Source of the DNA: a virus
Lineage: Duplodnaviria > Heunggongvirae > Uroviricota > Caudoviricetes
Virus record (IMG/VR): IMGVR_UViG_2562617057_000003
Length of the DNA stretch: 47,732 bases
Direction: 5' to 3' (one strand)
The notes beneath the pieces were generated by a model, which ran no database searches, was not told where the DNA came from, and saw nothing but the letters and a program-made list of their open reading frames with translations. The position numbers were made by a program, and so were the translations under genes. Below, in pieces: positions 1 through 47,732 of the stretch (positions are counted from its first letter, which is position 1; the number at the start of each line of letters is the position of its first letter).

Positions 1-10739: not shown

Positions 10740-11380
10740 TTGTCGGTGTACCTCTCTCGTTTGCTCAGTTGTTCAGGAATATGGTGCAGCAGCCCGCCGT
10801 CACCGCAGTAAATGGCGGCATGATTCGGCACCGATGAACCAAAACAGCACAGCAGCACATCGCCCGGCTGTGCCTCTGTCAGTGCGACACGGTAAAAACC
10901 CGTCACCTCCATATTGTCAAGATAGAGATTCTGACCGTGACGCCACCAGTCATCCCCGCGATGAAAATCCGGCATCTCAATCCCCGCCAGATGATAAGCA
11001 TCCCGGAACAGCGTGTAACAGTCCGTCACCCCGTGCTCAAAGCGCCGCCCGGTAAGATGCGGCACACAGCGGAATTTATGAATCTCACCCCGGCAGACCA
11101 GCCACCACGGCAAATCGCTCTGCACCTGCAGCCGCCTGTCAGCCTCACTCAGCCAGGGCAGACCACCGGGGTGGCTGTGGACCAGCGCCACAATCTCACC
11201 CTGCATCTCTGCCCGCAGCCAGTCCTCCGGCGACATCCGGAAATACGCCTCCGGCTCACCGGAGATATTCACGCAGGGAAAATATCTTTCCCCCTCCGGC
11301 GTTCTCACCACGAAGCCGCACAACTCCGCTGGCGCACATCGCCGGGCGTGCGCCAGAATCGCTGATTCTGTCTGTGTCAT
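10637..11380 (-). CDS. K: Tail assembly protein K (NlpC/P60 plus MPN-like)
   Basis: Starts MTQTESAILAHARRCAPAELCGFV at ATG 11380; the longer ORF-track start is an upstream extension overlapping L; 3' end overlaps I. Confidence 0.88.
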   Translation of the reverse strand: MTQTESAILAHARRCAPAELCGFVVRTPEGERYFPCVNISGEPEAYFRMSPEDWLRAEMQGEIVALVHSHPGGLPWLSEADRRLQVQSDLPWWLVCRGEIHKFRCVPHLTGRRFEHGVTDCYTLFRDAYHLAGIEMPDFHRGDDWWRHGQNLYLDNMEVTGFYRVALTEAQPGDVLLCCFGSSVPNHAAIYCGDGGLLHHIPEQLSKRERYTDKWQRRTHSLWRHRAWRASAFTGIYNDLVAASTFV

Positions 11381-11384
11381 GGAT

Positions 11385-12083
11385 TTACTGAGAAAGTTTA
11401 TTGATGGAAAGGAAACCGCCGAAATTACCGGTATTGTTGCGCAACTCACACCCGCGCATACACTTGCTGCATTTGTCCTTCCGGATATCCGTCGTTGGTT
11501 TGTCGAACTCGTCAGCCACTGCCCTGCCCGTGTAACCACACTCATCAGAACGGTAAGTCCACATACAGGTATTCGCCAGCATGATACGCCCCGGGAAAAC
11601 CGCGCCATCCGTCTCCGTTGGTGTGGCCAGCACAAAAGAGGCACTGACCGCGCTCAGTTCGCTGCACTGCTCGATGCGCCAGCGGCTGATCACCTCCTGT
11701 TCCGGATCGGCGTCGCTGTTTCCGTTGACGAAGTTCACCGCATCCAGAAAACGGGCGTAAACCTTACGCCGGACCACCGTTCCGCCGACCAGACTCTGCA
11801 GATCTTCCGCCATACCGGTGACCATGCCGTGCAGGTTAGAGACCGTCAGTGTCGGACGGGCAGCACAGCCCCTGCCGTTCAGTTCAAACCCCGACCCCTG
11901 AATGGGGTATGCCTGATACTGCCGCCCCTGCCAGGTGACCGGCTCACCTTTTTCGTTCTGCTCATTACAGAAAAAATAACGTTCTCCACCGACCACTGTC
12001 AGATCGATTTCCCAGAGCACCACCTGGGCTGACTGAGTGAGGCGTGTCGTCTCATGATGTGTTTCCTGTGGAATATCCTGCAT
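11385..12083 (-). CDS. L: Minor tail protein L
   Basis: 232 aa, lambda L-like (CxxC motifs CSKCMRGC). Confidence 0.92.
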   Translation of the reverse strand: MQDIPQETHHETTRLTQSAQVVLWEIDLTVVGGERYFFCNEQNEKGEPVTWQGRQYQAYPIQGSGFELNGRGCAARPTLTVSNLHGMVTGMAEDLQSLVGGTVVRRKVYARFLDAVNFVNGNSDADPEQEVISRWRIEQCSELSAVSASFVLATPTETDGAVFPGRIMLANTCMWTYRSDECGYTGRAVADEFDKPTTDIRKDKCSKCMRGCELRNNTGNFGGFLSINKLSQ

Positions 12084-12092
12084 CAGAGACTC

Positions 12093-12422
12093 CTATGCCA
12101 CGACCTGTTCAAAATCTGCCGTTATGGTTACCCACAACGCCCCCACGCTTGCCGACCATTTACGACAAACCACCCTGATCGGCTTCCAGTCATAAGGTGG
12201 CGTCCACTGAAATGCGCGGACGCCACCGTGCCGTTCCAGAAAGGCTTTTAAAGGTGGGTGTTCACCTTTACGAACACGTATCGTCACGCTGTAAGTCGAC
12301 AACTGGTTATTCAGTCCCGCCGCACGACGCTGTTCATAACCATCGCCCAGCTTCACTGTCACCACTTTCGGCTCTGATACCACATTCATATCCGGGCGCA
12401 CTTTCCAGTGAAACGTCTCCAT
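12093..12422 (-). CDS. M: Minor tail protein M
   Basis: 109 aa, lambda M-like; ATG overlaps the H stop (TAATG). Confidence 0.92.
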   Translation of the reverse strand: METFHWKVRPDMNVVSEPKVVTVKLGDGYEQRRAAGLNNQLSTYSVTIRVRKGEHPPLKAFLERHGGVRAFQWTPPYDWKPIRVVCRKWSASVGALWVTITADFEQVVA

Positions 12423-15400
12423 TACCGGTATGCTCCACTTAACCGGCCACCATCACGGGCCTGCTGTTGCATAAAGTCCGCGGCCGCTTTTTTCCCGAGG
12501 TCATAAACCACCTTCAGGGCAGCCGGACCTATCTGCCCGTTCGTGCCATCGTTATTGATCTCAATGTTGTACTGCGGGGCAAACATCACCATGCCTGAAC
12601 CACCAGTATCCGCCACAACCCCCAGCTTACCATCAGCACCGCGACGCAGTGGCAGAATGGCTTCAGGTCCCGCTTCCCCCATCACACCCGCGCCTTTTGC
12701 AAAAGCAAAAAACGTCGGACGGTTAACCACCGTGCCACTGTAGCGACTCAAATCAGCAGACTGGTAAACACCGCCATCAGCATTAGTCGTGAAGCCGAAT
12801 AAAGAACCGACGCCCTTTACCGCCTGCATCATGGCCATCTGTGCCATAATTCTGGCCATATCTGACAACAGGGAAGAGGTGAAGGATTTAAAATTCAGCT
12901 TACCGGTGGTACAGAATGTCGCCAGTGCATTACCGGCACTGCTGAATGCCACTGTAAACATCTGTTCTGCCGTTCCCGCCGCATTATCCGCATCCGCCGT
13001 AAAATTCTGAAACGCCCGCATGGCACCGTTTTTCCAGTCGCCCTGCGCCACTTCCAGTTCCTGCCAGTAGCGTTTGTTTTCATTCAGTTGTCGCTTCAGG
13101 CTCCCCTTCAGCACCTCCTCAGCCCTCCGGTAGTCCTCCGTCCCGTAAGTGCCTTTCTGGCGACTGTCATTCTCAAGCTGTTGCAACTGTTGCCGGTATT
13201 CCTGCCGGATGCGCAACTGTGCCTGGTAGCGCTGCCGCTGCTTATCCCCCATACCTGCAGTGGCAATATCCAGATTGTGCTGCTCACGCAGTGCACGTTC
13301 TTTGTCTGCCAGCTGGCTGGTCAGCTGAACCGTTTTTTTTCTCAGGTCGTTAAGCGCTGTCTGTTTCTGCAGCTCCTGCTGTTTCACATCCAGCAGCGTC
13401 AGCGCCTGAATCAGCTCATTCTTACGGGCCAGCACACTCTTTTCATCTGCCGTCAGCTTTTTCCCGTCCAGGTCGCTGATGCGCTGCTGCAGGGCCAGAA
13501 GCTGTTTATGCGCTTCAGTCATCCTTTCAGTGGCAATGCCTGCTGACTGTCTGGCAGCAGCAATCTGCCCTTCCACCTGTGCCTGCTGCTGACTGTACTG
13601 CAGCAATAACCGGGTGGCCTCATCATTACGGGTTGCCCGTGTATTTTTCTTAATGGCTTTTTCGTAACGTTCATTTTCACGCTGTATCGCCGCATCCCTG
13701 ACAGCCTGGTCGGCGTACTGCATGGCATTAATACGCGCAATTTCCCGCTGATGTCGTGCAGCTTCCGTTTCATTCATCCGGTTCAGCGCGGCATTTTCAG
13801 CATTCCGGCGTTTCTGTTGCTCCTGGTAATTCCGTTCTGCCTGCGCTTTTGCATCCTGCAAATCCTTCCGGCGTTTTTTCTCCTGAAGATCGTTAAGACG
13901 CTGCTGATCGTACTCCACCTGTGTGGAGGCGTTTGTCCACGGATATTTTTTCGCGCGCTGAATTTTTTCCTGTAACGCATCAATCTGCGCATCCAGCGAG
14001 TCTTCACGACCAATATTCATGGCCGCATCCCAGAACTGCTTCCACCAGTCAGACAAGGTTTGCAGCGTACTACCCAGCGCATTGAGATTATTATCAATAT
14101 CAGATGTGCGTTTACCGGTTTCCTCTGCCAGCGCAGACATGGCGATCCGGGCCGCATCACTGGACCGCCCCTGCTCCCCAAGGACGCGTATCTGCTCAAG
14201 CTGAGTGGCAGTCAAAAAATGCAGCGCATTGTCCAGCGCCTTCGCGGCATTTACAGGATCATCCTTCAGCCGCTTAAACTGATTTATGGTATCGCTGACC
14301 GACTGGCCAACCGATCGCTCCATCTGTGCGGCAGCTTTCGCCACCATACCAATATCGTTTCCATGAAATGCCCCACTGCCCACCACCTGTGCCAGCGCAC
14401 CGGCTGCCGCATGTTGCGTGATACCATTCCCGGATATGGCCCGGCTGAGTTTCCACAACTGCCCGACAGTGACACCGGCATAATGTCCCGTCAGCGCCAG
14501 CTGACGGTTAAATTCCTCGCCCTCCTTCCGGCCGTCATGCCAGGCTTTACCCAGACCCAGGACCGCCGCGACAAGTCCGCCAATAACGCCGCCAGTCATC
14601 ATGCCTTTCGGCGACATCAGTGCGCCTGTCCATCCGGCACGGTTAGCCAGCGTTATCCCGGATCCCCTCAGCGCACCAAAATTGCCGCGCGCCATCTGAC
14701 TGATTAACACCCCCAGCTCCCGCCGGGCTGCCGCACTTTTCAGCCCCAGCGAATGTGTGGCTTTTCCTGCCCGCTCCATTTTGCGGATATACACTTCTGC
14801 AGCACTGCTTACCCCCAGCTGAGCCGCCCTGGCGCGAAGCAACTCAGAAGACGACAGATTCTGGCGGGTTGCCTGCTCTTTAAGCTGGCGGATAAACGCC
14901 GCTTTCTGCCGGGTGGCCTGTTCCTCTGCCTGCGTCAGGGCACGGGTTTTCGCCGTGATCTCCGAAATCAGCGCCAGATAATCCTGCTGACCAACCCCGC
15001 CACTGTTTCTGGCCTGTCGGATCTGCTGCTGAATACGCTGTAATTCCTGAAGCCCCGCACCGGCCTGTTTCACACTGTCAATCTGGCGATAAAAGGCGGC
15101 AGCCGCTTTATCCTGCGCCTCCGCCAGTGCCCTGGCCTGCGCCTGTTCCTCGAGCATTTTCTGATTCAGGGCATCCACGCGCAGACGGGTTTGTTCCACC
15201 TCACGGGCCATGCGTTCATGAGCCCGTGCGTTCTTTTCCACCGTCTGCGCATGGGCTGATGCTGCTGTTGCAGCCGAAGAAGCCGCCTGCATTGTCTGCC
15301 GGGCCGCCTGAGTCTGACGCTCCATAAAACGCTGCATACGGGCAGAAGACCGTTCTGCATCGCTGGCTGCACCATTCAGAAGGTTTTTGATACGGGGAAT

Positions 15401-15463
15401 TTCATTTTTAAACTCTGCCGCATCAATCCCCAAATCAATGACCAGGTTGGCTATCTGGTCCAT
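12422..15463 (-). CDS. H: Tail tape measure protein H
   Basis: About 1013 aa, coiled-coil rich; C-terminus INNDGTNGQIGPAALKVVYDLGKK...RDGG matches lambda H; ATG at 15463 with RBS GGAGG 8 nt upstream (ORF track starts at an upstream TTG). Confidence 0.88.
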   Translation of the reverse strand: MDQIANLVIDLGIDAAEFKNEIPRIKNLLNGAASDAERSSARMQRFMERQTQAARQTMQAASSAATAASAHAQTVEKNARAHERMAREVEQTRLRVDALNQKMLEEQAQARALAEAQDKAAAAFYRQIDSVKQAGAGLQELQRIQQQIRQARNSGGVGQQDYLALISEITAKTRALTQAEEQATRQKAAFIRQLKEQATRQNLSSSELLRARAAQLGVSSAAEVYIRKMERAGKATHSLGLKSAAARRELGVLISQMARGNFGALRGSGITLANRAGWTGALMSPKGMMTGGVIGGLVAAVLGLGKAWHDGRKEGEEFNRQLALTGHYAGVTVGQLWKLSRAISGNGITQHAAAGALAQVVGSGAFHGNDIGMVAKAAAQMERSVGQSVSDTINQFKRLKDDPVNAAKALDNALHFLTATQLEQIRVLGEQGRSSDAARIAMSALAEETGKRTSDIDNNLNALGSTLQTLSDWWKQFWDAAMNIGREDSLDAQIDALQEKIQRAKKYPWTNASTQVEYDQQRLNDLQEKKRRKDLQDAKAQAERNYQEQQKRRNAENAALNRMNETEAARHQREIARINAMQYADQAVRDAAIQRENERYEKAIKKNTRATRNDEATRLLLQYSQQQAQVEGQIAAARQSAGIATERMTEAHKQLLALQQRISDLDGKKLTADEKSVLARKNELIQALTLLDVKQQELQKQTALNDLRKKTVQLTSQLADKERALREQHNLDIATAGMGDKQRQRYQAQLRIRQEYRQQLQQLENDSRQKGTYGTEDYRRAEEVLKGSLKRQLNENKRYWQELEVAQGDWKNGAMRAFQNFTADADNAAGTAEQMFTVAFSSAGNALATFCTTGKLNFKSFTSSLLSDMARIMAQMAMMQAVKGVGSLFGFTTNADGGVYQSADLSRYSGTVVNRPTFFAFAKGAGVMGEAGPEAILPLRRGADGKLGVVADTGGSGMVMFAPQYNIEINNDGTNGQIGPAALKVVYDLGKKAAADFMQQQARDGGRLSGAYR

Positions 15464-16159
15464 AACGCACACCTCCGGAAATACCTTCCCCAAGATGCAT
15501 CAGTTCTTCGTCCGTTCGCTCCGGTATCCCGTTCTCTTCCGGTAAAAGGCTGAAATCAGCCACCGCAGCATCGCTGCTGCCGGACACCATTCTCACGATC
15601 AATGCCTTCAGCGAGGCAAACTGCGCATCCATCCACACATCACTGAAGCTCTGCATCCGGAAATAATCGCCCCACTCACCAAGCTCAGTGGCCGACATTT
15701 CCGACAGCATCCGCCGCCAGTCTGCCCGCCGGAACTCCCGGGCAAGCCGCATGACAAACTGCATTTCCCGCGTCAGGACTTTTCCGGCGTCAGCGCCTCA
15801 TGATCATCATCCCCGGCATTCTCAATGGTCCCCATACCGCTCAGCGACAGAACCCTCTCCGCCCCCGCGCCCAGCGCATCATACGACCATGTTGTCATAA
15901 TGGATGCGCAAAGCGTCTCAACATCCTGAGACTGCTCAGCATTCCACAGTGAGCGGGAAACCAGCCAGGCATTGATATCCATTCCCATACGCAGAAAAGC
16001 AATCTGTCGTTCAGCCTCCGGCAGTTCTCCCTCCTGTGCATCAAACTTTGCCGTTCGCTGCTGAACAAACGTCAGATATTCAATTCTCTGCAGCCCGGAC
16101 AGCTCACTGAGCACCACGGACTGTTTTTCATAATTAAACGTATCCTGTTTCAGAAACAT
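15435..16159 (-). CDS. T: G-T tail assembly chaperone made by programmed -1 frameshift (T frame 15435-15785)
   Basis: -1 frame ORF GKVLTREMQFVMRLAREF...GGVRYGPDSQPGH overlaps the 3' end of G; shifty site GGAAAAG at 15779-15785 (lambda uses GGGAAAG). Confidence 0.7.
15773..16159 (-). CDS. G: Tail assembly chaperone G
   Basis: MFLKQDTFNYEKQSVVLSELSGLQRIEYLTFVQ... resembles lambda G; second ATG of ATGATG chosen for RBS GGAG spacing. Confidence 0.85.
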   Translation of the reverse strand: MFLKQDTFNYEKQSVVLSELSGLQRIEYLTFVQQRTAKFDAQEGELPEAERQIAFLRMGMDINAWLVSRSLWNAEQSQDVETLCASIMTTWSYDALGAGAERVLSLSGMGTIENAGDDDHEALTPEKS

Positions 16160-16217
16160 CATGTTCTCCGGATGCAAAAAGCCCCGGATAACCGGGGCAA
16201 TGATGAGTATCGTCCTG

Positions 16218-16958
16218 TTATGGTGCGCTGACGGTCACCGCAGCCACTGCCACAAACTCTCCGTCAGAGGTCATGCCCACGATGCTGACACTGCCCTGCT
16301 TCACGCCTTTCACCGTGGCCACAAGCCCGCTCAGGGTCACCGAAGCAGTCTGAGGATCTGACGAATGCACACTGATCGCTTTGTCACTGGCCCCGTCAGG
16401 TTTTACTGTAAAGGTCAGCGTGGTGGTTGCTCCCGCTTTGACACTGGCAGATGCCGGTGCCACCGTCAGCCCGGTAACGCCCACGGTTTCAGTGCCTTCC
16501 TCTGCCAGATACGGACGCCCCACACCGCTGATTTTCACAGTGCGGGTCATCACGTCTTTTGAGGCAATGGTTTTACCCAGTGAGCTCAGCCAGCCGCGGA
16601 AAACATCAACAGTGCCGTTGGGATATTTGATACGAAACGCGCAGACTTCACCGGAGTCGAACAACTGAACCAGTTTTTTCTGCCCGCTGTCACCCGGACG
16701 CCAGGCCAGCGTCGCCGAAGTATCACCAACGGATTTCTGCCCCTGGGTTGTCGTTTTCCAGTCTGCATCTTCATCATCGAGATAAGTGTCATCTTCTGCA
16801 TCAGCGGTCATTTCGCCAGGTTGCAGATCCTTCACCATCGCAAGACGCAGCCAGTCAGTGTCCGACAAAGGGTTCGCAAACGCATCGCCCTTGCCGGTGT
16901 ACATCCAGAACGTCGTTCCCGCACCTTTCGTTTTTGCCAGTGGATTTGGTGTGGTCAT
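16218..16958 (-). CDS. V: Major tail protein V
   Basis: Starts MTTPNPLAKTKGAGTTFWMY at ATG 16958 with strong RBS AAGGAGGTG; lambda V-like with C-terminal Ig-like domain. Confidence 0.9.
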   Translation of the reverse strand: MTTPNPLAKTKGAGTTFWMYTGKGDAFANPLSDTDWLRLAMVKDLQPGEMTADAEDDTYLDDEDADWKTTTQGQKSVGDTSATLAWRPGDSGQKKLVQLFDSGEVCAFRIKYPNGTVDVFRGWLSSLGKTIASKDVMTRTVKISGVGRPYLAEEGTETVGVTGLTVAPASASVKAGATTTLTFTVKPDGASDKAISVHSSDPQTASVTLSGLVATVKGVKQGSVSIVGMTSDGEFVAVAAVTVSAP

Positions 16959-16968
16959 TGCCACCTCC

Positions 16969-17370
16969 TTAATTCGTGTACGTGATCTGGTACGTGATTT
17001 CCGCCATCGCCCAGGTGGCCATCTCATTATCACGTTGATAGTTAAAACCGAGTGGGATCAGGGTGTCGATGAGTCCGGAAAATGCAGGTACATCATTCAG
17101 GGCCGGGAAAATGGTGCTCTCCATCCACATATCCAGCTCTGAATCCGGTGCCTGTGCCCGGATGAAGACGGCAATATGCAGAACAGCCTGCCAGTCATCT
17201 TCATCCGTCATTTTTCCGGTGTACTGAGCATCACTCAGCCACACCGCCACGGCAGGCAGTTCCTGCGCATCAATAAATGCCGGAAGCCCGTCAAAAAACG
17301 TGGCGCTGTCTCCACACTGTTCCCGAAGGCGTGCCAGTACGACCTGGCGGATCTGTGTATGTCGGTTCAT
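16969..17370 (-). CDS. U: Tail terminator protein U
   Basis: MNRHTQIRQVVLARL...ATFFDG...PAVAVWL...DMWMES lambda U-like; ATG 17370 overlaps the Z stop (ATGA). Confidence 0.88.
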   Translation of the reverse strand: MNRHTQIRQVVLARLREQCGDSATFFDGLPAFIDAQELPAVAVWLSDAQYTGKMTDEDDWQAVLHIAVFIRAQAPDSELDMWMESTIFPALNDVPAFSGLIDTLIPLGFNYQRDNEMATWAMAEITYQITYTN

Positions 17371-17954
17371 CGGGTCAGCCATAACCTCAGTTGTTGTTTC
17401 AGGGCATACTCCAGCTGTTTCGGCATTTCCGCAGCAATGATGCGGTCGCGGGCATCTTCAAATGCCTGTGTCAGCGGTCCGGACATCGGGATTTTCACCA
17501 CATCAATGGGGTAACGATTTTTGCCGTCAATACGCCGCATCACATGCCAGCGACCATTCGCCAGTTGCTGAATAAACGCATCCCGGAAAAGGTATTTCCC
17601 CACTTTCAGTACGCTGCCACGATGACGTGAGTTGCTGCCATGCCGGGAGCGGGCCAGTCTGACCTGTGCGGTACCCAGCTTAATGGCGGGCAGGTTACCC
17701 CGGTTAACACGCATGCGGGCATACATTTTTCCTGAGGGGCTGGCTTTAAGCAGCCTGACACGCTCCCTGACCGTTTTCAGGGGAATACCTTTCACCTGGT
17801 TATCCCCGGCAACGGTATTCTGCGCAACCTGCCGTGTGGCGACAGAAATAATCTTTGCCGCCACACGGTTTACCGCCCATGCGCTGGCCTGTGGCACCAT
17901 GCGGGTATCGAGGCTGTTCAGATTGCGGATGGCATTCTCAAGTCCCTTCATCAT
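17367..17954 (-). CDS. Z: Tail completion protein Z
   Basis: 195 aa, MMKGLENAIRNLN... lambda Z-like. Confidence 0.88.
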   Translation of the reverse strand: MMKGLENAIRNLNSLDTRMVPQASAWAVNRVAAKIISVATRQVAQNTVAGDNQVKGIPLKTVRERVRLLKASPSGKMYARMRVNRGNLPAIKLGTAQVRLARSRHGSNSRHRGSVLKVGKYLFRDAFIQQLANGRWHVMRRIDGKNRYPIDVVKIPMSGPLTQAFEDARDRIIAAEMPKQLEYALKQQLRLWLTR

Positions 17955-18315
17955 ATCGCCTCATTCTGGCATTATTCTGTGGGGCAGGACTGCCCCGCCT
18001 TAACCGGATATAACAGCATCCCCCGTCATCCGGAGTAATACGATCCACAAAGAAAGAATCATCCCCGATAGTTAACGTATCCTGACGGCGTAACTGCGAT
18101 ATATCTGCCGTTTTCACAAACAGGCACGGTGAGGAATCCTCAAGCCGGATCCCCCCGGCAACAAAAGAAATACTTTCGGGATCATCAAAAACCCCTGTCA
18201 GGTGTGTCCCCTCAAGTTCTCCGGACGTAATGACGGCGCTGATCCCCATATCACGGAGAATGACTTCATTGACACCGGCAAGCGCAGCATCAAACAGATT
18301 ATCGAAACCGTCCAC
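17938..18315 (-). CDS. FII: Head-tail joining protein FII
   Basis: (GTG start) DGFDNLFDAALAGVNEVILRDMG...VFDDPESIS...DTLTIGDDSFFVDRITPDDGG lambda FII-like; RBS AGGAG 5 nt upstream. Confidence 0.85.
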   Translation of the reverse strand: MDGFDNLFDAALAGVNEVILRDMGISAVITSGELEGTHLTGVFDDPESISFVAGGIRLEDSSPCLFVKTADISQLRRQDTLTIGDDSFFVDRITPDDGGCCYIRLRRGSPAPQNNARMRRYDEGT

Positions 18316-18326
18316 GACATCTCCTG

Positions 18327-18713
18327 TTACTGCCTTTTTGCCAGACCACCTGCCGCCATGCTGGCCGCCACCTCAGCAGAAACACGAAACGACGTTCCCG
18401 GTGAAACAAATATCACTGAACCATTACATTTTGTATGCAGTGTCGCCAGTGCCACCACCGTAACCTGCCCCGTTTCGTCTCCGGTAACAATGCCTGGCTG
18501 TTCAGGAACTGACTCGCCTTTATGCGCGGTCGGATCATCTTTCGATGGTGAGTACGTATCCGGCTCTGCGACCTCCCCCGCATCTCCAAGCTCTTCCTCC
18601 AGTTCCGCCACTCGCTGCGCAATATCTGCCGCACTACCGGAGACATCCGGTTCACGCCCCAGCCTCTCAGCCAGCTCACAAAGACGTTTCAGGTTTTCTT
18701 CTTTCGTAGCCAT
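18327..18713 (-). CDS. FI-like DNA-packaging / head accessory protein
   Basis: MATKEENLKRLCELAERLGREPDVSGSAADIAQRVAELEEELGD resembles the lambda FI N-terminus; ATG 18713 with RBS AGGAG. Confidence 0.7.
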   Translation of the reverse strand: MATKEENLKRLCELAERLGREPDVSGSAADIAQRVAELEEELGDAGEVAEPDTYSPSKDDPTAHKGESVPEQPGIVTGDETGQVTVVALATLHTKCNGSVIFVSPGTSFRVSAEVAASMAAGGLAKRQ

Positions 18714-18764
18714 ACCCGCTCCTGATTGAATGAAAAACGGGAGCATTTAGCTCCCGCTCACGGA

Positions 18765-19793
18765 TTATTTCACCTGCACCACCACAAACTCATCCGGATC
18801 CGGCAGCACCATCAGCGGCGCGGACTGCGTCATGGTGAATTCACGCGCCGGATCACCCACGGTCAGCCAGTGTTTCGGATAACGGGAAGACGCCACCACG
18901 CCTTCAGACAATGCCTGCGCATCCTGAATGGCACCGTAGCAACGAATACCCTCTGCGGCCGTATTTCCCAGTACCAGTGTGCCGTCCGGCAGATAACGTT
19001 TTTCGGTACCGTCCTCTGCCACATAGGACGTTTTTGCCACCACGATTGCCAGATCACCATAATACCCTTTGAAGGACACCACCGCCCCCAGGTCTTTCAC
19101 TGCCGTTTCCAGCTGTGAATTTGAGCCACGACGGGTATCCAGTTTTTCGCGGAACAGCTTAAAGCCATTCAGCAGACGCCAGACCTTACCATCCATAATG
19201 GCAATATTGATGGTGCCGGAAGCAAAATCACAGTACGCATCCAGATCATGCGTCGGATCAAAGGTATCGCGGTCCTGAGCGCTCCACTCCGTCCCTCCTG
19301 CCTGCGTAATGTTATTTTCCACCGACCGGCCAAAATCGACCTCAACAGTTTCAAACTGCTCTCCTTCCATGGTGTATTTGCCATACAGCACGGCATTCAC
19401 CGCCTGCATCTCTTCCACCTGGACAATGGCGTGCTCTTCCTGTTTGAGGTTATCGGTGATGATACGCAGGCGACGGTAAGCCGGGTCGTTCAGCTGGGCC
19501 GGATCTTCACCGGGAAGACGCTCCACCGCCTGCTGGTAATTAAATTCGTGTTTCGGCTTAACGTAGCCCGGGCGCAGTACACGAGTTTCACCGCCACGGT
19601 GACGCAACACCTTTCCTTCAACAACCGGGGAGACATAGGCCGCCACCGGCGTTTTTCCGGTAATTTTGTCCAGCATTACCTCTTCGGTATGGAAATTCAC
19701 CGTACGGCGGAAAAACAGCTCCAGAAACAGCGCACGAAATTTAACTTTTTGTTCGGTATAACCGAGTAACTGGCGGGTCGTAAACAATCCCAT
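18765..19793 (-). CDS. E: Major capsid protein E
   Basis: 342 aa, lambda E-like over full length (…SPVVEGKVLRHRGGETRVLRPGYVKPKHE…DPAREFTMTQSAPLMVLPDPDEFVVVQVK). Confidence 0.93.
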   Translation of the reverse strand: MGLFTTRQLLGYTEQKVKFRALFLELFFRRTVNFHTEEVMLDKITGKTPVAAYVSPVVEGKVLRHRGGETRVLRPGYVKPKHEFNYQQAVERLPGEDPAQLNDPAYRRLRIITDNLKQEEHAIVQVEEMQAVNAVLYGKYTMEGEQFETVEVDFGRSVENNITQAGGTEWSAQDRDTFDPTHDLDAYCDFASGTINIAIMDGKVWRLLNGFKLFREKLDTRRGSNSQLETAVKDLGAVVSFKGYYGDLAIVVAKTSYVAEDGTEKRYLPDGTLVLGNTAAEGIRCYGAIQDAQALSEGVVASSRYPKHWLTVGDPAREFTMTQSAPLMVLPDPDEFVVVQVK

Positions 19794-19850
19794 AAATCAG
19801 TTCCTTTCATTCAGAAATCAGTCAGGCCACCGCAGTGACCTGATAACGTG

Positions 19851-20198
19851 TTACGGCAGCGCCGCGTGACTCAGGGCGCTGCCGGCAAAGGCATTCGCCT
19901 TTTTGTGTGTATCCACTCTCTCAGGCCAGTGGATGGCCTCCGTCGCAAAGGTCCCCGACTTGTAATACGTCAGCACCGTCTCTGTACCTTCAAGCGGCAG
20001 TACCAGTATGCCAACCGCATGGCCTGCCTTCTGTCCGTCCCAGACCACCAGTTTCCCGGTATCCTCATCCAGCATCAGGGGCGTCAGAGCCGGTGTTGCC
20101 GAGGAAATCCCGCTGCTGCCTGTAGCGGTATGGGCCGGATCATTACCGGCAAAAATACGTACTTCCGCACGCTGTTCAGTGATGGTTTTCGTTACCAT
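19851..20198 (-). CDS. D: Head decoration protein D
   Basis: 115 aa, ...NDPAHTATGSSGISSATPALTPLMLDEDTGKLVVWDG...AVGILV lambda D-like. Confidence 0.88.
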   Translation of the reverse strand: MVTKTITEQRAEVRIFAGNDPAHTATGSSGISSATPALTPLMLDEDTGKLVVWDGQKAGHAVGILVLPLEGTETVLTYYKSGTFATEAIHWPERVDTHKKANAFAGSALSHAALP

Positions 20199-20234
20199 AT
20201 TGTAAAAACCTCATATTGATGGTCAGCACTGACT

Positions 20235-21740
20235 TCATGGCATGGCCATGAGCATTTTCACGTCCGCATCACCGTCTGCTGACGTCTGTGGCACGCCACC
20301 CTGTACCGCTGCCGGTGAATGGTTCGCCATGAAATGTTCAAACATGGCGGTTGTGGATGCAGAAACCGGTTCTGCCCTGCCTGAGGCTGCCGCCAGTACA
20401 GCCCGGGCATTCTCCACGGTCATCCCCGGACAGGCCGCCAGTTTTTCAGCCTGCGCCTCTGCCCCTTTTGCCTCATCCAGGGCCATAATCTGATCACGAA
20501 GTGAGGGTCCGGCATTCGCCTGCGGTGAAGCAGCCAGAATCGGACGGGCTTTTTCCACCGTCATCTCCGGCATCGCCGCCAGCGTTGCCGCCAGTTGTTC
20601 ACGTCCTTTCGCCTCTTCACATGCCATAATGCGATCGGCTTCACTCTGCGCAGATACACCAGATTGTTGCGGTGCCGCCACGGCCAGAATCGCCCGGGCC
20701 TGCTCAACGCTCATACCCTGTTGCCCTGCCAGCATCGTGGCCAGTTGTTCACGTCCTTTCGCTTCCTGACACGTCAGGATCCCCATCACTCGCTGGTTCT
20801 CCTGCGCGGCAGCCTCCGTTGCAGTTAATTGCGGCATAGTGCCTCCTGTATCGTGTGTGTTCAGCGCCGTGGCCATCACGCTGATGGCATCCGACGCATT
20901 GATTAATTCATCCGCCAGCCCGGCCTCAATACCGGTCTGACCTTCAAAAACGGCGGCCTCTGTCCCCATAACCGCATCCACAGTTAAACCGGTATACATC
21001 GCCACTTTTTCGGCAAACATCCGGCGCGCCGCATCAATCCGCTGCTGCATGTCCTGGCGCACCTCTGCAGGCAACGCTTCAAAGTGATTGCCATCCACCT
21101 TGTGCGATCCGGCGTAAATCAGCGTGATATCCACACCGGCCTGCGCCAGATGATCTGCATAGCTGACATGGCTCATCATCACGCCAATGGAGCCGATACG
21201 GGATGTCTGGGTAACCAGCCGTCGGGAGCAGGCCGACGCCAGCAGCATGGCTGCAGAACAGGCCGTGTCATTGCACAGTGCCCAGACCGGCTTCTGCTGA
21301 CGGAGGCGGTAAATCATGTCAGCGCAGTCAAACGCGCCGGCAGCCTGCCCGCCCGGACTGTCAATGTCCAGCAGTACGCCCCGCACCTGGCTATCCGCCA
21401 TTGCCTGCTGAAGACAGGCGACAATGCCGTCATAGCCTGTCATTCCGGAAAATGGCCGCATACCACCCAGCCGGTGCACCAGCGTGCCGGTCACCGGCAG
21501 TACAGCAATACCGTTCACCACCCGGTAAACACGGGCCGGTCGTTTTCCTCCGGCCATGTACTCGTCCGTTTCAGCCAGCATTCCGGGAGCATCAAGCTGT
21601 ACCTGCTGCTGTGGTACCGAAAGACTTGCTGCTCCCATCTCGCGCCCGAGCGCGCAAAAGAAAACCCGCGCATAGGCGGGCTCCAGAAGCAGCGGTTCAT
21701 TGAATGCTGCGGCAATAATGTGTGAAAGATTACGTCTCAC
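20235..21740 (-). CDS. C: Capsid maturation protease C with in-frame scaffold (Nu3-like) C-terminal region
   Basis: 501 aa; ...RRNLSHIIAAAFNEPLLLEPAYARVFF...GIAVLPVTGTL... ClpP/S49-like as in lambda C; C-terminal part contains three tandem ~40-50 aa repeats. Confidence 0.88.
   Translation of the reverse strand: MRRNLSHIIAAAFNEPLLLEPAYARVFFCALGREMGAASLSVPQQQVQLDAPGMLAETDEYMAGGKRPARVYRVVNGIAVLPVTGTLVHRLGGMRPFSGMTGYDGIVACLQQAMADSQVRGVLLDIDSPGGQAAGAFDCADMIYRLRQQKPVWALCNDTACSAAMLLASACSRRLVTQTSRIGSIGVMMSHVSYADHLAQAGVDITLIYAGSHKVDGNHFEALPAEVRQDMQQRIDAARRMFAEKVAMYTGLTVDAVMGTEAAVFEGQTGIEAGLADELINASDAISVMATALNTHDTGGTMPQLTATEAAAQENQRVMGILTCQEAKGREQLATMLAGQQGMSVEQARAILAVAAPQQSGVSAQSEADRIMACEEAKGREQLAATLAAMPEMTVEKARPILAASPQANAGPSLRDQIMALDEAKGAEAQAEKLAACPGMTVENARAVLAAASGRAEPVSASTTAMFEHFMANHSPAAVQGGVPQTSADGDADVKMLMAMP
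20366..20790 (-). repeat. Three tandem ~150-bp repeat units inside the C/Nu3 coding region
   Basis: DNA string CCAGTTGTTCACGTCCTTTCGC recurs at 20591 and 20741 (150-bp period); protein repeats QEAKGREQLATMLA... / EEAKGREQLAATLA... / DEAKGAEAQAEKLA... Confidence 0.65.
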
Positions 21741-23322
21741 GTGGTGTTGTCTCCTCTTCCGGCCTGCGGCTCTCCGCTATCTGCTGCTGATACGCCTGCG
21801 CTATCCACACCGGACGTGAGAGTCCGGCTTTTTCCCGCTCTGCGGATTCCCTGACCTGCTGGCGGAAAATGTCCTGATAATCCTCACCCATCAGCGCCAG
21901 CTCTTTCTCATACGTGCTCAGTCCGGCCTCAATGCGCATCACCGATTCCTGGACCTCCTTGAGCCCGTCAATGGCCATCCTTCCGGCACCAACCCACTCT
22001 GCCCGTGACCAGGCTGAACGCGCCTGATAAAAATCAAAACGCGCCCGTGGCGGACGAATAATCCCCCGGAGAAGTGCCTCTTCCAGCCAGCAGGAAAACA
22101 TCTGCGTGGCCAGCCGGGCCGCGATAAATTTTCGTCGCCCCATAAAATAGCGCCACGACTCATTGGCGGAGGCGCGGGCACTTGAGTAACTGACCTTCGA
22201 GTAATCACGGGACAACTGTTCGTAGGAAACCCCCAGACCAGCGGCGATATACCGCAGCAGCGCCTGTTCAAGCGCCGAAAATCCATTGTCTGAATCCTGC
22301 GCTGTCTGCAGGTTCAGCGCATCACCCGGGAAAAGGTGCGGAATTTTGACACCGCCCAGCGTCACGTTATTCGTGTCATACCAGCGGATGAACTTCTGCA
22401 GCATATTGTTAAGCGGATTATCCTGCTGACCCTGCGGCGCACCGGCGATATATTCAAAGGCCTTTTCGGTATCGAGTTCGCTTTCGATTGTGGCTGCATA
22501 CATCGCCTTCACAATGGCCGACTGAAGCTGCGTGGCCTGCAGGGAATCCAGCATCTTCATCCGCTCCATTACGCTGTAAAACTGATTAGCCCCACGGGTC
22601 TGCCCGTCCTCCACCGGCTCAAAAATATGCAGCATGGCCGGACGCCCGGTGGGAAGCTCACGCGGGATCCGCTCCCAGCGTCCGGCACCAGAGAACGGAA
22701 AATCATCCTCACAGATATGGTACGCAATCGCCCGCCCATACCGATCGACCTCAACCCCGGCCCGCAGAAAGTGGTTCCCCATACCGTGTCCTGGCGTGTC
22801 CACCCGTTTCGGACTCACGGCTTTAAAACGCGTACGGAATAACTGCGTGGTTTCCGTATCCCAGACCGGCTGCACAAAGATTTCGCCGTTAAAGGCATGC
22901 ACGCCCACCCCTTCACGGATAAATTCCGTAAACGTGCGTTTCCCTTCCACGTCGATCTCGCCAAACATTCCTTCTGCGTATTCCGACCAGGCTGCTTCCA
23001 CCTCCCCGACAAAACTTTTTGCCGTGGTCTCCCGCATCCCCAGCCAACGCCAGTTCAGACGGTAGCTGATAAGAAACATGTGCCCGACGATATGATCCTT
23101 ATGCAGGGCCACCGCATTAGCCGCGATACCGTTATTGCGCACCAGATCATCTGCCCGGGCATTCCCCAGACGCAATGCAGGCAACAGGGCCGCATCGGCA
23201 CTCTGCGCCGGTGGTAACCACTCTGCCATTTGCCCGCCAAATCCTGCGCCGCCTCCGTTGTAGCTGAGACTCTCACGAAGCGGAACGCCGTTCACATCAA
23301 TCAGGACAGGCGTTCGTTTCAT
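21730..23322 (-). CDS. B: Portal protein B
   Basis: 530 aa, lambda B-like; ATG overlaps the W stop. Confidence 0.93.
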   Translation of the reverse strand: MKRTPVLIDVNGVPLRESLSYNGGGAGFGGQMAEWLPPAQSADAALLPALRLGNARADDLVRNNGIAANAVALHKDHIVGHMFLISYRLNWRWLGMRETTAKSFVGEVEAAWSEYAEGMFGEIDVEGKRTFTEFIREGVGVHAFNGEIFVQPVWDTETTQLFRTRFKAVSPKRVDTPGHGMGNHFLRAGVEVDRYGRAIAYHICEDDFPFSGAGRWERIPRELPTGRPAMLHIFEPVEDGQTRGANQFYSVMERMKMLDSLQATQLQSAIVKAMYAATIESELDTEKAFEYIAGAPQGQQDNPLNNMLQKFIRWYDTNNVTLGGVKIPHLFPGDALNLQTAQDSDNGFSALEQALLRYIAAGLGVSYEQLSRDYSKVSYSSARASANESWRYFMGRRKFIAARLATQMFSCWLEEALLRGIIRPPRARFDFYQARSAWSRAEWVGAGRMAIDGLKEVQESVMRIEAGLSTYEKELALMGEDYQDIFRQQVRESAEREKAGLSRPVWIAQAYQQQIAESRRPEEETTPRET

Positions 23323-23522
23323 AACCTCACTCCCAGCGGTCGGCGGCGTCGGGTCGTACCCAGAACCGACTCCGCATCGTTGATCGCACGGTTAAGCTCA
23401 TTCAGGGACGCTGCCGTATATTCGATCCTGCGACCGTCTTTCTGTACCGACACAACCCGTTTACCGGTTAATAAATCAAGGCGCGCCTGACGCAGCGCCT
23501 GCAGTTCAGCGACTGTAACCAT
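23319..23522 (-). CDS. W: Head-tail joining protein W
   Basis: 67 aa, MVTVAELQALRQARLDLLTGKRVVSVQKDGRRIEYTAASLNEL lambda W-like. Confidence 0.85.
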   Translation of the reverse strand: MVTVAELQALRQARLDLLTGKRVVSVQKDGRRIEYTAASLNELNRAINDAESVLGTTRRRRPLGVRL

Positions 23523-25434
23523 TCACTCCTCCGGACAGCTTCGCTGCCAGTTCTTCAAGGGTCGGTTGTGCAGTTGCATCCTTGCGGGATGCCGCCAGCA
23601 CAGCCAGATCAAGTTGCCAGCGTTGCACGGACACACGTAATGCCGCATAGGCATACACCAGGCAGTCCAGCGCTTCGTTACGCCGCTTTTTGTTATCCCA
23701 CAACAGACGCATCTTTCCTTTTTCCCACTTTTCCACCAGTTCCTCCGCCACCAGTTGTTGTGCCTCTGTCTGCGAAAAAATCTCCGGATTATCAGGAAAG
23801 CGGATGGCATACGATGTGGCCTCATTCACAGGGGTGGGATCGGCCTTCATTCGGGCATAGAGAATTTCTTTTGCGGTATCCGTCCCCACCTCACACAGAT
23901 ACACACCCCGCTGATTGCGGGTTTTCGGCATGGTGATCACCGGCTTGCCATAGACAGAGGCACCTTTTACCGGCAGTACCCGGAAAACACCGTGTTTTTT
24001 TGACCTCTGATACACGATTTCGCCATCGATCCCCCCGATATCCCAGCAGACACGGGAAATGGTCATTTCGGTACCGTCTGCATGGCGGTATTTTTTATTG
24101 ATCGCCGCATCCACACGTAACAGCGTCTCTTCCTCATCAGGACGTCCCATGATGATGATTTTATCCACCAGAAAGGCTTCCTCTCCCGGAGCCCACCCCC
24201 AGACATACATCTCAAAACGGTTTCGCTGCGAGTCAATGCCCGCCGTCAGATAAACCACCCGGACAGGCACCGTTGCCGTGTAAGGCACAACCTTATCCAT
24301 CAGTACCTGGTGATCGAGTTTTTCGCCCACGGCCTCTTCCCAGGTCTCGCCCAGCGTGGTGTTCACAAAAGTTTTCACGCCGTTGGGATCTTTCAGTGCA
24401 TCCAGCCAGTCACAGACTATCTGTACCCAGGTGGTGAACGGACTGTACGCCGTCCATATATGGAAAGTGATGGAGCGCGGCGGCGGAATTTCATTACCCG
24501 AAGCACTGAAAAACGTCAGACCGTCACGCGTCCACATCCCGGTATTGTCACAAATCCAGCGCCCCCCGGTCTGATCAAGTTCAGACTGACGGATCACGCA
24601 GCCATTATGTTCACACAGGTAATACACCGTTTCCGGTTTACCCTTCTCCCATTTCAGGCCAAACGACGTCGCATCATCGCCAAACTTCAGATACTGCTCC
24701 TCCCCGCAATGAGGGCAAGGGACATAAAACCGCATGAAATGTGCAGATTCATTCGCGGCTTTTTCAATCTGGCAGGAGCCTTTGATTTTTGGCGTTGAAC
24801 CGCGTATGGATTTTGGCCATACCGAACCTTCAATACGTTTATCGCCAAGCAGTGTTGGCGAACCTTCTTTTTCCACATCCGGTTCAAACGAGGAGAGTTC
24901 GTCATAGCAGACCACATCGACAGATTTTTCACGGTAGTTTTTGGCAGCAGCACCACCCAAACACCAGAACCCCACACCAGAGGAAAAACGCTTCAGTGTG
25001 AGCGTATTATCCCGGTGTTTCCGGCCCAGCCAGGGAGAAAGTTTTTTCAGGCAAGGAACATCACGAATTGTTGCTTCCACGTGAGACTTCATAAAATCTT
25101 CAGCAGCTGAGTCCGTCGGCTGAAAAAGAAGAGTGTTGCGGGATTTGTGCTCAATAAAATACCCGATCACACCAAGCACCATTTTTGTATAACCAACACG
25201 GGCAGATTTAATCAGGTTAACTGTACGAATCTCGTCATTGCCCATGCAGTTCATGATGGCGACCTGAAACGGCAGCGTTTTCCATTCCCCCTCACCGTAT
25301 GACGATTCTTTAGGCAGGTAATAATTTTGATCGGCCCATTCTACAGCCGTCACCGGCAATACCCTGACCAGTGGCTGCAGTGCGATAGTGACTGCCACCA
25401 TCATATTACTCAGTTGTTGTTCTGATATATTCAT
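23506..25434 (-). CDS. A: Terminase large subunit A
   Basis: Starts MNISEQQLSNMM...TAVEWADQNYYLPKESSYGEGEWKTLPFQ (lambda A-like) at ATG 25434; overlaps the 3' end of Nu1 as in lambda; ORF-track start is an upstream extension. Confidence 0.93.
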   Translation of the reverse strand: MNISEQQLSNMMVAVTIALQPLVRVLPVTAVEWADQNYYLPKESSYGEGEWKTLPFQVAIMNCMGNDEIRTVNLIKSARVGYTKMVLGVIGYFIEHKSRNTLLFQPTDSAAEDFMKSHVEATIRDVPCLKKLSPWLGRKHRDNTLTLKRFSSGVGFWCLGGAAAKNYREKSVDVVCYDELSSFEPDVEKEGSPTLLGDKRIEGSVWPKSIRGSTPKIKGSCQIEKAANESAHFMRFYVPCPHCGEEQYLKFGDDATSFGLKWEKGKPETVYYLCEHNGCVIRQSELDQTGGRWICDNTGMWTRDGLTFFSASGNEIPPPRSITFHIWTAYSPFTTWVQIVCDWLDALKDPNGVKTFVNTTLGETWEEAVGEKLDHQVLMDKVVPYTATVPVRVVYLTAGIDSQRNRFEMYVWGWAPGEEAFLVDKIIIMGRPDEEETLLRVDAAINKKYRHADGTEMTISRVCWDIGGIDGEIVYQRSKKHGVFRVLPVKGASVYGKPVITMPKTRNQRGVYLCEVGTDTAKEILYARMKADPTPVNEATSYAIRFPDNPEIFSQTEAQQLVAEELVEKWEKGKMRLLWDNKKRRNEALDCLVYAYAALRVSVQRWQLDLAVLAASRKDATAQPTLEELAAKLSGGVNGYSR

Positions 25435-25915
25435 CGAGTAAATCCGGTAATTTATCCCCCGCACGCGCGCACTGATTCGCTCCCTTAGCAATAAGGATTT
25501 TCAGATGATCAATATGACGCGGCGTTAAATCCGGGAACTGTCGTTGCATGGACAAAGGAATGGAGTCAAGCGTACTGGATAAAGCCATCGCCAGCTTACT
25601 AAGGGCAAAAATACAAAATCCGCTATCAATAAGATTTCCTTTTGACACCTGATTTTTTAACTGCTGTGCGACAGCCTGTTCTGCGGTCAGTTCCCATCTC
25701 GCAATGAGTAGTTTCTCTTCATAATCCTCTTCCGGATCACCATCAGGCACATCGTTTTTACTTCTTCTCAGATACGATATGTAAAAATCACGCCAGGCAT
25801 CCAGATCCAGTTGTCCTCGCTTGTTCGAAACCGGGGCACCCGGCAGTTTCTGTAATCTGCGAAGCTGGCGATCGGTCAGACTCAAATGCCTGGCAACTTC
25901 AGTCTGAGTAGCCAC
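25406..25915 (-). CDS. Nu1: Terminase small subunit Nu1
   Basis: 169 aa with N-terminal HTH; C-terminal part resembles lambda Nu1; GTG start with RBS GAGGTG; immediately upstream of A. Confidence 0.82.
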   Translation of the reverse strand: MATQTEVARHLSLTDRQLRRLQKLPGAPVSNKRGQLDLDAWRDFYISYLRRSKNDVPDGDPEEDYEEKLLIARWELTAEQAVAQQLKNQVSKGNLIDSGFCIFALSKLAMALSSTLDSIPLSMQRQFPDLTPRHIDHLKILIAKGANQCARAGDKLPDLLDEYIRTTTE

Positions 25916-26039
25916 TGTTCACCTCGCCAAAAAATCTCCCCTCATGCGTTTTAAACATGCATCTTGCGAACAACTTTATGAAACGCGGCATATATGTCCG
26001 GTTTGAGTGTTCAATTTTTGCGCATGTCCGGTTCACAGA

Positions 26040-26165
26040 AAGCGCATTTCTATATTTTTCAAATGGTTAACCTTCAGAGAAACCGGACATGGTTTCCGAA
26101 AAATTTTCATAAATAGTGAAATTCTGCGCCGCTCCCGCCCCGTGGCAGGCCACCCCACCGGGAGG
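26040..26165 (-). other. cos site region (cosN-like GGGCGGGAGCGG, cosB toward Nu1)
   Basis: Reverse complement of 26100-26140 reads GGGCGGGAGCGGCGCAGAATTTCACTATTTATGAAAATTTT, close to the lambda left-end sequence; about 200 bp upstream of Nu1. Confidence 0.6.
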
Positions 26166-26564
26166 ACCCGTCAGCCTGACAGCCATGACGAACGTCTGAT
26201 ACAGCGCCCTGCATGAATGACATCGGGATAATCCAGAAAGGAATAGCATCGTACCCACAAGAATCAGTGTAAGTGTCCTGTTTCTTCCACCCCCGCACAG
26301 GACTGGCGAGCATGAGGGACAAACCCGCGAACCATAAACGCGGTAAAAACCCGGTGTGCATCGTTTTTGATTATTCCCGCACACTCGCGCAGAAGGAGTT
26401 CCCCGTCGGGCTACGGTCATGGTTAATGCGGGAATACAGCGACGATACAGCGCATGATGTGTCAGGCCTGAATACCTTTATCCGTTAAAAGGGATATCAG
26501 TTAAGTTATCCCGTGTAGGGTATAAGCCATTATCAAGCCCACCAGTAGATGGGCTTTGTAATGG

Positions 26565-26822
26565 CTACTTCGCTTTTGCTTCCGCTCGCTTACGCCGGCG
26601 CTCTTCTTTCCTCTCGGCTTTTGCCATGTCCATGAATGCCTGCATGATCGAGTTCCGCATCATGTAGCTAACAAAGTGATGATTGACACAGCCGTTGAGG
26701 CGCAGCTGCTCGCCAAACTCATCCACCGAGGCCAATGCTTCCATCATGCCCTTCTCGCCTTTCATGAACTCTGAGAAGTCGCGCCCCGCTCTGGAGGCGC
26801 ATTCAATGACACGATCACTCAT
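26565..26822 (-). CDS. Hypothetical 85-aa protein translationally coupled to the KilA-N gene
   Basis: ATG overlaps the stop of the upstream gene (ATGA); Lys/Arg/Glu-rich C-terminal tail; no family recognised. Confidence 0.55.
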   Translation of the reverse strand: MSDRVIECASRAGRDFSEFMKGEKGMMEALASVDEFGEQLRLNGCVNHHFVSYMMRNSIMQAFMDMAKAERKEERRRKRAEAKAK

Positions 26823-27316
26823 CCCGGAAGCCCGGGGATCGTTATCTGCAGCTGGTTAGCCAGGGAGTTAATCTCAGCGACCAACACTGGCTTCGTATAG
26901 CGCCATGCCGCCAGCCCTTGTCCACAGAAGCTCGCCATATCTTTTTTCTGATCAAACTCATGACACTTCATATTGAGCTGCGCACTTAAGCTGTTGCGAT
27001 GCTGAAGTTCTCCGGTGAAGTAGTCATCCAGGACTTTATAGGCTGCATATTTAAATCCGGGGTTTAGCCATGCTGCATAATCATAAGCAACAAACTTCCC
27101 GCCATATGTTCCACCGTGTACACCGCGCTCAGTAAAAACCACAGATTCGTGGTTTTTCTCCAGCTCGGCTAAGAACTCTTTGGTCTGCTTGTTTCGCAGG
27201 TAGTGGTACGGAGATTCAGATTCACTTTTACCACTGGCTTTCCACATATCAGTGAGGCAGATCATTCCTGATTCATCAACACGGATCGGTGTATTAAAAA
27301 GCGTGATTGCTTTCAT
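26819..27316 (-). CDS. KilA-N domain protein
   Basis: 165 aa; N-terminal MKAITLFNTPIRVDESGMICLTDMWKASGKS...YHYLRNKQTKEFLAEL resembles the KilA-N DNA-binding domain. Confidence 0.7.
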   Translation of the reverse strand: MKAITLFNTPIRVDESGMICLTDMWKASGKSESESPYHYLRNKQTKEFLAELEKNHESVVFTERGVHGGTYGGKFVAYDYAAWLNPGFKYAAYKVLDDYFTGELQHRNSLSAQLNMKCHEFDQKKDMASFCGQGLAAWRYTKPVLVAEINSLANQLQITIPGLPG

Positions 27317-27462
27317 GGCGTCTTTACCTTTTAGAAAGATGAGCCTGTTCGCACAGAAAAGCCGTCCCCGAGATGGTCGCCACCATATACGGCAATTCTC
27401 AGGCTCAGCTTTCTGAAAGACTCGGGGTTTATATGCGCTGCGATGCGCGGTTTACTGCGGAC

Positions 27463-27488
27463 ATATAAAAGCCCCGCAAGTGCGAGGC
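27463..27488 (-). terminator. Putative intrinsic terminator after Rz
   Basis: Minus-strand hairpin GCCTCGCACTTGCGGGGC followed by TTTTATAT, 33 nt after the Rz stop. Confidence 0.5.
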
Positions 27489-27520
27489 TCATTAAATGGA
27501 CTTTGTGATTTGCAAAAAAA

Positions 27521-27958
27521 TTATTTCAGGCATTGCGTCCTGATGTATTCCTGCAGGTAGTTAACCTGCGCGGTTATCCTGTCGATTCCACTTCGGAGAC
27601 GGTAATAATTGAGTTCAGCATCTGCTGTAAGTCTTGGGCTTTCTCCATAGCCCATGCTGCTGGCTCCGGTCGTTGACTTTGCACAGGTGGCGGCGACTTG
27701 CAGGCGCTTACGACCAGCAGAAACATCAGCACGGAGACTTTCGATAGTCGCGTTAGCATCAGCAAGCTCCTTTGTGTATCTGGCGTCGAGTTCTGCTACA
27801 TCACGTTGACGCTTCTGCATATCAGAGATGATGGATGTGGCCTTATCGCGCTGCTCTTTGTAGGTAATGGCGTTACTACGGTAATGGCTGGTGGCCTGCC
27901 ACAACGCACCGCAGGCCACCAGCAACGCAATAATCACGCCATGAAGAACACGATTCAT
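27521..27958 (-). CDS. Rz: Rz inner-membrane spanin
   Basis: [40 protein letters not shown]... lambda Rz-like with N-terminal TM segment; ATG at 27958. Confidence 0.88.
27574..27765 (-). CDS. Rz1: Rz1 outer-membrane lipoprotein spanin, embedded in Rz in the +1 frame
   Basis: 63 aa with lipoprotein signal and lipobox (LLVVSAC), Pro-rich mature part; nested inside Rz. Confidence 0.8.
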
Positions 27959-28172
27959 ATCACCACCAGCGGATTGCCCAGACCAGAACAGCAATGGACA
28001 CAATACGAATAGCAAAGGCCGCTGCTCTTGTTAAATCCAGACTGGCTGGAGTCTCCACTTCAATGCCTTTCATAATGGACAACCTCAGAAAAAATTTTTT
28101 ATACTTTCTCACAGGGAAAACACCTCCCTACCCATAATTTCTCCCTTGCCTTACTCAAGGTCAGAAAACACA

Positions 28173-28210
28173 AAACCCCGACTGTTGGTGCAATCGGGGT
28201 TTTTACTTTT
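28173..28210 (-). terminator. Strong hairpin with flanking T tracts between endolysin and Rz
   Basis: 8-bp stem AAACCCCG/CGGGGTTT with a 14-nt loop, followed by TTTTACTTTT on plus and TGTGTTTTC on minus. Confidence 0.45.
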
Positions 28211-28293
28211 ATTCACTTACGTTTTGCCGGTTAGCAGGATTTCGTGTTATCCGCCCGCGTTGACCAACCTCATTTTTCAGCGAAATATTCTGC

Positions 28294-28827
28294 TTATCTG
28301 TCGATACCCCAGCATGTCAGCGCCGCTTCCTGATCCCGACGAATAACCTGACCGTAACAGTTATTTGAACGAATACGGCAGTCTCTGCCACCATCCTTAA
28401 TCCACCAGCGAATCGCCTCGCATGCGCCCTTACGATCACCGGCATTCAGCCGCTTATAAAACGTCGACGGGAAACACTTACCGGGGCCAATGTTATAGGG
28501 GCAAAATGACGCTATACCCGCTTTTTGTGGTTCGGTCAGTGGTACTTTAATATTGCGCTCCACCCATGCCAGCGCCTTATCACGTTCAATGGCGTTAACC
28601 TGGTCGCATTTTTCCTTCGACAGTTTCATACCGGGAAAAACGGGTTTACCATCCACCGTCGTGGCACCCCGACAGATGGTCCAGATGCCGGAACCATCGC
28701 GGTATGCCGTAGTGTGGTTACCTTCTTTTTCATCCAGAAACTGGTCGAGAATATCAGGCGCAGGCGCACCGATAGCAATCAGTGCCAGAACGGCAGCCGA
28801 CAGGCCATATCTGATTTTTACGTTCAT
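28294..28827 (-). CDS. R: Phage lysozyme (endolysin) with N-terminal signal-anchor/SAR-like segment
   Basis: 177 aa; MNVKIRYGLSAAVLALIAIGAPAPD hydrophobic N-terminus, then ...EGNHTTAYRDGSGIWTICRGATTVDGK... lysozyme motifs; resembles K-12 prophage lysozymes. Confidence 0.92.
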   Translation of the reverse strand: MNVKIRYGLSAAVLALIAIGAPAPDILDQFLDEKEGNHTTAYRDGSGIWTICRGATTVDGKPVFPGMKLSKEKCDQVNAIERDKALAWVERNIKVPLTEPQKAGIASFCPYNIGPGKCFPSTFYKRLNAGDRKGACEAIRWWIKDGGRDCRIRSNNCYGQVIRRDQEAALTCWGIDR

Positions 28828-28940
28828 GGATATTTATCAGGATTTATCGGCTTCAAATCCCCGGATATGTTAAATCTTACCTCGCCAGTGATGGGCACTG
28901 GCGGGAGGAGGATGTCAATCTGATAAACACAGAGGTGACT

Positions 28941-29201
28941 ATGGATTACACAAATCTACCAAAACAAACTTTTGCTGATTTAATCGCACTCAGGCAAGCA
29001 GTCGTAGCTCTAATCAACTTGTTGCCGGAGAAGGAAAAGGAATTAGTTAAAGCGCTTCTTAACAGAACTGCCGCCGATTTTTCATCATATCCACTGACAG
29101 ATGACCTTGCGGACCTTCCTGAATTAATTGCAGCGTCCACCATTAAGCTTACTGAAGAGATTTACCCTCCTCAAAAATCTTCACAAAATTCCTGCGAGTA
29201 A
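28941..29201 (+). CDS. Hypothetical 86-aa acidic protein, convergent to and overlapping the 176-aa ORF
   Basis: ATG at 28941 with RBS AGAGG 5 nt upstream; plus strand inside a minus-strand late operon; no family recognised. Confidence 0.4.
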   Translation: MDYTNLPKQTFADLIALRQAVVALINLLPEKEKELVKALLNRTAADFSSYPLTDDLADLPELIAASTIKLTEEIYPPQKSSQNSCE

Positions 29202-29679
29202 CTTCAATGCAATAATCGTAAAACGCCGCAAACTGCTCATCGCGGCGTTTTTTTTCATCTTCAGAAGGAATCAGCACCGACAATTTTTTCTCCAGTTTTT
29301 CAATGGGCGATTCAATATCATCTTTTTCTGACCGCAATGCCGTCGGTGGCGTCTTCAGAGAACCAGTAATTCTTCCCGGTAGCTTTCCTTTGTAGGTTAT
29401 CCACACATTCTGCGCCTCTAAAATTATGGGGCGCTTTTCCGGCGACTGCTCATCCCCTTCACATAACCCGGCAGCAACATCCAGGAATACCTGTCTGATT
29501 CTCATTCTGGCCGCTGCCTCATAAAACTCCAGCGCGGCACCTTCAACACGGTCCAGCGAGATGTCCAGGTCAAAAATTTCACCGTCAAAGCGTTTTTTGT
29601 CCCGTAACGCTAAAGTTACCGCAACTTTATTCTCAAAATTGCGGATCCCTTTCACAATCAGTTCATAGTTTTGTGTCAT
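29149..29679 (-). CDS. Hypothetical 176-aa protein inserted between holin and endolysin
   Basis: Stop 4 nt before the holin ORF ends; no TM segment, charged C-terminal half; same position as ydfR in K-12 Qin (homology not established). Confidence 0.65.
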   Translation of the reverse strand: MTQNYELIVKGIRNFENKVAVTLALRDKKRFDGEIFDLDISLDRVEGAALEFYEAAARMRIRQVFLDVAAGLCEGDEQSPEKRPIILEAQNVWITYKGKLPGRITGSLKTPPTALRSEKDDIESPIEKLEKKLSVLIPSEDEKKRRDEQFAAFYDYCIEVTRRNFVKIFEEGKSLQ

Positions 29680-29683
29680 TGAA

Positions 29684-29899
29684 TTACTCTCCCCGCGCAG
29701 CCTTACGCTTGTCTTCTCTTATTTTGAAATACAGATTTGTCAGATAAGTCAGAAGCCCCAGAAGCAGACTTCCCAGCACACCAATCGCAGCCCACTGTGA
29801 CGGACTGACCTGATCCAACCACTGCAAAAACCAGTAGCCGGCACTACCTGCTGAGGTGCCATAGGCGACACCCGTTGTTAACTTATCCATGGATTTCAT
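29684..29899 (-). CDS. S: Class II holin / pinholin (phage 21 S-like) with dual-start motif
   Basis: 71 aa [71 protein letters not shown]; two TM segments; M1/M4 dual start. Confidence 0.9.
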
Positions 29900-29966
29900 A
29901 ACCCCACCTCGCAGATGCGGGTGCTGTGTAATGGAAATAAAAAGACCACCTGACGTGGCCACCAGA

Positions 29967-31019
29967 TTATTTCCCCACCAGCTCGTTTATCTCTTTCACT
30001 GTCTGGTTAAACCGCTCTGACTCAAGCTCAACACCTAAGGCCCGACGCCCCAGCGCCATTGCTGCTTTTATTGTGGAACCGGATCCCATAAAAAAATCAG
30101 CAACCAGATCACCAGGTCGACTACTGGCATTGATTATTTGCCTGAGCATATCCGCCGGTTTCTCGCACGGATGTTTACCCGGGTAGAACTGAACGGGCTT
30201 ATGCATCCAGACATCGGTATAAGGCACGGATACTGATACGGAGAAATAGCGCCGGAGAGATTTAAACTCATCCAGCAATTCAGAATATTTGCGATTCAGT
30301 GAATCATAAGATGCCACCAGCTGGTGGTGTGGTTGTTCCAGTTGTTGTTCCTGAAACTTCTCTGCCGCTATATGGGAAAACAGTGCCTGTAACTTCCGAT
30401 AGTCAGCCTCATTCGGCAACTGCCACTGACTGGCACCAAACCAGTGGGAAACCATATTTTTCTTACCTGTGGCTTCGGCAATTTGTTTTGCCGTTATACC
30501 CAGTTCGGCACGAGCATCCCTGAAATACGATATCAGCGGTGCCATTATGTGCTGTTTGAGTTCCCTTTCTTTTGCCGCATAGCCGTCACTTTTGCCGCGA
30601 TATGGCCCCTGGTAATGTTCAGCAAACAGAACGCGCTCTGTGGCAGGAAAATATGCGCGCAGACTTTCTTTATTACACCCATTCCAACGTCCGGACGGCT
30701 TCGCCCAGATGATATGGTTAAGCACGTTGAAACGTTCACGCATCATGATCTCAATATCAGATGCCAGGCGATGCCCACAGAACAGGTAAAGGCTTCCGGC
30801 AGGCTTCAGCACCCGCCAGAACTGCGTCAGACACTGGTCCAGCCATTTCAGGTAATCATCATCGCCCTTCCACTGGTTATCCCAGCCTTCGGGTTTCACT
30901 TTGAAGTATGGCGGGTCTGTGACTATCAGATCGACAGAGTTTTCCGGTAAGGTCTGGATAAATTCCAGGCAATCAGCGTTGATTAACTCACAACTGGATA
31001 TTTTTACAGTATTAATCAT
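29967..31019 (-). CDS. Orphan DNA N6-adenine methyltransferase
   Basis: 350 aa; motif IV DPPY early ([10 protein letters not shown]), AdoMet motif FFMGSGST near the C-terminus; no adjacent restriction endonuclease ORF. Confidence 0.88.
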
Positions 31020-31169
31020 AGATCAATAAGCACTTCTCTGATAGGCTCATACCGCTTTTGCGCAAAGCAGATGGGCCTGAGGTTTGCTTGTGACCCCAAC
31101 GCATGAGCAGATGGCTGGCAGGTGCCGCTAACACCCACCAGCCGCCCATTACCACAAATTAAAAAGCCT

Positions 31170-31367
31170 TCACTGCGGAAGGCGTCTGTAACAACCGAAC
31201 TGATAATCTGCCAGACCCGCCATAACAAGCTGGGTCAGTATTAACTGGCAGCGTTCGCGTGAAAGGTAAGTATTCTGCGCAATTTCCCCGACGGTCGCCG
31301 GTTCGGTGACGCTTAATTCATTAAACACCACTCTGGCGGTTTCGGTCATATCCTGCTGTTTTAGCAT
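31170..31367 (-). CDS. Small winged-helix-like hypothetical protein (65 aa)
   Basis: ATG 31367 preceded by AAGGG; MLKQQDMTETARVVFNELSVTEPATVGEIAQNTYLSRERCQLILTQLVMAGLADYQ; the longer ORF-track start lies inside the terminator. Confidence 0.5.
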   Translation of the reverse strand: MLKQQDMTETARVVFNELSVTEPATVGEIAQNTYLSRERCQLILTQLVMAGLADYQFGCYRRLPQ

Positions 31368-31490
31368 GCCTTTTTCCCTTTTCCGATTAACGTGACACAC
31401 CAATACCTCTTGTCGAAAAAGCCAGCAAGTTGAAAGACCGGTATTCGCAACCACCAGCGCGTTTAATGTTCTGTACCGCTTTTCGGGCAC

Positions 31491-31517
31491 AAAAAAACCC
31501 GCTCATCGGCGGGTTTA
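31491..31517 (-). terminator. Intrinsic terminator downstream of the Q-proximal antirepressor-like gene
   Basis: Minus strand AAACCCGCCGATGAGCGGGTTTTTTTGTG: GC stem plus 7 T. Confidence 0.65.
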
Positions 31518-31591
31518 AGCTGTGTGGCGTAGTAACCACTCTTAACAGGATATTCAACTTTTTACGATCGTAAAGCGTTCGGGGGAAATTT

Positions 31592-32152
31592 TTAAAGCCG
31601 CATCAACCGCTCCACCAGTTGCTCTTTACGGGCAACGATCCACCCGTGTTGCTCCAGATAAAATTTAAACCGTTCCAGAGTGCATACCATCACATCGGCA
31701 GGTACTTTTTCCGTGAAGTCGACCTGACCGTGTTTATCGAAGTGGATCAGTAATGCGCATCCATCATTTTCGATAGATGTGTTTTGTGCCGCTGGTGGTT
31801 GTTTTTGGTTGAAATAACAGTCTTCCAGTTTTTCGAATACTTCCCACGCCTGATCGGTTTCGAGCATTTTGGCGTGACGGGCTGCTCCGCGTTCTGTCCA
31901 GAGTATGAGCTTTCGGACATTTGGGGCGATCGTTTGAAAATCCCTTAAAGAGATTTTCAAATTTTGGAGGTCTGCGCCTTTCGCAATTATGTAGTGCTTC
32001 CCTTCTGCAAATCGCTCTTTATTACGGTGGTGATTTCTATGAATACACTCGACGCTACAGCCATATAGTTTGGCCAGTAACTCTGTAGTGACAACTGGGA
32101 GCTGGTTGTGTGTGATCGGGGAAAGAGTTTCGACAGAAACTTGAGTCGTCAT
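31592..32152 (-). CDS. Antirepressor-like protein (ORF6N-type N-terminal domain, Ant-type C-terminal domain)
   Basis: 186 aa; C-terminal ...ALLIHFDKHGQVDFTEKVPADVMVCTLERFKFYLEQHGW is paralogous to the C-terminus of the antirepressor at 42835-43392. Confidence 0.7.
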   Translation of the reverse strand: MTTQVSVETLSPITHNQLPVVTTELLAKLYGCSVECIHRNHHRNKERFAEGKHYIIAKGADLQNLKISLRDFQTIAPNVRKLILWTERGAARHAKMLETDQAWEVFEKLEDCYFNQKQPPAAQNTSIENDGCALLIHFDKHGQVDFTEKVPADVMVCTLERFKFYLEQHGWIVARKEQLVERLMRL

Positions 32153-32311
32153 GATAACGCCCTCTGGTTGATGGATTTAACTATCACCACCGTCAGGTTC
32201 CAATCATTGGGTGGTGAGACGTACAGGGTTGGAACTACCGGATCAACCAACCGGCGAGCCTTTCAGCTCCCCCATACGCCCCACCATTATTCAGATGTGC
32301 GTGTGCTTACG

Positions 32312-32338
32312 ACAATAAAAAACACGCTCGCGGCGTGT
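32312..32338 (-). terminator. tR'-like intrinsic terminator about 80 nt downstream of the late promoter
   Basis: Minus strand ACACGCCGCGAGCGTGT (6-bp stem) followed by TTTTTTATT. Confidence 0.6.
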
Positions 32339-32400
32339 GTCTGTCGCGGTTGAATATCCGGGGTTCCAATCCCGACGCCAGATTTTGCTGACGCGCGAGG

Positions 32401-32430
32401 AATATAGCCCCGGACAATGTATATGGTCAA
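32401..32430 (-). promoter_or_regulatory. Candidate late promoter pR' just downstream of Q
   Basis: Minus strand TTGACC - 18 nt - TATATT, starting 5 nt after the Q stop. Confidence 0.5.
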
Positions 32431-32434
32431 GCAC

Positions 32435-32821
32435 CTACATAATTCGTTCTACATATCTGTCCATCTCCAGCCGGATATCAAGCATCATCAACATGCCATC
32501 GATAACCCCTTCCGCCTTCTGCAGGCGCTTACCAACACAGGTATCCGAACATCCAAGTTTCCGTGCCAGACTCATAAAAGTCATTCCATATACGTAATAA
32601 TCCACCAGCAAATCGTGCAAATCCTGATTTTTCTTGTTTAACCGGGCCATACAGCCACAAATTATCATTGCATCATCATCAGAACACTGAGGACGTGATT
32701 TCACTTTCGACGGAATTAACCCTTTAAAACCAGCAGCGATCGACGCCCAGGATACATCTTCATGAGTGTTTGCAGCCCAAGCCCCCCACCGTTCCATAAC
32801 CTGCTGAATATCACGCGCCAT
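32435..32821 (-). CDS. Q: Late antiterminator Q (phage 82 / 21 type)
   Basis: [61 protein letters not shown]... zinc-binding Q82-like; ATG 32821 with RBS AGGTG. Confidence 0.88.
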
Positions 32822-32826
32822 CGTTA

Positions 32827-33189
32827 TCACCTGTGATTTCGTAAATCTTCACGCCCAGCCGCCCCCCCAGGAACGCGCTGACCGCGCACAATATTGATTT
32901 CATCAAACTGCTCGTCGTCTATGAGAAGTCCGGCATGCGTCAGCGCATCCAGTGGTGCTTTCAGGATATTGTCCAGGTCACGACGACGTTTATCCGGTGG
33001 CTCTGCAATAATCTTTATCGCCAGCCTTCCGGACAGGTTTAATTTCAGCCGCTGCTGGCGAACAATAAGCGCCACATCACGGCGATAACGCTCACCGGCT
33101 TTTGATACAAAATATGTGCTGCCACGACGTCGCCAGTAAGTGTTCACCGTTGGCGGGTAAGGCAAAACAAATTCTATGCGTTCAGTCAT
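32827..33189 (-). CDS. rusA: RusA Holliday-junction resolvase
   Basis: 120 aa, ...[13 protein letters not shown]...[30 protein letters not shown] RusA motifs. Confidence 0.9.
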
Positions 33190-34254
33190 TCATGCTTTCC
33201 ACTTCAGGACACCCGAATTTCTCGCGTGCATTAAAAAACGAATCAGCAACAACAGCTGGCTGCTGTGTTTTTCTTCAAAATCTTTTACCCCGGCGTGCAG
33301 TTCGTTATGACATTTACGGCACAACGGAATAACAAACAAATCGTCAGCCTTTGTTCCCATCCCTCCCAGTCCATGACCAATGATGTGATGCGGATCATCT
33401 GCCTGATTGCCACACGTCATGCATTTCTGCGTTTTTACCCAACGCGTGTATACAGGCATCTCTTCCCGTTGTGGTTTCTGGCGCTGGAGATACTGAGCCG
33501 GAGATTCCGGATCAACGGCAATGCTGACCACCGTCTTTTCCTGTGGTGGGTTCTGTTGCTGGTGCTGGTGGACGTGAGGCGGTAGCGCAATATTTTTTGT
33601 GCGCTGCTTCAGTATGCTGGTGGCTGTCTGTTCTCCCGGTATGATGTCGCTCTCGCGGTATATTGAGCGGATTTTTTCTGCTCGTACCCCCAGAGAGCGA
33701 CGTAATACTGCCTCCGGCAGTGCGTCCGCTACCTGATTGCAGACTGCCCACCAGGATAATTCAGCCAGCGATAACTCCCGCTCCTGCGTGCCATTCACTG
33801 CATGGCGTATGACGTCAATCATCCATGCTGACAGGTTTTGATGAGCAAGTTGCCCGAGTGATTCGGAGGTCTGGTCACGCAGCTGGTTGTCGCAGTGCCA
33901 GCACAACACCATCGCGCCGGTACCATAACGATGTATGACGATTTCACTGTGATGATAGTCACCATGAGGCCACTGGCAGGATTTGACATGACGCAACAGC
34001 CAGTCAGACAGTGCCCCAGCGCCGCCAGCAGCACGAATCACCCGATCATCGCTGAAAAATGGCAGTAATGATTTATCCTCCGCCAGCGGCTGGCGAACGG
34101 CAGGGACGACTCCGGATGGCAGGCCGCACATGCTTTTCGGTTCCGGCTCCACGAGCACTCGAAGATTGTGAAATACCTGCATGGATTCACGACCTGGCTT
34201 AAGGACCACCAGCCCGAGTTCCGGCACCAGAACAGGTCTAAGTAATACCCGCAC
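33190..34254 (-). CDS. DUF968-type protein with C-terminal HNH/zinc-finger motif (YdfU-like)
   Basis: 354 aa; C-terminus CMTCGNQADDPHHIIGHGLGG...PLCRKCHNELH; start uncertain (GTG 34254 or ATG 34182). Confidence 0.78.
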   Translation of the reverse strand: MRVLLRPVLVPELGLVVLKPGRESMQVFHNLRVLVEPEPKSMCGLPSGVVPAVRQPLAEDKSLLPFFSDDRVIRAAGGAGALSDWLLRHVKSCQWPHGDYHHSEIVIHRYGTGAMVLCWHCDNQLRDQTSESLGQLAHQNLSAWMIDVIRHAVNGTQERELSLAELSWWAVCNQVADALPEAVLRRSLGVRAEKIRSIYRESDIIPGEQTATSILKQRTKNIALPPHVHQHQQQNPPQEKTVVSIAVDPESPAQYLQRQKPQREEMPVYTRWVKTQKCMTCGNQADDPHHIIGHGLGGMGTKADDLFVIPLCRKCHNELHAGVKDFEEKHSSQLLLLIRFLMHARNSGVLKWKA

Positions 34255-34255
34255 G

Positions 34256-34534
34256 TTACCTCCAGATTCGTTGCTGGTATGTGCGGGATGAACGCGGTGG
34301 GCGTTCGGAGTAAGGGAGTCTGACTGAGATTATCCAGTGACGGTAGTCGAGGCTAAGAGCTTTCTTAACCTCGTATCCGCGCCTGCGGTAACACTGAATT
34401 ATCCATTCCGCCTGCTCTTCAGTGCATGGAGGATGCTGGAACCAGTCTGATTTGAATGCGTGAAAACGCCGTCCGCACCTACTGGCAAAGACGGCAGAAT
34501 CATTAGAATTGTGTAATTTGGTATCGTGCGCCAT
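34256..34534 (-). CDS. Hypothetical protein (about 92 aa); start uncertain
   Basis: ORF-track ORF extends to 34663, but 34600-34701 carries two terminator-like hairpins, so the ATG at 34534 is preferred. Confidence 0.45.
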   Translation of the reverse strand: MAHDTKLHNSNDSAVFASRCGRRFHAFKSDWFQHPPCTEEQAEWIIQCYRRRGYEVKKALSLDYRHWIISVRLPYSERPPRSSRTYQQRIWR

Positions 34535-34599
34535 CGGTTGTCTCTGCTGGCGCAGCAGGTGCCAGTTGTTCAGGCTGGCGTGCGAATTGTAAACCAGAA

Positions 34600-34633
34600 T
34601 GCCAGGAAAAAACAAAACCCGCCGAAGCGGGTT
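34600..34633 (-). terminator. Intrinsic terminator downstream of hok
   Basis: Minus strand stem CCCGC/GCGGG with a 4-nt loop followed by TTTTGTTTTTTCC; a second perfect 9-bp hairpin GGCGAGGGA-TTTC-TCCCTCGCC at 34680-34701 abuts the hok stop. Confidence 0.6.
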
Positions 34634-34701
34634 ACGTGCGGGTGCGTTGAGGATGCCTGACACATCAGAGGTGGCGAGGGATTTCTCCCTCGCCTGGTCT
34701 C

Positions 34702-34857
34702 TTACTCCTCAGGTTCGTAAGCTGTGAAGACAGCGACCTCCGTCTGGCCGGTTCGGATTCGTACCTCGCAGAGGTCTTTCCTCGTTACCAGTGCCGTCAC
34801 AATGACGGTAATACAGATGACGATCAGGGCGACTAACATCGCCTTTTGCTGCTTCAT
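34702..34857 (-). CDS. hok: Hok/Gef-family type I toxin
   Basis: 51 aa MKQQKAMLVALIVICITVIVTALVTRKDLCEVRIRTGQTEVAVFTAYEPEE, near-identical to E. coli HokD/RelF-type toxins. Confidence 0.9.
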   Translation of the reverse strand: MKQQKAMLVALIVICITVIVTALVTRKDLCEVRIRTGQTEVAVFTAYEPEE

Positions 34858-35068
34858 AGCCTGCTTCTCCTTGCCTTTCGGCACGTAAGAGGCTAACCTA
34901 GATTTGCCGTTCATAGATTGAGCCTCAGATTAATGTTAAGCGTCTTGCCGGACGCGTAATGTTAACTGGGGCTTTTCTCTATCTGCCTTTTGGTGTTCAT
35001 GCCTGAGACAGATAGCCTCAAGCACCCGCTGCAATTCTACTTAACTCTCCTTTTCCCGCAAACCGTTT
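34858..35068 (-). promoter_or_regulatory. hok mRNA leader (mok-like upstream ATG; expected site of antisense Sok RNA)
   Basis: About 210-nt leader with an in-frame upstream ATG at 34914 and several hairpins, as in hok/sok loci; Sok promoter not pinpointed. Confidence 0.45.
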
Positions 35069-35152
35069 TTATCCCCAGCGGCAAATCGAATACACCACCA
35101 GCGCCACCGCCAGTGCGATTCCTACCGTTGTGAATGCTTCAGACCAGGTCAT
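35069..35152 (-). CDS. Putative 27-aa hydrophobic peptide coupled to the upstream 171-aa gene
   Basis: ATG overlaps the upstream stop (ATGA); MTWSEAFTTVGIALAVALVVYSICRWG, a single TM-like helix; not in ORF track (under 60 aa). Confidence 0.35.
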   Translation of the reverse strand: MTWSEAFTTVGIALAVALVVYSICRWG

Positions 35153-35664
35153 CGTAAAACATCCTCCACGCTTATCAGTCCATTTCGTTTCAGGTAATCC
35201 ATCGCCTTCTCCGGTAATTTGCAGTCCGGCTGAGCTTTTTTCAGTTGACTGACCAGTCGTTTAACCCACATTGTTAATTCGCTAACCTGATTACTGGATG
35301 CTAGTGGATTGTCAGCTTTACCCAGAATGGCAGCACAGCAGGCCTCTTTGAGTACCCAATCAACAGCATCTTTCCATGCTCCTGTTTCAGCTGGCGGATT
35401 TTCACGCTTTACCTGTTCATAAAAGCGCACGGCTTTAACCAGTCCTTCTGATGTCACCGGGACTGGCGGGGCAGTGAATAAGGCCTGAATCTCATAGCTC
35501 GGCCTGTCGTTGCAATCCTCTTTTGTCGGTACATATTTCCAGTCACCAACCCACATCTTCTCCTGAAAGTCCGTAACGCTTTTTTTCACATAGCGATATC
35601 GCCATGCAACTGGTTTTGCCTGCCCTACCGTTTCATGCCCTTCCTGATAATTAATCTCGCTCAT
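35149..35664 (-). CDS. Hypothetical 171-aa nin-region protein
   Basis: Long ORF with ATG start coupled to the upstream small ORF (ATGA overlap); no family recognised. Confidence 0.65.
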   Translation of the reverse strand: MSEINYQEGHETVGQAKPVAWRYRYVKKSVTDFQEKMWVGDWKYVPTKEDCNDRPSYEIQALFTAPPVPVTSEGLVKAVRFYEQVKRENPPAETGAWKDAVDWVLKEACCAAILGKADNPLASSNQVSELTMWVKRLVSQLKKAQPDCKLPEKAMDYLKRNGLISVEDVLR

Positions 35665-35837
35665 TCATCGCCCCACTCATCACAATATGCTTCGACCGGT
35701 GTTTTTCCTGCTTCATAATCATCACGCCATGCATCGGCATCAGCAGCACTTCCACCGCGTAACTCTGCATAGGCCATTAACAGTTCATGCCATTCTTTAA
35801 AACTGACGTTGTATTTAGTTGAACCAAAATCAGCCAT
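35661..35837 (-). CDS. Putative 58-aa protein (not in ORF track)
   Basis: MADFGSTKYNVSFKEWHELLMAYAELRGGSAADADAWRDDYEAGKTPVEAYCDEWGDE; fills the gap between flanking ORFs and its stop overlaps the next ATG (ATGA). Confidence 0.45.
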   Translation of the reverse strand: MADFGSTKYNVSFKEWHELLMAYAELRGGSAADADAWRDDYEAGKTPVEAYCDEWGDE

Positions 35838-36012
35838 TTTGTTCTTCCTCTTCGTCTTTTATTTCGTGATATGAATAATTGCAGTAGTTAAAGAAAATTT
35901 CTTTTGCTTCGTCATGAATTTCATCAGGTGTTGCGTCATCGTCCACTTCGAATACATCCTCAAAATCTCCACCAGCTATTCCAGTTTCAATAATTATTTT
36001 GAACTTTCGCAT
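35830..36012 (-). CDS. Hypothetical 60-aa acidic protein
   Basis: ATG start; very acidic C-terminus (DEEEEQNG). Confidence 0.45.
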   Translation of the reverse strand: MRKFKIIIETGIAGGDFEDVFEVDDDATPDEIHDEAKEIFFNYCNYSYHEIKDEEEEQNG

Positions 36013-36107
36013 TTCACTACCGCCCTTTCAGGCGGCCTCCTGATGTTCTGAGGGTGCAGAAATCCCTCCGGTTAAGGATTAAATTTTATTTGCTGTGCTA
36101 AATTTAA

Positions 36108-36563
36108 TTATTCAGTTTTTATTCCTGCTCTCAAAACAGCCTCTGCCATTCTGATATCCGGATTTTCTGAAATCATCTTTTCCGGCGAGTCGCAATCACC
36201 ACCACATTCAGTTATGCGTTCATGACCAAAACGAATTGTGGTTTTGTGCGCATTAATCATTTGTGTAAGCGCATCTGTCAATTCTGCAATGCGTTTGTCT
36301 TTAACTTCCAGCTCTTTCAGTAAAGCCAGTACGTCAGGATCGCTAACATCAACGACGGTTACGCGCGATTTCAGGTAATGCTCATCCGCAAAAGTTCGAC
36401 CAGTTTTAAAATATCCATCATCCCCCTCACCTGTGCAGGCATACACAATATGCGTTCTGGAAAATATGCGCTGTATCGACATTTCATCGCCACAAACAGG
36501 ACATTCCGGCACCTGAATTGGTGAATAACGTTCACGTAATGCCTGGTAATTAGTCTTGCACAC
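36108..36563 (-). CDS. Hypothetical 151-aa protein with Cys-rich zinc-finger-like motifs
   Basis: GTG start with RBS AGGAG 7 nt upstream; CPVCG near the N-terminus and CGGDCD near the C-terminus. Confidence 0.6.
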   Translation of the reverse strand: MCKTNYQALRERYSPIQVPECPVCGDEMSIQRIFSRTHIVYACTGEGDDGYFKTGRTFADEHYLKSRVTVVDVSDPDVLALLKELEVKDKRIAELTDALTQMINAHKTTIRFGHERITECGGDCDSPEKMISENPDIRMAEAVLRAGIKTE

Positions 36564-36849
36564 TGGCTGTCTCCTGAAAAATCACCGCATGCCCCAGTTT
36601 CTCCGCCAGCGCCAGTTCTGCCTTAGCGCCTGCCGACCGATGCCAGCCTTTCAGCATGTAAATCGTATCCACACAGCGGAGCATCGCCGTACAAATATCC
36701 ATGTACTGCGCCTGTGTCAGCCCACCAGGAAGCACTGCCGGATTCAACACCGTGCACCCTTTCTGTTTCAGCTTCTCTTCCGCCTCGTGAAATGCCTCAC
36801 GGTTGAAATTTTTATACCCGGTCATCGGCCCTGCGATATAAACCCTCAT
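36550..36849 (-). CDS. DUF4406-like protein (nucleoside deoxyribosyltransferase-like fold)
   Basis: 99 aa MRVYIAGPMTGYKNFNREAFHEAEEKLKQKGCTVLNPA...; ATGA coupling to the upstream gene. Confidence 0.7.
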   Translation of the reverse strand: MRVYIAGPMTGYKNFNREAFHEAEEKLKQKGCTVLNPAVLPGGLTQAQYMDICTAMLRCVDTIYMLKGWHRSAGAKAELALAEKLGHAVIFQETASVQD

Positions 36850-37265
36850 ATCGTTGCTCCGTTATTACCCCTGTAAAACATCAAAACTCGCTGCATAACT
36901 TCACTTCTCCGGCACTCGCGACAGATTATGTTCTGTCGTCTGTTGTAACGACGTATTTCTCCGTCTGGTAATGACCAGATAAGGTCAGGATCAACCACAA
37001 CCGGTTTCCTCACCTTTACTCTCGAGAGTTTTTTGCGGGCGCTTTGCCAGTCCTTGCGAGCCTGTTCAGACGGGAATAAGCCGTAGCCAGAATTATATAC
37101 ATCACCACTTGCGACCAGTTCCATGCATAAGCGACCGACAGACGCACGACTGATACCTGTTTCATCTGACAACTGCCGAATCGTGACCCGACCGTCCTGA
37201 TGCACGAGTTCCACAATTCGCGTCTTCAGTTCTTCCCGCTGTTCGGGAGTAAAAGGTTTCGCCAT
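36846..37265 (-). CDS. Hypothetical 139-aa HTH-containing protein
   Basis: Strong RBS AGGAGG 4 nt upstream; HTH-like segment VTIRQLSDETGISRASVGRL. Confidence 0.65.
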   Translation of the reverse strand: MAKPFTPEQREELKTRIVELVHQDGRVTIRQLSDETGISRASVGRLCMELVASGDVYNSGYGLFPSEQARKDWQSARKKLSRVKVRKPVVVDPDLIWSLPDGEIRRYNRRQNIICRECRRSEVMQRVLMFYRGNNGATI

Positions 37266-37279
37266 AAATCCTCCTGAAA

Positions 37280-38026
37280 CTACTTAACAACCCTCGAATG
37301 GCTAACATTCGGACGCCAGCTCTCCCAGTTAAAATTCACCCAGCGCCCGCCGTTCATGACCATGCGATCCATCACCCGCTCGCCGAGAAGTGTATTCATC
37401 GCTGCATGGTTAATATTTGTCAGCATCCCCACACCGCGTAACGATGCCGTCCGGCGATCAACAATCTGGTTCAGTACCACCTGCTCGTTTTTCGTATCCC
37501 GCTGCATGCCAATTTCATCCAGGACCAGCAGGTCAACACCACAAAGCTCCTGTAAAAATTTTTCACCGGATTTGCCGTTGTCGTAGCTCTCATGCAACAC
37601 GCTCATGACATCGGACACGGTGACGATAATCACGCTACGCCCCTTCGCCATCAGCCGGTTGCCAATCGCGGCTGCAAGATGATTTTTTCCGGTGCCGGGC
37701 TTACCGCTGAACACAAAATTCGTGCACCCGGTCATCAGTTCGTCAGCGATGGATTTTGCCTGGCTCAGCGCGTGTTTTTGCCCGTCGTTCTGCACCTGAT
37801 AATTCGCAAACGAGCATTTGCTGTGCAGAGGCTGGATGCCCGAACGATTCAGGATTTTTTCCACCCGCAACTGGCGATTCTGGCGGTTGATCTCCTCGCT
37901 ACGTTTTCGCCCTTCTGCTAGTTGCCACTCGCGCCACTCGTCCACTGTCCGGTACGGCGCGATTACATGCCGCGGGGCCAGCTTACGGATACGCTCAAGA
38001 ACACCACCTGCCGCGATATTTTTCAT
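37280..38026 (-). CDS. DnaC-like helicase loader (IstB-type AAA+ ATPase)
   Basis: 248 aa; Walker A GKPGTGKNHLAAAIG and Walker B LLVLDEIG. Confidence 0.88.
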   Translation of the reverse strand: MKNIAAGGVLERIRKLAPRHVIAPYRTVDEWREWQLAEGRKRSEEINRQNRQLRVEKILNRSGIQPLHSKCSFANYQVQNDGQKHALSQAKSIADELMTGCTNFVFSGKPGTGKNHLAAAIGNRLMAKGRSVIIVTVSDVMSVLHESYDNGKSGEKFLQELCGVDLLVLDEIGMQRDTKNEQVVLNQIVDRRTASLRGVGMLTNINHAAMNTLLGERVMDRMVMNGGRWVNFNWESWRPNVSHSRVVK

Positions 38027-38032
38027 GGCCCG

Positions 38033-38998
38033 TTACCCCCTGAACCCCGGCGGTATTTCAGTATCCGGTTCAGAAATGTGATTCACGCAACGCTGTACAG
38101 GCGAACGCCCCAGACGAATAACCAGCTCATCCCATTTTTCGCGAAGCTTTGACGGGCTCATGACGTTTTTTACCCAGAATGGATCCCGCTGTACCCGACC
38201 AAACATTTCGCAAATTTGTCTGTGAGTTCTGCCATCCAGCATCCGCATTGTGCGCACGTCGTTGGCCCATGCGGTCCAGTTGGGTTCTTTCGGTCGCGAA
38301 ATCTCGCCATCATCGCTGGCGGCCTGCTCGTAAAGACTCACGATTCGCCCCCAGAACCACTGCGCACACGCCAAATCTTCCTGGCTGCCCCACTGGCGTT
38401 TTTTCGCACTGAACACAACCGCGCCAGGGTGTCGGGTTAAAAAATCCTGTTCAACCGTCTGCGGGTCCGGTTGCGAAGCTTCCGGACGAGAAGTCTTTTT
38501 ATTCTCTGTAGTAATCTCTGTTGTATTCTCTGTAAGATCATCAGGCCATTTTGACCCGATGACATTGGGTCGTTTTGAACCAATGGAGCGTGCCATTTTG
38601 GCCTCTTCCATCGTGTCATTTTGACCTGATGGAGCAGCGCATTTTGACCTGATGGATTCGCTCACTTTGCCACCATCTAAAAGCTCGCTCTCGTAATTAA
38701 TCGTGTAAAAATTAGTCATATCACGCTTTGATTTGTTGAGCTTTTCGCAACGCAAAAGCCCCAGCGTTTTCAGACTTGCAAATGCGCGTTTTAACGTTGA
38801 CTCTGACCAGAACGGGAACTGCTCCAGCCATTGTTCTGTTGTGTTATAAATCCAGCGAACACCATCACATTCCATGCCGGAACCGGTATCTCTCAACCAG
38901 TAATGCAACTGCTGCAACACGATGGCTTCATTCAGACCAATTTTCATCGCCAGCTGCGTGTTTATAACCAGCGGGCGTTCAGCAAAAAGGAGCTTCAT
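38033..38998 (-). CDS. Replication initiation protein (O-like / YdaU-like), contains the origin iterons
   Basis: 321 aa; N-terminal HTH-like domain; immediately upstream of the DnaC-like gene; iterons inside the coding sequence. Confidence 0.8.
   Translation of the reverse strand: MKLLFAERPLVINTQLAMKIGLNEAIVLQQLHYWLRDTGSGMECDGVRWIYNTTEQWLEQFPFWSESTLKRAFASLKTLGLLRCEKLNKSKRDMTNFYTINYESELLDGGKVSESIRSKCAAPSGQNDTMEEAKMARSIGSKRPNVIGSKWPDDLTENTTEITTENKKTSRPEASQPDPQTVEQDFLTRHPGAVVFSAKKRQWGSQEDLACAQWFWGRIVSLYEQAASDDGEISRPKEPNWTAWANDVRTMRMLDGRTHRQICEMFGRVQRDPFWVKNVMSPSKLREKWDELVIRLGRSPVQRCVNHISEPDTEIPPGFRG
38500..38700. repeat. Putative origin of replication: three ATTCTCTGT repeats (38501-38535) plus at least five CATTTTGACCTGATGGA-type iterons (38547-38680) and an AT-rich segment
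   Basis: CATTTTGACC at 38547 and CATTTTGACCTGATGGA at 38617 and 38640, with variants at 38572, 38594 and 38662. Confidence 0.65.
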
Positions 38999-39019
38999 CC
39001 CCTCCCCCAGAACACGTTA

Positions 39020-39445
39020 TCAATGCACCACCACGGCATTTCCCGCCGGACCACCACGATTCATCTGATTGAAACCAGCAATTACCACCGCGACAAGTTC
39101 ATCAGCGTCTCTCACCAATCGTTCATGCGTCTCCACCAGTTCCCGAAAATAAGCGGAACTGTGGCTGCGCATCCAGGCCACCAGCGGAGGTGGCATAGCC
39201 TTTTCGATCGCAGGTAACAACGCCTGAATTTTTTCAACCGCATCAGGAGTGTCTTTCTCCACCCAGCGGAATATTTTCTGTGTATTACGGGCCAGGGCTT
39301 CCGGATGGCTGTCGTCGTACAGTTCAGGGAACGTCATCCCCAGTTCGAAATAAGTCCGGGCTATTTCAGCTGCAGGAACTTTCTCACCATCAGGGTATGC
39401 CCAGGCATTCATCGCCATGCGGATGTGTTCATGCTTGATTTTCAT
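39020..39445 (-). CDS. YdaT-like protein (cII-position regulator)
   Basis: 141 aa starting MKIKHEHI...; RBS GGAGG 7 nt upstream; follows the cro-like gene. Confidence 0.6.
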   Translation of the reverse strand: MKIKHEHIRMAMNAWAYPDGEKVPAAEIARTYFELGMTFPELYDDSHPEALARNTQKIFRWVEKDTPDAVEKIQALLPAIEKAMPPPLVAWMRSHSSAYFRELVETHERLVRDADELVAVVIAGFNQMNRGGPAGNAVVVH

Positions 39446-39448
39446 GAA

Positions 39449-39730
39449 TCAACCTCCATCAGCCTTTTTGGTGTTAAGTTCATATTTGTGACGTGAAGGA
39501 GACGTGATTCCAGTGTATTCGGGCCATATAAGATCCCAGTCATTAGGTCTCAATTCTCGTCTTGTAACATGTCCTCCAGTTTCTGCTTCTATCATCAACG
39601 CACGAACAGGAGACACAGGTGAAGTTCCAGATGCCATTTGGGACAAGAAAGACGGAGACACACCAAGATTGGTCGCAAATTTTTTTGCTTCTCCAGTTTT
39701 TAATGATTTGATGAATTCCTTTAGCGTCAT
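39449..39730 (-). CDS. Cro-like / YdaS-like HTH regulator
   Basis: 93 aa, HTH KFATNLGVSPSFLSQMASGT; first gene of the rightward operon, divergent from the repressor. Confidence 0.72.
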   Translation of the reverse strand: MTLKEFIKSLKTGEAKKFATNLGVSPSFLSQMASGTSPVSPVRALMIEAETGGHVTRRELRPNDWDLIWPEYTGITSPSRHKYELNTKKADGG

Positions 39731-39765
39731 AATTTTTATCTCAGCACATTTAGAACAAGTAAAAG

Positions 39766-39826
39766 TTTATACGCAACTAAATAAACCAGTCAAGTATTTG
39801 CTTGTTTTGCGATTACTAAAGATAAT
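39766..39826. promoter_or_regulatory. Back-to-back divergent promoters: cro-type (minus) and repressor-type (plus, leaderless)
   Basis: Minus: TTGACT (39793-39788) - 16 nt - TATAAA (39771-39766). Plus: TTGCTT (39798-39803) - 17 nt - GATAAT (39821-39826), predicted start about 39833 = A of the repressor ATG. Confidence 0.55.
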
Positions 39827-39832
39827 GCATGT

Positions 39833-40204
39833 ATGGAAACAAAAGAGATTCGGCGTTTACGCCTCAAAGAGTGGTTCAAAGACAGGACTTTGCCGCCTAA
39901 AGAGAAAAGTTACTTATCTCAGTTAATGAGTGGTAAAGCTACGTTTGGCGAAAAGGCAGCTAGACGTATTGAGCAAACATATGGGATGCCTGGGGGGTAT
40001 CTTGATATGGAACCTGAAGATACAACAGAATCTCCGTCATCAAGATCTATGGCATTAACTCCTAACCAATTGGAATTGTTGCAAATATTTAGTGCTTTTC
40101 CTGACGCTGAGCAGCAGGAAATCATAAAAGAGCTAAGAAACAAAAAAGAGGCAATGGAAGATCTTGTTGCACGTTGGTTGGCGCGGCAAGGTCGCCGAGC
40201 CTGA
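39833..40204 (+). CDS. DicA-like prophage repressor (HTH_XRE)
   Basis: 123 aa; METKEIRRLRLKEW... HTH, and C-terminal TPNQLELLQIFSAFPDAEQQ as in E. coli DicA. Confidence 0.72.
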   Translation: METKEIRRLRLKEWFKDRTLPPKEKSYLSQLMSGKATFGEKAARRIEQTYGMPGGYLDMEPEDTTESPSSRSMALTPNQLELLQIFSAFPDAEQQEIIKELRNKKEAMEDLVARWLARQGRRA

Positions 40205-40234
40205 CGTGATACTTACTAAAACAAGAGATATCAG

Positions 40235-40696
40235 ATGGGCGTACTCGAAATCAGTGCTCTTAGAATTAAGATGCTTCTATTGGCAAAAGGCTGGAGCCAA
40301 GCAGAACTTGCGCGCAGAATTGGTATTGCTCAACAATCCGTCCAAAGGTGGGTTTGTGGCATCTCAAGCCCTACAGCAGCCAACCTAGATAAACTATCTG
40401 ATGTGACTGGATTTCCTCAGTATTGGTTTTTCTTACCATTAAATGAAGAAAATAAGGACAGGGCACAGGATATATTAAAAATAACCCCTACGCAAAAGGA
40501 ACTACTTCAAACATTTGAGGCATTTCCAGAGGAAGAGCAACAGCAAATGCTTAAAGATATGAAGGAGAAAAAAGAGACAATGGATCGTATAGTTGCAAAG
40601 TGGCTAGCAGCACAACAAAAAGTTCCTAGGCAGGATTACCAGTACTTACAAGACGAGGTTCACCATGAACACGGCCCTTTCACCAATGGTTTCTGA
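40235..40696 (+). CDS. paaR: Second DicA-like HTH regulator (PaaR-like regulator of the adjacent toxin-antitoxin pair)
   Basis: 153 aa; HTH IKMLLLAKGWSQAELARRIGIAQQSVQRW; C-terminal domain paralogous to the upstream repressor; 3' end overlaps the antitoxin gene. Confidence 0.65.
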   Translation: MGVLEISALRIKMLLLAKGWSQAELARRIGIAQQSVQRWVCGISSPTAANLDKLSDVTGFPQYWFFLPLNEENKDRAQDILKITPTQKELLQTFEAFPEEEQQQMLKDMKEKKETMDRIVAKWLAAQQKVPRQDYQYLQDEVHHEHGPFTNGF

Positions 40697-40856
40697 ATTT
40701 GAAACCGTCGAGCAAGAAAATAGTTATAACGAATGGCTGCGTGCAAAAGTGGCCGCAAGCCTTGCTGATCCACGTCCAGCCATTCCCCATGACGAAGTTG
40801 AACGCAGAATGGCTGAACGCTTTGCTAACATGCGCAAGGAACGGAGCAAACAGTAA
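40665..40856 (+). CDS. paaA: PaaA-type antitoxin (ParE-associated antitoxin)
   Basis: 63 aa MNTALSPMVSEFETVEQENSYNEWLRAKVAASLADPRPAIPHDEVERRMAERFANMRKERSKQ; stop abuts the toxin ATG (TAAATG). Confidence 0.72.
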   Translation: MNTALSPMVSEFETVEQENSYNEWLRAKVAASLADPRPAIPHDEVERRMAERFANMRKERSKQ

Positions 40857-41144
40857 ATGTTACCGGTTTTATGGCTCGAAAGCGCAGATGCCGACCTAGA
40901 TAATATAACCAGCTATATTGCACGTTTTGACATAGATGCGGCAGAACGTTTGTGGAAACGCTTAAGGACTTGCGTCCTGCCATTATCTGAACATCCGTAT
41001 TTATACCCGCCAAGCGACAGAGTGCCTGGTTTGCGTGAAATTGTAGCTCACCCCAATTACATCATTCTGTACCGCGTGACAATTTCAGGCATTGAAATTG
41101 TTAACGTAGTTCACGCCCGCCGACAGTTCCCTGTAACACCTTAA
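40857..41144 (+). CDS. parE: ParE/RelE-family toxin
   Basis: 95 aa MLPVLWLESADADLDNITSYIARFDIDAAERLWKRL...IEIVNVVHARRQFP, ParE-like. Confidence 0.82.
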   Translation: MLPVLWLESADADLDNITSYIARFDIDAAERLWKRLRTCVLPLSEHPYLYPPSDRVPGLREIVAHPNYIILYRVTISGIEIVNVVHARRQFPVTP

Positions 41145-41151
41145 TCCCCCT

Positions 41152-41177
41152 AAGCCCCTCTCAAGAGGGGTTATTCC
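41152..41177 (+). terminator. Hairpin terminator after parE
   Basis: CCCCTC-TCAA-GAGGGG hairpin followed by TTATT. Confidence 0.45.
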
Positions 41178-41407
41178 TGCCAAAGAGTTAAGTTAAATAT
41201 TGACTGTTTAGTTTATTTTTGCATAAACTAGTTTTACCAACCCACTCCGCCCCACAGAACGCAGGGCAATACTTCGAGTTACCAGGCAGTGGTCAGGGGT
41301 TAAGTAGCCAGCCCGAGGCGTAAGAACATGACGGCAGGGTTCAATCTTTAACTATGCAGCAGGTTTTTTGTTCCGCCACCCCGGCGTTAAGGGGAAATGA
41401 GGTCAGC

Positions 41408-41560
41408 ATGGATACTATCGATCTTGGCAACAACGAATCTCTGGTGTGCGGCGTGTTCCCTAACCAGGATGGAACGTTTACCGCCATGACGTATACCAAA
41501 AGCAAAACGTTTAAAACCGAATCTGGCGCGCGTTGCTGGTTAGCCAGAAACACTGACTGA
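41408..41560 (+). CDS. Hypothetical 50-aa early-left protein
   Basis: ATG 41408 with RBS GAGG 5 nt upstream; promoter-like TTGACT-18-TAAACT at about 41210-41240. Confidence 0.4.
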   Translation: MDTIDLGNNESLVCGVFPNQDGTFTAMTYTKSKTFKTESGARCWLARNTD

Positions 41561-41571
41561 TGAGGCTGACG

Positions 41572-41937
41572 ATGGAATTTAAAGATTTACCGTCTGATGT
41601 ACAGAAAACAGCAGCTCATACATTGCATTCTGTGCTGCGAGAAATCGGGAAAGATATTGCAAGCGAGCCAGCAAAAGATCTGGCCCGGAAAATCAAGACC
41701 GCTTTCGTTGAGCTTTATAATGTTGGCACTGACTCTGAAACTGTCGAGACCAAGACCGTAAGTTCACCAATATTCTCACTTGAGCCAAGCGTATTATCAG
41801 GTGAAATATGCACCGAGATTTCCAGCGAACTGCTTCCGGTAATACGAGAAGCAATTCGCCGTCGCGGTTTGGATGGAAGTTATGATCATGACGTTCTGCA
41901 AGTTCTCAGGACAATGGTGACTTCACTGGGGATTTGA
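41572..41937 (+). CDS. Hypothetical 121-aa early-left protein
   Basis: ATG 41572 with RBS GAGG; alternative ATG 41560 overlaps the upstream stop. Confidence 0.5.
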   Translation: MEFKDLPSDVQKTAAHTLHSVLREIGKDIASEPAKDLARKIKTAFVELYNVGTDSETVETKTVSSPIFSLEPSVLSGEICTEISSELLPVIREAIRRRGLDGSYDHDVLQVLRTMVTSLGI

Positions 41938-42106
41938 TCCCTGCGTCCTCTAAGCTTTTGATATAGCGGTCCTCCAAGAAGCGGTAAATTTTGTCGAAAT
42001 CATCTTTTCCCTCTGGTTTATTCAGAGGATTACAGGACCCGTAAGTAGCGGCATACATTTCAACCGTTTTATCAAAAATATAAGAGACAAATTCTTCTTT
42101 AGTCAT
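41906..42106 (-). CDS. Hypothetical 66-aa protein, convergent with and overlapping the preceding gene
   Basis: ATG 42106 with RBS AAGGA 7 nt upstream; MTKEEFVSYIFDKTVEMYAATYGSCNPLNKPEGKDDFDKIYRFLEDRYIKSLEDAGIK. Confidence 0.35.
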   Translation of the reverse strand: MTKEEFVSYIFDKTVEMYAATYGSCNPLNKPEGKDDFDKIYRFLEDRYIKSLEDAGIKSPVKSPLS

Positions 42107-42306
42107 ATAGATTTCCTTCTTGGTTATTCGGGATAAGAAGGATACCACCTCGCCTGACGTGGTTAAAAGCAGGCACACAACGCGAAATGACGCGGCGGTA
42201 AGTATGGCGGAGTTATTCCTTCCCCGTTGAGGACACCGGGTTGTCAGGTTGACCATACGCTTAAGTGACAACCACGCCACAACACTCCATGTTGATTGGT
42301 ACCTTT

Positions 42307-42348
42307 GGCGGCATCAGTTTCATTGCTGGCTGATGTCCGCCCTTTTTA
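42307..42348 (+). terminator. Strong intrinsic terminator (tL-like)
   Basis: GGCGGCATCAG - 12-nt loop - CTGATGtCCGCC followed by CTTTTTAAA. Confidence 0.65.
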
Positions 42349-42834
42349 AAGTGAATTTTGTGATGCGGTGAATGCGGCTCAGCGCACGCGGCACAGTTAA
42401 AAAGCGATTAGTTCCCCCGTATCGGGTGGTTATGGGTTTCCCTGTATCCGGCGTTAATTGTTAACTGGTTAACGTCACCTGGAGGCACCAGGCACCGCAT
42501 CAACAAAGTTCACTTCGGTGATGAAAGGAAAGAGAAAATGTTGAATGTAGCTATTGAAAACCAGAACGGGTGGAATTATAGTGCACCTGCACCTTATAAA
42601 ACGGGTGCCGGGCGTGGAAACCCGAACGTTACTCGAGCGCATAGCCGCGCTGAAGCGGTTTTTTTATGCGTAATGCACAGCTCCATTCAAATTATGGTGG
42701 GATGTGCAGGGCAGTCGCAAGACTGGCCGGGTTCTCGAGTGACCGGTATTTCCACCCCTGTACGTCTCACCACCCTTATGGTCGTGGAAAACCTCGGTGG
42801 TGAGTTAATTAACTTATCACTCGAGGATGCCATC

Positions 42835-43392
42835 ATGGCTACTATCCCTGCCCTTTCTCACCCTGACGTAACCATCGAAAATGGTCGCGCTGTCACTACG
42901 TCTATTGCGATCGCAGAGTTCTTTGGCAAGCGTCACGACAATGTGTTACGTGCCATCGCAAATACTGAATGCTCACCTGAATTTAACGCCCTCAATTTTG
43001 AGGACGTCACCTACACTGACGCCAAAGGCGAAAAACGCCCGATGTACCAAATCACCAAAAACGGCTTCGTTTTCCTGGTGATGGGATTCACTGGCAAAAA
43101 AGCCGCTGCATTTAAAGAAGCCTACATTGCTGAGTTCGATCGCATGGAGGCCGAACTGCGCCAGAATAACACCCCACCTGCTGACAAGATGATTCCGGGT
43201 GATGGTCGCACTCTGGTTGTTCACTTCGACAAATTCGGCAATGTCGAATTCACCGAAACCGTTCCTGATGGCGCACTGGTCTGTACCCTGGAGACTTTCC
43301 GGTTTTATCTGGAAAAACAGGGATGGACTCTTGTTAACCGGGGCGCAATTAAAAATATGACTGTGGAACAATTACTCAAAATTCATTGTTGA
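42835..43392 (+). CDS. Rha-family antirepressor (Ant)
   Basis: 185 aa from ATG 42835 (RBS GAGGA); N-terminal Rha-type ...AVTTSIAIAEFFGKRHDNVLRAIA...; C-terminal Ant-type domain shared with 31592-32152; the ORF-track upstream extension is probably non-coding leader. Confidence 0.8.
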   Translation: MATIPALSHPDVTIENGRAVTTSIAIAEFFGKRHDNVLRAIANTECSPEFNALNFEDVTYTDAKGEKRPMYQITKNGFVFLVMGFTGKKAAAFKEAYIAEFDRMEAELRQNNTPPADKMIPGDGRTLVVHFDKFGNVEFTETVPDGALVCTLETFRFYLEKQGWTLVNRGAIKNMTVEQLLKIHC

Positions 43393-43402
43393 GGACGCAA
43401 TA

Positions 43403-43591
43403 ATGGAGACGTTATTACCAAACGTTAATACGTCTGAAGGTTGTTTTGAAATTGGTGTCACTATCAGTAACCCTGTATTTACTGAAGATGCCATTAACAA
43501 GAGAAAACACGAACGGGAGCTATTAAATAAAATATGCATTGTTTCAATGCTGGCTCGTTTACGTCTGATGCCAAAAGGATGTGCACAATGA
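43403..43591 (+). CDS. Hypothetical 62-aa protein
   Basis: ATG with RBS GAGGA 7 nt upstream; stop overlaps the next ATG (ATGA). Confidence 0.45.
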   Translation: METLLPNVNTSEGCFEIGVTISNPVFTEDAINKRKHERELLNKICIVSMLARLRLMPKGCAQ

Positions 43592-43779
43592 ATACAGTAT
43601 TTGCACTCGTTCTGACGGTTTTTCTTGTTTCCGGTGAACCGGTTGACATGGTTACTGGCGTATACAGCTCAATGAAAGAATGTAGGACTGCCGCAGCGAA
43701 ACAGAAAATTCCCGGTGACTGTTATCCGGTCGATAAAGTTATTCACCAGGATAATATCGAAATCCCGGCAGGTCTTTAA
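43588..43779 (+). CDS. Small predicted secreted protein (63 aa with N-terminal signal peptide)
   Basis: ATG 43588 with RBS AAGGA 8 nt upstream; MNTVFALVLTVFLVSGEPVDM... signal-like N-terminus, two Cys. Confidence 0.45.
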   Translation: MNTVFALVLTVFLVSGEPVDMVTGVYSSMKECRTAAAKQKIPGDCYPVDKVIHQDNIEIPAGL

Positions 43780-43872
43780 AACAGTTCCGTAATAAATATC
43801 CGGTTTCATTCTTATATGCCAGCAATGGCAGGGATTTGTTCACCCTTAAATCTGTGATGAGGTTTATCAATA

Positions 43873-46314
43873 ATGAGCACTGATAAAGAAGAATTTGCAC
43901 TATATTGCGAAGCAAAAAATGACAAAGTAAGAAAACGCCTGGGAATTAAAGGTGGTTTTTACTGGACTACAGCAAAAAAATTATCTGTTGCAATCTCCCG
44001 CTGCATTACCGCAATGGATGACAACGATTATGATGAAGACGACTTTAAAAAACCCGTCCGCGTCAATTTGCCCGTTGTTGACGACCTTCCGCCAGAAGGC
44101 GTGTTTGATACTGAATTCTGCAACCGCTATGAAAAAGGCGGGAAAGATGGCATCACAATGACATTTATCGGCCCTTCCCCCTCTGTTCAGGACAAACCAG
44201 CCAGCACTGACAATACCAACATCAACGGCGAAGACATGACTGAGATTGAGGAGAGCATGCTTCTGCCTGTCTCCGGTCAGGAACTGCCCATTCGTTGGCT
44301 TGCTCAACACGGCAGCGAAAAACCAGTAACGCACGTTTCACGCGACGAACTCCAGGCATTACACATTGCATGGGCTGAAGAACTACCGGCTGTTACTGCC
44401 CTGGCTATTTCGCATAAAACCAGTCTGCTCGACTCGCTGGAGATTCGCGACCTCCACAAACTGGTTCGTGACACTGACAAAATTTTCCCTAATCCTGGTA
44501 ATTCAGACCTGGGACTAATAACTGCTTTTTTCGAAGCATACCTGGACGCTGACTACACTGATCGGGGTCTGCTGACAAAAGAGTGGATGAAAGGAAATCG
44601 TGTTTCACGCATCACCCGCACGGCTTCCGGTGCTAATGCTGGCGGTGGGAACAAAACCGATCGCAATCCGAATTTAGTACACACCCTCGACACACTGGAT
44701 GTGGAGATTGCAGCAGCCACACTTCCGATGGATTTTAATATTTATGAAATTCCGGGCAGCGTTTATCGTCGCGCAAAAGAAGTAGTTCTGAACAAAGAAA
44801 GTCCGTTCAAAGAATGGTCCGCAGCACTTCGTGCAACCCCGGGTATTCTGGACTATTCCCGCGCCGCTATTTTTGCACTTATCCGAAGCGCACACCCTGA
44901 ATTTTATCACTACCCGGGACGCCTTCAGGGGTATATCAACGCCTATTTGACGGAAACTGATCACGAGAACCCCAGCAAGGAAACTCTCACAGCTGCCCGG
45001 CATACGCCGGAAAAAGATATCCTGGAAGAAATTAACCGCGAGGTGGTTACTGAGCGTGAAACAGAAGAAGAAAAACCACAACCATCTGACGCAATGGCAG
45101 GTGAACAGGCAACAACTGAAACAATGGAACCGGATACAACTGAACATGGCCAGAACGCGCAGTCGCTGGATGCTCAGTCGCAGGTGAGTTCCGCTAACCA
45201 AGTAAAAGTCACCGCTGACGAAGTAAACAAAATTATGCAGGCAGCCAATATCAGCCAGCCTGACGCCGATAAGTTACTTGCTGTATCGCGTGGTGAATTT
45301 GTTGAGGGGATTAGCGACCCGAATGATCCGAAATGGGTCAAAGGGATCCAGACTCGCGATTCTGTGAACCAGAACCAGCATGAATCGGAACGGAACGACC
45401 AAAAAGCGGAACAAAACAGCCCAAATGCGTTACAAAACGAGCCAGAAACGAAACAATCCGAACCAGTGGCGCAACAGGAAGTGGAAAAAGTCTGCACCGC
45501 CTGCGGTCAGAGCGGTGGCGGCAACTGCCCTGATTGTGGTGCGGTGATGGGTGACGCAACATGCCTGGAAATATTCGATGGAGAGAATCAGCCTGAAGTT
45601 CAGGAAGATGATCCGGAGGAAATGGAAGGCGCTGAACATCCACACAAGGAGAACACTGGCGGCAATCAGCATCACGATAGCGATAATGAAACTGGCGAGA
45701 CGGCAGATCACTCAATTAAGGTGAACGGTCATCAAGAAATCACATCCACCAGCAGGACGTGTGACCATCTAATGATCGACCTTGAAACCATGGGAAAAAA
45801 TCCTGATGCCCCGATCATCTCAATAGGTGCAATATTTTTCGATCCGCAAACCGGAGATATGGGACCGGAATTTAGTAAGACTATCGATCTGGAAACTGCT
45901 GGCGGAGTCATTGATCGGGACACCATTAAATGGTGGCTTAAGCAATCACGCGAAGCGCAATCTGCCATTATGACCGATGAAATCCCGTTAGATGATGCAC
46001 TGTTACAATTGCAGGAATTTATCGACGAAAACTCCGGTGAATTTTTTGTTCAGGTCTGGGGAAATGGAGCCAACTTCGACAACACGATTTTGCGCCGTTC
46101 ATACGAACGGCAGGGGATCCCCTGCCCGTGGCGTTACTACAACGATCGCGATGTACGCACAATCGTTGAGCTGGGGAAAGCCATAGACTTCGATGCCAGA
46201 ACGGCTATTCCATTCGAAGGTGAGCGCCATAATGCACTTGATGACGCCCGTTACCAGGCAAAATACGTTTCAGTTATCTGGCAAAAACTGATCCCGAGTC
46301 AGGCTGATTTTTAA
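43873..46314 (+). CDS. Large exonuclease: RecE-like N-terminal region, acidic linker with zinc ribbon, C-terminal DnaQ-like (DEDDh) 3'-5' exonuclease domain
   Basis: 813 aa; C-terminal motifs LMIDLETMG (Exo I), WGNGANFD (Exo II), [11 protein letters not shown] (Exo III); [16 protein letters not shown] zinc ribbon; N-terminal segment resembles what I recall of RecE. Confidence 0.75.
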
Positions 46315-46375
46315 TGTTCAACCGTCGCCAGTTGTCGTTGATATTCTGCAACTGGCGCGTTCCGGAGTGATAGCC

Positions 46376-46645
46376 ATGAGCGAACAGTACCTGATAACGC
46401 TCGACGAGTGGAAACCAAAACGGTTCAGTCTCCCAATAACAAACACTACCCTGGTGAAATACGGAAAACTAGGATACATCGTTCCAAGGCCACAAAAAAT
46501 TCGTGGGCGTTGGCTGATAGATCGCCGGGCAGTATTTGTTGGGCCTGGTGAAACGGGAATTGCGCCGGAAATTCATACTGGCGATGATGATGCACTGAAG
46601 GAGATTTTAACTCATGTCACCGAGGCCACGAAAAAACAGCACTGA
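46376..46645 (+). CDS. xis: Excisionase-like protein
   Basis: About 89 aa MSEQYLITLDEWKPKRFSLPITNTTLVKYGKLGYIVPRPQKIRGRWLIDRRAV...; immediately upstream of and overlapping int; RBS GGAG. Confidence 0.65.
   Translation: MSEQYLITLDEWKPKRFSLPITNTTLVKYGKLGYIVPRPQKIRGRWLIDRRAVFVGPGETGIAPEIHTGDDDALKEILTHVTEATKKQH

Positions 46646-47732: not shown

Follow-up and report, generated by a model that had tools for sequence, protein, structure and literature searches.

The closest described relatives of the locus analyzed here are the accessory proteins Ea22 of phage lambda and Ead of phage P22 (PF13935, IPR025153), both encoded in early operons. A tetrameric state and a pro-lysogenic phenotype have been described for Ea22 of lambda and of Stx phages (PMC7093339, PMC10834534), and Ea22 proteins are known to be mosaic, with portable C-terminal domains (PMC10834534). 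Another precedent is Oad2 (HK446 gp27), an anti-OLD inhibitor acting on P2 OLD, which is encoded in a modular, recombination-linked early accessory region of a lambdoid phage and whose relatives are reportedly fused with EaD/Ea22 proteins (2026 preprint 10.64898/2026.07.10.737580). In terms of layout, the nearest parallels are the lambda nin region (ninB-ninI) and the early regions of the K-12 prophages Rac and Qin, which occupy the same position as the block studied here and likewise consist of short overlapping ORFs.

Here, we examined a block of five minus-strand ORFs at positions 35069-36563 of a 47,732-nt window (IMG/VR record IMGVR_UViG_2562617057_000003), which appears to be a complete prophage encoding head, tail, and lysis proteins, Q, replication functions, and an integrase. 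Overall, the block is a very common, already annotated mosaic cassette of E. coli lambdoid prophages: its genes are real, they belong to catalogued families, and the leader together with the 60-aa and 58-aa genes is found in 1757 of 5426 complete E. coli genomes (≥80% coverage of these three elements required), at up to five copies per genome.

Layout and genomic context of the block

The coordinates originally predicted for the five ORFs were exact, and these small genes do form a run with overlaps. E. coli VL7S7 is 99.7% identical over positions 35000-36620, and all four main ORFs are annotated there. The 58-aa ORF is, as had been noticed, missing from the ORF track. The likeliest reason is simply that it is shorter than 60 aa, the ORF lister's default minimum; PGAP already annotates it (WP_000753065.1) in the 99.7%-identical E. 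coli locus.

Table 1 Coordinates of the block and of its immediate upstream neighbor within the window.
Feature	Position	Strand	Remarks
DUF4406 gene	36550-36849		5' of the 151-aa ORF
151-aa Ead/Ea22-like ORF	36108-36563	minus	GTG start
Intercistronic leader, 95 nt	36013-36107	minus	Between the 151-aa and 60-aa ORFs
60-aa DUF7167 ORF	35830-36012	minus	Pfam PF23768, PHROG 1997
58-aa ORF	35661-35837	minus	PHROG 519
171-aa mosaic ORF	35149-35664	minus	PHROG 660
27-aa hydrophobic ORF	35069-35152	minus	ATGA overlap with the 171-aa ORF

Four of these ORFs had been proposed to form a single chain joined by overlaps, which proved right for only part of the chain. The 60-aa and 58-aa ORFs share 8 nt (ATGGCTGA), the 58-aa and 171-aa ORFs share 4 nt (ATGA), and the 171-aa and 27-aa ORFs again share 4 nt, so that the stop/start overlaps by which a coupled operon is recognized occur at all three junctions. 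The 151-aa and 60-aa ORFs, however, do not overlap at all and are separated by the leader. Since the 151-aa ORF instead shares 14 nt with the DUF4406 gene upstream of it, and the DUF4406 and DUF977 genes overlap by 4 nt, there are two putatively coupled runs rather than one.

The block belongs to the rightward early operon of a Rac-type lambdoid prophage and is flanked upstream by genes for YdaS, YdaT, and a DnaT-like protein, then a YdaV/DnaC-like protein, then the Ren-like DUF977 protein, and downstream by hok/sok, YdfU, RusA, and Q. These flanking genes are homologues of Rac/Qin genes (YdaV 81% identical to that of Rac, HokD 95%, and YdfU 77%). Because it stands between the replication genes with the Ren-like gene on one side and Q on the other, the block takes the position that the nin region has in lambda. 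The equivalence does not extend to homology: the suggested comparison with lambda, Rac, and Qin, run by tblastn, returned no homologue of any of the five ORFs in lambda nin, lambda exo-xis, K-12 Rac, or K-12 Qin, a tblastn search of lambda 38500-44800 with all five proteins gave no match at E < 1, and no Nin Pfam family matched any of the ORFs. Moreover, the same DUF7167/58-aa/Ead-like triad is found in the leftward exo-xis region of Stx phage ArgO145, flanked by the exo/bet recombination genes on one side and int on the other, and the block is therefore not nin-specific.

Protein families, constraint, and modular structure

None of the ORFs had been assigned to a characterized family in the original prediction. 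This stands insofar as no biochemical function is on record, and PHROGs 368, 1997, 519, and 660 are all labelled "unknown function", but the 151-aa and 60-aa proteins pass the thresholds of PF13935 and DUF7167, and the 58-aa and 171-aa proteins fall into PHROGs 519 and 660, respectively. The 151-aa protein matches PF13935 (Ead_Ea22) at 74.1 bits (cut-off 27, E = 2.2e-20), with residues 4-105 on profile positions 3-90 of 139 and residues 106-151 outside the match. A profile search places it in PHROG 368, and the L001 annotation names it an "ead/Ea22-like family protein". Its gene has an AGGAG 7 nt 5' of the GTG start, while the PGAP start lies 17 codons further in. Family members have a short N-terminal segment with an (S/Y)QALRE motif, then a central helical (coiled-coil) region and a variable C-terminal domain. 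The 151-aa protein carries an N-terminal YQALRE motif (MCKTNYQALRE, compared with MSEINSQALRE in lambda Ea22 and MSKIDYQALRE in P0108), and the relationship is one of family profile, with no BLAST-level similarity to lambda Ea22 itself. It appears to keep the N-terminal and central region of Ead/Ea22 and to carry a C-terminal end of its own. The C-terminal domains are unrelated to that of lambda Ea22, and the lambda gene sits in the exo-xis region, whereas the 151-aa and 171-aa genes are early-operon accessory genes of the rightward, nin-equivalent operon.

The 60-aa protein matches DUF7167 (PF23768) at 53.6 bits (cut-off 24.4), residues 2-53 covering profile positions 1-60 of 60, and PHROG 1997 at 2e-30; a 99%-identical relative is named "DUF7167 family protein" by PGAP. 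It is very acidic (pI 4.06, with 19 D+E for 5 K+R). The 58-aa protein is likewise acidic (pI 4.22) and matches PHROG 519 over residues 1-58 (E = 1.1e-23, 85 bits), a match limited to the C-terminal half of the profile (positions 76-137 of 143); it has no Pfam match. Residues D40-Y41 and A43-G44-K45 are invariant. When homologous loci are compared with the window, most codon differences are synonymous in both genes (227 synonymous and 67 non-synonymous for the 60-aa ORF; 106 and 75 for the 58-aa ORF), and variable columns at codon positions one, two, and three number 13/8/25 and 3/9/18, respectively. This synonymous excess shows that both genes are under purifying selection.

Conservation of the 58-aa family reaches beyond E. 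coli prophages, across Enterobacterales and into virulent phages; PHROG 519 members occur in virulent phages of ~150 kb that infect Salmonella, Klebsiella, and E. coli, e.g., Cba120. The Ackermannviridae proteins (e.g., Cba120 orf183) are small and acidic as well, are 55-62% identical to the 58-aa protein, and share with it the core motif W-R-(D/E)-D-Y-E-(A/S)-G-K-T-P. Their genes differ in setting, standing among hypothetical genes beside capsid genes and without a DUF7167 partner. Within the 80 IMG/VR loci compared, the 60-aa and 58-aa genes are adjacent with the identical 8-nt overlap in 79, yet Klebsiella phages carry DUF7167 alone and Ackermannviridae the 58-aa family alone, and an obligate functional pairing of the two proteins is not supported outside E. 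coli. Their tight linkage may instead reflect the recent spread of one module rather than a joint function.

The 171-aa protein matches PHROG 660 along nearly its entire length (E = 2.1e-74, residues 2-171 on profile positions 34-193 of 193); it has no Pfam match at E ≤ 0.1 and falls below the Ead_Ea22 gathering threshold. Only its first ~12 residues resemble Ea22: residues 1-12 form an Ead/Ea22-like N-terminal remnant that begins MSEINYQ, similar to MSEINSQ in lambda Ea22. These are followed by a beta module (A, ~15-63) and two helical modules (B, ~70-115, and C, ~120-171). Individual segments match many proteins of other lengths, and among 103 relatives, 12 have the modules joined to an Ead_Ea22 domain and 4 to a DUF551 domain. 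Given that the C-terminal parts of Ead_Ea22 proteins include these modules while the coiled-coil core of the family is absent, the protein is best described from its sequence as an Ead/Ea22 derivative with Ea22-associated modules, not as a family member. Constraint on this gene seems fairly relaxed (203 synonymous and 246 non-synonymous codon differences from the window; variable columns 20/20/36), and frameshifted or fused variants exist.

The modular structure extends to the DNA level. Homology with four independent loci begins at 36115-36117, whatever gene stands upstream, and E. coli strain 139 has the same leader in front of a different gene. On the other side, the N part of the 171-aa gene begins where the 58-aa gene ends in 75 of the 80 loci and the C-terminal part varies; at 10 of the 80 loci, the N and C parts are two separate genes, with 0.5-1.7 kb of other genes inserted. 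We thereby identified, by sequence comparison, a variable insertion site bounded on one side by the N part of the 171-aa gene and on the other by module C, the 27-aa ORF, and hok/sok. This hypervariable cassette site adjoins the block; at other loci, it is occupied by a gene for an ORF6N protein or an acetyltransferase-like protein or by HNH genes. Judging from these boundaries, the leader and the 60-aa and 58-aa genes behave as one recombination module, a mobile accessory that is not specific to nin regions.

We consider it likely that the block as a whole is an ordinary, catalogued accessory segment of the Rac-type rightward early operon, built from two recombination modules and expressed and acting broadly as proposed in the next section. 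Module 1 would be the 151-aa Ead/Ea22-like gene, coupled to the upstream DUF977 and DUF4406 genes, and module 2 would run from ~36117 through the 95-nt leader and the DUF7167, 58-aa, and 171-aa genes to, probably, the 27-aa membrane peptide. The block is in this respect routine prophage content, i.e., RefSeq-annotated, composed of catalogued families, and carried by a large fraction of E. coli genomes. The comparison also defines the unit of inheritance, namely the leader, the DUF7167 gene, the 58-aa gene, and the N part of the Ead-like gene, which moves between leftward and rightward early operons.

The leader and the proposed expression and function of the block

The leader before the 60-aa gene is highly conserved, with a mean column identity of 96% over the last 75 nt 5' of the start codon (27 variants). 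It consists, in order, of an AATCCTT/AGGGATT hairpin, an AGGAGG, a CCGCCY-GAAA-GGGCGG hairpin, and 7 nt leading to the AUG of the 60-aa gene, which places the AGGAGG 23 nt upstream of that AUG. The 3' hairpin is the sole element to survive in the centroid fold; 97% of cells pair, with one G-C to A-U double change. Covariation is weak: a single pair is changed on both sides in 2 sequences and broken in 5, and a score as high as the observed one arises in 89 of 500 shuffles.

Phage T4 genes 38 and 25 have hairpin-bridged ribosome-binding sites. As in the leader, a consensus Shine-Dalgarno sequence there lies too far from the AUG and a stable hairpin stands between the two, a likeness drawn from sequence and predicted folding, with weak covariation. 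Ribosomes would start afresh at the 60-aa gene, the 16-nt GNRA-loop hairpin bringing the AGGAGG to an effective spacing of ~7 nt from the AUG, and we infer such a hairpin-assisted start from the order of these elements.

Several other roles for the leader were considered and set aside. It matches no known RNA in Rfam, and it contains no site resembling an intrinsic terminator. Nor does it hold a conserved sigma-70 promoter: the sole promoter-like match (36134-36107) depends on a -35 hexamer within the 151-aa gene, which loci with other upstream genes do not share, and the spacing of the AT-rich stretch further 3' in the leader is altered by an indel in other variants, so that no alternative conserved promoter is evident. 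The GCCC-GAAA-GGGC portion resembles the boxB of a lambda-type nut site, a reading that was rejected by inspection: the loop has 4 bases rather than 5, there is no convincing boxA, and the hairpin sits directly between the Shine-Dalgarno sequence and the AUG, ~3.7 kb from the inferred operon start.

The block would be read on an early transcript from the YdaS/Cro-side promoter. After the fresh start at the 60-aa gene, the 58-, 171-, and 27-aa cistrons would be translated by termination-reinitiation at the overlaps of 8, 4, and 4 nt, i.e., with translational coupling across the 60-58-171-27 cistrons.

As for the products, database searches return little beyond the family assignments. Across all ORFs, Pfam, NCBIfam, and PADLOC identified only Ead_Ea22 and DUF7167, with no NCBIfam match and nothing significant among PADLOC-DB profiles (best E = 0.034). 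A PDB sequence search with four proteins gave chance-level or designed-protein matches only, and fold searches of PDB and BFVD retrieved only uncharacterized phage proteins or generic helical bundles. The structural check proposed with the original prediction was informative for the 58-aa protein, for which AlphaFold2 predicts a three-helix bundle (pLDDT 86), but not for the 171-aa protein, whose model is of low confidence (pLDDT 54; only residues 21-60 reach ~70-76) and too poor to serve as a fold-search query. The block proteins show no catalytic signatures, and Ea22 is the sole family here with a published phenotype (PMC7093339, PMC10834534). Because enzymatic signatures are lacking, the small proteins are acidic, and lambda Ea22 offers an analogy, we consider dispensable modulators that bind other proteins the most likely role of the block products. 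Their targets would be host or phage proteins shortly after infection or induction, and the outcome could be a lysis/lysogeny bias, as reported for Ea22, or the countering of host defences.

Alternative readings of the block and the 27-aa ORF

A stronger interpretation, towards which the original prediction leaned, is that the block is a dedicated anti-defence or host-takeover operon, in which the acidic 60-aa and 58-aa proteins, for instance as DNA mimics or by direct binding, block a host nuclease or immune sensor, and the Ead-like mosaic proteins supply variable specificity. We regard this as unlikely. The early-operon position next to a hypervariable cassette site would fit, as would the strong acidity of both small proteins and the retention of the 58-aa family in virulent Ackermannviridae such as Cba120, but small acidic proteins are common in phages for many reasons, and the comparisons with PADLOC-DB, PDB, BFVD, and Oad2 showed no sequence or fold similarity to known defence-related or anti-defence proteins. 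A machine-learning predictor has picked out PHROG 519 members as potential anti-CRISPRs (PMC9409062), a prediction that is purely computational. Oad2, encoded in an equivalent accessory region, is a precedent for anti-defence genes in such regions only and not a relative of the 151-aa and 171-aa proteins: its best match to the 171-aa protein has E = 7, that to the 151-aa protein is not significant (a two-sequence search gave E = 0.006, with 26% identity along 50 residues), and it has no Pfam family and thus none in common with either. The narrower proposal that the DUF7167/PHROG 519 pair and the adjacent Ead/Ea22-derived mosaic gene form a counter-defence or host-takeover module, with the downstream site serving as a gene-swap hotspot of lambdoid phages, strikes us as more doubtful still. 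At the opposite extreme, the ORFs could be decaying remnants of a cryptic prophage without functional products. Internal stops in 4 of 31 distinct 60-aa gene variants, together with the frameshifted or fused variants and relaxed constraint of the 171-aa gene, point that way, yet such decay is highly improbable given the completeness of the prophage in the window, the clear synonymous excess in the 60-aa and 58-aa genes, the breadth of the 58-aa family across Enterobacterales and virulent phages, and the presence of the same genes in isolated, sequenced phages, e.g., ArgO145 and vB_EcoM-606R7. The reading as an ordinary accessory segment encoding modulators is thus the one we retain, and because the 60-aa and 58-aa genes are under purifying selection, they are reasonable and cheap candidates for anti-defence and toxicity screens; a positive screen would assign a function to a gene pair carried by about one-third of sequenced E. 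coli.

The fifth small peptide of the original prediction corresponds to the 27-aa ORF (MTWSEAFTTVGIALAVALVVYSICRWG), which does exist and whose coding status is plausible rather than proven. Its product is hydrophobic (GRAVY +1.19) and is a candidate small membrane peptide. A competing explanation, which we rate as the lesser but still a sizeable possibility, holds that it is not a gene and that 35069-35152 is conserved as DNA or RNA beside hok/sok, the open frame being incidental. The 3' half of the ORF is indeed almost invariant as DNA, synonymous sites included, an Rfam sok/hok-leader match begins at 35027, 42 nt downstream, the codon-position signal is weak (variable columns 9/4/14), and one variant has a stop at codon 3. 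A coding role, on the other hand, is favored by the ATGA overlap, the 27-codon length, and the hydrophobic helix, which are preserved in the 16 of 17 distinct DNA variants with an intact ORF, and by a GGAGG 10 nt 5' of the start. The ORF is present at 33 of the 80 loci, and at 27 of these it directly follows module C.

Layout of the run and its prophage setting

The window contains a complete-looking Rac-type lambdoid prophage, and all five minus-strand ORFs lie exactly where the original prediction had placed them, from 36563 down to 35069. Three junctions do overlap, 60/58 (8 nt, ATGGCTGA), 58/171 and 171/27 (4 nt each, ATGA), but the 151- and 60-aa ORFs, also said to be joined in this way, are separated by a 95-nt spacer. 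Since the 151-aa ORF also shares 14 nt with the DUF4406 gene before it, which in turn overlaps DUF977 by 4 nt, the genes form two coupled runs: DUF977, DUF4406 and 151 aa, then 60, 58, 171 and 27 aa. With replication genes and DUF977 ahead of the block and hok/sok, RusA and Q beyond it, the block occupies, within the rightward early operon, the place that the nin region has in lambda.

Features of the early region, in window coordinates
Feature	Position	Strand	Remarks
HTH repressor	40235-40696	+	
YdaS-like (Cro position) and YdaT-like genes		-	early region, before replication genes
DnaT-like replication protein			early region, after YdaT-like
DnaC-like loader			after DnaT-like; 81% identical to Rac YdaV
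DUF977	36846-37265		after DnaC-like; PHROGs label "Ren-like"
DUF4406	36550-36849	-	between DUF977 and the five-ORF block
151-aa ORF, Ead/Ea22-like	36108-36563	-	GTG start
Leader (151/60 spacer)	36013-36107		95 nt
60-aa ORF, DUF7167	35830-36012	-	
58-aa ORF, PHROG 519	35661-35837	-	
171-aa ORF, PHROG 660	35149-35664	-	
27-aa ORF	35069-35152	-	
hok/sok locus	34702-35027	-	directly 3' of 27-aa ORF
sok	34852-35027		Rfam, 112 bits vs gathering score 59
Mok/Hok ORF	34702-34914		Pfam HOK_GEF 1.5e-23; 95% identical to K-12 HokD
IsrK-like match (RF01394)	34612-34693	-	sub-threshold
135-aa ORF	34256-34663	-	GTG start
YdfU-like DUF968/HNH protein			beyond hok/sok; 77% identical to Qin YdfU
RusA, Q			last in early-region order, after YdfU-like gene

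The DUF4406 protein is grouped by PHROGs with nucleoside 2-deoxyribosyltransferases (phrog_355, 1.3e-44); its score against Pfam Nuc_deoxyrib_tr is 15.6 bits, below the 28.8 threshold.

Of the original interpretation, nin-like position and unknown function were retained, while the family assignments and the claim of nin-specificity had to be revised. None of the five ORFs has a homologue in lambda nin, lambda exo-xis, K-12 Rac or K-12 Qin, and no related solved structure was found by sequence; the alternative that all were known nin proteins is thus not borne out. This is not a sign of new genes: the run consists of catalogued families of unknown function, already known and extremely common. 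E. coli VL7S7 matches the interval 35000-36620 at 99.7% identity, and there PGAP annotates an ead/Ea22-like gene, DUF7167 (WP_001224672.1), and 58- and 171-aa hypothetical proteins (WP_000753065.1 and WP_001290002.1). The 58-aa ORF is indeed missing from the ORF track, as had been pointed out, but is among these annotated genes; its omission is most probably due only to its being <60 aa, the default cut-off of the ORF lister. Likewise, the statement that no ORF could be assigned to a characterised family applies to the 58- and 171-aa proteins, which have no Pfam, NCBIfam or PADLOC match and belong to PHROGs 519 (1e-23) and 660 (2e-74), both labelled unknown function, but not to the 151- and 60-aa proteins, which exceed the Pfam cut-offs for Ead_Ea22 (74.1 bits vs 27, residues 4-105) and DUF7167 (53.6 bits vs 24.4).

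The 151-aa protein shares its N-terminal NYQALRE motif with lambda Ea22 (MSEINSQALRE) and other members. In the 99.7%-identical annotated E. coli locus (L001 7509-7913), the PGAP start of this gene lies 17 codons further in (window 36512-36563, minus strand). The YQALRE motif, the Pfam match from residue 4 of the longer ORF and an AGGAG 7 nt upstream favour the GTG at 36563, and the RefSeq start looks too far downstream.

Substitutions counted in 80 IMG/VR loci plus the annotated ones point to clear purifying selection on the 60-aa gene (227 synonymous, 67 non-synonymous; variable columns by codon position 13/8/25) and the 58-aa gene (106 and 75; 3/9/18), with weaker constraint on the 171-aa gene (203 and 246; 20/20/36). 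The 27-aa ORF is uninterrupted in 16 of 17 distinct variants, its codon-position signal is weak (9/4/14), its 3' half is nearly invariant as DNA, and its product is hydrophobic (GRAVY +1.19), making it a plausible candidate small membrane peptide, short of a proven gene.

A mobile module with its own leader

Both small proteins are strongly acidic (pI 4.06 for 60 aa, 4.22 for 58 aa). The 58-aa family also occurs in Enterobacter, Serratia, Pectobacterium, Proteus, Morganella and Salmonella and in 199 phage records, mostly virulent phages of ~150 kb that infect Salmonella, Klebsiella and E. coli, e.g., Cba120 (orf183). DUF7167 turns up in just 18 phage records, and in Klebsiella phages it is present but the 58-aa gene is not. 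Given this separate occurrence, the two are independent domains. In E. coli they are linked in 79 of 80 IMG/VR loci, with the 8-nt overlap every time, which appears to reflect the spread of a single module.

In four independent loci, homology to the window starts at 36115-36117, just inside the end of the upstream gene. As this holds whether that gene is Ead/Ea22-like or not, the leader travels with the 60-aa gene. Of 5426 complete E. coli genomes, 1757 match the leader and both small genes at 80% coverage or more, and one genome may carry as many as five copies. Nor is the module specific to nin: Stx phage ArgO145 has the triad DUF7167, 58 aa and Ead/Ea22-like (211 aa) in the leftward operon, with the recombination genes on one side and int on the other. 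The module with hok also matches, at ~93% DNA identity, PP818812.1 ("Actinobacillus phage vB_Apl-pPE4", labelled A. pleuropneumoniae), whose host label or isolate purity looks doubtful.

Conservation is 96% over the final 75 nt ahead of the 60-aa start codon. Rfam has no match to the leader, and no terminator-like site was found within it; as a promoter it was rejected, since the sole promoter-like match (36134-36107) needs a -35 hexamer that falls within the upstream gene, which is specific to the window. At the 3' end come AGGAGG, CCGCCY-GAAA-GGGCGG, 7 nt and the AUG, and this hairpin is the sole element kept in the centroid fold. Folding would bring the consensus Shine-Dalgarno, 23 nt from the AUG, to working distance; hairpin-shortened spacing of this kind is known from T4 genes 38 and 25. 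Covariation is weak (one pair changes from G-C to A-U in two sequences and is broken in five; 89 of 500 shuffles reach the score), so we advance the spacing step tentatively. In E. coli strain 139 (L095 1500-1600) this leader stands ahead of another gene, of 65 aa (MAELTKWLQNTITGIE...), as would fit a portable element for translation initiation or for the junction. Two other loci (L022 and L029) keep the 3' hairpin part alone, behind unrelated upstream sequence.

The 171-aa gene and its cassette site

Database matches to the 171-aa protein fall in segments: residues 1-115 are found either on their own, as 119-aa proteins, or joined to other C-termini, residues ~60-171 are found behind unrelated N-termini, and a third unit runs from ~108-122 to 171. 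The protein begins MSEINYQ, similar to the start of Ea22, and among 103 scanned relatives 12 contain an Ead_Ea22 domain and four DUF551. The AlphaFold2 model, of low confidence (pLDDT 54), has residues 18-63 as a beta module (block means of 70-76 for 21-60), followed by helices.

The 171-like gene is full-length in 30 of the 80 viral loci; in 31 the N part is joined to another C-terminus, and in 10 the N and C parts are in two genes with 0.5-1.7 kb of other genes between. Of the 33 loci with the 27-aa ORF, 27 have it directly after module C, the helical C-terminal segment (~120-171). What lies between the N part and module C/27-aa ORF differs from phage to phage, and this stretch is a cassette site. 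From these comparisons, the window's 171-aa gene is one common recombinant form at this variable site, in agreement with a paper that describes Ea22 proteins as mosaic and their C-terminal domains as portable (PMC10834534).

One of the 10 split loci (L031 3174-4891, IMG/VR) has an insert with ORFs of 176 aa (acetyltransferase-like by eye), 87 aa and 55 aa, then a 114-aa gene bearing module C. E. coli RM8082 has an ORF6N-domain gene between a frameshifted 171-aa homologue and hok.

Possible functions and downstream neighbours

Published phenotypes for these families are limited to Ea22, which is pro-lysogenic in lambda and Stx phages (PMC7093339, PMC10834534). The best reading is that the block encodes dispensable modulators that bind proteins and are made early, off the rightward operon, in which the 60-aa cistron, first of the second run, would be initiated independently and the remaining cistrons translated by coupling. 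A dedicated anti-defence role, raised in the original prediction, seems unlikely to us. The anti-OLD inhibitor Oad2 (HK446 gp27) sits in an analogous accessory region and has relatives fused with EaD/Ea22 proteins (preprint 10.64898/2026.07.10.737580), and PHROG 519 members are candidate anti-CRISPRs by predictor only (PMC9409062); similarity of Oad2 to the 151- and 171-aa proteins is not significant. The 60/58 pair would be a sensible choice for functional screening.

Beyond the 27-aa ORF, the type I toxin-antitoxin locus hok/sok is complete. The match to IsrK, a Salmonella prophage sRNA (27.8 bits vs gathering 50, E = 0.006), overlaps an intrinsic-terminator-like hairpin just past hok (34633-34616) and the start of the 135-aa ORF. 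As PHROG 1212 covers only residues 70-135 of the latter, the true gene is probably shorter. In K-12 Qin, a stretch between ydfU and rem (L089 13310-13597), where no CDS is annotated, is 75% identical and matches residues 40-135 of this ORF.

What the first reader, a model, noticed from the sequence alone, without database searches (positions are those of the whole stretch)
39833..41144. Immunity region encodes a duplicated DicA-like regulator and a three-component PaaR-PaaA-ParE-type toxin-antitoxin module
Two paralogous HTH regulators sharing a DicA-like C-terminal domain lie in tandem opposite the cro-like gene. The second overlaps a 63-aa antitoxin matching what I recall of PaaA2, followed by a ParE-family toxin. 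Wiring a TA module into the repressor operon could couple lysogen maintenance to addiction or to abortive infection. Which paralog is the true prophage repressor is unresolved.
Basis: partly seen in the sequence, partly recalled or inferred. Interest (0 to 1): 0.55.

Follow-up and report, generated by a model that had tools for sequence, protein, structure and literature searches.

The report
Prophage switch with extra repressor gene
This is the already published E. coli prophage "immunity region" in which the repressor gene is followed by a PaaA-ParE toxin-antitoxin pair, but in a rare four-gene form where a second repressor of a different type sits between the repressor and the antitoxin.

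Summary
At 39833-41144 (+) lie four intact genes. R1 (123 aa) is the PaaR2 orthologue: 87% identical to the solved PaaR2 N-terminal domain and 73% to O157:H7 PaaR2. R2 (153 aa) has an HTH_3 head. PaaA (63 aa) is 94% identical to PaaA2, and ParE (95 aa) is 90% identical to ParE2.

The surrounding circuit matches the published CP-933P immunity region (Jurenas 2021). That includes divergent ydaS/ydaT, a PRM placed for a leaderless start, PR and PL with identical hexamers, and an exact YdaT operator. The idea of a toxin-antitoxin pair wired into the repressor operon is therefore already known.

R1 is the CI-like repressor. R2 is not a duplicate of R1. The two share only a ~45-aa C-terminal domain. 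R2 belongs to a separate repressor family that, in about 100 E. coli genomes, is the sole regulator upstream of paaA-parE and has its own cro and operators.

The four-gene form is rare (17 of 5426 complete genomes) but has diversified under purifying selection (R2 dN/dS 0.13-0.24). No R2-type operators were found in the window. My best guess is that R2 is a captured repressor from a different immunity group that extends superinfection immunity. Mixed R1/R2 oligomers are the main rival. R2's 25-aa tail, which overlaps paaA, is a 1-nt-indel read-through and is probably not functional.

The parts
39020..39445 (-). ydaT (functional CII analogue), 141 aa
   Evidence: Pfam YdaT_toxin 3.2e-9. 79% identical to CP-933P-type YdaT of an O157:H7 genome. 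Its role follows PMC8630535 and PMC9986795.
39435..39452 (.). YdaT operator OM, TTGATTTTCATGAATCAA, spanning the ydaS/ydaT junction
   Evidence: Exact match to the published 5'-TTGATTN6AATCAA-3' site (PMC9986795). It is the only zero-mismatch hit in the window.
39449..39730 (-). ydaS (Cro analogue), 93 aa
   Evidence: Pfam YdaS_toxin 1.9e-9. 68% identical to O157 YdaS and 99% to that of STEC17-183.
39731..39832 (.). OR region. PR runs on the - strand: TTGACT 39793-39788, N18, TAAACT 39769-39764. PRM runs on the + strand: TTGCTT 39798-39803, 17-nt spacer, GATAAT 39821-39826, then 6 nt to the R1 ATG. PaaR2-type half-sites (TTTAG / CTAAA) are present.
   Evidence: Promoter scan and sequence. The PRM half, AAGTATTTGCTTGTTT...GATTACTAAAGATAAT, is conserved with O157 CP-933P, where a leaderless start was mapped (PMC8630535).
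39833..40204 (+). R1: PaaR2 orthologue and CI-analogue repressor, 123 aa (atypical HTH head plus a shared helical C-terminal domain)
   Evidence: PDB 7NKV/8C3K 'phage repressor CI' 1.5e-31, residues 1-63. 73% identical to O157:H7 WP_001169686. dN/dS 0.03-0.14.
40235..40696 (+). R2: extra HTH_3 repressor of the 'type-B' family, 153 aa. Residues 1-66 form the HTH head, 85-128 the shared C-terminal domain, and 129-153 a read-through tail.
   Evidence: Pfam HTH_3 2.7e-12. 62-68% identical to the sole cI-position regulators of L003 and L005. dN/dS 0.13-0.24. In the AF2 model the head and C-terminal domain are confident and the tail has pLDDT below 50. The tail arises from a 1-nt indel relative to the 131-aa form.
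40665..40856 (+). paaA antitoxin, 63 aa
   Evidence: Pfam PaaA2 1.1e-20. PDB 3ZBE 1.3e-34, 94% identity. dN/dS 0.01-0.15.
40857..41144 (+). parE toxin, 95 aa, full length
   Evidence: Pfam ParE_toxin 4.6e-16. PDB 5CW7 2.2e-55, 90% identity. dN/dS 0.03-0.08.
41157..41170 (+). terminator-like hairpin after parE
   Evidence: Consensus scan only; the T-run is weak.
41200..41229 (+). PL/OL: TTGACT-N18-TAAACT, the same hexamers as PR, with GTTTAG-type sites
   Evidence: Promoter scan. 30-nt inverted repeat with the PR region, 77% complementary (I1). Mirrors the PL/OL described for CP-933P.

Best explanation
The locus is the immunity region of a CP-933P-type lambdoid prophage.

What homology and sequence show:
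- R1 is the PaaR2 orthologue and acts as the CI analogue.
- R1 is read from a PRM whose -10 lies 6 nt before its ATG, so it is probably leaderless.
- R1 binds PaaR2-type operators at OR and OL.
- R1 opposes YdaS (the Cro analogue), and the locus is boosted by YdaT (the CII analogue).
- paaA-parE occupies the slot held by rexAB in lambda and makes the immunity region addictive.

What is inferred:
- The four genes form one PRM/PRE transcript, because no separate promoter is seen.
- R2 was captured by recombination with a relative of a different immunity type. That relative's own module was R2-paaA-parE. The left junction falls exactly after the R1 stop codon. The R2-paaA spacer and the 5' end of paaA are of the type-B kind.
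- R2 is kept by selection, but no cognate operators were found in its own prophage.
- R2 most likely serves as a second, heterotypic immunity repressor. It would silence incoming or co-resident phages of the ACAC-N7-GTGT (type-B/D) operator class, while R1 alone runs the resident switch.

The 25-aa tail of R2 that overlaps paaA is a frameshift read-through with no evident protein function.

The confidence given is for the whole statement. The identity of the locus and R1's role as the repressor are about 0.9. The specific heterotypic-immunity role of R2 is about 0.35.
For: Identity of the parts.

Circuit conservation with CP-933P: PR and PL have identical hexamers and form a 30-nt inverted repeat. 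The YdaT operator matches exactly. PRM geometry is conserved. The published functions are in PMC8630535 and PMC9986795.

R1 suffices for this immunity type: STEC17-183 has the same cro (99% aa), the same OR (3 mismatches) and the same R1 (95% aa), followed directly by paaA-parE.

R2 belongs to a different repressor family:
- In L003 and L005 a 132-aa homologue is the only regulator. It sits opposite an unrelated cro and ydaT.
- Its own operators, CACTTTnnAAGT / ACAC-N7-GTGT, are repeated in OR (3 sites) and OL (2 sites).
- The R2 recognition helix (IAQQSVQRW) is nearly the same as that of type-B (VAQQSVQKW).

No such operators in the window: 3 found against 3.1 expected, and 20 against 16.8 expected; none lies in a promoter region.

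Selection on R2: dN/dS is 0.13-0.24, with Fisher p from 1e-7 to 8e-6 against neutrality. The head is conserved. The module persists across loci with dS up to about 0.45 and next to different replication modules.

This R2 allele was seen only downstream of R1: 17 of 17 E. coli genomes and 9 metagenome contigs.

A type-B-like head also occurs fused behind a lambda-like (type-C) head in 240-246-aa repressors. Their OR carries type-C operators only.

Precedent: an acquired second repressor gives heterotypic immunity in mycobacteriophage Mcgavigan (PMC12700041).
Against: - R2's DNA specificity is inferred from relatives that are only 62-68% identical. Its real operators could differ and could be present unnoticed.
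- R2 has a weak or absent Shine-Dalgarno sequence.
- R2 has lost the family's conserved ...KGRRA C-terminus, and its C-terminal end varies (131, 132, 139 and 153 aa). This hints at relaxed constraint on at least part of the protein.
- No experiment or co-occurrence statistic supports heterotypic immunity. Type-B prophages are too rare (about 2% of genomes) for a test among 17 genomes.
- Operon structure and the leaderless start are inferred from sequence, not measured.
Confidence: 0.5

Rival explanations
1. R1 and R2 co-assemble through their homologous C-terminal domains into mixed oligomers (PaaR2 is an octamer in solution). R2 would then tune the resident switch. It could dilute R1 heads, change cooperativity or looping between OR and OL, or tether the complex to a second class of sites. 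This would resemble SinR-SlrR heteromers in Bacillus.
For: - The shared C-terminal domain is 56% identical over its last ~45 aa, and the family-invariant positions L90, F94, A96, F97, P98, K113 and W123 are kept in both proteins.
- Octamerisation of PaaR2 is reported in PMC8630535.
- Fused head-head-CTD proteins exist, showing that two heads on one oligomerisation domain is a viable design.
- The R2 allele is never found without R1.
Against: - R1's C-terminal domain is essentially the same in the 3-gene and 4-gene loci, so no co-adaptation is seen.
- The same domain is shared by all immunity types of this family. Promiscuous mixing would then be a general hazard rather than a design.
- No multimer model or interaction data could be produced here.
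Confidence: 0.2
2. R2 is the dedicated regulator of the toxin-antitoxin pair (the real 'PaaR' of this cassette), acting at a promoter or operator just upstream of paaA. R1 controls only the phage switch.
For: - R2-type regulators sit directly upstream of paaA-parE in about 100 E. coli genomes.
- The R2-paaA spacer is homologous to the type-B spacer.
- R2 overlaps paaA here.
Against: - No promoter-like site or type-B operator lies between R1 and paaA.
- In type-B loci the operators lie at OR and OL, not in front of paaA.
- In CP-933P the toxin-antitoxin pair is driven from PRM and PRE only.
- The overlap is not conserved: relatives have 29-35-nt gaps.
Confidence: 0.1
3. R2 is a functionless hitch-hiker left by an immunity-region recombination, and it is slowly decaying.
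For: - No cognate operators were found in the window.
- The ribosome-binding site is weak.
- The conserved C-terminal end is lost, and there are several frameshifted tail variants (131, 139 and 153 aa).
- The tail evolves faster than the body: 8/25 against 7/128 differences, p = 5e-4.
Against: - Residues 1-128 have dN/dS 0.13-0.24, significantly below 1.
- There are no internal stops in any of the seven E. coli loci examined or in the metagenome loci.
- In one degraded prophage (L011) it is R1, not R2, that is frameshifted.
Confidence: 0.1
4. One reading: a tandem duplication of one DicA-like regulator gave two redundant paralogues, the second being the PaaR of the three-component toxin-antitoxin system.
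For: The two genes are adjacent, on the same strand, and share a C-terminal domain.
Against: - The heads show no detectable similarity.
- R1's head is the PaaR2 head.
- R2 is 62-68% identical to an independent family but only 28% identical to R1.
- The junctions indicate a module fusion rather than a duplication.
Confidence: 0.03

Closest known systems
paaR2-paaA2-parE2 / ydaS-ydaT immunity region of cryptic prophage CP-933P (E. coli O157:H7; Hallez 2010; Jurenas 2021, PMC8630535)
   Same: Same gene families in the same order and orientation. PaaA is 94% identical, ParE 90%, PaaR2 73% (head 87%), YdaT 79% and YdaS 68%. The PRM geometry, the identical PR/PL hexamers and the YdaT operator are all shared.
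   Different: An extra 153-aa HTH_3 regulator lies between paaR and paaA. The operator half-sites differ in detail, so this is a different immunity allele. The window prophage appears to carry a full gene set, whereas CP-933P is cryptic.
Type-B modules: HTH_3+CTD regulator (132 aa)-paaA-parE, opposite a different cro/ydaT (e.g. E. coli 2015C-3121 and A19). Annotated only generically in RefSeq.
   Same: R2 is 62-68% identical to these regulators, with a nearly identical recognition helix. The R2-paaA spacer is homologous, and the paaA 5' end is the same (MNTAL).
   Different: There the regulator is the only one and sits next to its own operators (CACTTTnnAAGT). Here it is the second gene in the operon and those operators are absent.
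DicA / DicC of the Qin prophage
   Same: Same cI position. R2 aligns to the DicA profile over its full length, and R1 over the C-terminal domain only.
   Different: Both score far below the DicA family cut-off (56.6 and 32.8 bits against 101). The recognition helix is different.
lambda cI-rexA-rexB operon
   Same: A repressor gene followed by lysogen-expressed cargo in one PRM operon, with OR/OL looping logic.
   Different: No sequence similarity and no S24 autocleavage domain. The cargo is a ParE toxin-antitoxin pair rather than an exclusion system.
Acquired Bxb1-like second repressor of mycobacteriophage Mcgavigan (PMC12700041)
   Same: A temperate phage carries a horizontally acquired extra repressor that is not needed for its own lysogeny.
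   Different: That repressor is an unrelated protein in an unrelated phage group. Its heterotypic immunity was shown experimentally, whereas here it is only inferred.
SinR / SlrR / SinI of Bacillus subtilis (from general knowledge; SinR-SinI 1B0N was a weak fold match)
   Same: An HTH_3 head with a small helical multimerisation domain shared between paralogues that can form heteromers.
   Different: Not phage repressors. The fold match is weak and carried mainly by the HTH domain.

Membership tests
Three-component paaR-paaA-parE system (CP-933P type) | ParE-family toxin homologous to ParE2, full length | tested here: met
   Pfam PF05016 4.6e-16. 83/92 identical to PDB 5CW7 chain B with no truncation. 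dN/dS 0.03-0.08.
Three-component paaR-paaA-parE system (CP-933P type) | Small PaaA2-type antitoxin without a DNA-binding domain, immediately upstream of parE | tested here: met
   Pfam PF21217 1.1e-20. 59/63 identical to PDB 3ZBE. Its stop codon abuts the parE ATG.
Three-component paaR-paaA-parE system (CP-933P type) | A separate PaaR regulator encoded upstream in the same operon | tested here: met
   R1 is the PaaR2 orthologue. However, a second regulator lies between it and paaA, so this is a four-gene variant. Co-transcription is inferred from the absence of promoter-like sites and was not measured.
Three-component paaR-paaA-parE system (CP-933P type) | Embedded in a lambdoid immunity region: divergent ydaS-ydaT, shared OR/OL operators, YdaT site | tested here: met
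Three-component paaR-paaA-parE system (CP-933P type) | Leaderless paaR transcript | tested here: inconclusive
   The -10 GATAAT ends 6 nt before the ATG, as in CP-933P. The transcription start was not measured.
Three-component paaR-paaA-parE system (CP-933P type) | ParE toxicity neutralised by PaaA; addiction (plasmid stabilisation) | not testable with these tools
   Only sequence conservation and purifying selection are available.
DicA subfamily (NCBIfam NF007257) | Score at or above the curated cut-off of 101 bits | tested here: not met
   R2 scores 56.6 bits and R1 32.8 bits. They are DicA-like but not DicA.
LexA / lambda-CI type autocleavable repressors | C-terminal S24 peptidase domain | tested here: not met
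   No Peptidase_S24 hit for R1 or R2. The AF2 model of R2 shows a two-helix C-terminal domain.
Tandem gene duplication (paralogues from one ancestor gene in place) | Similarity along the whole length, with each copy closest to the other | tested here: not met
   Similarity is confined to residues 45-119 / 53-127. R2 is closer to the type-B regulators (62-68%) than to R1 (28%).
Known anti-phage defence systems (PADLOC) | A match of the toxin or antitoxin to a defence-system model | tested here: not met
   No hits for R1, PaaA or ParE. R2 gives only generic HTH matches.

The most novel reading that the evidence does not exclude
A temperate phage stacks two repressors in one lysogenic operon. They have different DNA-binding heads but the same oligomerisation domain. 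The lysogen would then be immune to two immunity groups at once, or would form mixed R1/R2 octamers with dual specificity. The conserved paaA-parE cassette would serve as the homology patch that lets such heads be shuffled between phages of different immunity types. The independent existence of fused head-head-CTD repressors would make dual-head immunity a recurrent strategy in enterobacterial lambdoid phages.
Probability: 0.3. Interest if true: 0.55.

Novelty: new variant of a known kind. Interest (0 to 1): 0.35.

Why it matters
The core of the finding, a ParE toxin-antitoxin pair inside a prophage repressor operon, is already published. The new element is the four-gene variant.

If R2 gives immunity against a second group of phages, or mixes with R1, it would show how phage immunity specificities are combined by swapping modules on a common oligomerisation domain. 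It would also offer a simple natural system to study cross-talk between repressors of co-resident prophages in pathogenic E. coli.

If R2 is a passenger, the locus is just another mosaic immunity region.

Tried and rejected
- **Type-B operator searches in the window.** Patterns ACACTTTN5GT, ACACN7GTGT and CACTTTNNAAGT gave counts at chance level, with none in a promoter region.
- **A separate promoter for R2 or paaA.** None was found. The only internal hit, at 40002-40031, is at background frequency.
- **Scan of one genome per species with R2.** There were no confirmed relatives. The allowed second scan was not used.
- **Fold search with the R2 model.** It returned only generic HTH matches, with E-values no better than 2e-3. 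The C-terminal domain has no informative solved relative.
- **PADLOC search.** It gave no defence-system assignment.
- **The Hallez 2010 paper.** It is not held in the library. PaaR1 of CP-933M therefore could not be compared directly, and the equation of L022/L023-type cassettes with paaR1-paaA1-parE1 remains a guess.
- **Co-occurrence of R2 prophages with type-B prophages.** This cannot be tested with 17 genomes and a background of about 2%.
- **Repeat search within 39400-41400.** Apart from the PR/PL inverted repeat it gave only short, chance-level pairs.
Full report
**1. What is there**

The + strand of 39833-41144 holds four tightly packed ORFs:
- R1, 39833-40204, 123 aa
- R2, 40235-40696, 153 aa
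- PaaA, 40665-40856, 63 aa
- ParE, 40857-41144, 95 aa

R2 overlaps paaA by 32 nt, and the paaA stop codon abuts the parE ATG.

Pfam matches are PaaA2 (1.1e-20), ParE_toxin (4.6e-16) and HTH_3 for R2 (2.7e-12). R1 has no Pfam hit.

Against solved structures:
- PaaA is 59/63 identical to PaaA2 (3ZBE, 1.3e-34).
- ParE is 83/92 identical to ParE2 (5CW7, 2.2e-55).
- R1 residues 1-63 match 7NKV/8C3K "phage repressor protein CI" at 1.5e-31. This is the N-terminal domain of PaaR2, since the O157:H7 protein starts MQKKEIRR.
- R2 matches only generic HTH proteins.

On the opposite strand lie a YdaS/Cro-like gene (39449-39730), a YdaT gene (39020-39445) and replication genes.

**2. The locus is the published CP-933P-type immunity region**

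Jurenas et al. 2021 (PMC8630535) established the following for CP-933P:
- PaaR2 is the functional CI analogue of cryptic prophage CP-933P.
- paaR2 is leaderless.
- YdaS and YdaT are the Cro and CII analogues.
- A PL-like promoter beyond parE2 has the same -35 and -10 elements as PR.
- PaaR2 octamerises.
- The locus is bistable and addictive.

The window reproduces this layout:
- PR (TTGACT-N18-TAAACT, 39793-39764, - strand) and PL (the same hexamers, 41200-41229, + strand) form a 30-nt inverted repeat.
- The PRM elements TTGCTT-17 nt-GATAAT end 6 nt before the R1 ATG. They are conserved with the O157 sequence.
- The YdaT operator TTGATTN6AATCAA (PMC9986795) occurs once without mismatch, at 39435-39452 on the ydaS/ydaT junction.

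Compared with an O157:H7 genome (L004), identities are R1 73%, PaaA 94%, ParE 90%, YdaT 79% and YdaS 68%.

**3. The two regulators are not duplicates**

R1 and R2 are similar only from residue ~45/53 onward: BLASTP 9e-17, 36% over 75 aa, and about 56% over the last 45 aa. Both match PHROG 5736. Both match the DicA profile well below its cut-off. Their heads show no detectable similarity.

R2 belongs to a widespread family of 130-135-aa proteins with an HTH_3 head and this C-terminal domain. The family occurs in E. coli, Salmonella, Klebsiella, Raoultella and Sodalis.

In E. coli complete genomes these proteins are normally the only regulator upstream of paaA-parE. They sit opposite an unrelated cro and ydaT (L003, L005). 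Their own operators, CACTTTnnAAGT / ACAC-N7-GTGT, are repeated three times in OR and twice in OL.

Further head types on the same C-terminal domain also precede paaA-parE-like pairs. One is a 166-aa lambda-like "type C" (L022). Another is a 132-aa "type D" with TACACA-N5-TGTGTA operators (L023).

The general design is therefore a variable head, a constant C-terminal domain, and a conserved toxin-antitoxin cassette.

**4. How the four-gene form arose and how common it is**

Among 5426 complete E. coli genomes:
- 17 carry R1-R2-paaA-parE.
- 2 carry the same R1 allele followed directly by paaA-parE (L002).
- About 590 carry the canonical O157-type paaR2.
- About 115 carry type-B-like regulators.

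Metagenome contigs that encode R2 variants all show the four-gene order.

The window and L002 are 97-99% identical through cro, OR and the R1 head. R2 is simply absent from L002.

The left junction falls immediately after the R1 stop codon. In the window the canonical 20-nt R1-paaA spacer (GTCATAAAACCGGAGGAAAC) is replaced by a 30-nt leader plus R2. The R2-paaA spacer and the paaA 5' end (MNTAL) are homologous to those of type-B loci.

This points to fusion of an R1-type switch with an R2-paaA-parE module from a phage of a different immunity type, not to a duplication.

**5. R2 is maintained, but its tail is not**

Nei-Gojobori dN/dS values among the four-gene loci (dS up to about 0.45-0.76) are:
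- R1: 0.03-0.14
- R2 residues 1-128: 0.13-0.24
- paaA: 0.01-0.15
- parE: 0.03-0.08

For R2 the departure from neutrality has Fisher p between 1e-7 and 8e-6.

The module sits beside different replication modules in different strains, so it has travelled as a unit.

The C-terminal end of R2 varies:
- 131 aa (...QQKVT*) in SCU-171 and 06-00048
- 132 aa with the family's KGHRA* end in GF60
- 139 aa in a metagenome variant
- 153 aa in the window

The 153-aa and 131-aa forms differ by a single nucleotide at the stop codon.

Between the window and L007 the tail has 8/25 amino-acid differences, against 7/128 in the body (p = 5e-4). The changes within the overlap are mostly synonymous in the paaA frame. 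AF2 models the head (helices 3-66) and a helix-turn-long-helix C-terminal domain (85-128) with confidence. It leaves residues 130-153 disordered, with pLDDT below 50.

In one degraded prophage (L011) R1 is frameshifted while R2 is intact.

**6. Which gene is the prophage repressor, and what R2 does**

R1 is the repressor of this prophage, for four reasons:
- It has the PaaR2 head.
- It is the gene served by PRM.
- OR and OL carry PaaR2-like half-sites.
- The identical cro-OR-R1 unit functions without R2 in L002.

For R2, type-B-like operators are not enriched anywhere in the window: 3 against 3.1 expected, 20 against 16.8, and 8 against 9.3. No promoter-like site separates R1 from R2 or paaA.

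R2's recognition helix (IAQQSVQRW) is almost that of the type-B repressors (VAQQSVQKW). By analogy with the 434 repressor's QQS...Q helix, which is my inference from general knowledge, it should read ACAC-type half-sites.

The explanation I favour, at about one chance in three, is that R2 is a lysogen-expressed second repressor that extends immunity to phages of the type-B/D operator class. A comparable acquired repressor does exactly this in mycobacteriophage Mcgavigan (PMC12700041).

The main rival is mixed R1/R2 oligomers through the shared C-terminal domain. This is supported only by domain homology, by PaaR2 octamerisation, and by natural fused proteins of 240-246 aa. Those proteins carry a type-C head, a type-B-like head and one C-terminal domain. 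They occupy the cI position, and their OR carries type-C operators only.

A dedicated regulator of the toxin-antitoxin pair, or a decaying passenger, is less likely for the reasons given under the rival explanations.

**7. Verdict**

The toxin-antitoxin pair in the repressor operon is established biology.

The extra repressor makes this a rare variant of a known system. It is undescribed as far as the literature searches could tell.

It is of moderate interest. It offers a testable case of stacked or mixed phage immunity, but nothing here is outside known kinds of system.

Noticed in passing
window 42589-42777 (+), inside ORF 42538-43392: An isrK sRNA (42589-42665) and a C4 antisense RNA (42690-42777) match Rfam above the gathering score. 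Both lie within the first ~100 codons of the long Rha/Ash-type ORF. This looks like a P1 immI-like antirepressor control module downstream of PL. The real Rha start is probably further downstream (around MATIPAL...). It is relevant because R1 and R2 lack an autocleavage domain, so induction may depend on an antirepressor.
   Followed up: partly
window 32207-32407 (-): A second isrK / C4 / a1b1-target set lies in the late-regulation (Q) region of the prophage.
   Followed up: no
window 34852-35027 (-): A full-length sok antitoxin RNA (Rfam RF01794, 112 bits) is present. The prophage therefore also carries a hok/sok-type type I toxin-antitoxin locus.
   Followed up: no
L012 4001-6360 (also L013, L014): Metagenome lambdoid immunity regions encode a 244-aa repressor in the cI position. 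It has two HTH heads in tandem (a lambda-like type-C head plus a type-B-like head) and one shared C-terminal domain. It is followed by a HipA_2 kinase and a DUF3037 protein where rexAB or paaA-parE would sit. This is a different cargo in the same slot.
   Followed up: partly
L022 2115-3114 and L023 2231-3136: Further immunity types (a 166-aa lambda-like head and a 132-aa HTH_3 head, each on the same C-terminal domain) precede a diverged PaaA/ParE pair. In that pair the PaaA C-terminal half and the ParE N-terminal half differ from PaaA2/ParE2. They may be the paaR1-paaA1-parE1 type, but this was not verified.
   Followed up: partly
L005 3366-3836: In strain A19 the paaA gene is a hybrid (PaaA2-like N-terminal half, other-type C-terminal half, non-ATG start) and parE is frameshifted. 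This shows that the cassette does decay in some prophages.
   Followed up: no
L011 2933-3304: In strain Z1323CEC0012 the R1 gene is frameshifted and the replication genes are deleted, while R2, paaA and parE remain intact.
   Followed up: partly
L021 (Escherichia phage Evi, LR597642) 1943-2810: A deposited phage genome carries the canonical paaR2-paaA2 pair. It also has an unannotated but intact parE2 reading frame directly after paaA2.
   Followed up: partly

What the first reader, a model, noticed from the sequence alone, without database searches (positions are those of the whole stretch)
42281..42834. 550-bp non-coding leader upstream of the antirepressor with a strong terminator, a 14-bp perfect palindrome and a hairpin-plus-T7 element
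The ant gene is preceded by a long ORF-poor region. It contains a terminator (42307-42348), the perfect palindrome GTTAACTGGTTAAC (42460-42473) and a nested hairpin followed by seven T (42638-42670) about 170 nt before the ant ATG. Antirepressor genes are typically held off by dedicated repressors or antisense RNA or attenuation, so this looks like an uncharacterised control region, possibly encoding a small RNA.
Basis: seen in the sequence. Interest (0 to 1): 0.5.

Follow-up and report, generated by a model that had tools for sequence, protein, structure and literature searches.

The report
Known IsrK–C4 RNA switch plus DicF
The 550-bp "leader" is made of described phage RNA elements: a DicF-like small RNA with its processing domain, then the IsrK/C4 antisense-RNA switch (known from P1, P4 and Gifsy-1) that can mask the ribosome-binding site of the downstream Rha-type antirepressor-like gene; it is real but ordinary.

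Summary
The "strong terminator" (42307-42348) is the 3' hairpin of a divergent DicF-like sRNA (42294-42347). The "14-bp perfect palindrome" is not a palindrome. It is the loop plus 3' arm of an RNA hairpin (42450-42476), supported by compensatory changes, inside a structured spacer that E. coli K-12 also has between dicF and dicB. The "hairpin plus T7" is the terminator of an IsrK sRNA (42589-42665, Rfam 61 bits), which has its own conserved promoter. Its two single-stranded segments match a1/b1 inside IsrK and a2/b2 in the leader, and b2 covers the rha Shine-Dalgarno. Across 81 related modules, 16 a' and 35 b' variants each co-vary with their targets. The layout is colinear with P1 immI (a1-b1-c4-a2-b2-icd/ant). 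The likely mechanism, inferred from homologues, is that C4 blocks rha translation and IsrK counteracts it. This is a new member of a known kind, of low interest. One oddity remains: the rha reading frame stays open across IsrK and C4 without any protein-coding substitution pattern.

The parts
42294..42347 (+). DicF-like sRNA (divergent variant).
   Evidence: Rfam DicF scores 38.8 bits, E 8.7e-7, below the gathering score of 48. It is syntenic and alignable with K-12 dicF. The loop differs from K-12.
42350..42514 (+). Structured spacer RNA domain. It is closed by a long-range stem of about 21 bp (42350-42370 with 42493-42514), which is a candidate RNase III site of the dicBF-type transcript. 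It gives a weak STnc100-like match.
   Evidence: RNAfold gives z = -3.4. The segment is conserved in the K-12 dicF-dicB spacer. The 72-nt RNase III form of DicF ends about 19 nt after the terminator (PMC5069750), which falls inside the 5' strand. STnc100 scores 31.6 bits against a gathering score of 47.
42450..42476 (+). RNA hairpin GGCGUUAAUU / loop GUUAACU / GGUUAACGUC.
   Evidence: Loci L088 and L109 carry CGCAGAUU...GGUCUGCG, three compensatory pair changes with the loop unchanged. The G-U pairs are possible only on the + strand.
42478..42492 (+). Small hairpin CCUGG-AGGCA-CCAGG in the same domain.
   Evidence: The STnc100 consensus has CCGGG-AGGCA-CCCGG at the aligned place.
42538..42540 (+). 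ATG at which RefSeq starts the 284-aa 'Rha family' CDS. The 99-codon extension overlaps the promoter, IsrK and C4.
   Evidence: Pfam Phage_ASH hit. No coding signature. pLDDT 21-30.
42554..42582 (+). Sigma-70-type promoter of isrK: TTGAAA, 17 nt, TATAGT. The predicted start is near 42589.
   Evidence: The -35 TTGA and the -10 TATAGT/TATATT are kept at the same place in divergent modules whose upstream DNA is unrelated. The spacing from the -10 to a1 is the same as in P1 P1c4.
42589..42665 (+). IsrK sRNA (the a1b1 element, P4 seqA). It has hairpin 1, hairpin 2 displaying a1, the b1 linker, and an intrinsic terminator.
   Evidence: Rfam isrK scores 61.2 bits against a gathering score of 50. There is covariation in hairpin 1 and in the extended terminator stem.
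42614..42620 (+). a1 box GUGGAAA, in the loop of IsrK hairpin 2. It is complementary to a'.
42629..42637 (+). b1 box UUACUCGAG. It is complementary to b'.
42638..42670 (+). IsrK terminator with an extended outer stem CGCAU/AUGCG.
42690..42777 (+). C4 antisense RNA: a 17-bp closing stem, two hairpins, the b' loop and the a' joint.
   Evidence: Rfam C4 scores 76.7 bits against a gathering score of 45. The RNAfold MFE structure equals the family structure, at -44 kcal/mol. Five of the five pairs of hairpin 1 covary.
42732..42742 (+). b' (UUCUCGAGUGA), in the loop of C4 hairpin 2.
42749..42755 (+). a' (UUUCCAC), in the single-stranded joint of C4.
42784..42790 (+). a2 box GUGGAAA in the rha leader.
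42796..42804 (+). GGUGGUGAG, complementary to the 3' strand of the C4 closing stem (CUCACCACC, 42766-42774). This gives an alternative hairpin that would display a2 in its loop in the unprocessed transcript.
   Evidence: GGTGGTGA is nearly invariant in 40 modules.
42817..42827 (+). b2 box UCACUCGAGGA. It forms 11 bp with b' (one G-U) and includes the Shine-Dalgarno GAGGA (42823-42827).
42835..43392 (+). rha-type gene (185 aa): a Phage_pRha domain plus a C-terminal domain shared with the antirepressor of the second module.
   Evidence: Pfam E 2e-32. PHROGs assigns Rha-like and anti-repressor families. Coding signature 0.38/0.24/0.71.
32144..32430 (-). Second, hetero-specific promoter-IsrK-C4-a2b2 module in the same prophage. 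It lies before an ORF6N antirepressor and after a Q-like gene.

Best explanation
The interval is a composite of two units on the + strand of the prophage's early-left, dicBF-type operon.

Unit 1 (42294-42514) is a DicF-like sRNA followed by a structured spacer. The long closing stem of that spacer is the probable RNase III processing site of the polycistronic transcript.

Unit 2 (42554-42834) is a P1-immI-type RNA switch inserted between that spacer and dicB.
- A constitutive-looking promoter starts transcription near 42589.
- Most transcripts stop at the IsrK terminator and give the short IsrK RNA, which carries the a1 and b1 boxes.
- Read-through transcripts contain C4. By homology, C4 is cut out as a stable, roughly 77-88-nt RNA.
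- C4's two exposed segments (a', b') pair with a2 and b2 in the leader. Because b2 contains the rha Shine-Dalgarno, this pairing blocks rha translation, and probably, through polarity, lowers expression of dicB and the genes after it.
- IsrK carries the same two boxes as the leader, so it competes for C4 in cis or in trans and relieves the block.
- The balance between termination and read-through at IsrK therefore sets whether the Rha-type antirepressor-like protein is made.

Shown here: family membership, complementarity, covariation, overlap with the SD, promoter conservation, colinearity with P1, synteny with K-12, and a non-coding substitution pattern.

Inferred from homologous systems: processing of C4, repression, and the anti-antisense role of IsrK.
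For: - Rfam: C4 scores 76.7 bits and isrK 61.2 bits, both above their gathering scores. DicF (38.8) and STnc100 (31.6) are sub-threshold matches at the expected places.
- Promoter: a TTGAAA-17-TATAGT promoter ends 7 nt before IsrK and is conserved where the flanks are unrelated.
- Complementarity: a' UUUCCAC matches a1 and a2 (GUGGAAA). b' matches b1 (9 bp) and b2 (11 bp including GAGGA).
- Covariation without an alignment: in 81 unique related modules, 16 a' and 35 b' variants are each matched in cis. Cis complementarity averages 7-8.2 nt against 4.4-4.8 nt in trans. The summed score is 1226, against 803 +/- 18 in 500 permutations with a maximum of 859.
- Covariation on the alignment: for a1b1:a'b', 92.5% of cells are paired and 15 of 16 pairs change on both sides. 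The covariation score is 0.665, against 0.163 when shuffled and 0.08-0.17 when slid.
- Internal helices: 95% of cells are paired and 16 pairs show compensatory change.
- SD overlap: b2 ends 6-15 nt before the ATG in 65 of 67 modules, and an SD-like motif lies within or abuts b2 in 55 of 67.
- P1: the curated record annotates the same order, with promoter, a1, b1, c4, a2, b2, then icd/ant and 'repression of icd ant translation'. The spacings are nearly identical, and Rfam gives the same three hits there.
- Gifsy-1 experiments: IsrK supplied in trans raises anrP translation 139-fold. G28/G31 of IsrK pair with C162/C159, which I read as a1:a' from the homologous positions in this window. A processed RNA, STnc1160, lies downstream of IsrK (PMC4825925).
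- Unit 1: it aligns with the K-12 dicF-dicB spacer, while K-12 lacks 42506-43375. There are compensatory changes in the hairpin. RNase III makes a 72-nt DicF (PMC5069750).
- Specificity: the cognate C4-target duplexes are 7-10 kcal/mol stronger than the cross pairs with the second module in the window.
Against: - There are no expression data for this locus. The transcription start, termination efficiency, C4 processing and repression are all inferred.
- The related modules were collected with the 3' strand of the C4 closing stem as bait, so that stem cannot show covariation, and the sample is one clade.
- The column-based count for a2b2 was poor (56.8% paired) because MAFFT misaligns that stretch. 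Support for a2b2 rests on the alignment-free test.
- The c4-a1b1 model (24.8 bits), DicF and STnc100 are all below their gathering scores.
- The Gifsy-1 authors explain activation by a structure switch and translation of a uORF (orf45) rather than by titration of a C4 repressor. Constitutive STnc1160 made IsrK-mediated growth arrest more pronounced rather than relieving it.
- In P4 the homologous RNA acts on transcription termination, not on translation.
- The rha frame is kept open across IsrK and C4, which the simple model does not predict.
Confidence: 0.78

Rival explanations
1. P4-type action. C4 pairing with a1/b1 and a2/b2 on the nascent transcript causes premature transcription termination, either at the IsrK terminator or Rho-dependent further downstream. 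The primary effect would then be transcriptional, not a block of the SD.
For: P4 seqA/CI/seqC gives the same Rfam hits in the same order. CI RNA is described as a termination factor (PMC4825925 discussion; PMC3632133). b1 lies directly 5' of the IsrK terminator stem. IsrK in trans also raised anrP transcription 8-fold in Gifsy-1.
Against: b2 overlaps the SD in most modules, as in P1, where translational repression is the annotated mechanism. No intrinsic terminator follows a2/b2. This explanation is not exclusive of the best one, since P1 couples the two through Rho polarity (from memory of Biere et al. 1992).
Confidence: 0.3
2. Gifsy-1-type structure switch with uORF translation. The read-through RNA folds so that a1/b1 pair with a'/b' in cis (an inactive form). 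IsrK in trans opens it, and ribosomes start at the AUG at the 5' end of C4 (42694). Here that AUG is in frame with rha, so ribosomes would read straight into rha.
For: The MFE fold of 42589-42850 pairs the IsrK a1/b1 region with the C4 a'/b' region in cis. orf45 and its coupling to anrP were shown experimentally. The frame from the C4 AUG is fused to rha in 23 of 26 sequences whose downstream gene begins MAT. Three of those 26 are ORF6N-type, so this is every Rha-type module in that set. In seven ORF6N-type modules the uORF ends in an ATGA overlap with the gene start. There are frame-preserving indels.
Against: No SD precedes AUG 42694 (sequence). The uORF is truncated to 8-40 codons in many ORF6N-type modules, including the window's own second copy at 14 codons. 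This model does not use a2/b2, yet a2/b2 co-vary with C4 as strongly as a1/b1 do.
Confidence: 0.3
3. The last 297 nt are coding. rha is a 284-aa protein with an N-terminal 'Ash' domain, as RefSeq, Pfam and PHROGs have it, and the RNA-family matches are incidental.
For: Pfam Phage_ASH E 5.5e-14. phrog_995 covers the whole 284 aa. PGAP calls it this way in the genomes inspected. All of the best 120 clusters from the homologue search carry the long form, at 232-294 aa and mostly 282-284 aa. There are no stops in this frame in any Rha-type module, against 13 and 22 polymorphic stop sites in the other two frames.
Against: Variable sites by codon position are 0.32/0.35/0.33 in the extension against 0.38/0.24/0.71 in rha proper. 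Synonymous:non-synonymous codon differences are 1039:4160 against 8187:7942. AlphaFold gives pLDDT 21-30 for residues 1-108, while the Rha domain reaches 56-93. The start codon is not conserved in divergent members, whereas the internal promoter is. The Ash model also matches the old P4 'cI' ORF, which overlaps the CI RNA gene. The ORF6N-type modules keep the RNAs without any such ORF.
Confidence: 0.06
4. GTTAAC-TG-GTTAAC is a protein operator and, with the two terminators, forms an attenuator dedicated to ant.
For: The 50-nt block around it is identical between the window, K-12 and strain VL7S7.
Against: It is not a palindrome. K-12 keeps the block although it has no rha. In L088 and L109 one GTTAAC is replaced, with compensating changes in the upstream arm, while the middle GTTAAC (the loop) stays. 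G-U pairs fit only the + strand RNA. It lies more than 110 nt upstream of the isrK start and outside that transcript. No LexA-type box occurs in 42100-42900.
Confidence: 0.03

Closest known systems
immI region of phages P1/P7 (P1c4 promoter, a1, b1, c4 RNA, a2, b2, icd, ant1/2)
   Same: The order and spacing of all elements match. The distance from the -10 to a1 is 32 nt in both. The start codon lies 7 nt after b2 here and 10 nt after b2 in P1. b2 is fused to the SD in both. The Rfam hits are the same (C4, c4-a1b1/isrK). The regulated operon holds an antirepressor-type gene and a cell-division inhibitor, icd in P1 and dicB here.
   Different: The host element is a lambdoid prophage, not a plasmid prophage. 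No C1-type operator or second promoter was identified. The first gene is a Rha-domain protein, not icd/ant. The a/b specificities differ. The IsrK part scores above Rfam's isrK gathering score here but below it in P1 (35 bits).
Gifsy-1 antQ-isrK-orf45(STnc1160)-anrP locus of Salmonella (Hershko-Shalev et al. 2016, PMC4825925)
   Same: Both have a promoter, IsrK with an intrinsic terminator, a read-through transcript holding a C4-like RNA, and an antirepressor-like gene. The window's second module (32144-32430, minus strand) has the same neighbours, a Q-like gene upstream and an ORF6N antirepressor downstream.
   Different: The module under study sits in the early-left operon between dicF and dicB and precedes a Rha-domain gene. 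The orf45 equivalent is fused in frame to rha. The specificity boxes differ.
P4 immunity: seqA - CI RNA (seqB) - seqC
   Same: Rfam isrK and C4 match P4 at 8615-8692 and 8420-8507 in the same order. Barquist et al. 2013 equate IsrK/C4 with seqA/CI and note such systems in lambdoid prophages.
   Different: In P4 the output is premature transcription termination of the replication operon. No antirepressor is involved. P4-like members in my sample precede a 77-aa ORF and a primase-sized 830-834-aa ORF.
dicF-dicB segment of the Qin prophage of E. coli K-12
   Same: Window 42207-42505 aligns with the K-12 dicF flank, dicF and the dicF-dicB spacer, including an identical 50-nt block around the 'palindrome'. 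The neighbours are also shared: DUF1391/ydfA upstream, and dicB and DUF1482/ydfD downstream.
   Different: K-12 lacks the promoter-IsrK-C4-rha block (42506-43375). The DicF loop differs (UUUCAUUGCUGG against UUUUACUCCGUGAC), so the ftsZ-pairing sequence of K-12 DicF is not kept.
P22 sar RNA / ant
   Same: An antisense RNA controls an antirepressor (review PMC12197685).
   Different: sar is transcribed from the opposite strand of its target. Here the antisense RNA is encoded on the same strand, upstream of its target, and acts through two short boxes. No convincing minus-strand promoter was found.

Membership tests
C4 antisense RNA (Rfam RF01695; P1/P7 c4, P4 CI) | Covariance-model score at or above the curated gathering score | tested here: met
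   76.7 bits against 45, full-length match 1-87.
C4 antisense RNA (Rfam RF01695; P1/P7 c4, P4 CI) | Long closing stem enclosing two hairpins, with an exposed loop (b') and joint (a') | tested here: met
   The RNAfold MFE structure equals the family structure, at -44 kcal/mol. Hairpin 1 has 5 of 5 pairs with compensatory change, and the closing stem is 100% paired in 40 modules.
C4 antisense RNA (Rfam RF01695; P1/P7 c4, P4 CI) | a'/b' complementary to two box pairs on the same strand, one upstream (a1b1) and one downstream (a2b2) | tested here: met
   There is strong cis covariation over 16 a' and 35 b' variants.
C4 antisense RNA (Rfam RF01695; P1/P7 c4, P4 CI) | b2 overlaps the ribosome-binding site of the first downstream gene | tested here: met
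   b2 (42817-42827) contains GAGGA, and the ATG is at 42835. The same holds in 55 of 67 modules and in P1.
C4 antisense RNA (Rfam RF01695; P1/P7 c4, P4 CI) | Excised from a longer transcript (RNase P at the 5' end) and represses the downstream gene | not testable with these tools
   This needs Northern blots or primer extension, RNase P assays and reporter fusions.
IsrK / a1b1 element / P4 seqA (Rfam RF01394, RF03163) | Covariance-model score at or above the gathering score | tested here: met
   isrK scores 61.2 bits against 50. The overlapping c4-a1b1 model scores only 24.8 against 46.7, so the match is to the IsrK form of the element.
IsrK / a1b1 element / P4 seqA (Rfam RF01394, RF03163) | Own promoter directly upstream and a Rho-independent terminator, immediately 5' of a C4 gene | tested here: met
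   Promoter 42554-42582 and terminator 42643-42665. C4 starts 25 nt later. The promoter is conserved.
IsrK / a1b1 element / P4 seqA (Rfam RF01394, RF03163) | Hfq binding; trans-activation of the downstream antirepressor gene | not testable with these tools
   This was shown only for Gifsy-1 (PMC4825925).
DicF sRNA (Rfam RF00039) | Covariance-model score at or above the gathering score | tested here: not met
   38.8 bits against 48. I therefore call it DicF-like, not DicF.
DicF sRNA (Rfam RF00039) | Position in a dicB operon between ydfA-type genes and dicB, with conserved flanks | tested here: met
   Alignment with K-12. Pfam finds DUF1391, DicB and DUF1482 as neighbours.
DicF sRNA (Rfam RF00039) | Sequence that pairs with the ftsZ ribosome-binding site | tested here: inconclusive
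   The K-12 loop sequence UUUUACUCCG is replaced by UUUCAUUGCUGG. Full-length duplex energies with ftsZ were no better than shuffles for either RNA, so that test has no power.
STnc100 sRNA (Rfam RF02076) | Covariance-model score at or above the gathering score | tested here: not met
   31.6 bits against 47, and a partial match (22-154 of 206). This is a resemblance only.
Ash protein family (Pfam PF10554) | HMM score above the curated cut-off | tested here: met
   52.9 bits against 26 for the translation of 42538-42834.
Ash protein family (Pfam PF10554) | The stretch evolves and folds as a protein | tested here: not met
   There is no third-position excess, and synonymous:non-synonymous is 0.25 against 1.03 in rha. 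pLDDT is 21-30. The model also matches the translation of the P4 CI RNA locus.
   The domain is present (E 2e-32). PHROGs best hits are 'transcriptional regulator' and 'Rha-like', with weaker anti-repressor families. The C-terminal part is shared with the ORF6N antirepressor of module 2. Activity is not testable here.

The most novel reading that the evidence does not exclude
In Rha-type modules, and in P4-like modules, the reading frame that runs through the isrK promoter, IsrK, C4 and the a2/b2 leader is kept free of stop codons and in frame with the downstream gene, although the encoded peptide is not conserved. The most novel reading is that ribosome transit across the RNA module is itself part of the switch. 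On transcripts made from the upstream operon promoter after induction, translation starting at 42538 (or at the C4 AUG, 42694) would unfold C4 and the a2/b2 site. It would then deliver an N-terminally extended Rha that escapes antisense control, whereas transcripts from the isrK promoter stay under C4 control. The locus would then be a stretch that serves both as RNA genes and as a translated spacer, selected for openness rather than for sequence.
Probability: 0.15. Interest if true: 0.6.

Novelty: new member of a known kind. Interest (0 to 1): 0.22.

Why it matters
The finding mainly matters for annotation. In the RefSeq records inspected, the IsrK and C4 genes of this module lie under a CDS annotated as a 'Rha family' protein. 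The module matches in 776 of 5,426 complete E. coli genomes, and 131 phage records, many of them Stx2a-converting phages, match part of the wider 1.6-kb query. A Pfam family (Ash) appears to rest largely on translations of these RNA genes. Biologically, the locus places a P1-type RNA immunity switch in front of rha and dicB in the early-left operon of a lambdoid prophage that also carries a second, hetero-specific copy before another antirepressor. The many co-varying box variants (16 x 35 seen) indicate a large set of mutually orthogonal specificities, which could be used to study cross-talk between co-resident prophages and satellites. None of this changes what is known about how such switches work.

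Tried and rejected
- tRNA/tmRNA scan of the window found nothing.
- LexA-box search found no site in 42100-42900, so SOS control of the isrK promoter, as in N15 and the Gifsy antirepressors, is not supported.
- The column-based covariation count for a'/b' against a2/b2 on the MAFFT alignment was uninformative, because the a2-b2 stretch is misaligned. I used the alignment-free test instead.
- Full-length RNAduplex of DicF or the DicF-like RNA with the ftsZ 5' region was no better than shuffles even for K-12 DicF, so the test is powerless.
- The 45-aa ORF at 42666-42803, which has the same length as Gifsy-1 orf45, is in a different frame from the real orf45 equivalent and is reduced to 2 codons in close relatives, so I rejected it.
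- A PDB sequence search with the 284-aa ORF gave no hit.
- The AlphaFold model was used only for confidence along the chain. The alignment is shallow, and the C-terminal domain is also poorly predicted, so a low pLDDT alone is weak evidence.
- The Faubladier & Bouche 1994 paper on dicF-like sequences is not held.
- The minus-strand promoter-like site at 42720-42691 matches 9 of 12 positions, a chance-level match (3 sites found against 2.7 expected), and I did not pursue it.
Full report
**What is in the sequence.**

I read 41800-43900 and listed the ORFs.

- The first hairpin is real. GGCGGCATCAG/CTGATGTCCGCC followed by T5 lies at 42307-42347, and the terminator scan finds it.
- The hairpin with seven T is also real. 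The stem AGCCGC/GCGGTT plus T7 (42643-42665) sits inside an outer stem CGCAT/ATGCG (42638-42670).
- The "14-bp perfect palindrome" is not one. The reverse complement of GTTAACTGGTTAAC is GTTAACCAGTTAAC. It is two copies of the self-complementary hexamer GTTAAC two bases apart, and such 6-N2-6 inverted repeats occur 14 times in the window against about 11.7 expected.
- The region is not strictly ORF-free. RefSeq annotates the long form.

**What the parts are.**

A scan of the window against Rfam at the curated thresholds gave an IsrK sRNA at 42589-42665 (61.2 bits, threshold 50) and a C4 antisense RNA at 42690-42777 (76.7 bits, threshold 45). It also gave a second IsrK/C4 pair on the minus strand at 32207-32394.

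A permissive scan of 42050-42900 added three sub-threshold matches:

| Family | Coordinates | Bits | Threshold |
|---|---|---|---|
| DicF | 42294-42342 | 38.8 | 48 |
| STnc100 (partial) | 42354-42507 | 31.6 | 47 |
| c4-a1b1 | overlapping IsrK | 24.8 | 46.7 |

The hairpin plus T7 is the IsrK terminator. The main regulator, C4, went unnoticed.

A sigma-70-type promoter, TTGAAA-17-TATAGT (42554-42582), ends seven bases before the first base of IsrK.

The downstream genes are as follows:

- a Phage_pRha-domain protein (42835-43392);
- dicB (43403-43591);
- a DUF1482/ydfD homologue;
- an exonuclease VIII-like gene.

The upstream gene at 41354-41560 is a DUF1391/ydfA homologue. This is the early-left, dicBF-type operon of a lambdoid prophage.

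**The upstream half (42281-42537).**

Window 42207-42505 aligns with the dicF flank, dicF and the dicF-dicB spacer of the K-12 Qin prophage, including an identical block around the "palindrome". K-12 then runs straight into the dicB ribosome-binding site. Relative to K-12, the window therefore carries an extra block, 42506-43375, that holds the promoter, IsrK, C4 and rha.

Folded as RNA, 42205-42535 is more stable than shuffles (z = -3.4). It forms a domain closed by a long-range stem of about 21 bp (42350-42370 with 42493-42514). Within the domain there is a hairpin GGCGUUAAUU / GUUAACU / GGUUAACGUC (42450-42476) and a small hairpin CCUGG-AGGCA-CCAGG.

Two related loci (L088, L109) have CGCAGAUU...GGUCUGCG in place of CGUUAAUU...GGUUAACG. 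That is three compensatory pair changes with the loop unchanged. The two G-U pairs at the stem's top are possible only on the + strand. This argues for an RNA hairpin, not a DNA operator.

DicF is known to be released by RNase E at its 5' end. Its 3' end is made either by termination (53 nt) or by RNase III cleavage (72 nt) (PMC5069750). Nineteen nucleotides past the terminator falls inside the 5' strand of the long stem, so this stem is the likely RNase III site. That assignment is an inference.

The DicF-like RNA keeps the GGCGG...CCGCCC-U5 base but has a different loop from K-12 DicF, and other loci carry further loop variants. I could not establish or exclude ftsZ targeting.

**The downstream half (42554-42834): a three-way RNA pairing system.**

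C4 folds on its own into the family structure, with a 17-bp closing stem and two hairpins (-44 kcal/mol). This leaves two segments exposed: b' (UUCUCGAGUGA, 42732-42742, the loop of hairpin 2) and a' (UUUCCAC, 42749-42755, the joint). The exact complements are as follows:

- a1, GUGGAAA (42614-42620), in the loop of IsrK hairpin 2;
- b1, UUACUCGAG (42629-42637);
- a2, GUGGAAA (42784-42790), in the leader;
- b2, UCACUCGAGGA (42817-42827), also in the leader.

b2 includes the Shine-Dalgarno GAGGA, seven bases before ATG 42835.

**Is the pairing more than chance?**

I collected 120 IMG/VR loci that share the 3' strand of the C4 closing stem and parsed 81 unique modules. They carry 16 different a' and 35 different b' sequences.

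- In each module the matching boxes are present both upstream and downstream. Cis complementarity averages 7.0 (a1), 7.0 (a2), 7.0 (b1) and 8.2 (b2) nt, against 4.4-4.8 nt between modules with different boxes. The summed score is 1226, against 803 +/- 18 (maximum 859) in 500 permutations.
- On an alignment of 40 modules, the a1b1:a'b' pairs are 92.5% paired, and 15 of 16 pairs show changes on both sides. The covariation score is 0.665, against 0.163 for shuffles and 0.08-0.17 for slid partners.
- The internal helices are 95% paired, with 16 pairs showing compensatory change. These include IsrK hairpin 1, the extended terminator stem and C4 hairpin 1.
- The column count for a2b2 failed because MAFFT misaligns that stretch. 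The alignment-free result stands in for it.
- b2 ends 6-15 nt before the start codon in 65 of 67 modules, and an SD-like motif lies in or against b2 in 55 of 67.
- The window's own second module has different boxes (a UUGGAAC, b AUCAACCA). The cognate C4-target duplexes are 7-10 kcal/mol stronger than the cross pairs.

**Comparison with described systems.**

- **P1.** The window is colinear with it. The -10 to a1 distance is 32 nt in both, and b2 is fused to the SD in both. Rfam gives the same three hits in P1.
- **P4.** P4 gives isrK and C4 hits in the same order at its seqA/cI locus. Barquist et al. 2013 state that IsrK and C4 are the structural homologues of P4 seqA and CI RNA, and that lambdoid Salmonella prophages carry such systems (PMC3632133).
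- **Gifsy-1.** In Gifsy-1 the isrK promoter makes a short IsrK and a read-through isrK-orf45-anrP RNA. IsrK in trans raises anrP translation 139-fold and transcription 8-fold. IsrK G28/G31 pair with C162/C159, which I read as a1:a' from the homologous positions in this window. A processed RNA, STnc1160, lies where C4 is (PMC4825925).

**How it most likely works.**

Transcription from 42554-42582 mostly ends at the IsrK terminator. Read-through RNA yields C4. C4 pairs through a' and b' with a2 and b2 and occludes the rha ribosome-binding site, probably with polarity on dicB. IsrK carries decoy copies of the two boxes and relieves the block.

The sequence-level statements are shown here. The processing, the repression and the relief are inferred from P1, P4 and Gifsy-1.

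Two variants remain open, and neither excludes the main model. One is a P4-type effect on transcription termination. The other is the Gifsy-1 structure switch, in which ribosomes start at the AUG at the 5' end of C4 (42694). In this module that AUG is in frame with rha. The minimum-energy fold of the whole read-through RNA does pair a1/b1 with a'/b' in cis, as in the Gifsy-1 "structure A".

**Is the last 297 nt coding?**

The translation of 42538-42834 matches Pfam Phage_ASH and PHROG 995. PGAP places the module under a Rha CDS in the listed hits, and 776 of 5,426 complete E. coli genomes match it. Four results argue against a protein:

- Variable sites by codon position are 0.32/0.35/0.33 in the extension against 0.38/0.24/0.71 in rha proper. 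Synonymous:non-synonymous codon differences are 1039:4160 against 8187:7942.
- AlphaFold with 60 homologues gives pLDDT 21-30 for residues 1-108, while the Rha domain reaches 56-93.
- The ATG is not conserved in divergent members, while the promoter inside the ORF is.
- The same Pfam model matches the ORF once annotated as the P4 cI protein, which overlaps the CI RNA gene.

I conclude that the stretch evolves as RNA genes.

**An observation I cannot explain.**

All 28 unique Rha-type modules keep this frame open for at least 300 nt upstream of the rha ATG, and indels in three divergent lineages sum to multiples of three. Polymorphic stop sites per frame are as follows:

| Module type | Frame 0 (rha frame) | Frame 1 | Frame 2 |
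|---|---|---|---|
| Rha-type | 0 | 13 | 22 |
| P4-like | 0 | 11 | 5 |
| ORF6N-type | 12 | 17 | 13 |

In the sequences whose gene begins MAT, three frame-0 stop sites were counted, each in three sequences. I attribute all three sites to the three ORF6N-type sequences in that group. This attribution is inferred from the matching counts and was not checked per sequence.

Openness without peptide conservation suggests that ribosome transit may matter. I give this a probability of about 0.15.

**Verdict.**

The region is an sRNA and antisense control region, but one of a well-described kind, and its upstream half belongs to the DicF unit rather than to ant control.
- It is a new member of a known kind, and its interest is low.

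Noticed in passing
window 32144-32430 (minus strand); neighbours 32435-32830 and 31592-32152: This is a second promoter-IsrK-C4-a2b2 module in the same prophage, with different boxes (a UUGGAAC, b AUCAACCA). It lies between a Q-like antiterminator gene and an ORF6N antirepressor, which is the Gifsy-1 antQ-isrK-anrP arrangement. The prophage therefore carries two mutually orthogonal C4 switches, one in each early operon.
   Followed up: partly
window 42538-42834; loci L002-L121: The rha reading frame has no stop codons across the isrK promoter, IsrK and C4 in all 28 Rha-type modules, and none in the P4-like modules. Indels preserve the frame. The other two frames carry 13 and 22 (Rha-type) and 11 and 5 (P4-like) polymorphic stop sites. 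The stretch nevertheless shows no coding substitution pattern and no predicted fold. This is unexplained.
   Followed up: partly
window 42538-42834; L124 (P4, X51522) 8168-8584: Pfam Phage_ASH (PF10554) and PHROGs 995, 821, 6928 and 3960 match translations of the IsrK/C4 RNA locus. The family also matches the obsolete P4 'cI protein' ORF that overlaps the CI RNA gene. RefSeq PGAP annotates the RNA genes as the N-terminus of a 'Rha family' CDS, and no ncRNA feature is present.
   Followed up: yes
window 42506-43375 against L122 (K-12 Qin) 2435-2610: K-12 Qin has the dicF-dicB spacer but lacks the promoter-IsrK-C4-rha block. The two junctions in the window share a short similar motif (CAACAAAGTTCA and CTCAAAATTCA), which suggests a deletion or insertion by short-homology recombination.
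   Followed up: partly
window 42294-42347; loci L005, L011, L014, L018, L022 and others: DicF-like RNAs at this position fall into several variants. They share the terminator base GGCGG...CCGCCC-U5 but have different loops. Only some carry the K-12 loop that pairs with the ftsZ ribosome-binding site, so the targets of the other variants may differ.
   Followed up: partly
window 42766-42774 and 42796-42804: The 3' strand of the C4 closing stem (CUCACCACC) is complementary to a nearly invariant GGUGGUGAG just after a2. In the unprocessed transcript this hairpin would compete with the C4 fold and display a2 in its loop.
   Followed up: no
loci L004, L006, L012, L031, L039, L079: In my sample, about a quarter of the modules that share this C4 3' strand sit before a 77-aa ORF (MANRK...). 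In three of the six inspected (L004, L031, L039) this is followed by an 830-834-aa ORF, which I read as P4-like satellites. The same closing stem is thus shared between lambdoid prophages and satellites, which is relevant to the idea of cross-talk raised in PMC3632133.
   Followed up: no
window 979-1022 and 1038-1286: Two perfect LexA-type boxes (CTGTTTATCCATACAG and CTGTATAAAAACACAG) lie directly upstream of a DinI-family gene at the far end of the prophage.
   Followed up: partly
window 1887-3638: This is a 583-aa protein with a type III secretion LRR and a NEL E3-ligase domain (an IpaH/SspH-type effector), carried as prophage cargo.
   Followed up: no
window 34702-35027 (minus strand): This is a hok/sok toxin-antitoxin locus. 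The sok RNA scores 112 bits in Rfam, and a Hok/Gef-family ORF is present.
   Followed up: no
window 40235-41144: An HTH regulator, a PaaA2-type antitoxin and a ParE toxin (a paaR2-paaA2-parE2-like module) lie between the immunity region and the ydfA-like gene.
   Followed up: no
window 41909-42106 (minus strand): A 66-aa ORF (PHROG 34441, function unknown) is encoded on the opposite strand inside the early-left operon. It overlaps the 3' end of the 125-aa + strand gene.
   Followed up: no
L125 (P1, AF234172) 23792-23893: The curated P1 record annotates a 'dicF-like region' upstream of the ban operon, so P1 also carries both DicF-like and C4 elements, although not adjacent to each other.
   Followed up: no

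Follow-up and report, generated by a model that had tools for sequence, protein, structure and literature searches.

A common Escherichia coli prophage gene couples a RecE-like N-terminal region to a predicted DEDDh exonuclease domain

The exonuclease gene considered here lies at 43873..46314 on the plus strand of the window, the whole 47,732-nucleotide stretch of DNA that was analysed. It is a complete coding sequence for 813 amino acids, with an ATG start, a stop codon and a GAGG about 11 nt 5' of the ATG. Upstream on the same strand are dicB (43403-43591), matched by Pfam DicB at E 4e-40, and a ydfD-like gene that ends at 43779 and is matched by Pfam DUF1482 at E 4e-22, and these neighbours (43403..43779) reproduce the operon setting of dicB-ydfD-ydfE in the Qin prophage of K-12. 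Downstream, also on the plus strand, ORF calls place an excisionase at 46376-46645 and an integrase at 46614-47732, which together form the prophage end, in agreement with the slot next to xis-int that the earlier note had assigned to the gene. The order dicB-ydfD-[exonuclease]-xis-int recurs in relatives, and the placement ahead of xis-int is kept in relatives whose N-terminal modules are only 35-45% identical; of 78 loci at species level, 50 have an integrase within the next two ORFs. According to RefSeq annotation, near-identical prophages are inserted beside potC. A promoter-like site directly 5' of the exonuclease gene was not found.

The protein joins the N-terminal region of RecE and a DEDDh exonuclease domain in one chimera, as had been proposed from the letters alone, and the match lies far beyond chance. 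Its first 375 residues (43873..44997, plus strand) form a globular N-module homologous to the N-terminal region of Rac RecE, in which a small alpha/beta domain (residues 1-100) is followed by a helical domain (residues 120-375). Pfam places PF06630 (Exonuc_VIII) at residues 57-189 (44041..44439, plus strand; E 3e-34), and BLASTP against RecE of the K-12 Rac prophage aligns residues 58-615 with RecE 50-591 at 57% identity and finds nothing alignable past residue 615. The NCBIfam profile NF007259 (exodeoxyribonuclease VIII) covers residues 1-615 with its positions 1-602 of 877, scoring 928 bits, which is below its cutoff of 1269 bits. The N-terminal resemblance to RecE is confirmed. At the DNA level, window positions 44211-44664 are 92% identical to Rac recE. 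Residues 1-615 are identical to those of the database protein P0121, which likewise has 813 residues. The N-module is acidic, and a DNA-binding fold was not recognised in it; it is under purifying selection (dN/dS 0.48 in the more distant pairs).

The C-terminal part of the protein (45766..46311, plus strand) is a predicted DEDDh (DnaQ-like) 3'-5' exonuclease domain of the PF16473 / T4 DexA type, recognised by Pfam, alignment, AF2 modelling and Foldseek. PF16473 (Rv2179c-like) matches residues 632-803 with an E value of 1.5e-67 and 227 bits against a cutoff of 27, over profile positions 2-177 of 177. The Exo I, II and III motifs that the earlier note had read at this end, in place of the RecE nuclease, are all present: D636 and E638 make up Exo I (DxE; codons 45778-45780 and 45784-45786), D736 is Exo II (46078-46080), and H786 and D791 make up Exo III (Hx4D; 46228-46230 and 46243-46245), all on the plus strand. 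These five residues are invariant in an alignment of 34 sequences with identities down to 57%. An AF2 model of the domain reached a pLDDT of 85.8 and a pTM of 0.82, and the best solved structure matched to it by Foldseek was T4 DexA (8kel; E 2e-11, TM 0.72). DexA, RNase T, the DnaQ domain of Cas2-DnaQ and Orn/REXO2 were all matched at probability 1.00, which corresponds to an RNase H-like DnaQ fold. Like the N-module, the domain is under purifying selection: in comparison with the domain of another prophage locus, L009, to which it is 71% identical, dN/dS is 0.18. The PD-(D/E)XK 5'-3' nuclease of RecE (RecE residues ~564/606-866) is absent, and a tblastn search of the window with RecE residues 600-866 was negative. 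In its place stands a DEDDh domain of the DexA/Rv2179c type.

Between the N-module and the nuclease runs an acidic, mostly disordered tether of about 230 residues (residues 396-632; 45058..45768, plus strand), with a pI of 4.3, a net charge of -35 and pLDDT mostly below 50, in which short helices are found at residues 448-472. This tether is common to RecE and the YdfE-type proteins; in blastn comparisons, its DNA resembles Rac recE over 45064-45709 and the YdfE-type gene of L009 over 45224-45615. It contains a four-cysteine zinc ribbon, C541-x2-C544...C552-x2-C555 (45493..45537, plus strand), which was recognised by motif inspection with a marginal match to Pfam DZR, and a linker (residues 561-632) of which Asp and Glu make up 28%. 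An acidic linker and a CxxC...CxxC ahead of the DEDDh domain had been singled out in the earlier note, and both are present. However, they do not characterise the fusion, since Rac RecE has both and carries the same CxxC...CxxC in the BLASTP alignment; the zinc ribbon and acidic linker are RecE's own features and not additions of the fusion. Comparison of the gene with Rac, L009 and Qin by blastn reveals a mosaic junction at 45709..45721 (plus strand), where likeness to Rac recE stops at 45709 (residue 613) and likeness to the DEDDh-coding DNA of other prophages starts at 45721 (residue 617). A second sharp boundary coincides with the start codon, at which DNA likeness to Qin and L009 ends. 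The mosaic junction is followed, at a distance of 25-37 bp on its 3' side, by a Chi octamer on the minus strand (45746..45753; GCTGGTGG), which all of the 80 E. coli loci from IMG/VR have at the same place.

A search for the same architecture elsewhere, a check suggested beforehand, found the gene to be among the commonest prophage genes in E. coli. Among 5426 complete E. coli genomes, 1261 carry the exact architecture (PF06630 plus PF16473 in 813 residues) and 4052 (75%) carry the DEDDh segment, in up to seven copies per genome. Near-identical database proteins number more than 8000, and one protein is present on at least 1000 contigs; the NCBI product names are 'exonuclease' or '3'-5' exonuclease', and the 813-residue protein is WP_000102136. 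The reading frame is intact in the window and in most of the thousands of copies. The gene is an intact member of a very common, already catalogued family of enterobacterial prophages, and the sequence feature is ordinary and already known and reveals no new kind of system. The earlier note had considered that this exact architecture might belong to a standard, well-characterised family: the family is indeed abundant and named, but a published functional study of a RecE-N/DEDDh fusion protein was not found in the literature.

The relatives of the gene show that it is a three-part mosaic, consisting of an N-module of the RecE or YdfE type, a common tether and a swappable nuclease. At 81 E. coli prophage loci (80 from IMG/VR and the window), the N-terminal end was of the YdfE type at 61 and of the RecE type at 17, and the tether and DEDDh domain were the same behind both. 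In local HMM searches, 72 long relatives of the N-module that had diverged to less than 50% identity carried the RecE nuclease in 25 cases, a DEDDh domain in 12 and neither in 35, and one N-module relative had RecT fused on.

Several known systems can be compared with the window protein. The likeness of Rac RecE (K-12 b1350) extends over the N-terminal 590-615 residues, including the PF06630 region, the acidic tether and the zinc ribbon, and recE is likewise a lambdoid early-left gene 5' of xis-int; in Rac, however, recT overlaps recE, whereas the window gene is without recT, and the polarity expected from the sequence of the window protein is the opposite one. The N-terminal part of RecE is dispensable for RecET recombination. 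The YdfE-type exonucleases, which include the K-12 Qin ydfE pseudogene (b1577) and the 823-residue 'exonuclease' of such phages as Tritos, HannyBb, mEp460 and PPompW, share the slot dicB-ydfD-[gene]-xis-int, the tether and the DEDDh domain, with 94-97% DNA identity over window nt 45202-46314, but their first ~440 residues are of another sequence type, in which only a short stretch is 36-40% similar; a BLASTP comparison of the window protein with K-12 YdfE gave no significant match. T4 DexA (exonuclease A; PDB 8KEL/8KEN), which is the best sequence match among solved proteins as well (phmmer E 2e-6), shares the fold and the five catalytic residues, although identity is only ~21% and the DexA loops are missing in the window protein. 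Trp152 of DexA, which stacks on 5hmC, corresponds to another aromatic residue here, Tyr756, and the reliable sequence alignment ends short of D169, a second 5hmC-reading residue of DexA. DexA is a 227-residue enzyme that stands alone, belongs to a virulent phage whose DNA is modified, and is active in intron homing (PMC12153337), whereas the DEDDh domain in the window is the C-terminal fifth of an 813-residue temperate-phage protein.

The only E. coli relative with a tested phenotype is EcD ('HREX'), a DexA homologue with a conserved DEDDh centre, which, when carried on a plasmid, is reported to degrade T4 DNA, to spare unmodified dsDNA and to protect E. coli from T4 (Kang et al. 2025, PMC12153337). 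This lone experiment on an E. coli DexA homologue points to defence, against a reading in terms of phage DNA metabolism. EcD was cloned as a stand-alone protein, and its ends (MIDTET...TIPETYD, from the primers) are unlike those of the window protein. At the position of DexA Asp90, a tetramer residue, EcD has Ala and occurs in a dimer-only form, whereas the window protein keeps Asp (D708). Among the ~180 loci or 390 proteins examined there was no 'MIDTET' ORF, and the EcD reverse primer was not found in IMG/VR.

The earlier note had stated that no RecT, Bet or ERF gene is adjacent, and this holds over a wider range. Pfam searches of 20 early-region ORFs (33.2-43.8 kb) detected none of the RecT, ERF, Rad52 and AAA_24 families, and in the window tblastn gave no match to RecT, Bet, lambda Exo or Gam. 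Within 8 kb, these four were likewise missing from all 81 loci of the IMG/VR set with the window and from all 78 GTDB loci. For ERF (by Pfam), Rad52 and Sak4, the screen at related loci covered the two nearest ORFs upstream and the two nearest downstream. Annealing-protein genes were never seen beside fused DEDDh genes, whose 5' neighbours are Rrf2/HTH-type proteins, and recombinase-type neighbours were seen only beside stand-alone DEDDh genes. The latter adjoin Sak4-type AAA_24 (six neighbouring ORFs), SSB (five), ERF (two) and Rad52 (one), a recombinase/SSB setting that points to DNA metabolism.

The window contains 20 Chi sites where about one would be expected from its base composition. 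Fifteen of the 20 lie on the strand that RecBCD would read when it enters at the right cos end, and 17 of the 20 lie inside 27.8-39.2 kb. This richness matches the lambdoid class 'no Rec module, high Chi' in the passages in which Zheng et al. 2025 (PMC12315714) define it, and it fits lambdoids leaving recombination to the host. The same work (Zheng, Casjens, Smith et al. 2025, PMC12315714) also names the DnaQ-like type among the nucleases of lambdoid Rec modules and mentions isolated DnaQ-type genes near int. The window fits both the isolated-DnaQ and the Chi-rich descriptions; a fusion to the RecE N-terminal region is not described in that paper's passages on DnaQ-type genes.

We propose, with moderate confidence, that the gene encodes a tethered, 3'-end-trimming DNA exonuclease of the early lytic phase, which would serve phage DNA metabolism as an accessory DNA-end-processing enzyme. 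End processing was one of the roles suggested in the earlier note, and it fits the predicted chemistry reasonably well. The gene would be the last of the early-left operon, after dicB-ydfD and before xis-int, and its product would therefore be made on induction or infection and not in the quiet lysogen, a timing that is read from gene order only. The C-terminal domain is predicted to be a two-metal 3'-to-5' exonuclease that trims the 3' ends of DNA, either in single strands or at recessed or frayed duplex ends, and the N-module and tether may bring it to the same partner or site as RecE. The protein is probably not the resection half of a two-component recombinase (exonuclease plus annealing protein) of the RecET type, because its expected polarity is wrong and no annealing protein, whether RecT, Bet or ERF, is encoded with it. 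General recombination would probably be left to host RecBCD and RecA, recruited by the dense, correctly oriented Chi sites. According to Lovett 2011, as cited by Zheng et al. (PMC12315714), the usual effect of 3'-5' DNA exonucleases on homologous recombination is to inhibit it and not to promote it. Cooperation of the enzyme with the Chi pathway is not obvious, because a 3' exonuclease would attack the 3' tails produced by Chi-activated RecBCD. An RNA substrate is conceivable, because the name of the family derives from an exoribonuclease (Rv2179c).

Other readings of the gene differ in the nucleic acid that the nuclease would meet. In a recombination exonuclease of reversed polarity, the 3' strand would be resected and the exposed 5' tails would pair by themselves or with the aid of the host, which would make a phage annealing protein unnecessary; host exonuclease III does such 3' resection in RecA-independent in vivo cloning in E. 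coli. The occupation of the Rec-module slot agrees with this, as do the Sak4, SSB, ERF and Rad52 genes that adjoin the stand-alone homologues and the N-module and tether shared with RecE, which there enhance linear-linear recombination (Fu et al. 2012, as cited in the review PMC11611040). We nevertheless consider it distinctly unlikely, as fused forms are never near an annealing protein, DexA-type enzymes are not known for processive dsDNA resection, and the very high Chi density suggests delegation to RecBCD. It is improbable, too, that the protein is an early lytic anti-defence enzyme that removes immunity parts or signals with free 3' ends, such as retron msDNA, defence-RT cDNA or oligonucleotide messengers. 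Its position in an early operon would suit such a role, such DEDDh relatives as Orn and REXO2, both among the structural matches, degrade short oligonucleotides, and the swapping of a nuclease on a constant scaffold is a pattern frequent in arms-race genes. Rac RecE degrades retron msDNA in vivo, which has been called an anti-restriction function, but in the same work msDNA degradation triggers retrons and does not disarm them (Bobonis et al., bioRxiv 10.1101/2020.06.22.160242). Similarity to known anti-defence families is absent, the neighbours of the stand-alone homologues speak for DNA metabolism instead, and our analysis yields nothing specific to anti-defence, the other role suggested in the earlier note.

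It is rather unlikely, in our estimate, that the gene is a prophage-borne exclusion or defence nuclease, in which foreign DNA that enters the cell (for example, that of 5hmC-modified T-even phages) would be degraded from its 3' ends by the DEDDh domain while host DNA is spared. The phenotype of EcD against T4 (PMC12153337) supports this idea, together with the standing of DexA as the closest solved structure, the location at the prophage end, a frequent place for accessory genes, the carriage by three quarters of complete E. coli genomes in up to seven copies, and the adjoining dicB operon, which is known to protect against phages (Ragunathan and Vanderpool 2019). The list of DexA homologues in PMC12153337 is mostly Escherichia, and two of its entries, WP_000102132 and WP_000102110, are numerically adjacent to WP_000102136, which is suggestive only. 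However, EcD is a different protein with unlike sequence ends, and its effect was seen on plasmid expression in a single study; the loss of Asp90 that is said to make EcD safe and 5hmC-specific is not seen here, and the 5hmC-stacking Trp of DexA is a Tyr. Moreover, a PADLOC scan gave only a 12-bit, chance-level match, PADLOC (2023) being without an HREX model, and the operon is expected to be repressed in the lysogen, with no promoter-like site found before the gene. Finally, a functionless leftover of module shuffling, hitch-hiking beside xis-int, is highly improbable. Many O157 prophage copies have been described as disrupted (PMC2669165), the ydfE of K-12 Qin is an IS-truncated pseudogene, and dN/dS is only 0.45-0.63 among very close alleles, at a dS of ~0.01 that makes it uninformative; but the frame is intact here and in most copies, the catalytic residues are all invariant, dN/dS of the DEDDh domain is low at larger divergence, the fusion persists in the 12 lineages of less than 50% identity, and the gene is found in phages obtained as particles.

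The accessory trimming enzyme of phage DNA metabolism is the reading that we prefer. A broader proposal, which we regard as unlikely, is that the RecE/YdfE N-module and acidic zinc-ribbon tether serve generally as a scaffold for delivery, through which interchangeable enzymes (PD-(D/E)XK, DEDDh, RecT or nothing) would reach one cellular target, and that the DEDDh form would be a widespread, overlooked conflict gene directed against foreign phage DNA, for instance modified DNA, or host-immunity nucleic acids and not a gene of recombination. In the literature searched, we did not find it stated together that the N-terminal region of RecE is a separate module with at least three different C-terminal ends, that one of these would be a nuclease of opposite polarity, and that the fused form travels without an annealing protein, here in a Chi-rich phage. 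The role is worth finding because the gene is so common in the prophages of pathogenic and commensal E. coli, and it would fill a gap in lambdoid phage biology; the candidates are recombination accessory, exclusion of modified-DNA phages and counter-defence. Once found, this role might also explain the purpose of the N-terminal two thirds of RecE.

E. coli proteins of 180-185 residues that appear as 'stand-alone' DEDDh proteins were considered as a separate gene and rejected, as they come from gene calls cut short where a contig ends or an N-gap intervenes. Genuine stand-alone DEDDh genes occur in Salmonella and many other genera.

The open reading frame at 43873..46314 (+) runs without interruption from an ATG start and encodes 813 aa, and every element that the earlier note had listed in it was found. 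The RecE resemblance claimed for its N-terminal region was borne out by Pfam Exonuc_VIII (PF06630, aa 57-189, E 3e-34), by the NCBI exodeoxyribonuclease VIII model NF007259 (aa 1-615, profile positions 1-602 of 877) and by BLASTP against E. coli K-12, in which aa 58-615 align with residues 50-591 of RecE of the Rac prophage at 57% identity and no alignment to Rac RecE extends beyond aa 615. Because the NF007259 match is limited to those profile positions, the protein scores 928 bits, below the 1269-bit cutoff. As had been claimed, the C-terminal end carries DEDDh motifs and not a RecE nuclease: it matches the Rv2179c-like 3'-5' exoribonuclease domain (PF16473, aa 632-803, E 1.5e-67, 227 bits against a cutoff of 27), and D636 and E638 (Exo I), D736 (Exo II) and H786 and D791 (Exo III) show no variation in an alignment of 34 homologues reaching down to 57% identity. 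Structure prediction gave a confident model of this domain (pLDDT 85.8, pTM 0.82), for which the top solved structure in Foldseek is phage T4 DexA (8KEL, E 2e-11, TM 0.72), followed by RNase T, a Cas2-linked DnaQ domain and oligoribonucleases; DexA was also the sole match in a sequence search of the PDB (E 2e-6). Since profile, motifs and predicted fold agree, we assign the protein to the PF16473/DexA-like DEDDh family. It lies outside NCBI's definition of the RecE family: the nuclease domain and a recT partner were both tested for and both absent. The acidic linker and zinc-ribbon cysteines (C541, C544, C552, C555) that the note had pointed out are present; however, Rac RecE has the four-cysteine set and the linker as well, so they are features of the RecE part and not new to the fusion.

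Judged from DNA similarity, the gene is a three-part mosaic. Similarity to Qin and to L009, a prophage with a YdfE-type gene, spans dicB-ydfD and ends at the start codon; Rac recE is matched over 44211-44664 (92%) and 45064-45709 (74%), up to aa 613; and from 45721 (aa 617) onward the match is to the stretch that encodes DEDDh in other prophages. The protein that other prophages have in the slot dicB-ydfD-[gene]-xis-int differs in its N-terminal ~440 residues, which are of the type seen in ydfE, a K-12 Qin pseudogene (86% identity); its tether and DEDDh domain are the same as here. K-12 YdfE itself gave no match to the window protein; the latter is the sibling, with a RecE-type N-end, of the YdfE-type prophage exonucleases. 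In a set of 81 prophage loci from E. coli (80 of them from IMG/VR, the other being the window), the N-end is of YdfE type in 61 and of RecE type in 17; 3 loci are cut. A Chi octamer lies at 45746-45753 (-), 25-37 bp 3' of the tether/DEDDh junction, and is found at the same spot in 80/80 IMG/VR E. coli loci and 5/24 species-level loci; it could have helped domain exchange or be a coincidence.

With aa 1-440 as the query, only 218 relatives were found among 1.84 billion cluster representatives. The C-end of the 72 relatives of at least 550 aa is a RecE nuclease in 25, a DEDDh domain in 12 and neither in 35; the fusion is thus old and recurrent and not a one-off accident. One relative (703 aa; the relatives of aa 1-440 are P0244 and P0245-P0376) joins the RecE N-module straight to a RecT domain, and the others tested among those with neither have no recognisable C-terminal family. 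This RecT fusion, together with the 35/72 long relatives without a recognisable nuclease, suggests that the N-module is probably functional by itself, and the nuclease-less relatives agree with the 'RecE-2' proteins that Zheng et al. 2025 (PMC12315714) describe as lacking the nuclease. Both modules are under constraint: dN/dS is 0.18 when the DEDDh domain is compared with a 71%-identical copy and 0.48 when the N-module is compared with Rac RecE.

When one genome per species was scanned, 78 loci could be used, almost all of them from Enterobacterales with some from Aeromonas, Aliivibrio and Pseudoalteromonas. Stand-alone DEDDh genes (182-257 aa) account for 49 and fused genes (641-851 aa) for 29, and each of the 29 is similar to the RecE-type N-module. 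An integrase follows within the next two ORFs at 50/78 loci, usually with the excisionase first, and RecT, Bet, lambda Exo, Gam and RecE nuclease were found within 8 kb at 0/78. The fused form was found nowhere but at the int-proximal end, and no annealing protein accompanied it in screens for RecT and Bet within 8 kb and for ERF, Rad52 and Sak4 in the two closest ORFs on each side. Two diverged fused relatives have this short early-left operon too, with [fusion]-Exc-Int at its end. Some stand-alone genes are preceded by ORFs for AAA_24 (Sak4-type, 6), SSB (5), ERF (2) or Rad52 (1). An Rrf2-family gene (~112-126 aa, transcription-factor-like) directly precedes 14/29 species-level fused genes (loci L103, L104, L109, L121, L123, L131, L136, L147, L149, L152-L154, L161 and L166; also L097-L099), and small HTH or unknown proteins precede the rest; in E. 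coli, dicB-ydfD fill this position. A true stand-alone gene (189 aa) precedes xis-int in a Salmonella prophage (L005-L008, 4743-6570); it directly follows a DndB-family gene, with YfdP and DUF2303 (YfdQ-like) further upstream. Contigs of MAGs labelled Veillonella parvula, Geobacteraceae and Actinomycetes (L101, L124, L139) hold enterobacterial prophage DNA with up to 99% identity to the window gene, most likely through mis-binning.

The claim that no RecT, Bet or ERF gene is adjacent also stood. Pfam found no RecT, ERF, Rad52 or Sak4 family among 20 ORFs across both early operons (33.2-43.8 kb), and tblastn with RecT, lambda Bet, lambda Exo, Gam and RecE nuclease domain queries found no match in the window. 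The early ORFs instead encode repressor-type HTH proteins, DUF1391, an Ash/Rha antirepressor, DicB, DUF1482 (YdfD-like), YdaS/YdaT, an IstB/DnaC-like loader, DUF977, DUF4406, Ead/Ea22 and DUF968/HNH. The immunity/early-left region also contains a PaaA2-ParE type II toxin-antitoxin pair (40665-41144, +), and a sok antitoxin RNA (hok/sok type I system) lies at 34852-35027 (-). Two isrK + C4-antisense RNA pairs exceed the Rfam gathering scores, one (42589-42777, +) just ahead of the ORF for the Ash/Rha antirepressor (42538-43392); the other (32207-32407, -) precedes the antiterminator region and has a c4 a1/b1 target match in addition. The arrangement resembles antisense control, of P1/P7 type, over an antirepressor in a lambdoid prophage.

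The Chi octamer GCTGGTGG occurs 20 times in the window, between 1168 and 47569 (5 on the + and 15 on the - strand), where base composition predicts ~0.5 per strand and the E. coli average of ~1 per 4.6 kb would give ~10. Between 27.8 and 39.2 kb, the arm adjoining cos, lie 17 of the 20 (27887-39185), and most are oriented so that RecBCD coming in from the right cos end would recognise them. With Rec module and Gam absent, this pattern fits the class 'no Rec module, high Chi', that is, lambdoid phages aided by RecBCD, as set out by Zheng et al. 2025 (PMC12315714).

We are highly confident of the architecture and chemistry described here; the biological role we propose more tentatively, at an even chance or somewhat less. 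The analysis shows a DexA-like fold with its DEDDh active site intact, an acidic tether that is long and flexible, a folded N-module that RecE has as well, and no annealing protein. In the role proposed, the protein would be expressed on induction or infection and trim DNA 3' ends, its N-module delivering it to whatever RecE's N-region binds. It would then be an accessory end-processing enzyme, not half of a RecET-type recombinase, and host RecBCD/RecA would carry out recombination proper at Chi. Three points speak against this role: recombination is usually inhibited by 3' exonucleases (Zheng et al. 2025, PMC12315714), the enzyme would attack Chi-generated 3' tails, and RNA is a possible substrate too.

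The enzyme could also, though less probably, be a recombination exonuclease of reversed polarity or, by analogy with the E. coli DexA homologue EcD, a defence nuclease. EcD is reported to degrade 5hmC DNA and to give protection from T4 (Kang et al. 2025, PMC12153337), the sole experiment on an E. coli relative. However, EcD differs from the window domain at both termini, the change of DexA D90 to Ala, said to make EcD safe, is absent (D708 here), DexA Trp152 corresponds to Tyr756, also an aromatic residue, PADLOC found no match, and the operon position speaks against expression in the lysogen. Anti-defence is conceivable for an early gene but has a low probability; RecE itself degrades retron msDNA (bioRxiv 10.1101/2020.06.22.160242). 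A functionless remnant is unlikely because of conservation: five invariant residues, recurrent fusion and low dN/dS.

The gene is real and was rightly described in the earlier note, and it is an extremely common prophage gene. A search for the same architecture in other genomes, as suggested there, found it at a coverage of at least 80% in 1261/5426 complete E. coli genomes (megablast), annotated as 'exonuclease' or '3'-5' exonuclease', and found the DEDDh-coding 594 bp in 4052/5426, with up to 7 copies per genome. Protein searching gave at least 8000 matches, those listed having exactly PF06630 + PF16473 in 813 aa, and one 813-aa sequence is on at least 1000 contigs. The gene is already catalogued, being named in NCBI genomes, in phage records (as 'exodeoxyribonuclease VIII') and among the 'Exo VIII-type' proteins of seven Sakai prophages (Asadulghani et al. 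2009, PMC2669165). Isolated DnaQ-type genes close to int are mentioned by Zheng et al. 2025 (PMC12315714). Of the standard, characterised family with this exact architecture that the note had set against its own reading, the abundance and cataloguing proved true, but no functional study was found in the literature searched. What is useful here is the view of the RecE N-region as a module, together with a gene that is ubiquitous, easy to test and the subject of three concrete hypotheses. Database entries from E. coli with a length of 180-185 aa and the name '3'-5' exoribonuclease' were rejected as stand-alone genes: they begin MIDLET within the Exo I motif, lie at contig ends or beside runs of N (L009-L012; P0047, P0051, P0065-P0074) and are truncated calls of the long prophage gene. 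EcD was cloned from the equivalent Met (MIDTET) (Kang et al. 2025, PMC12153337).
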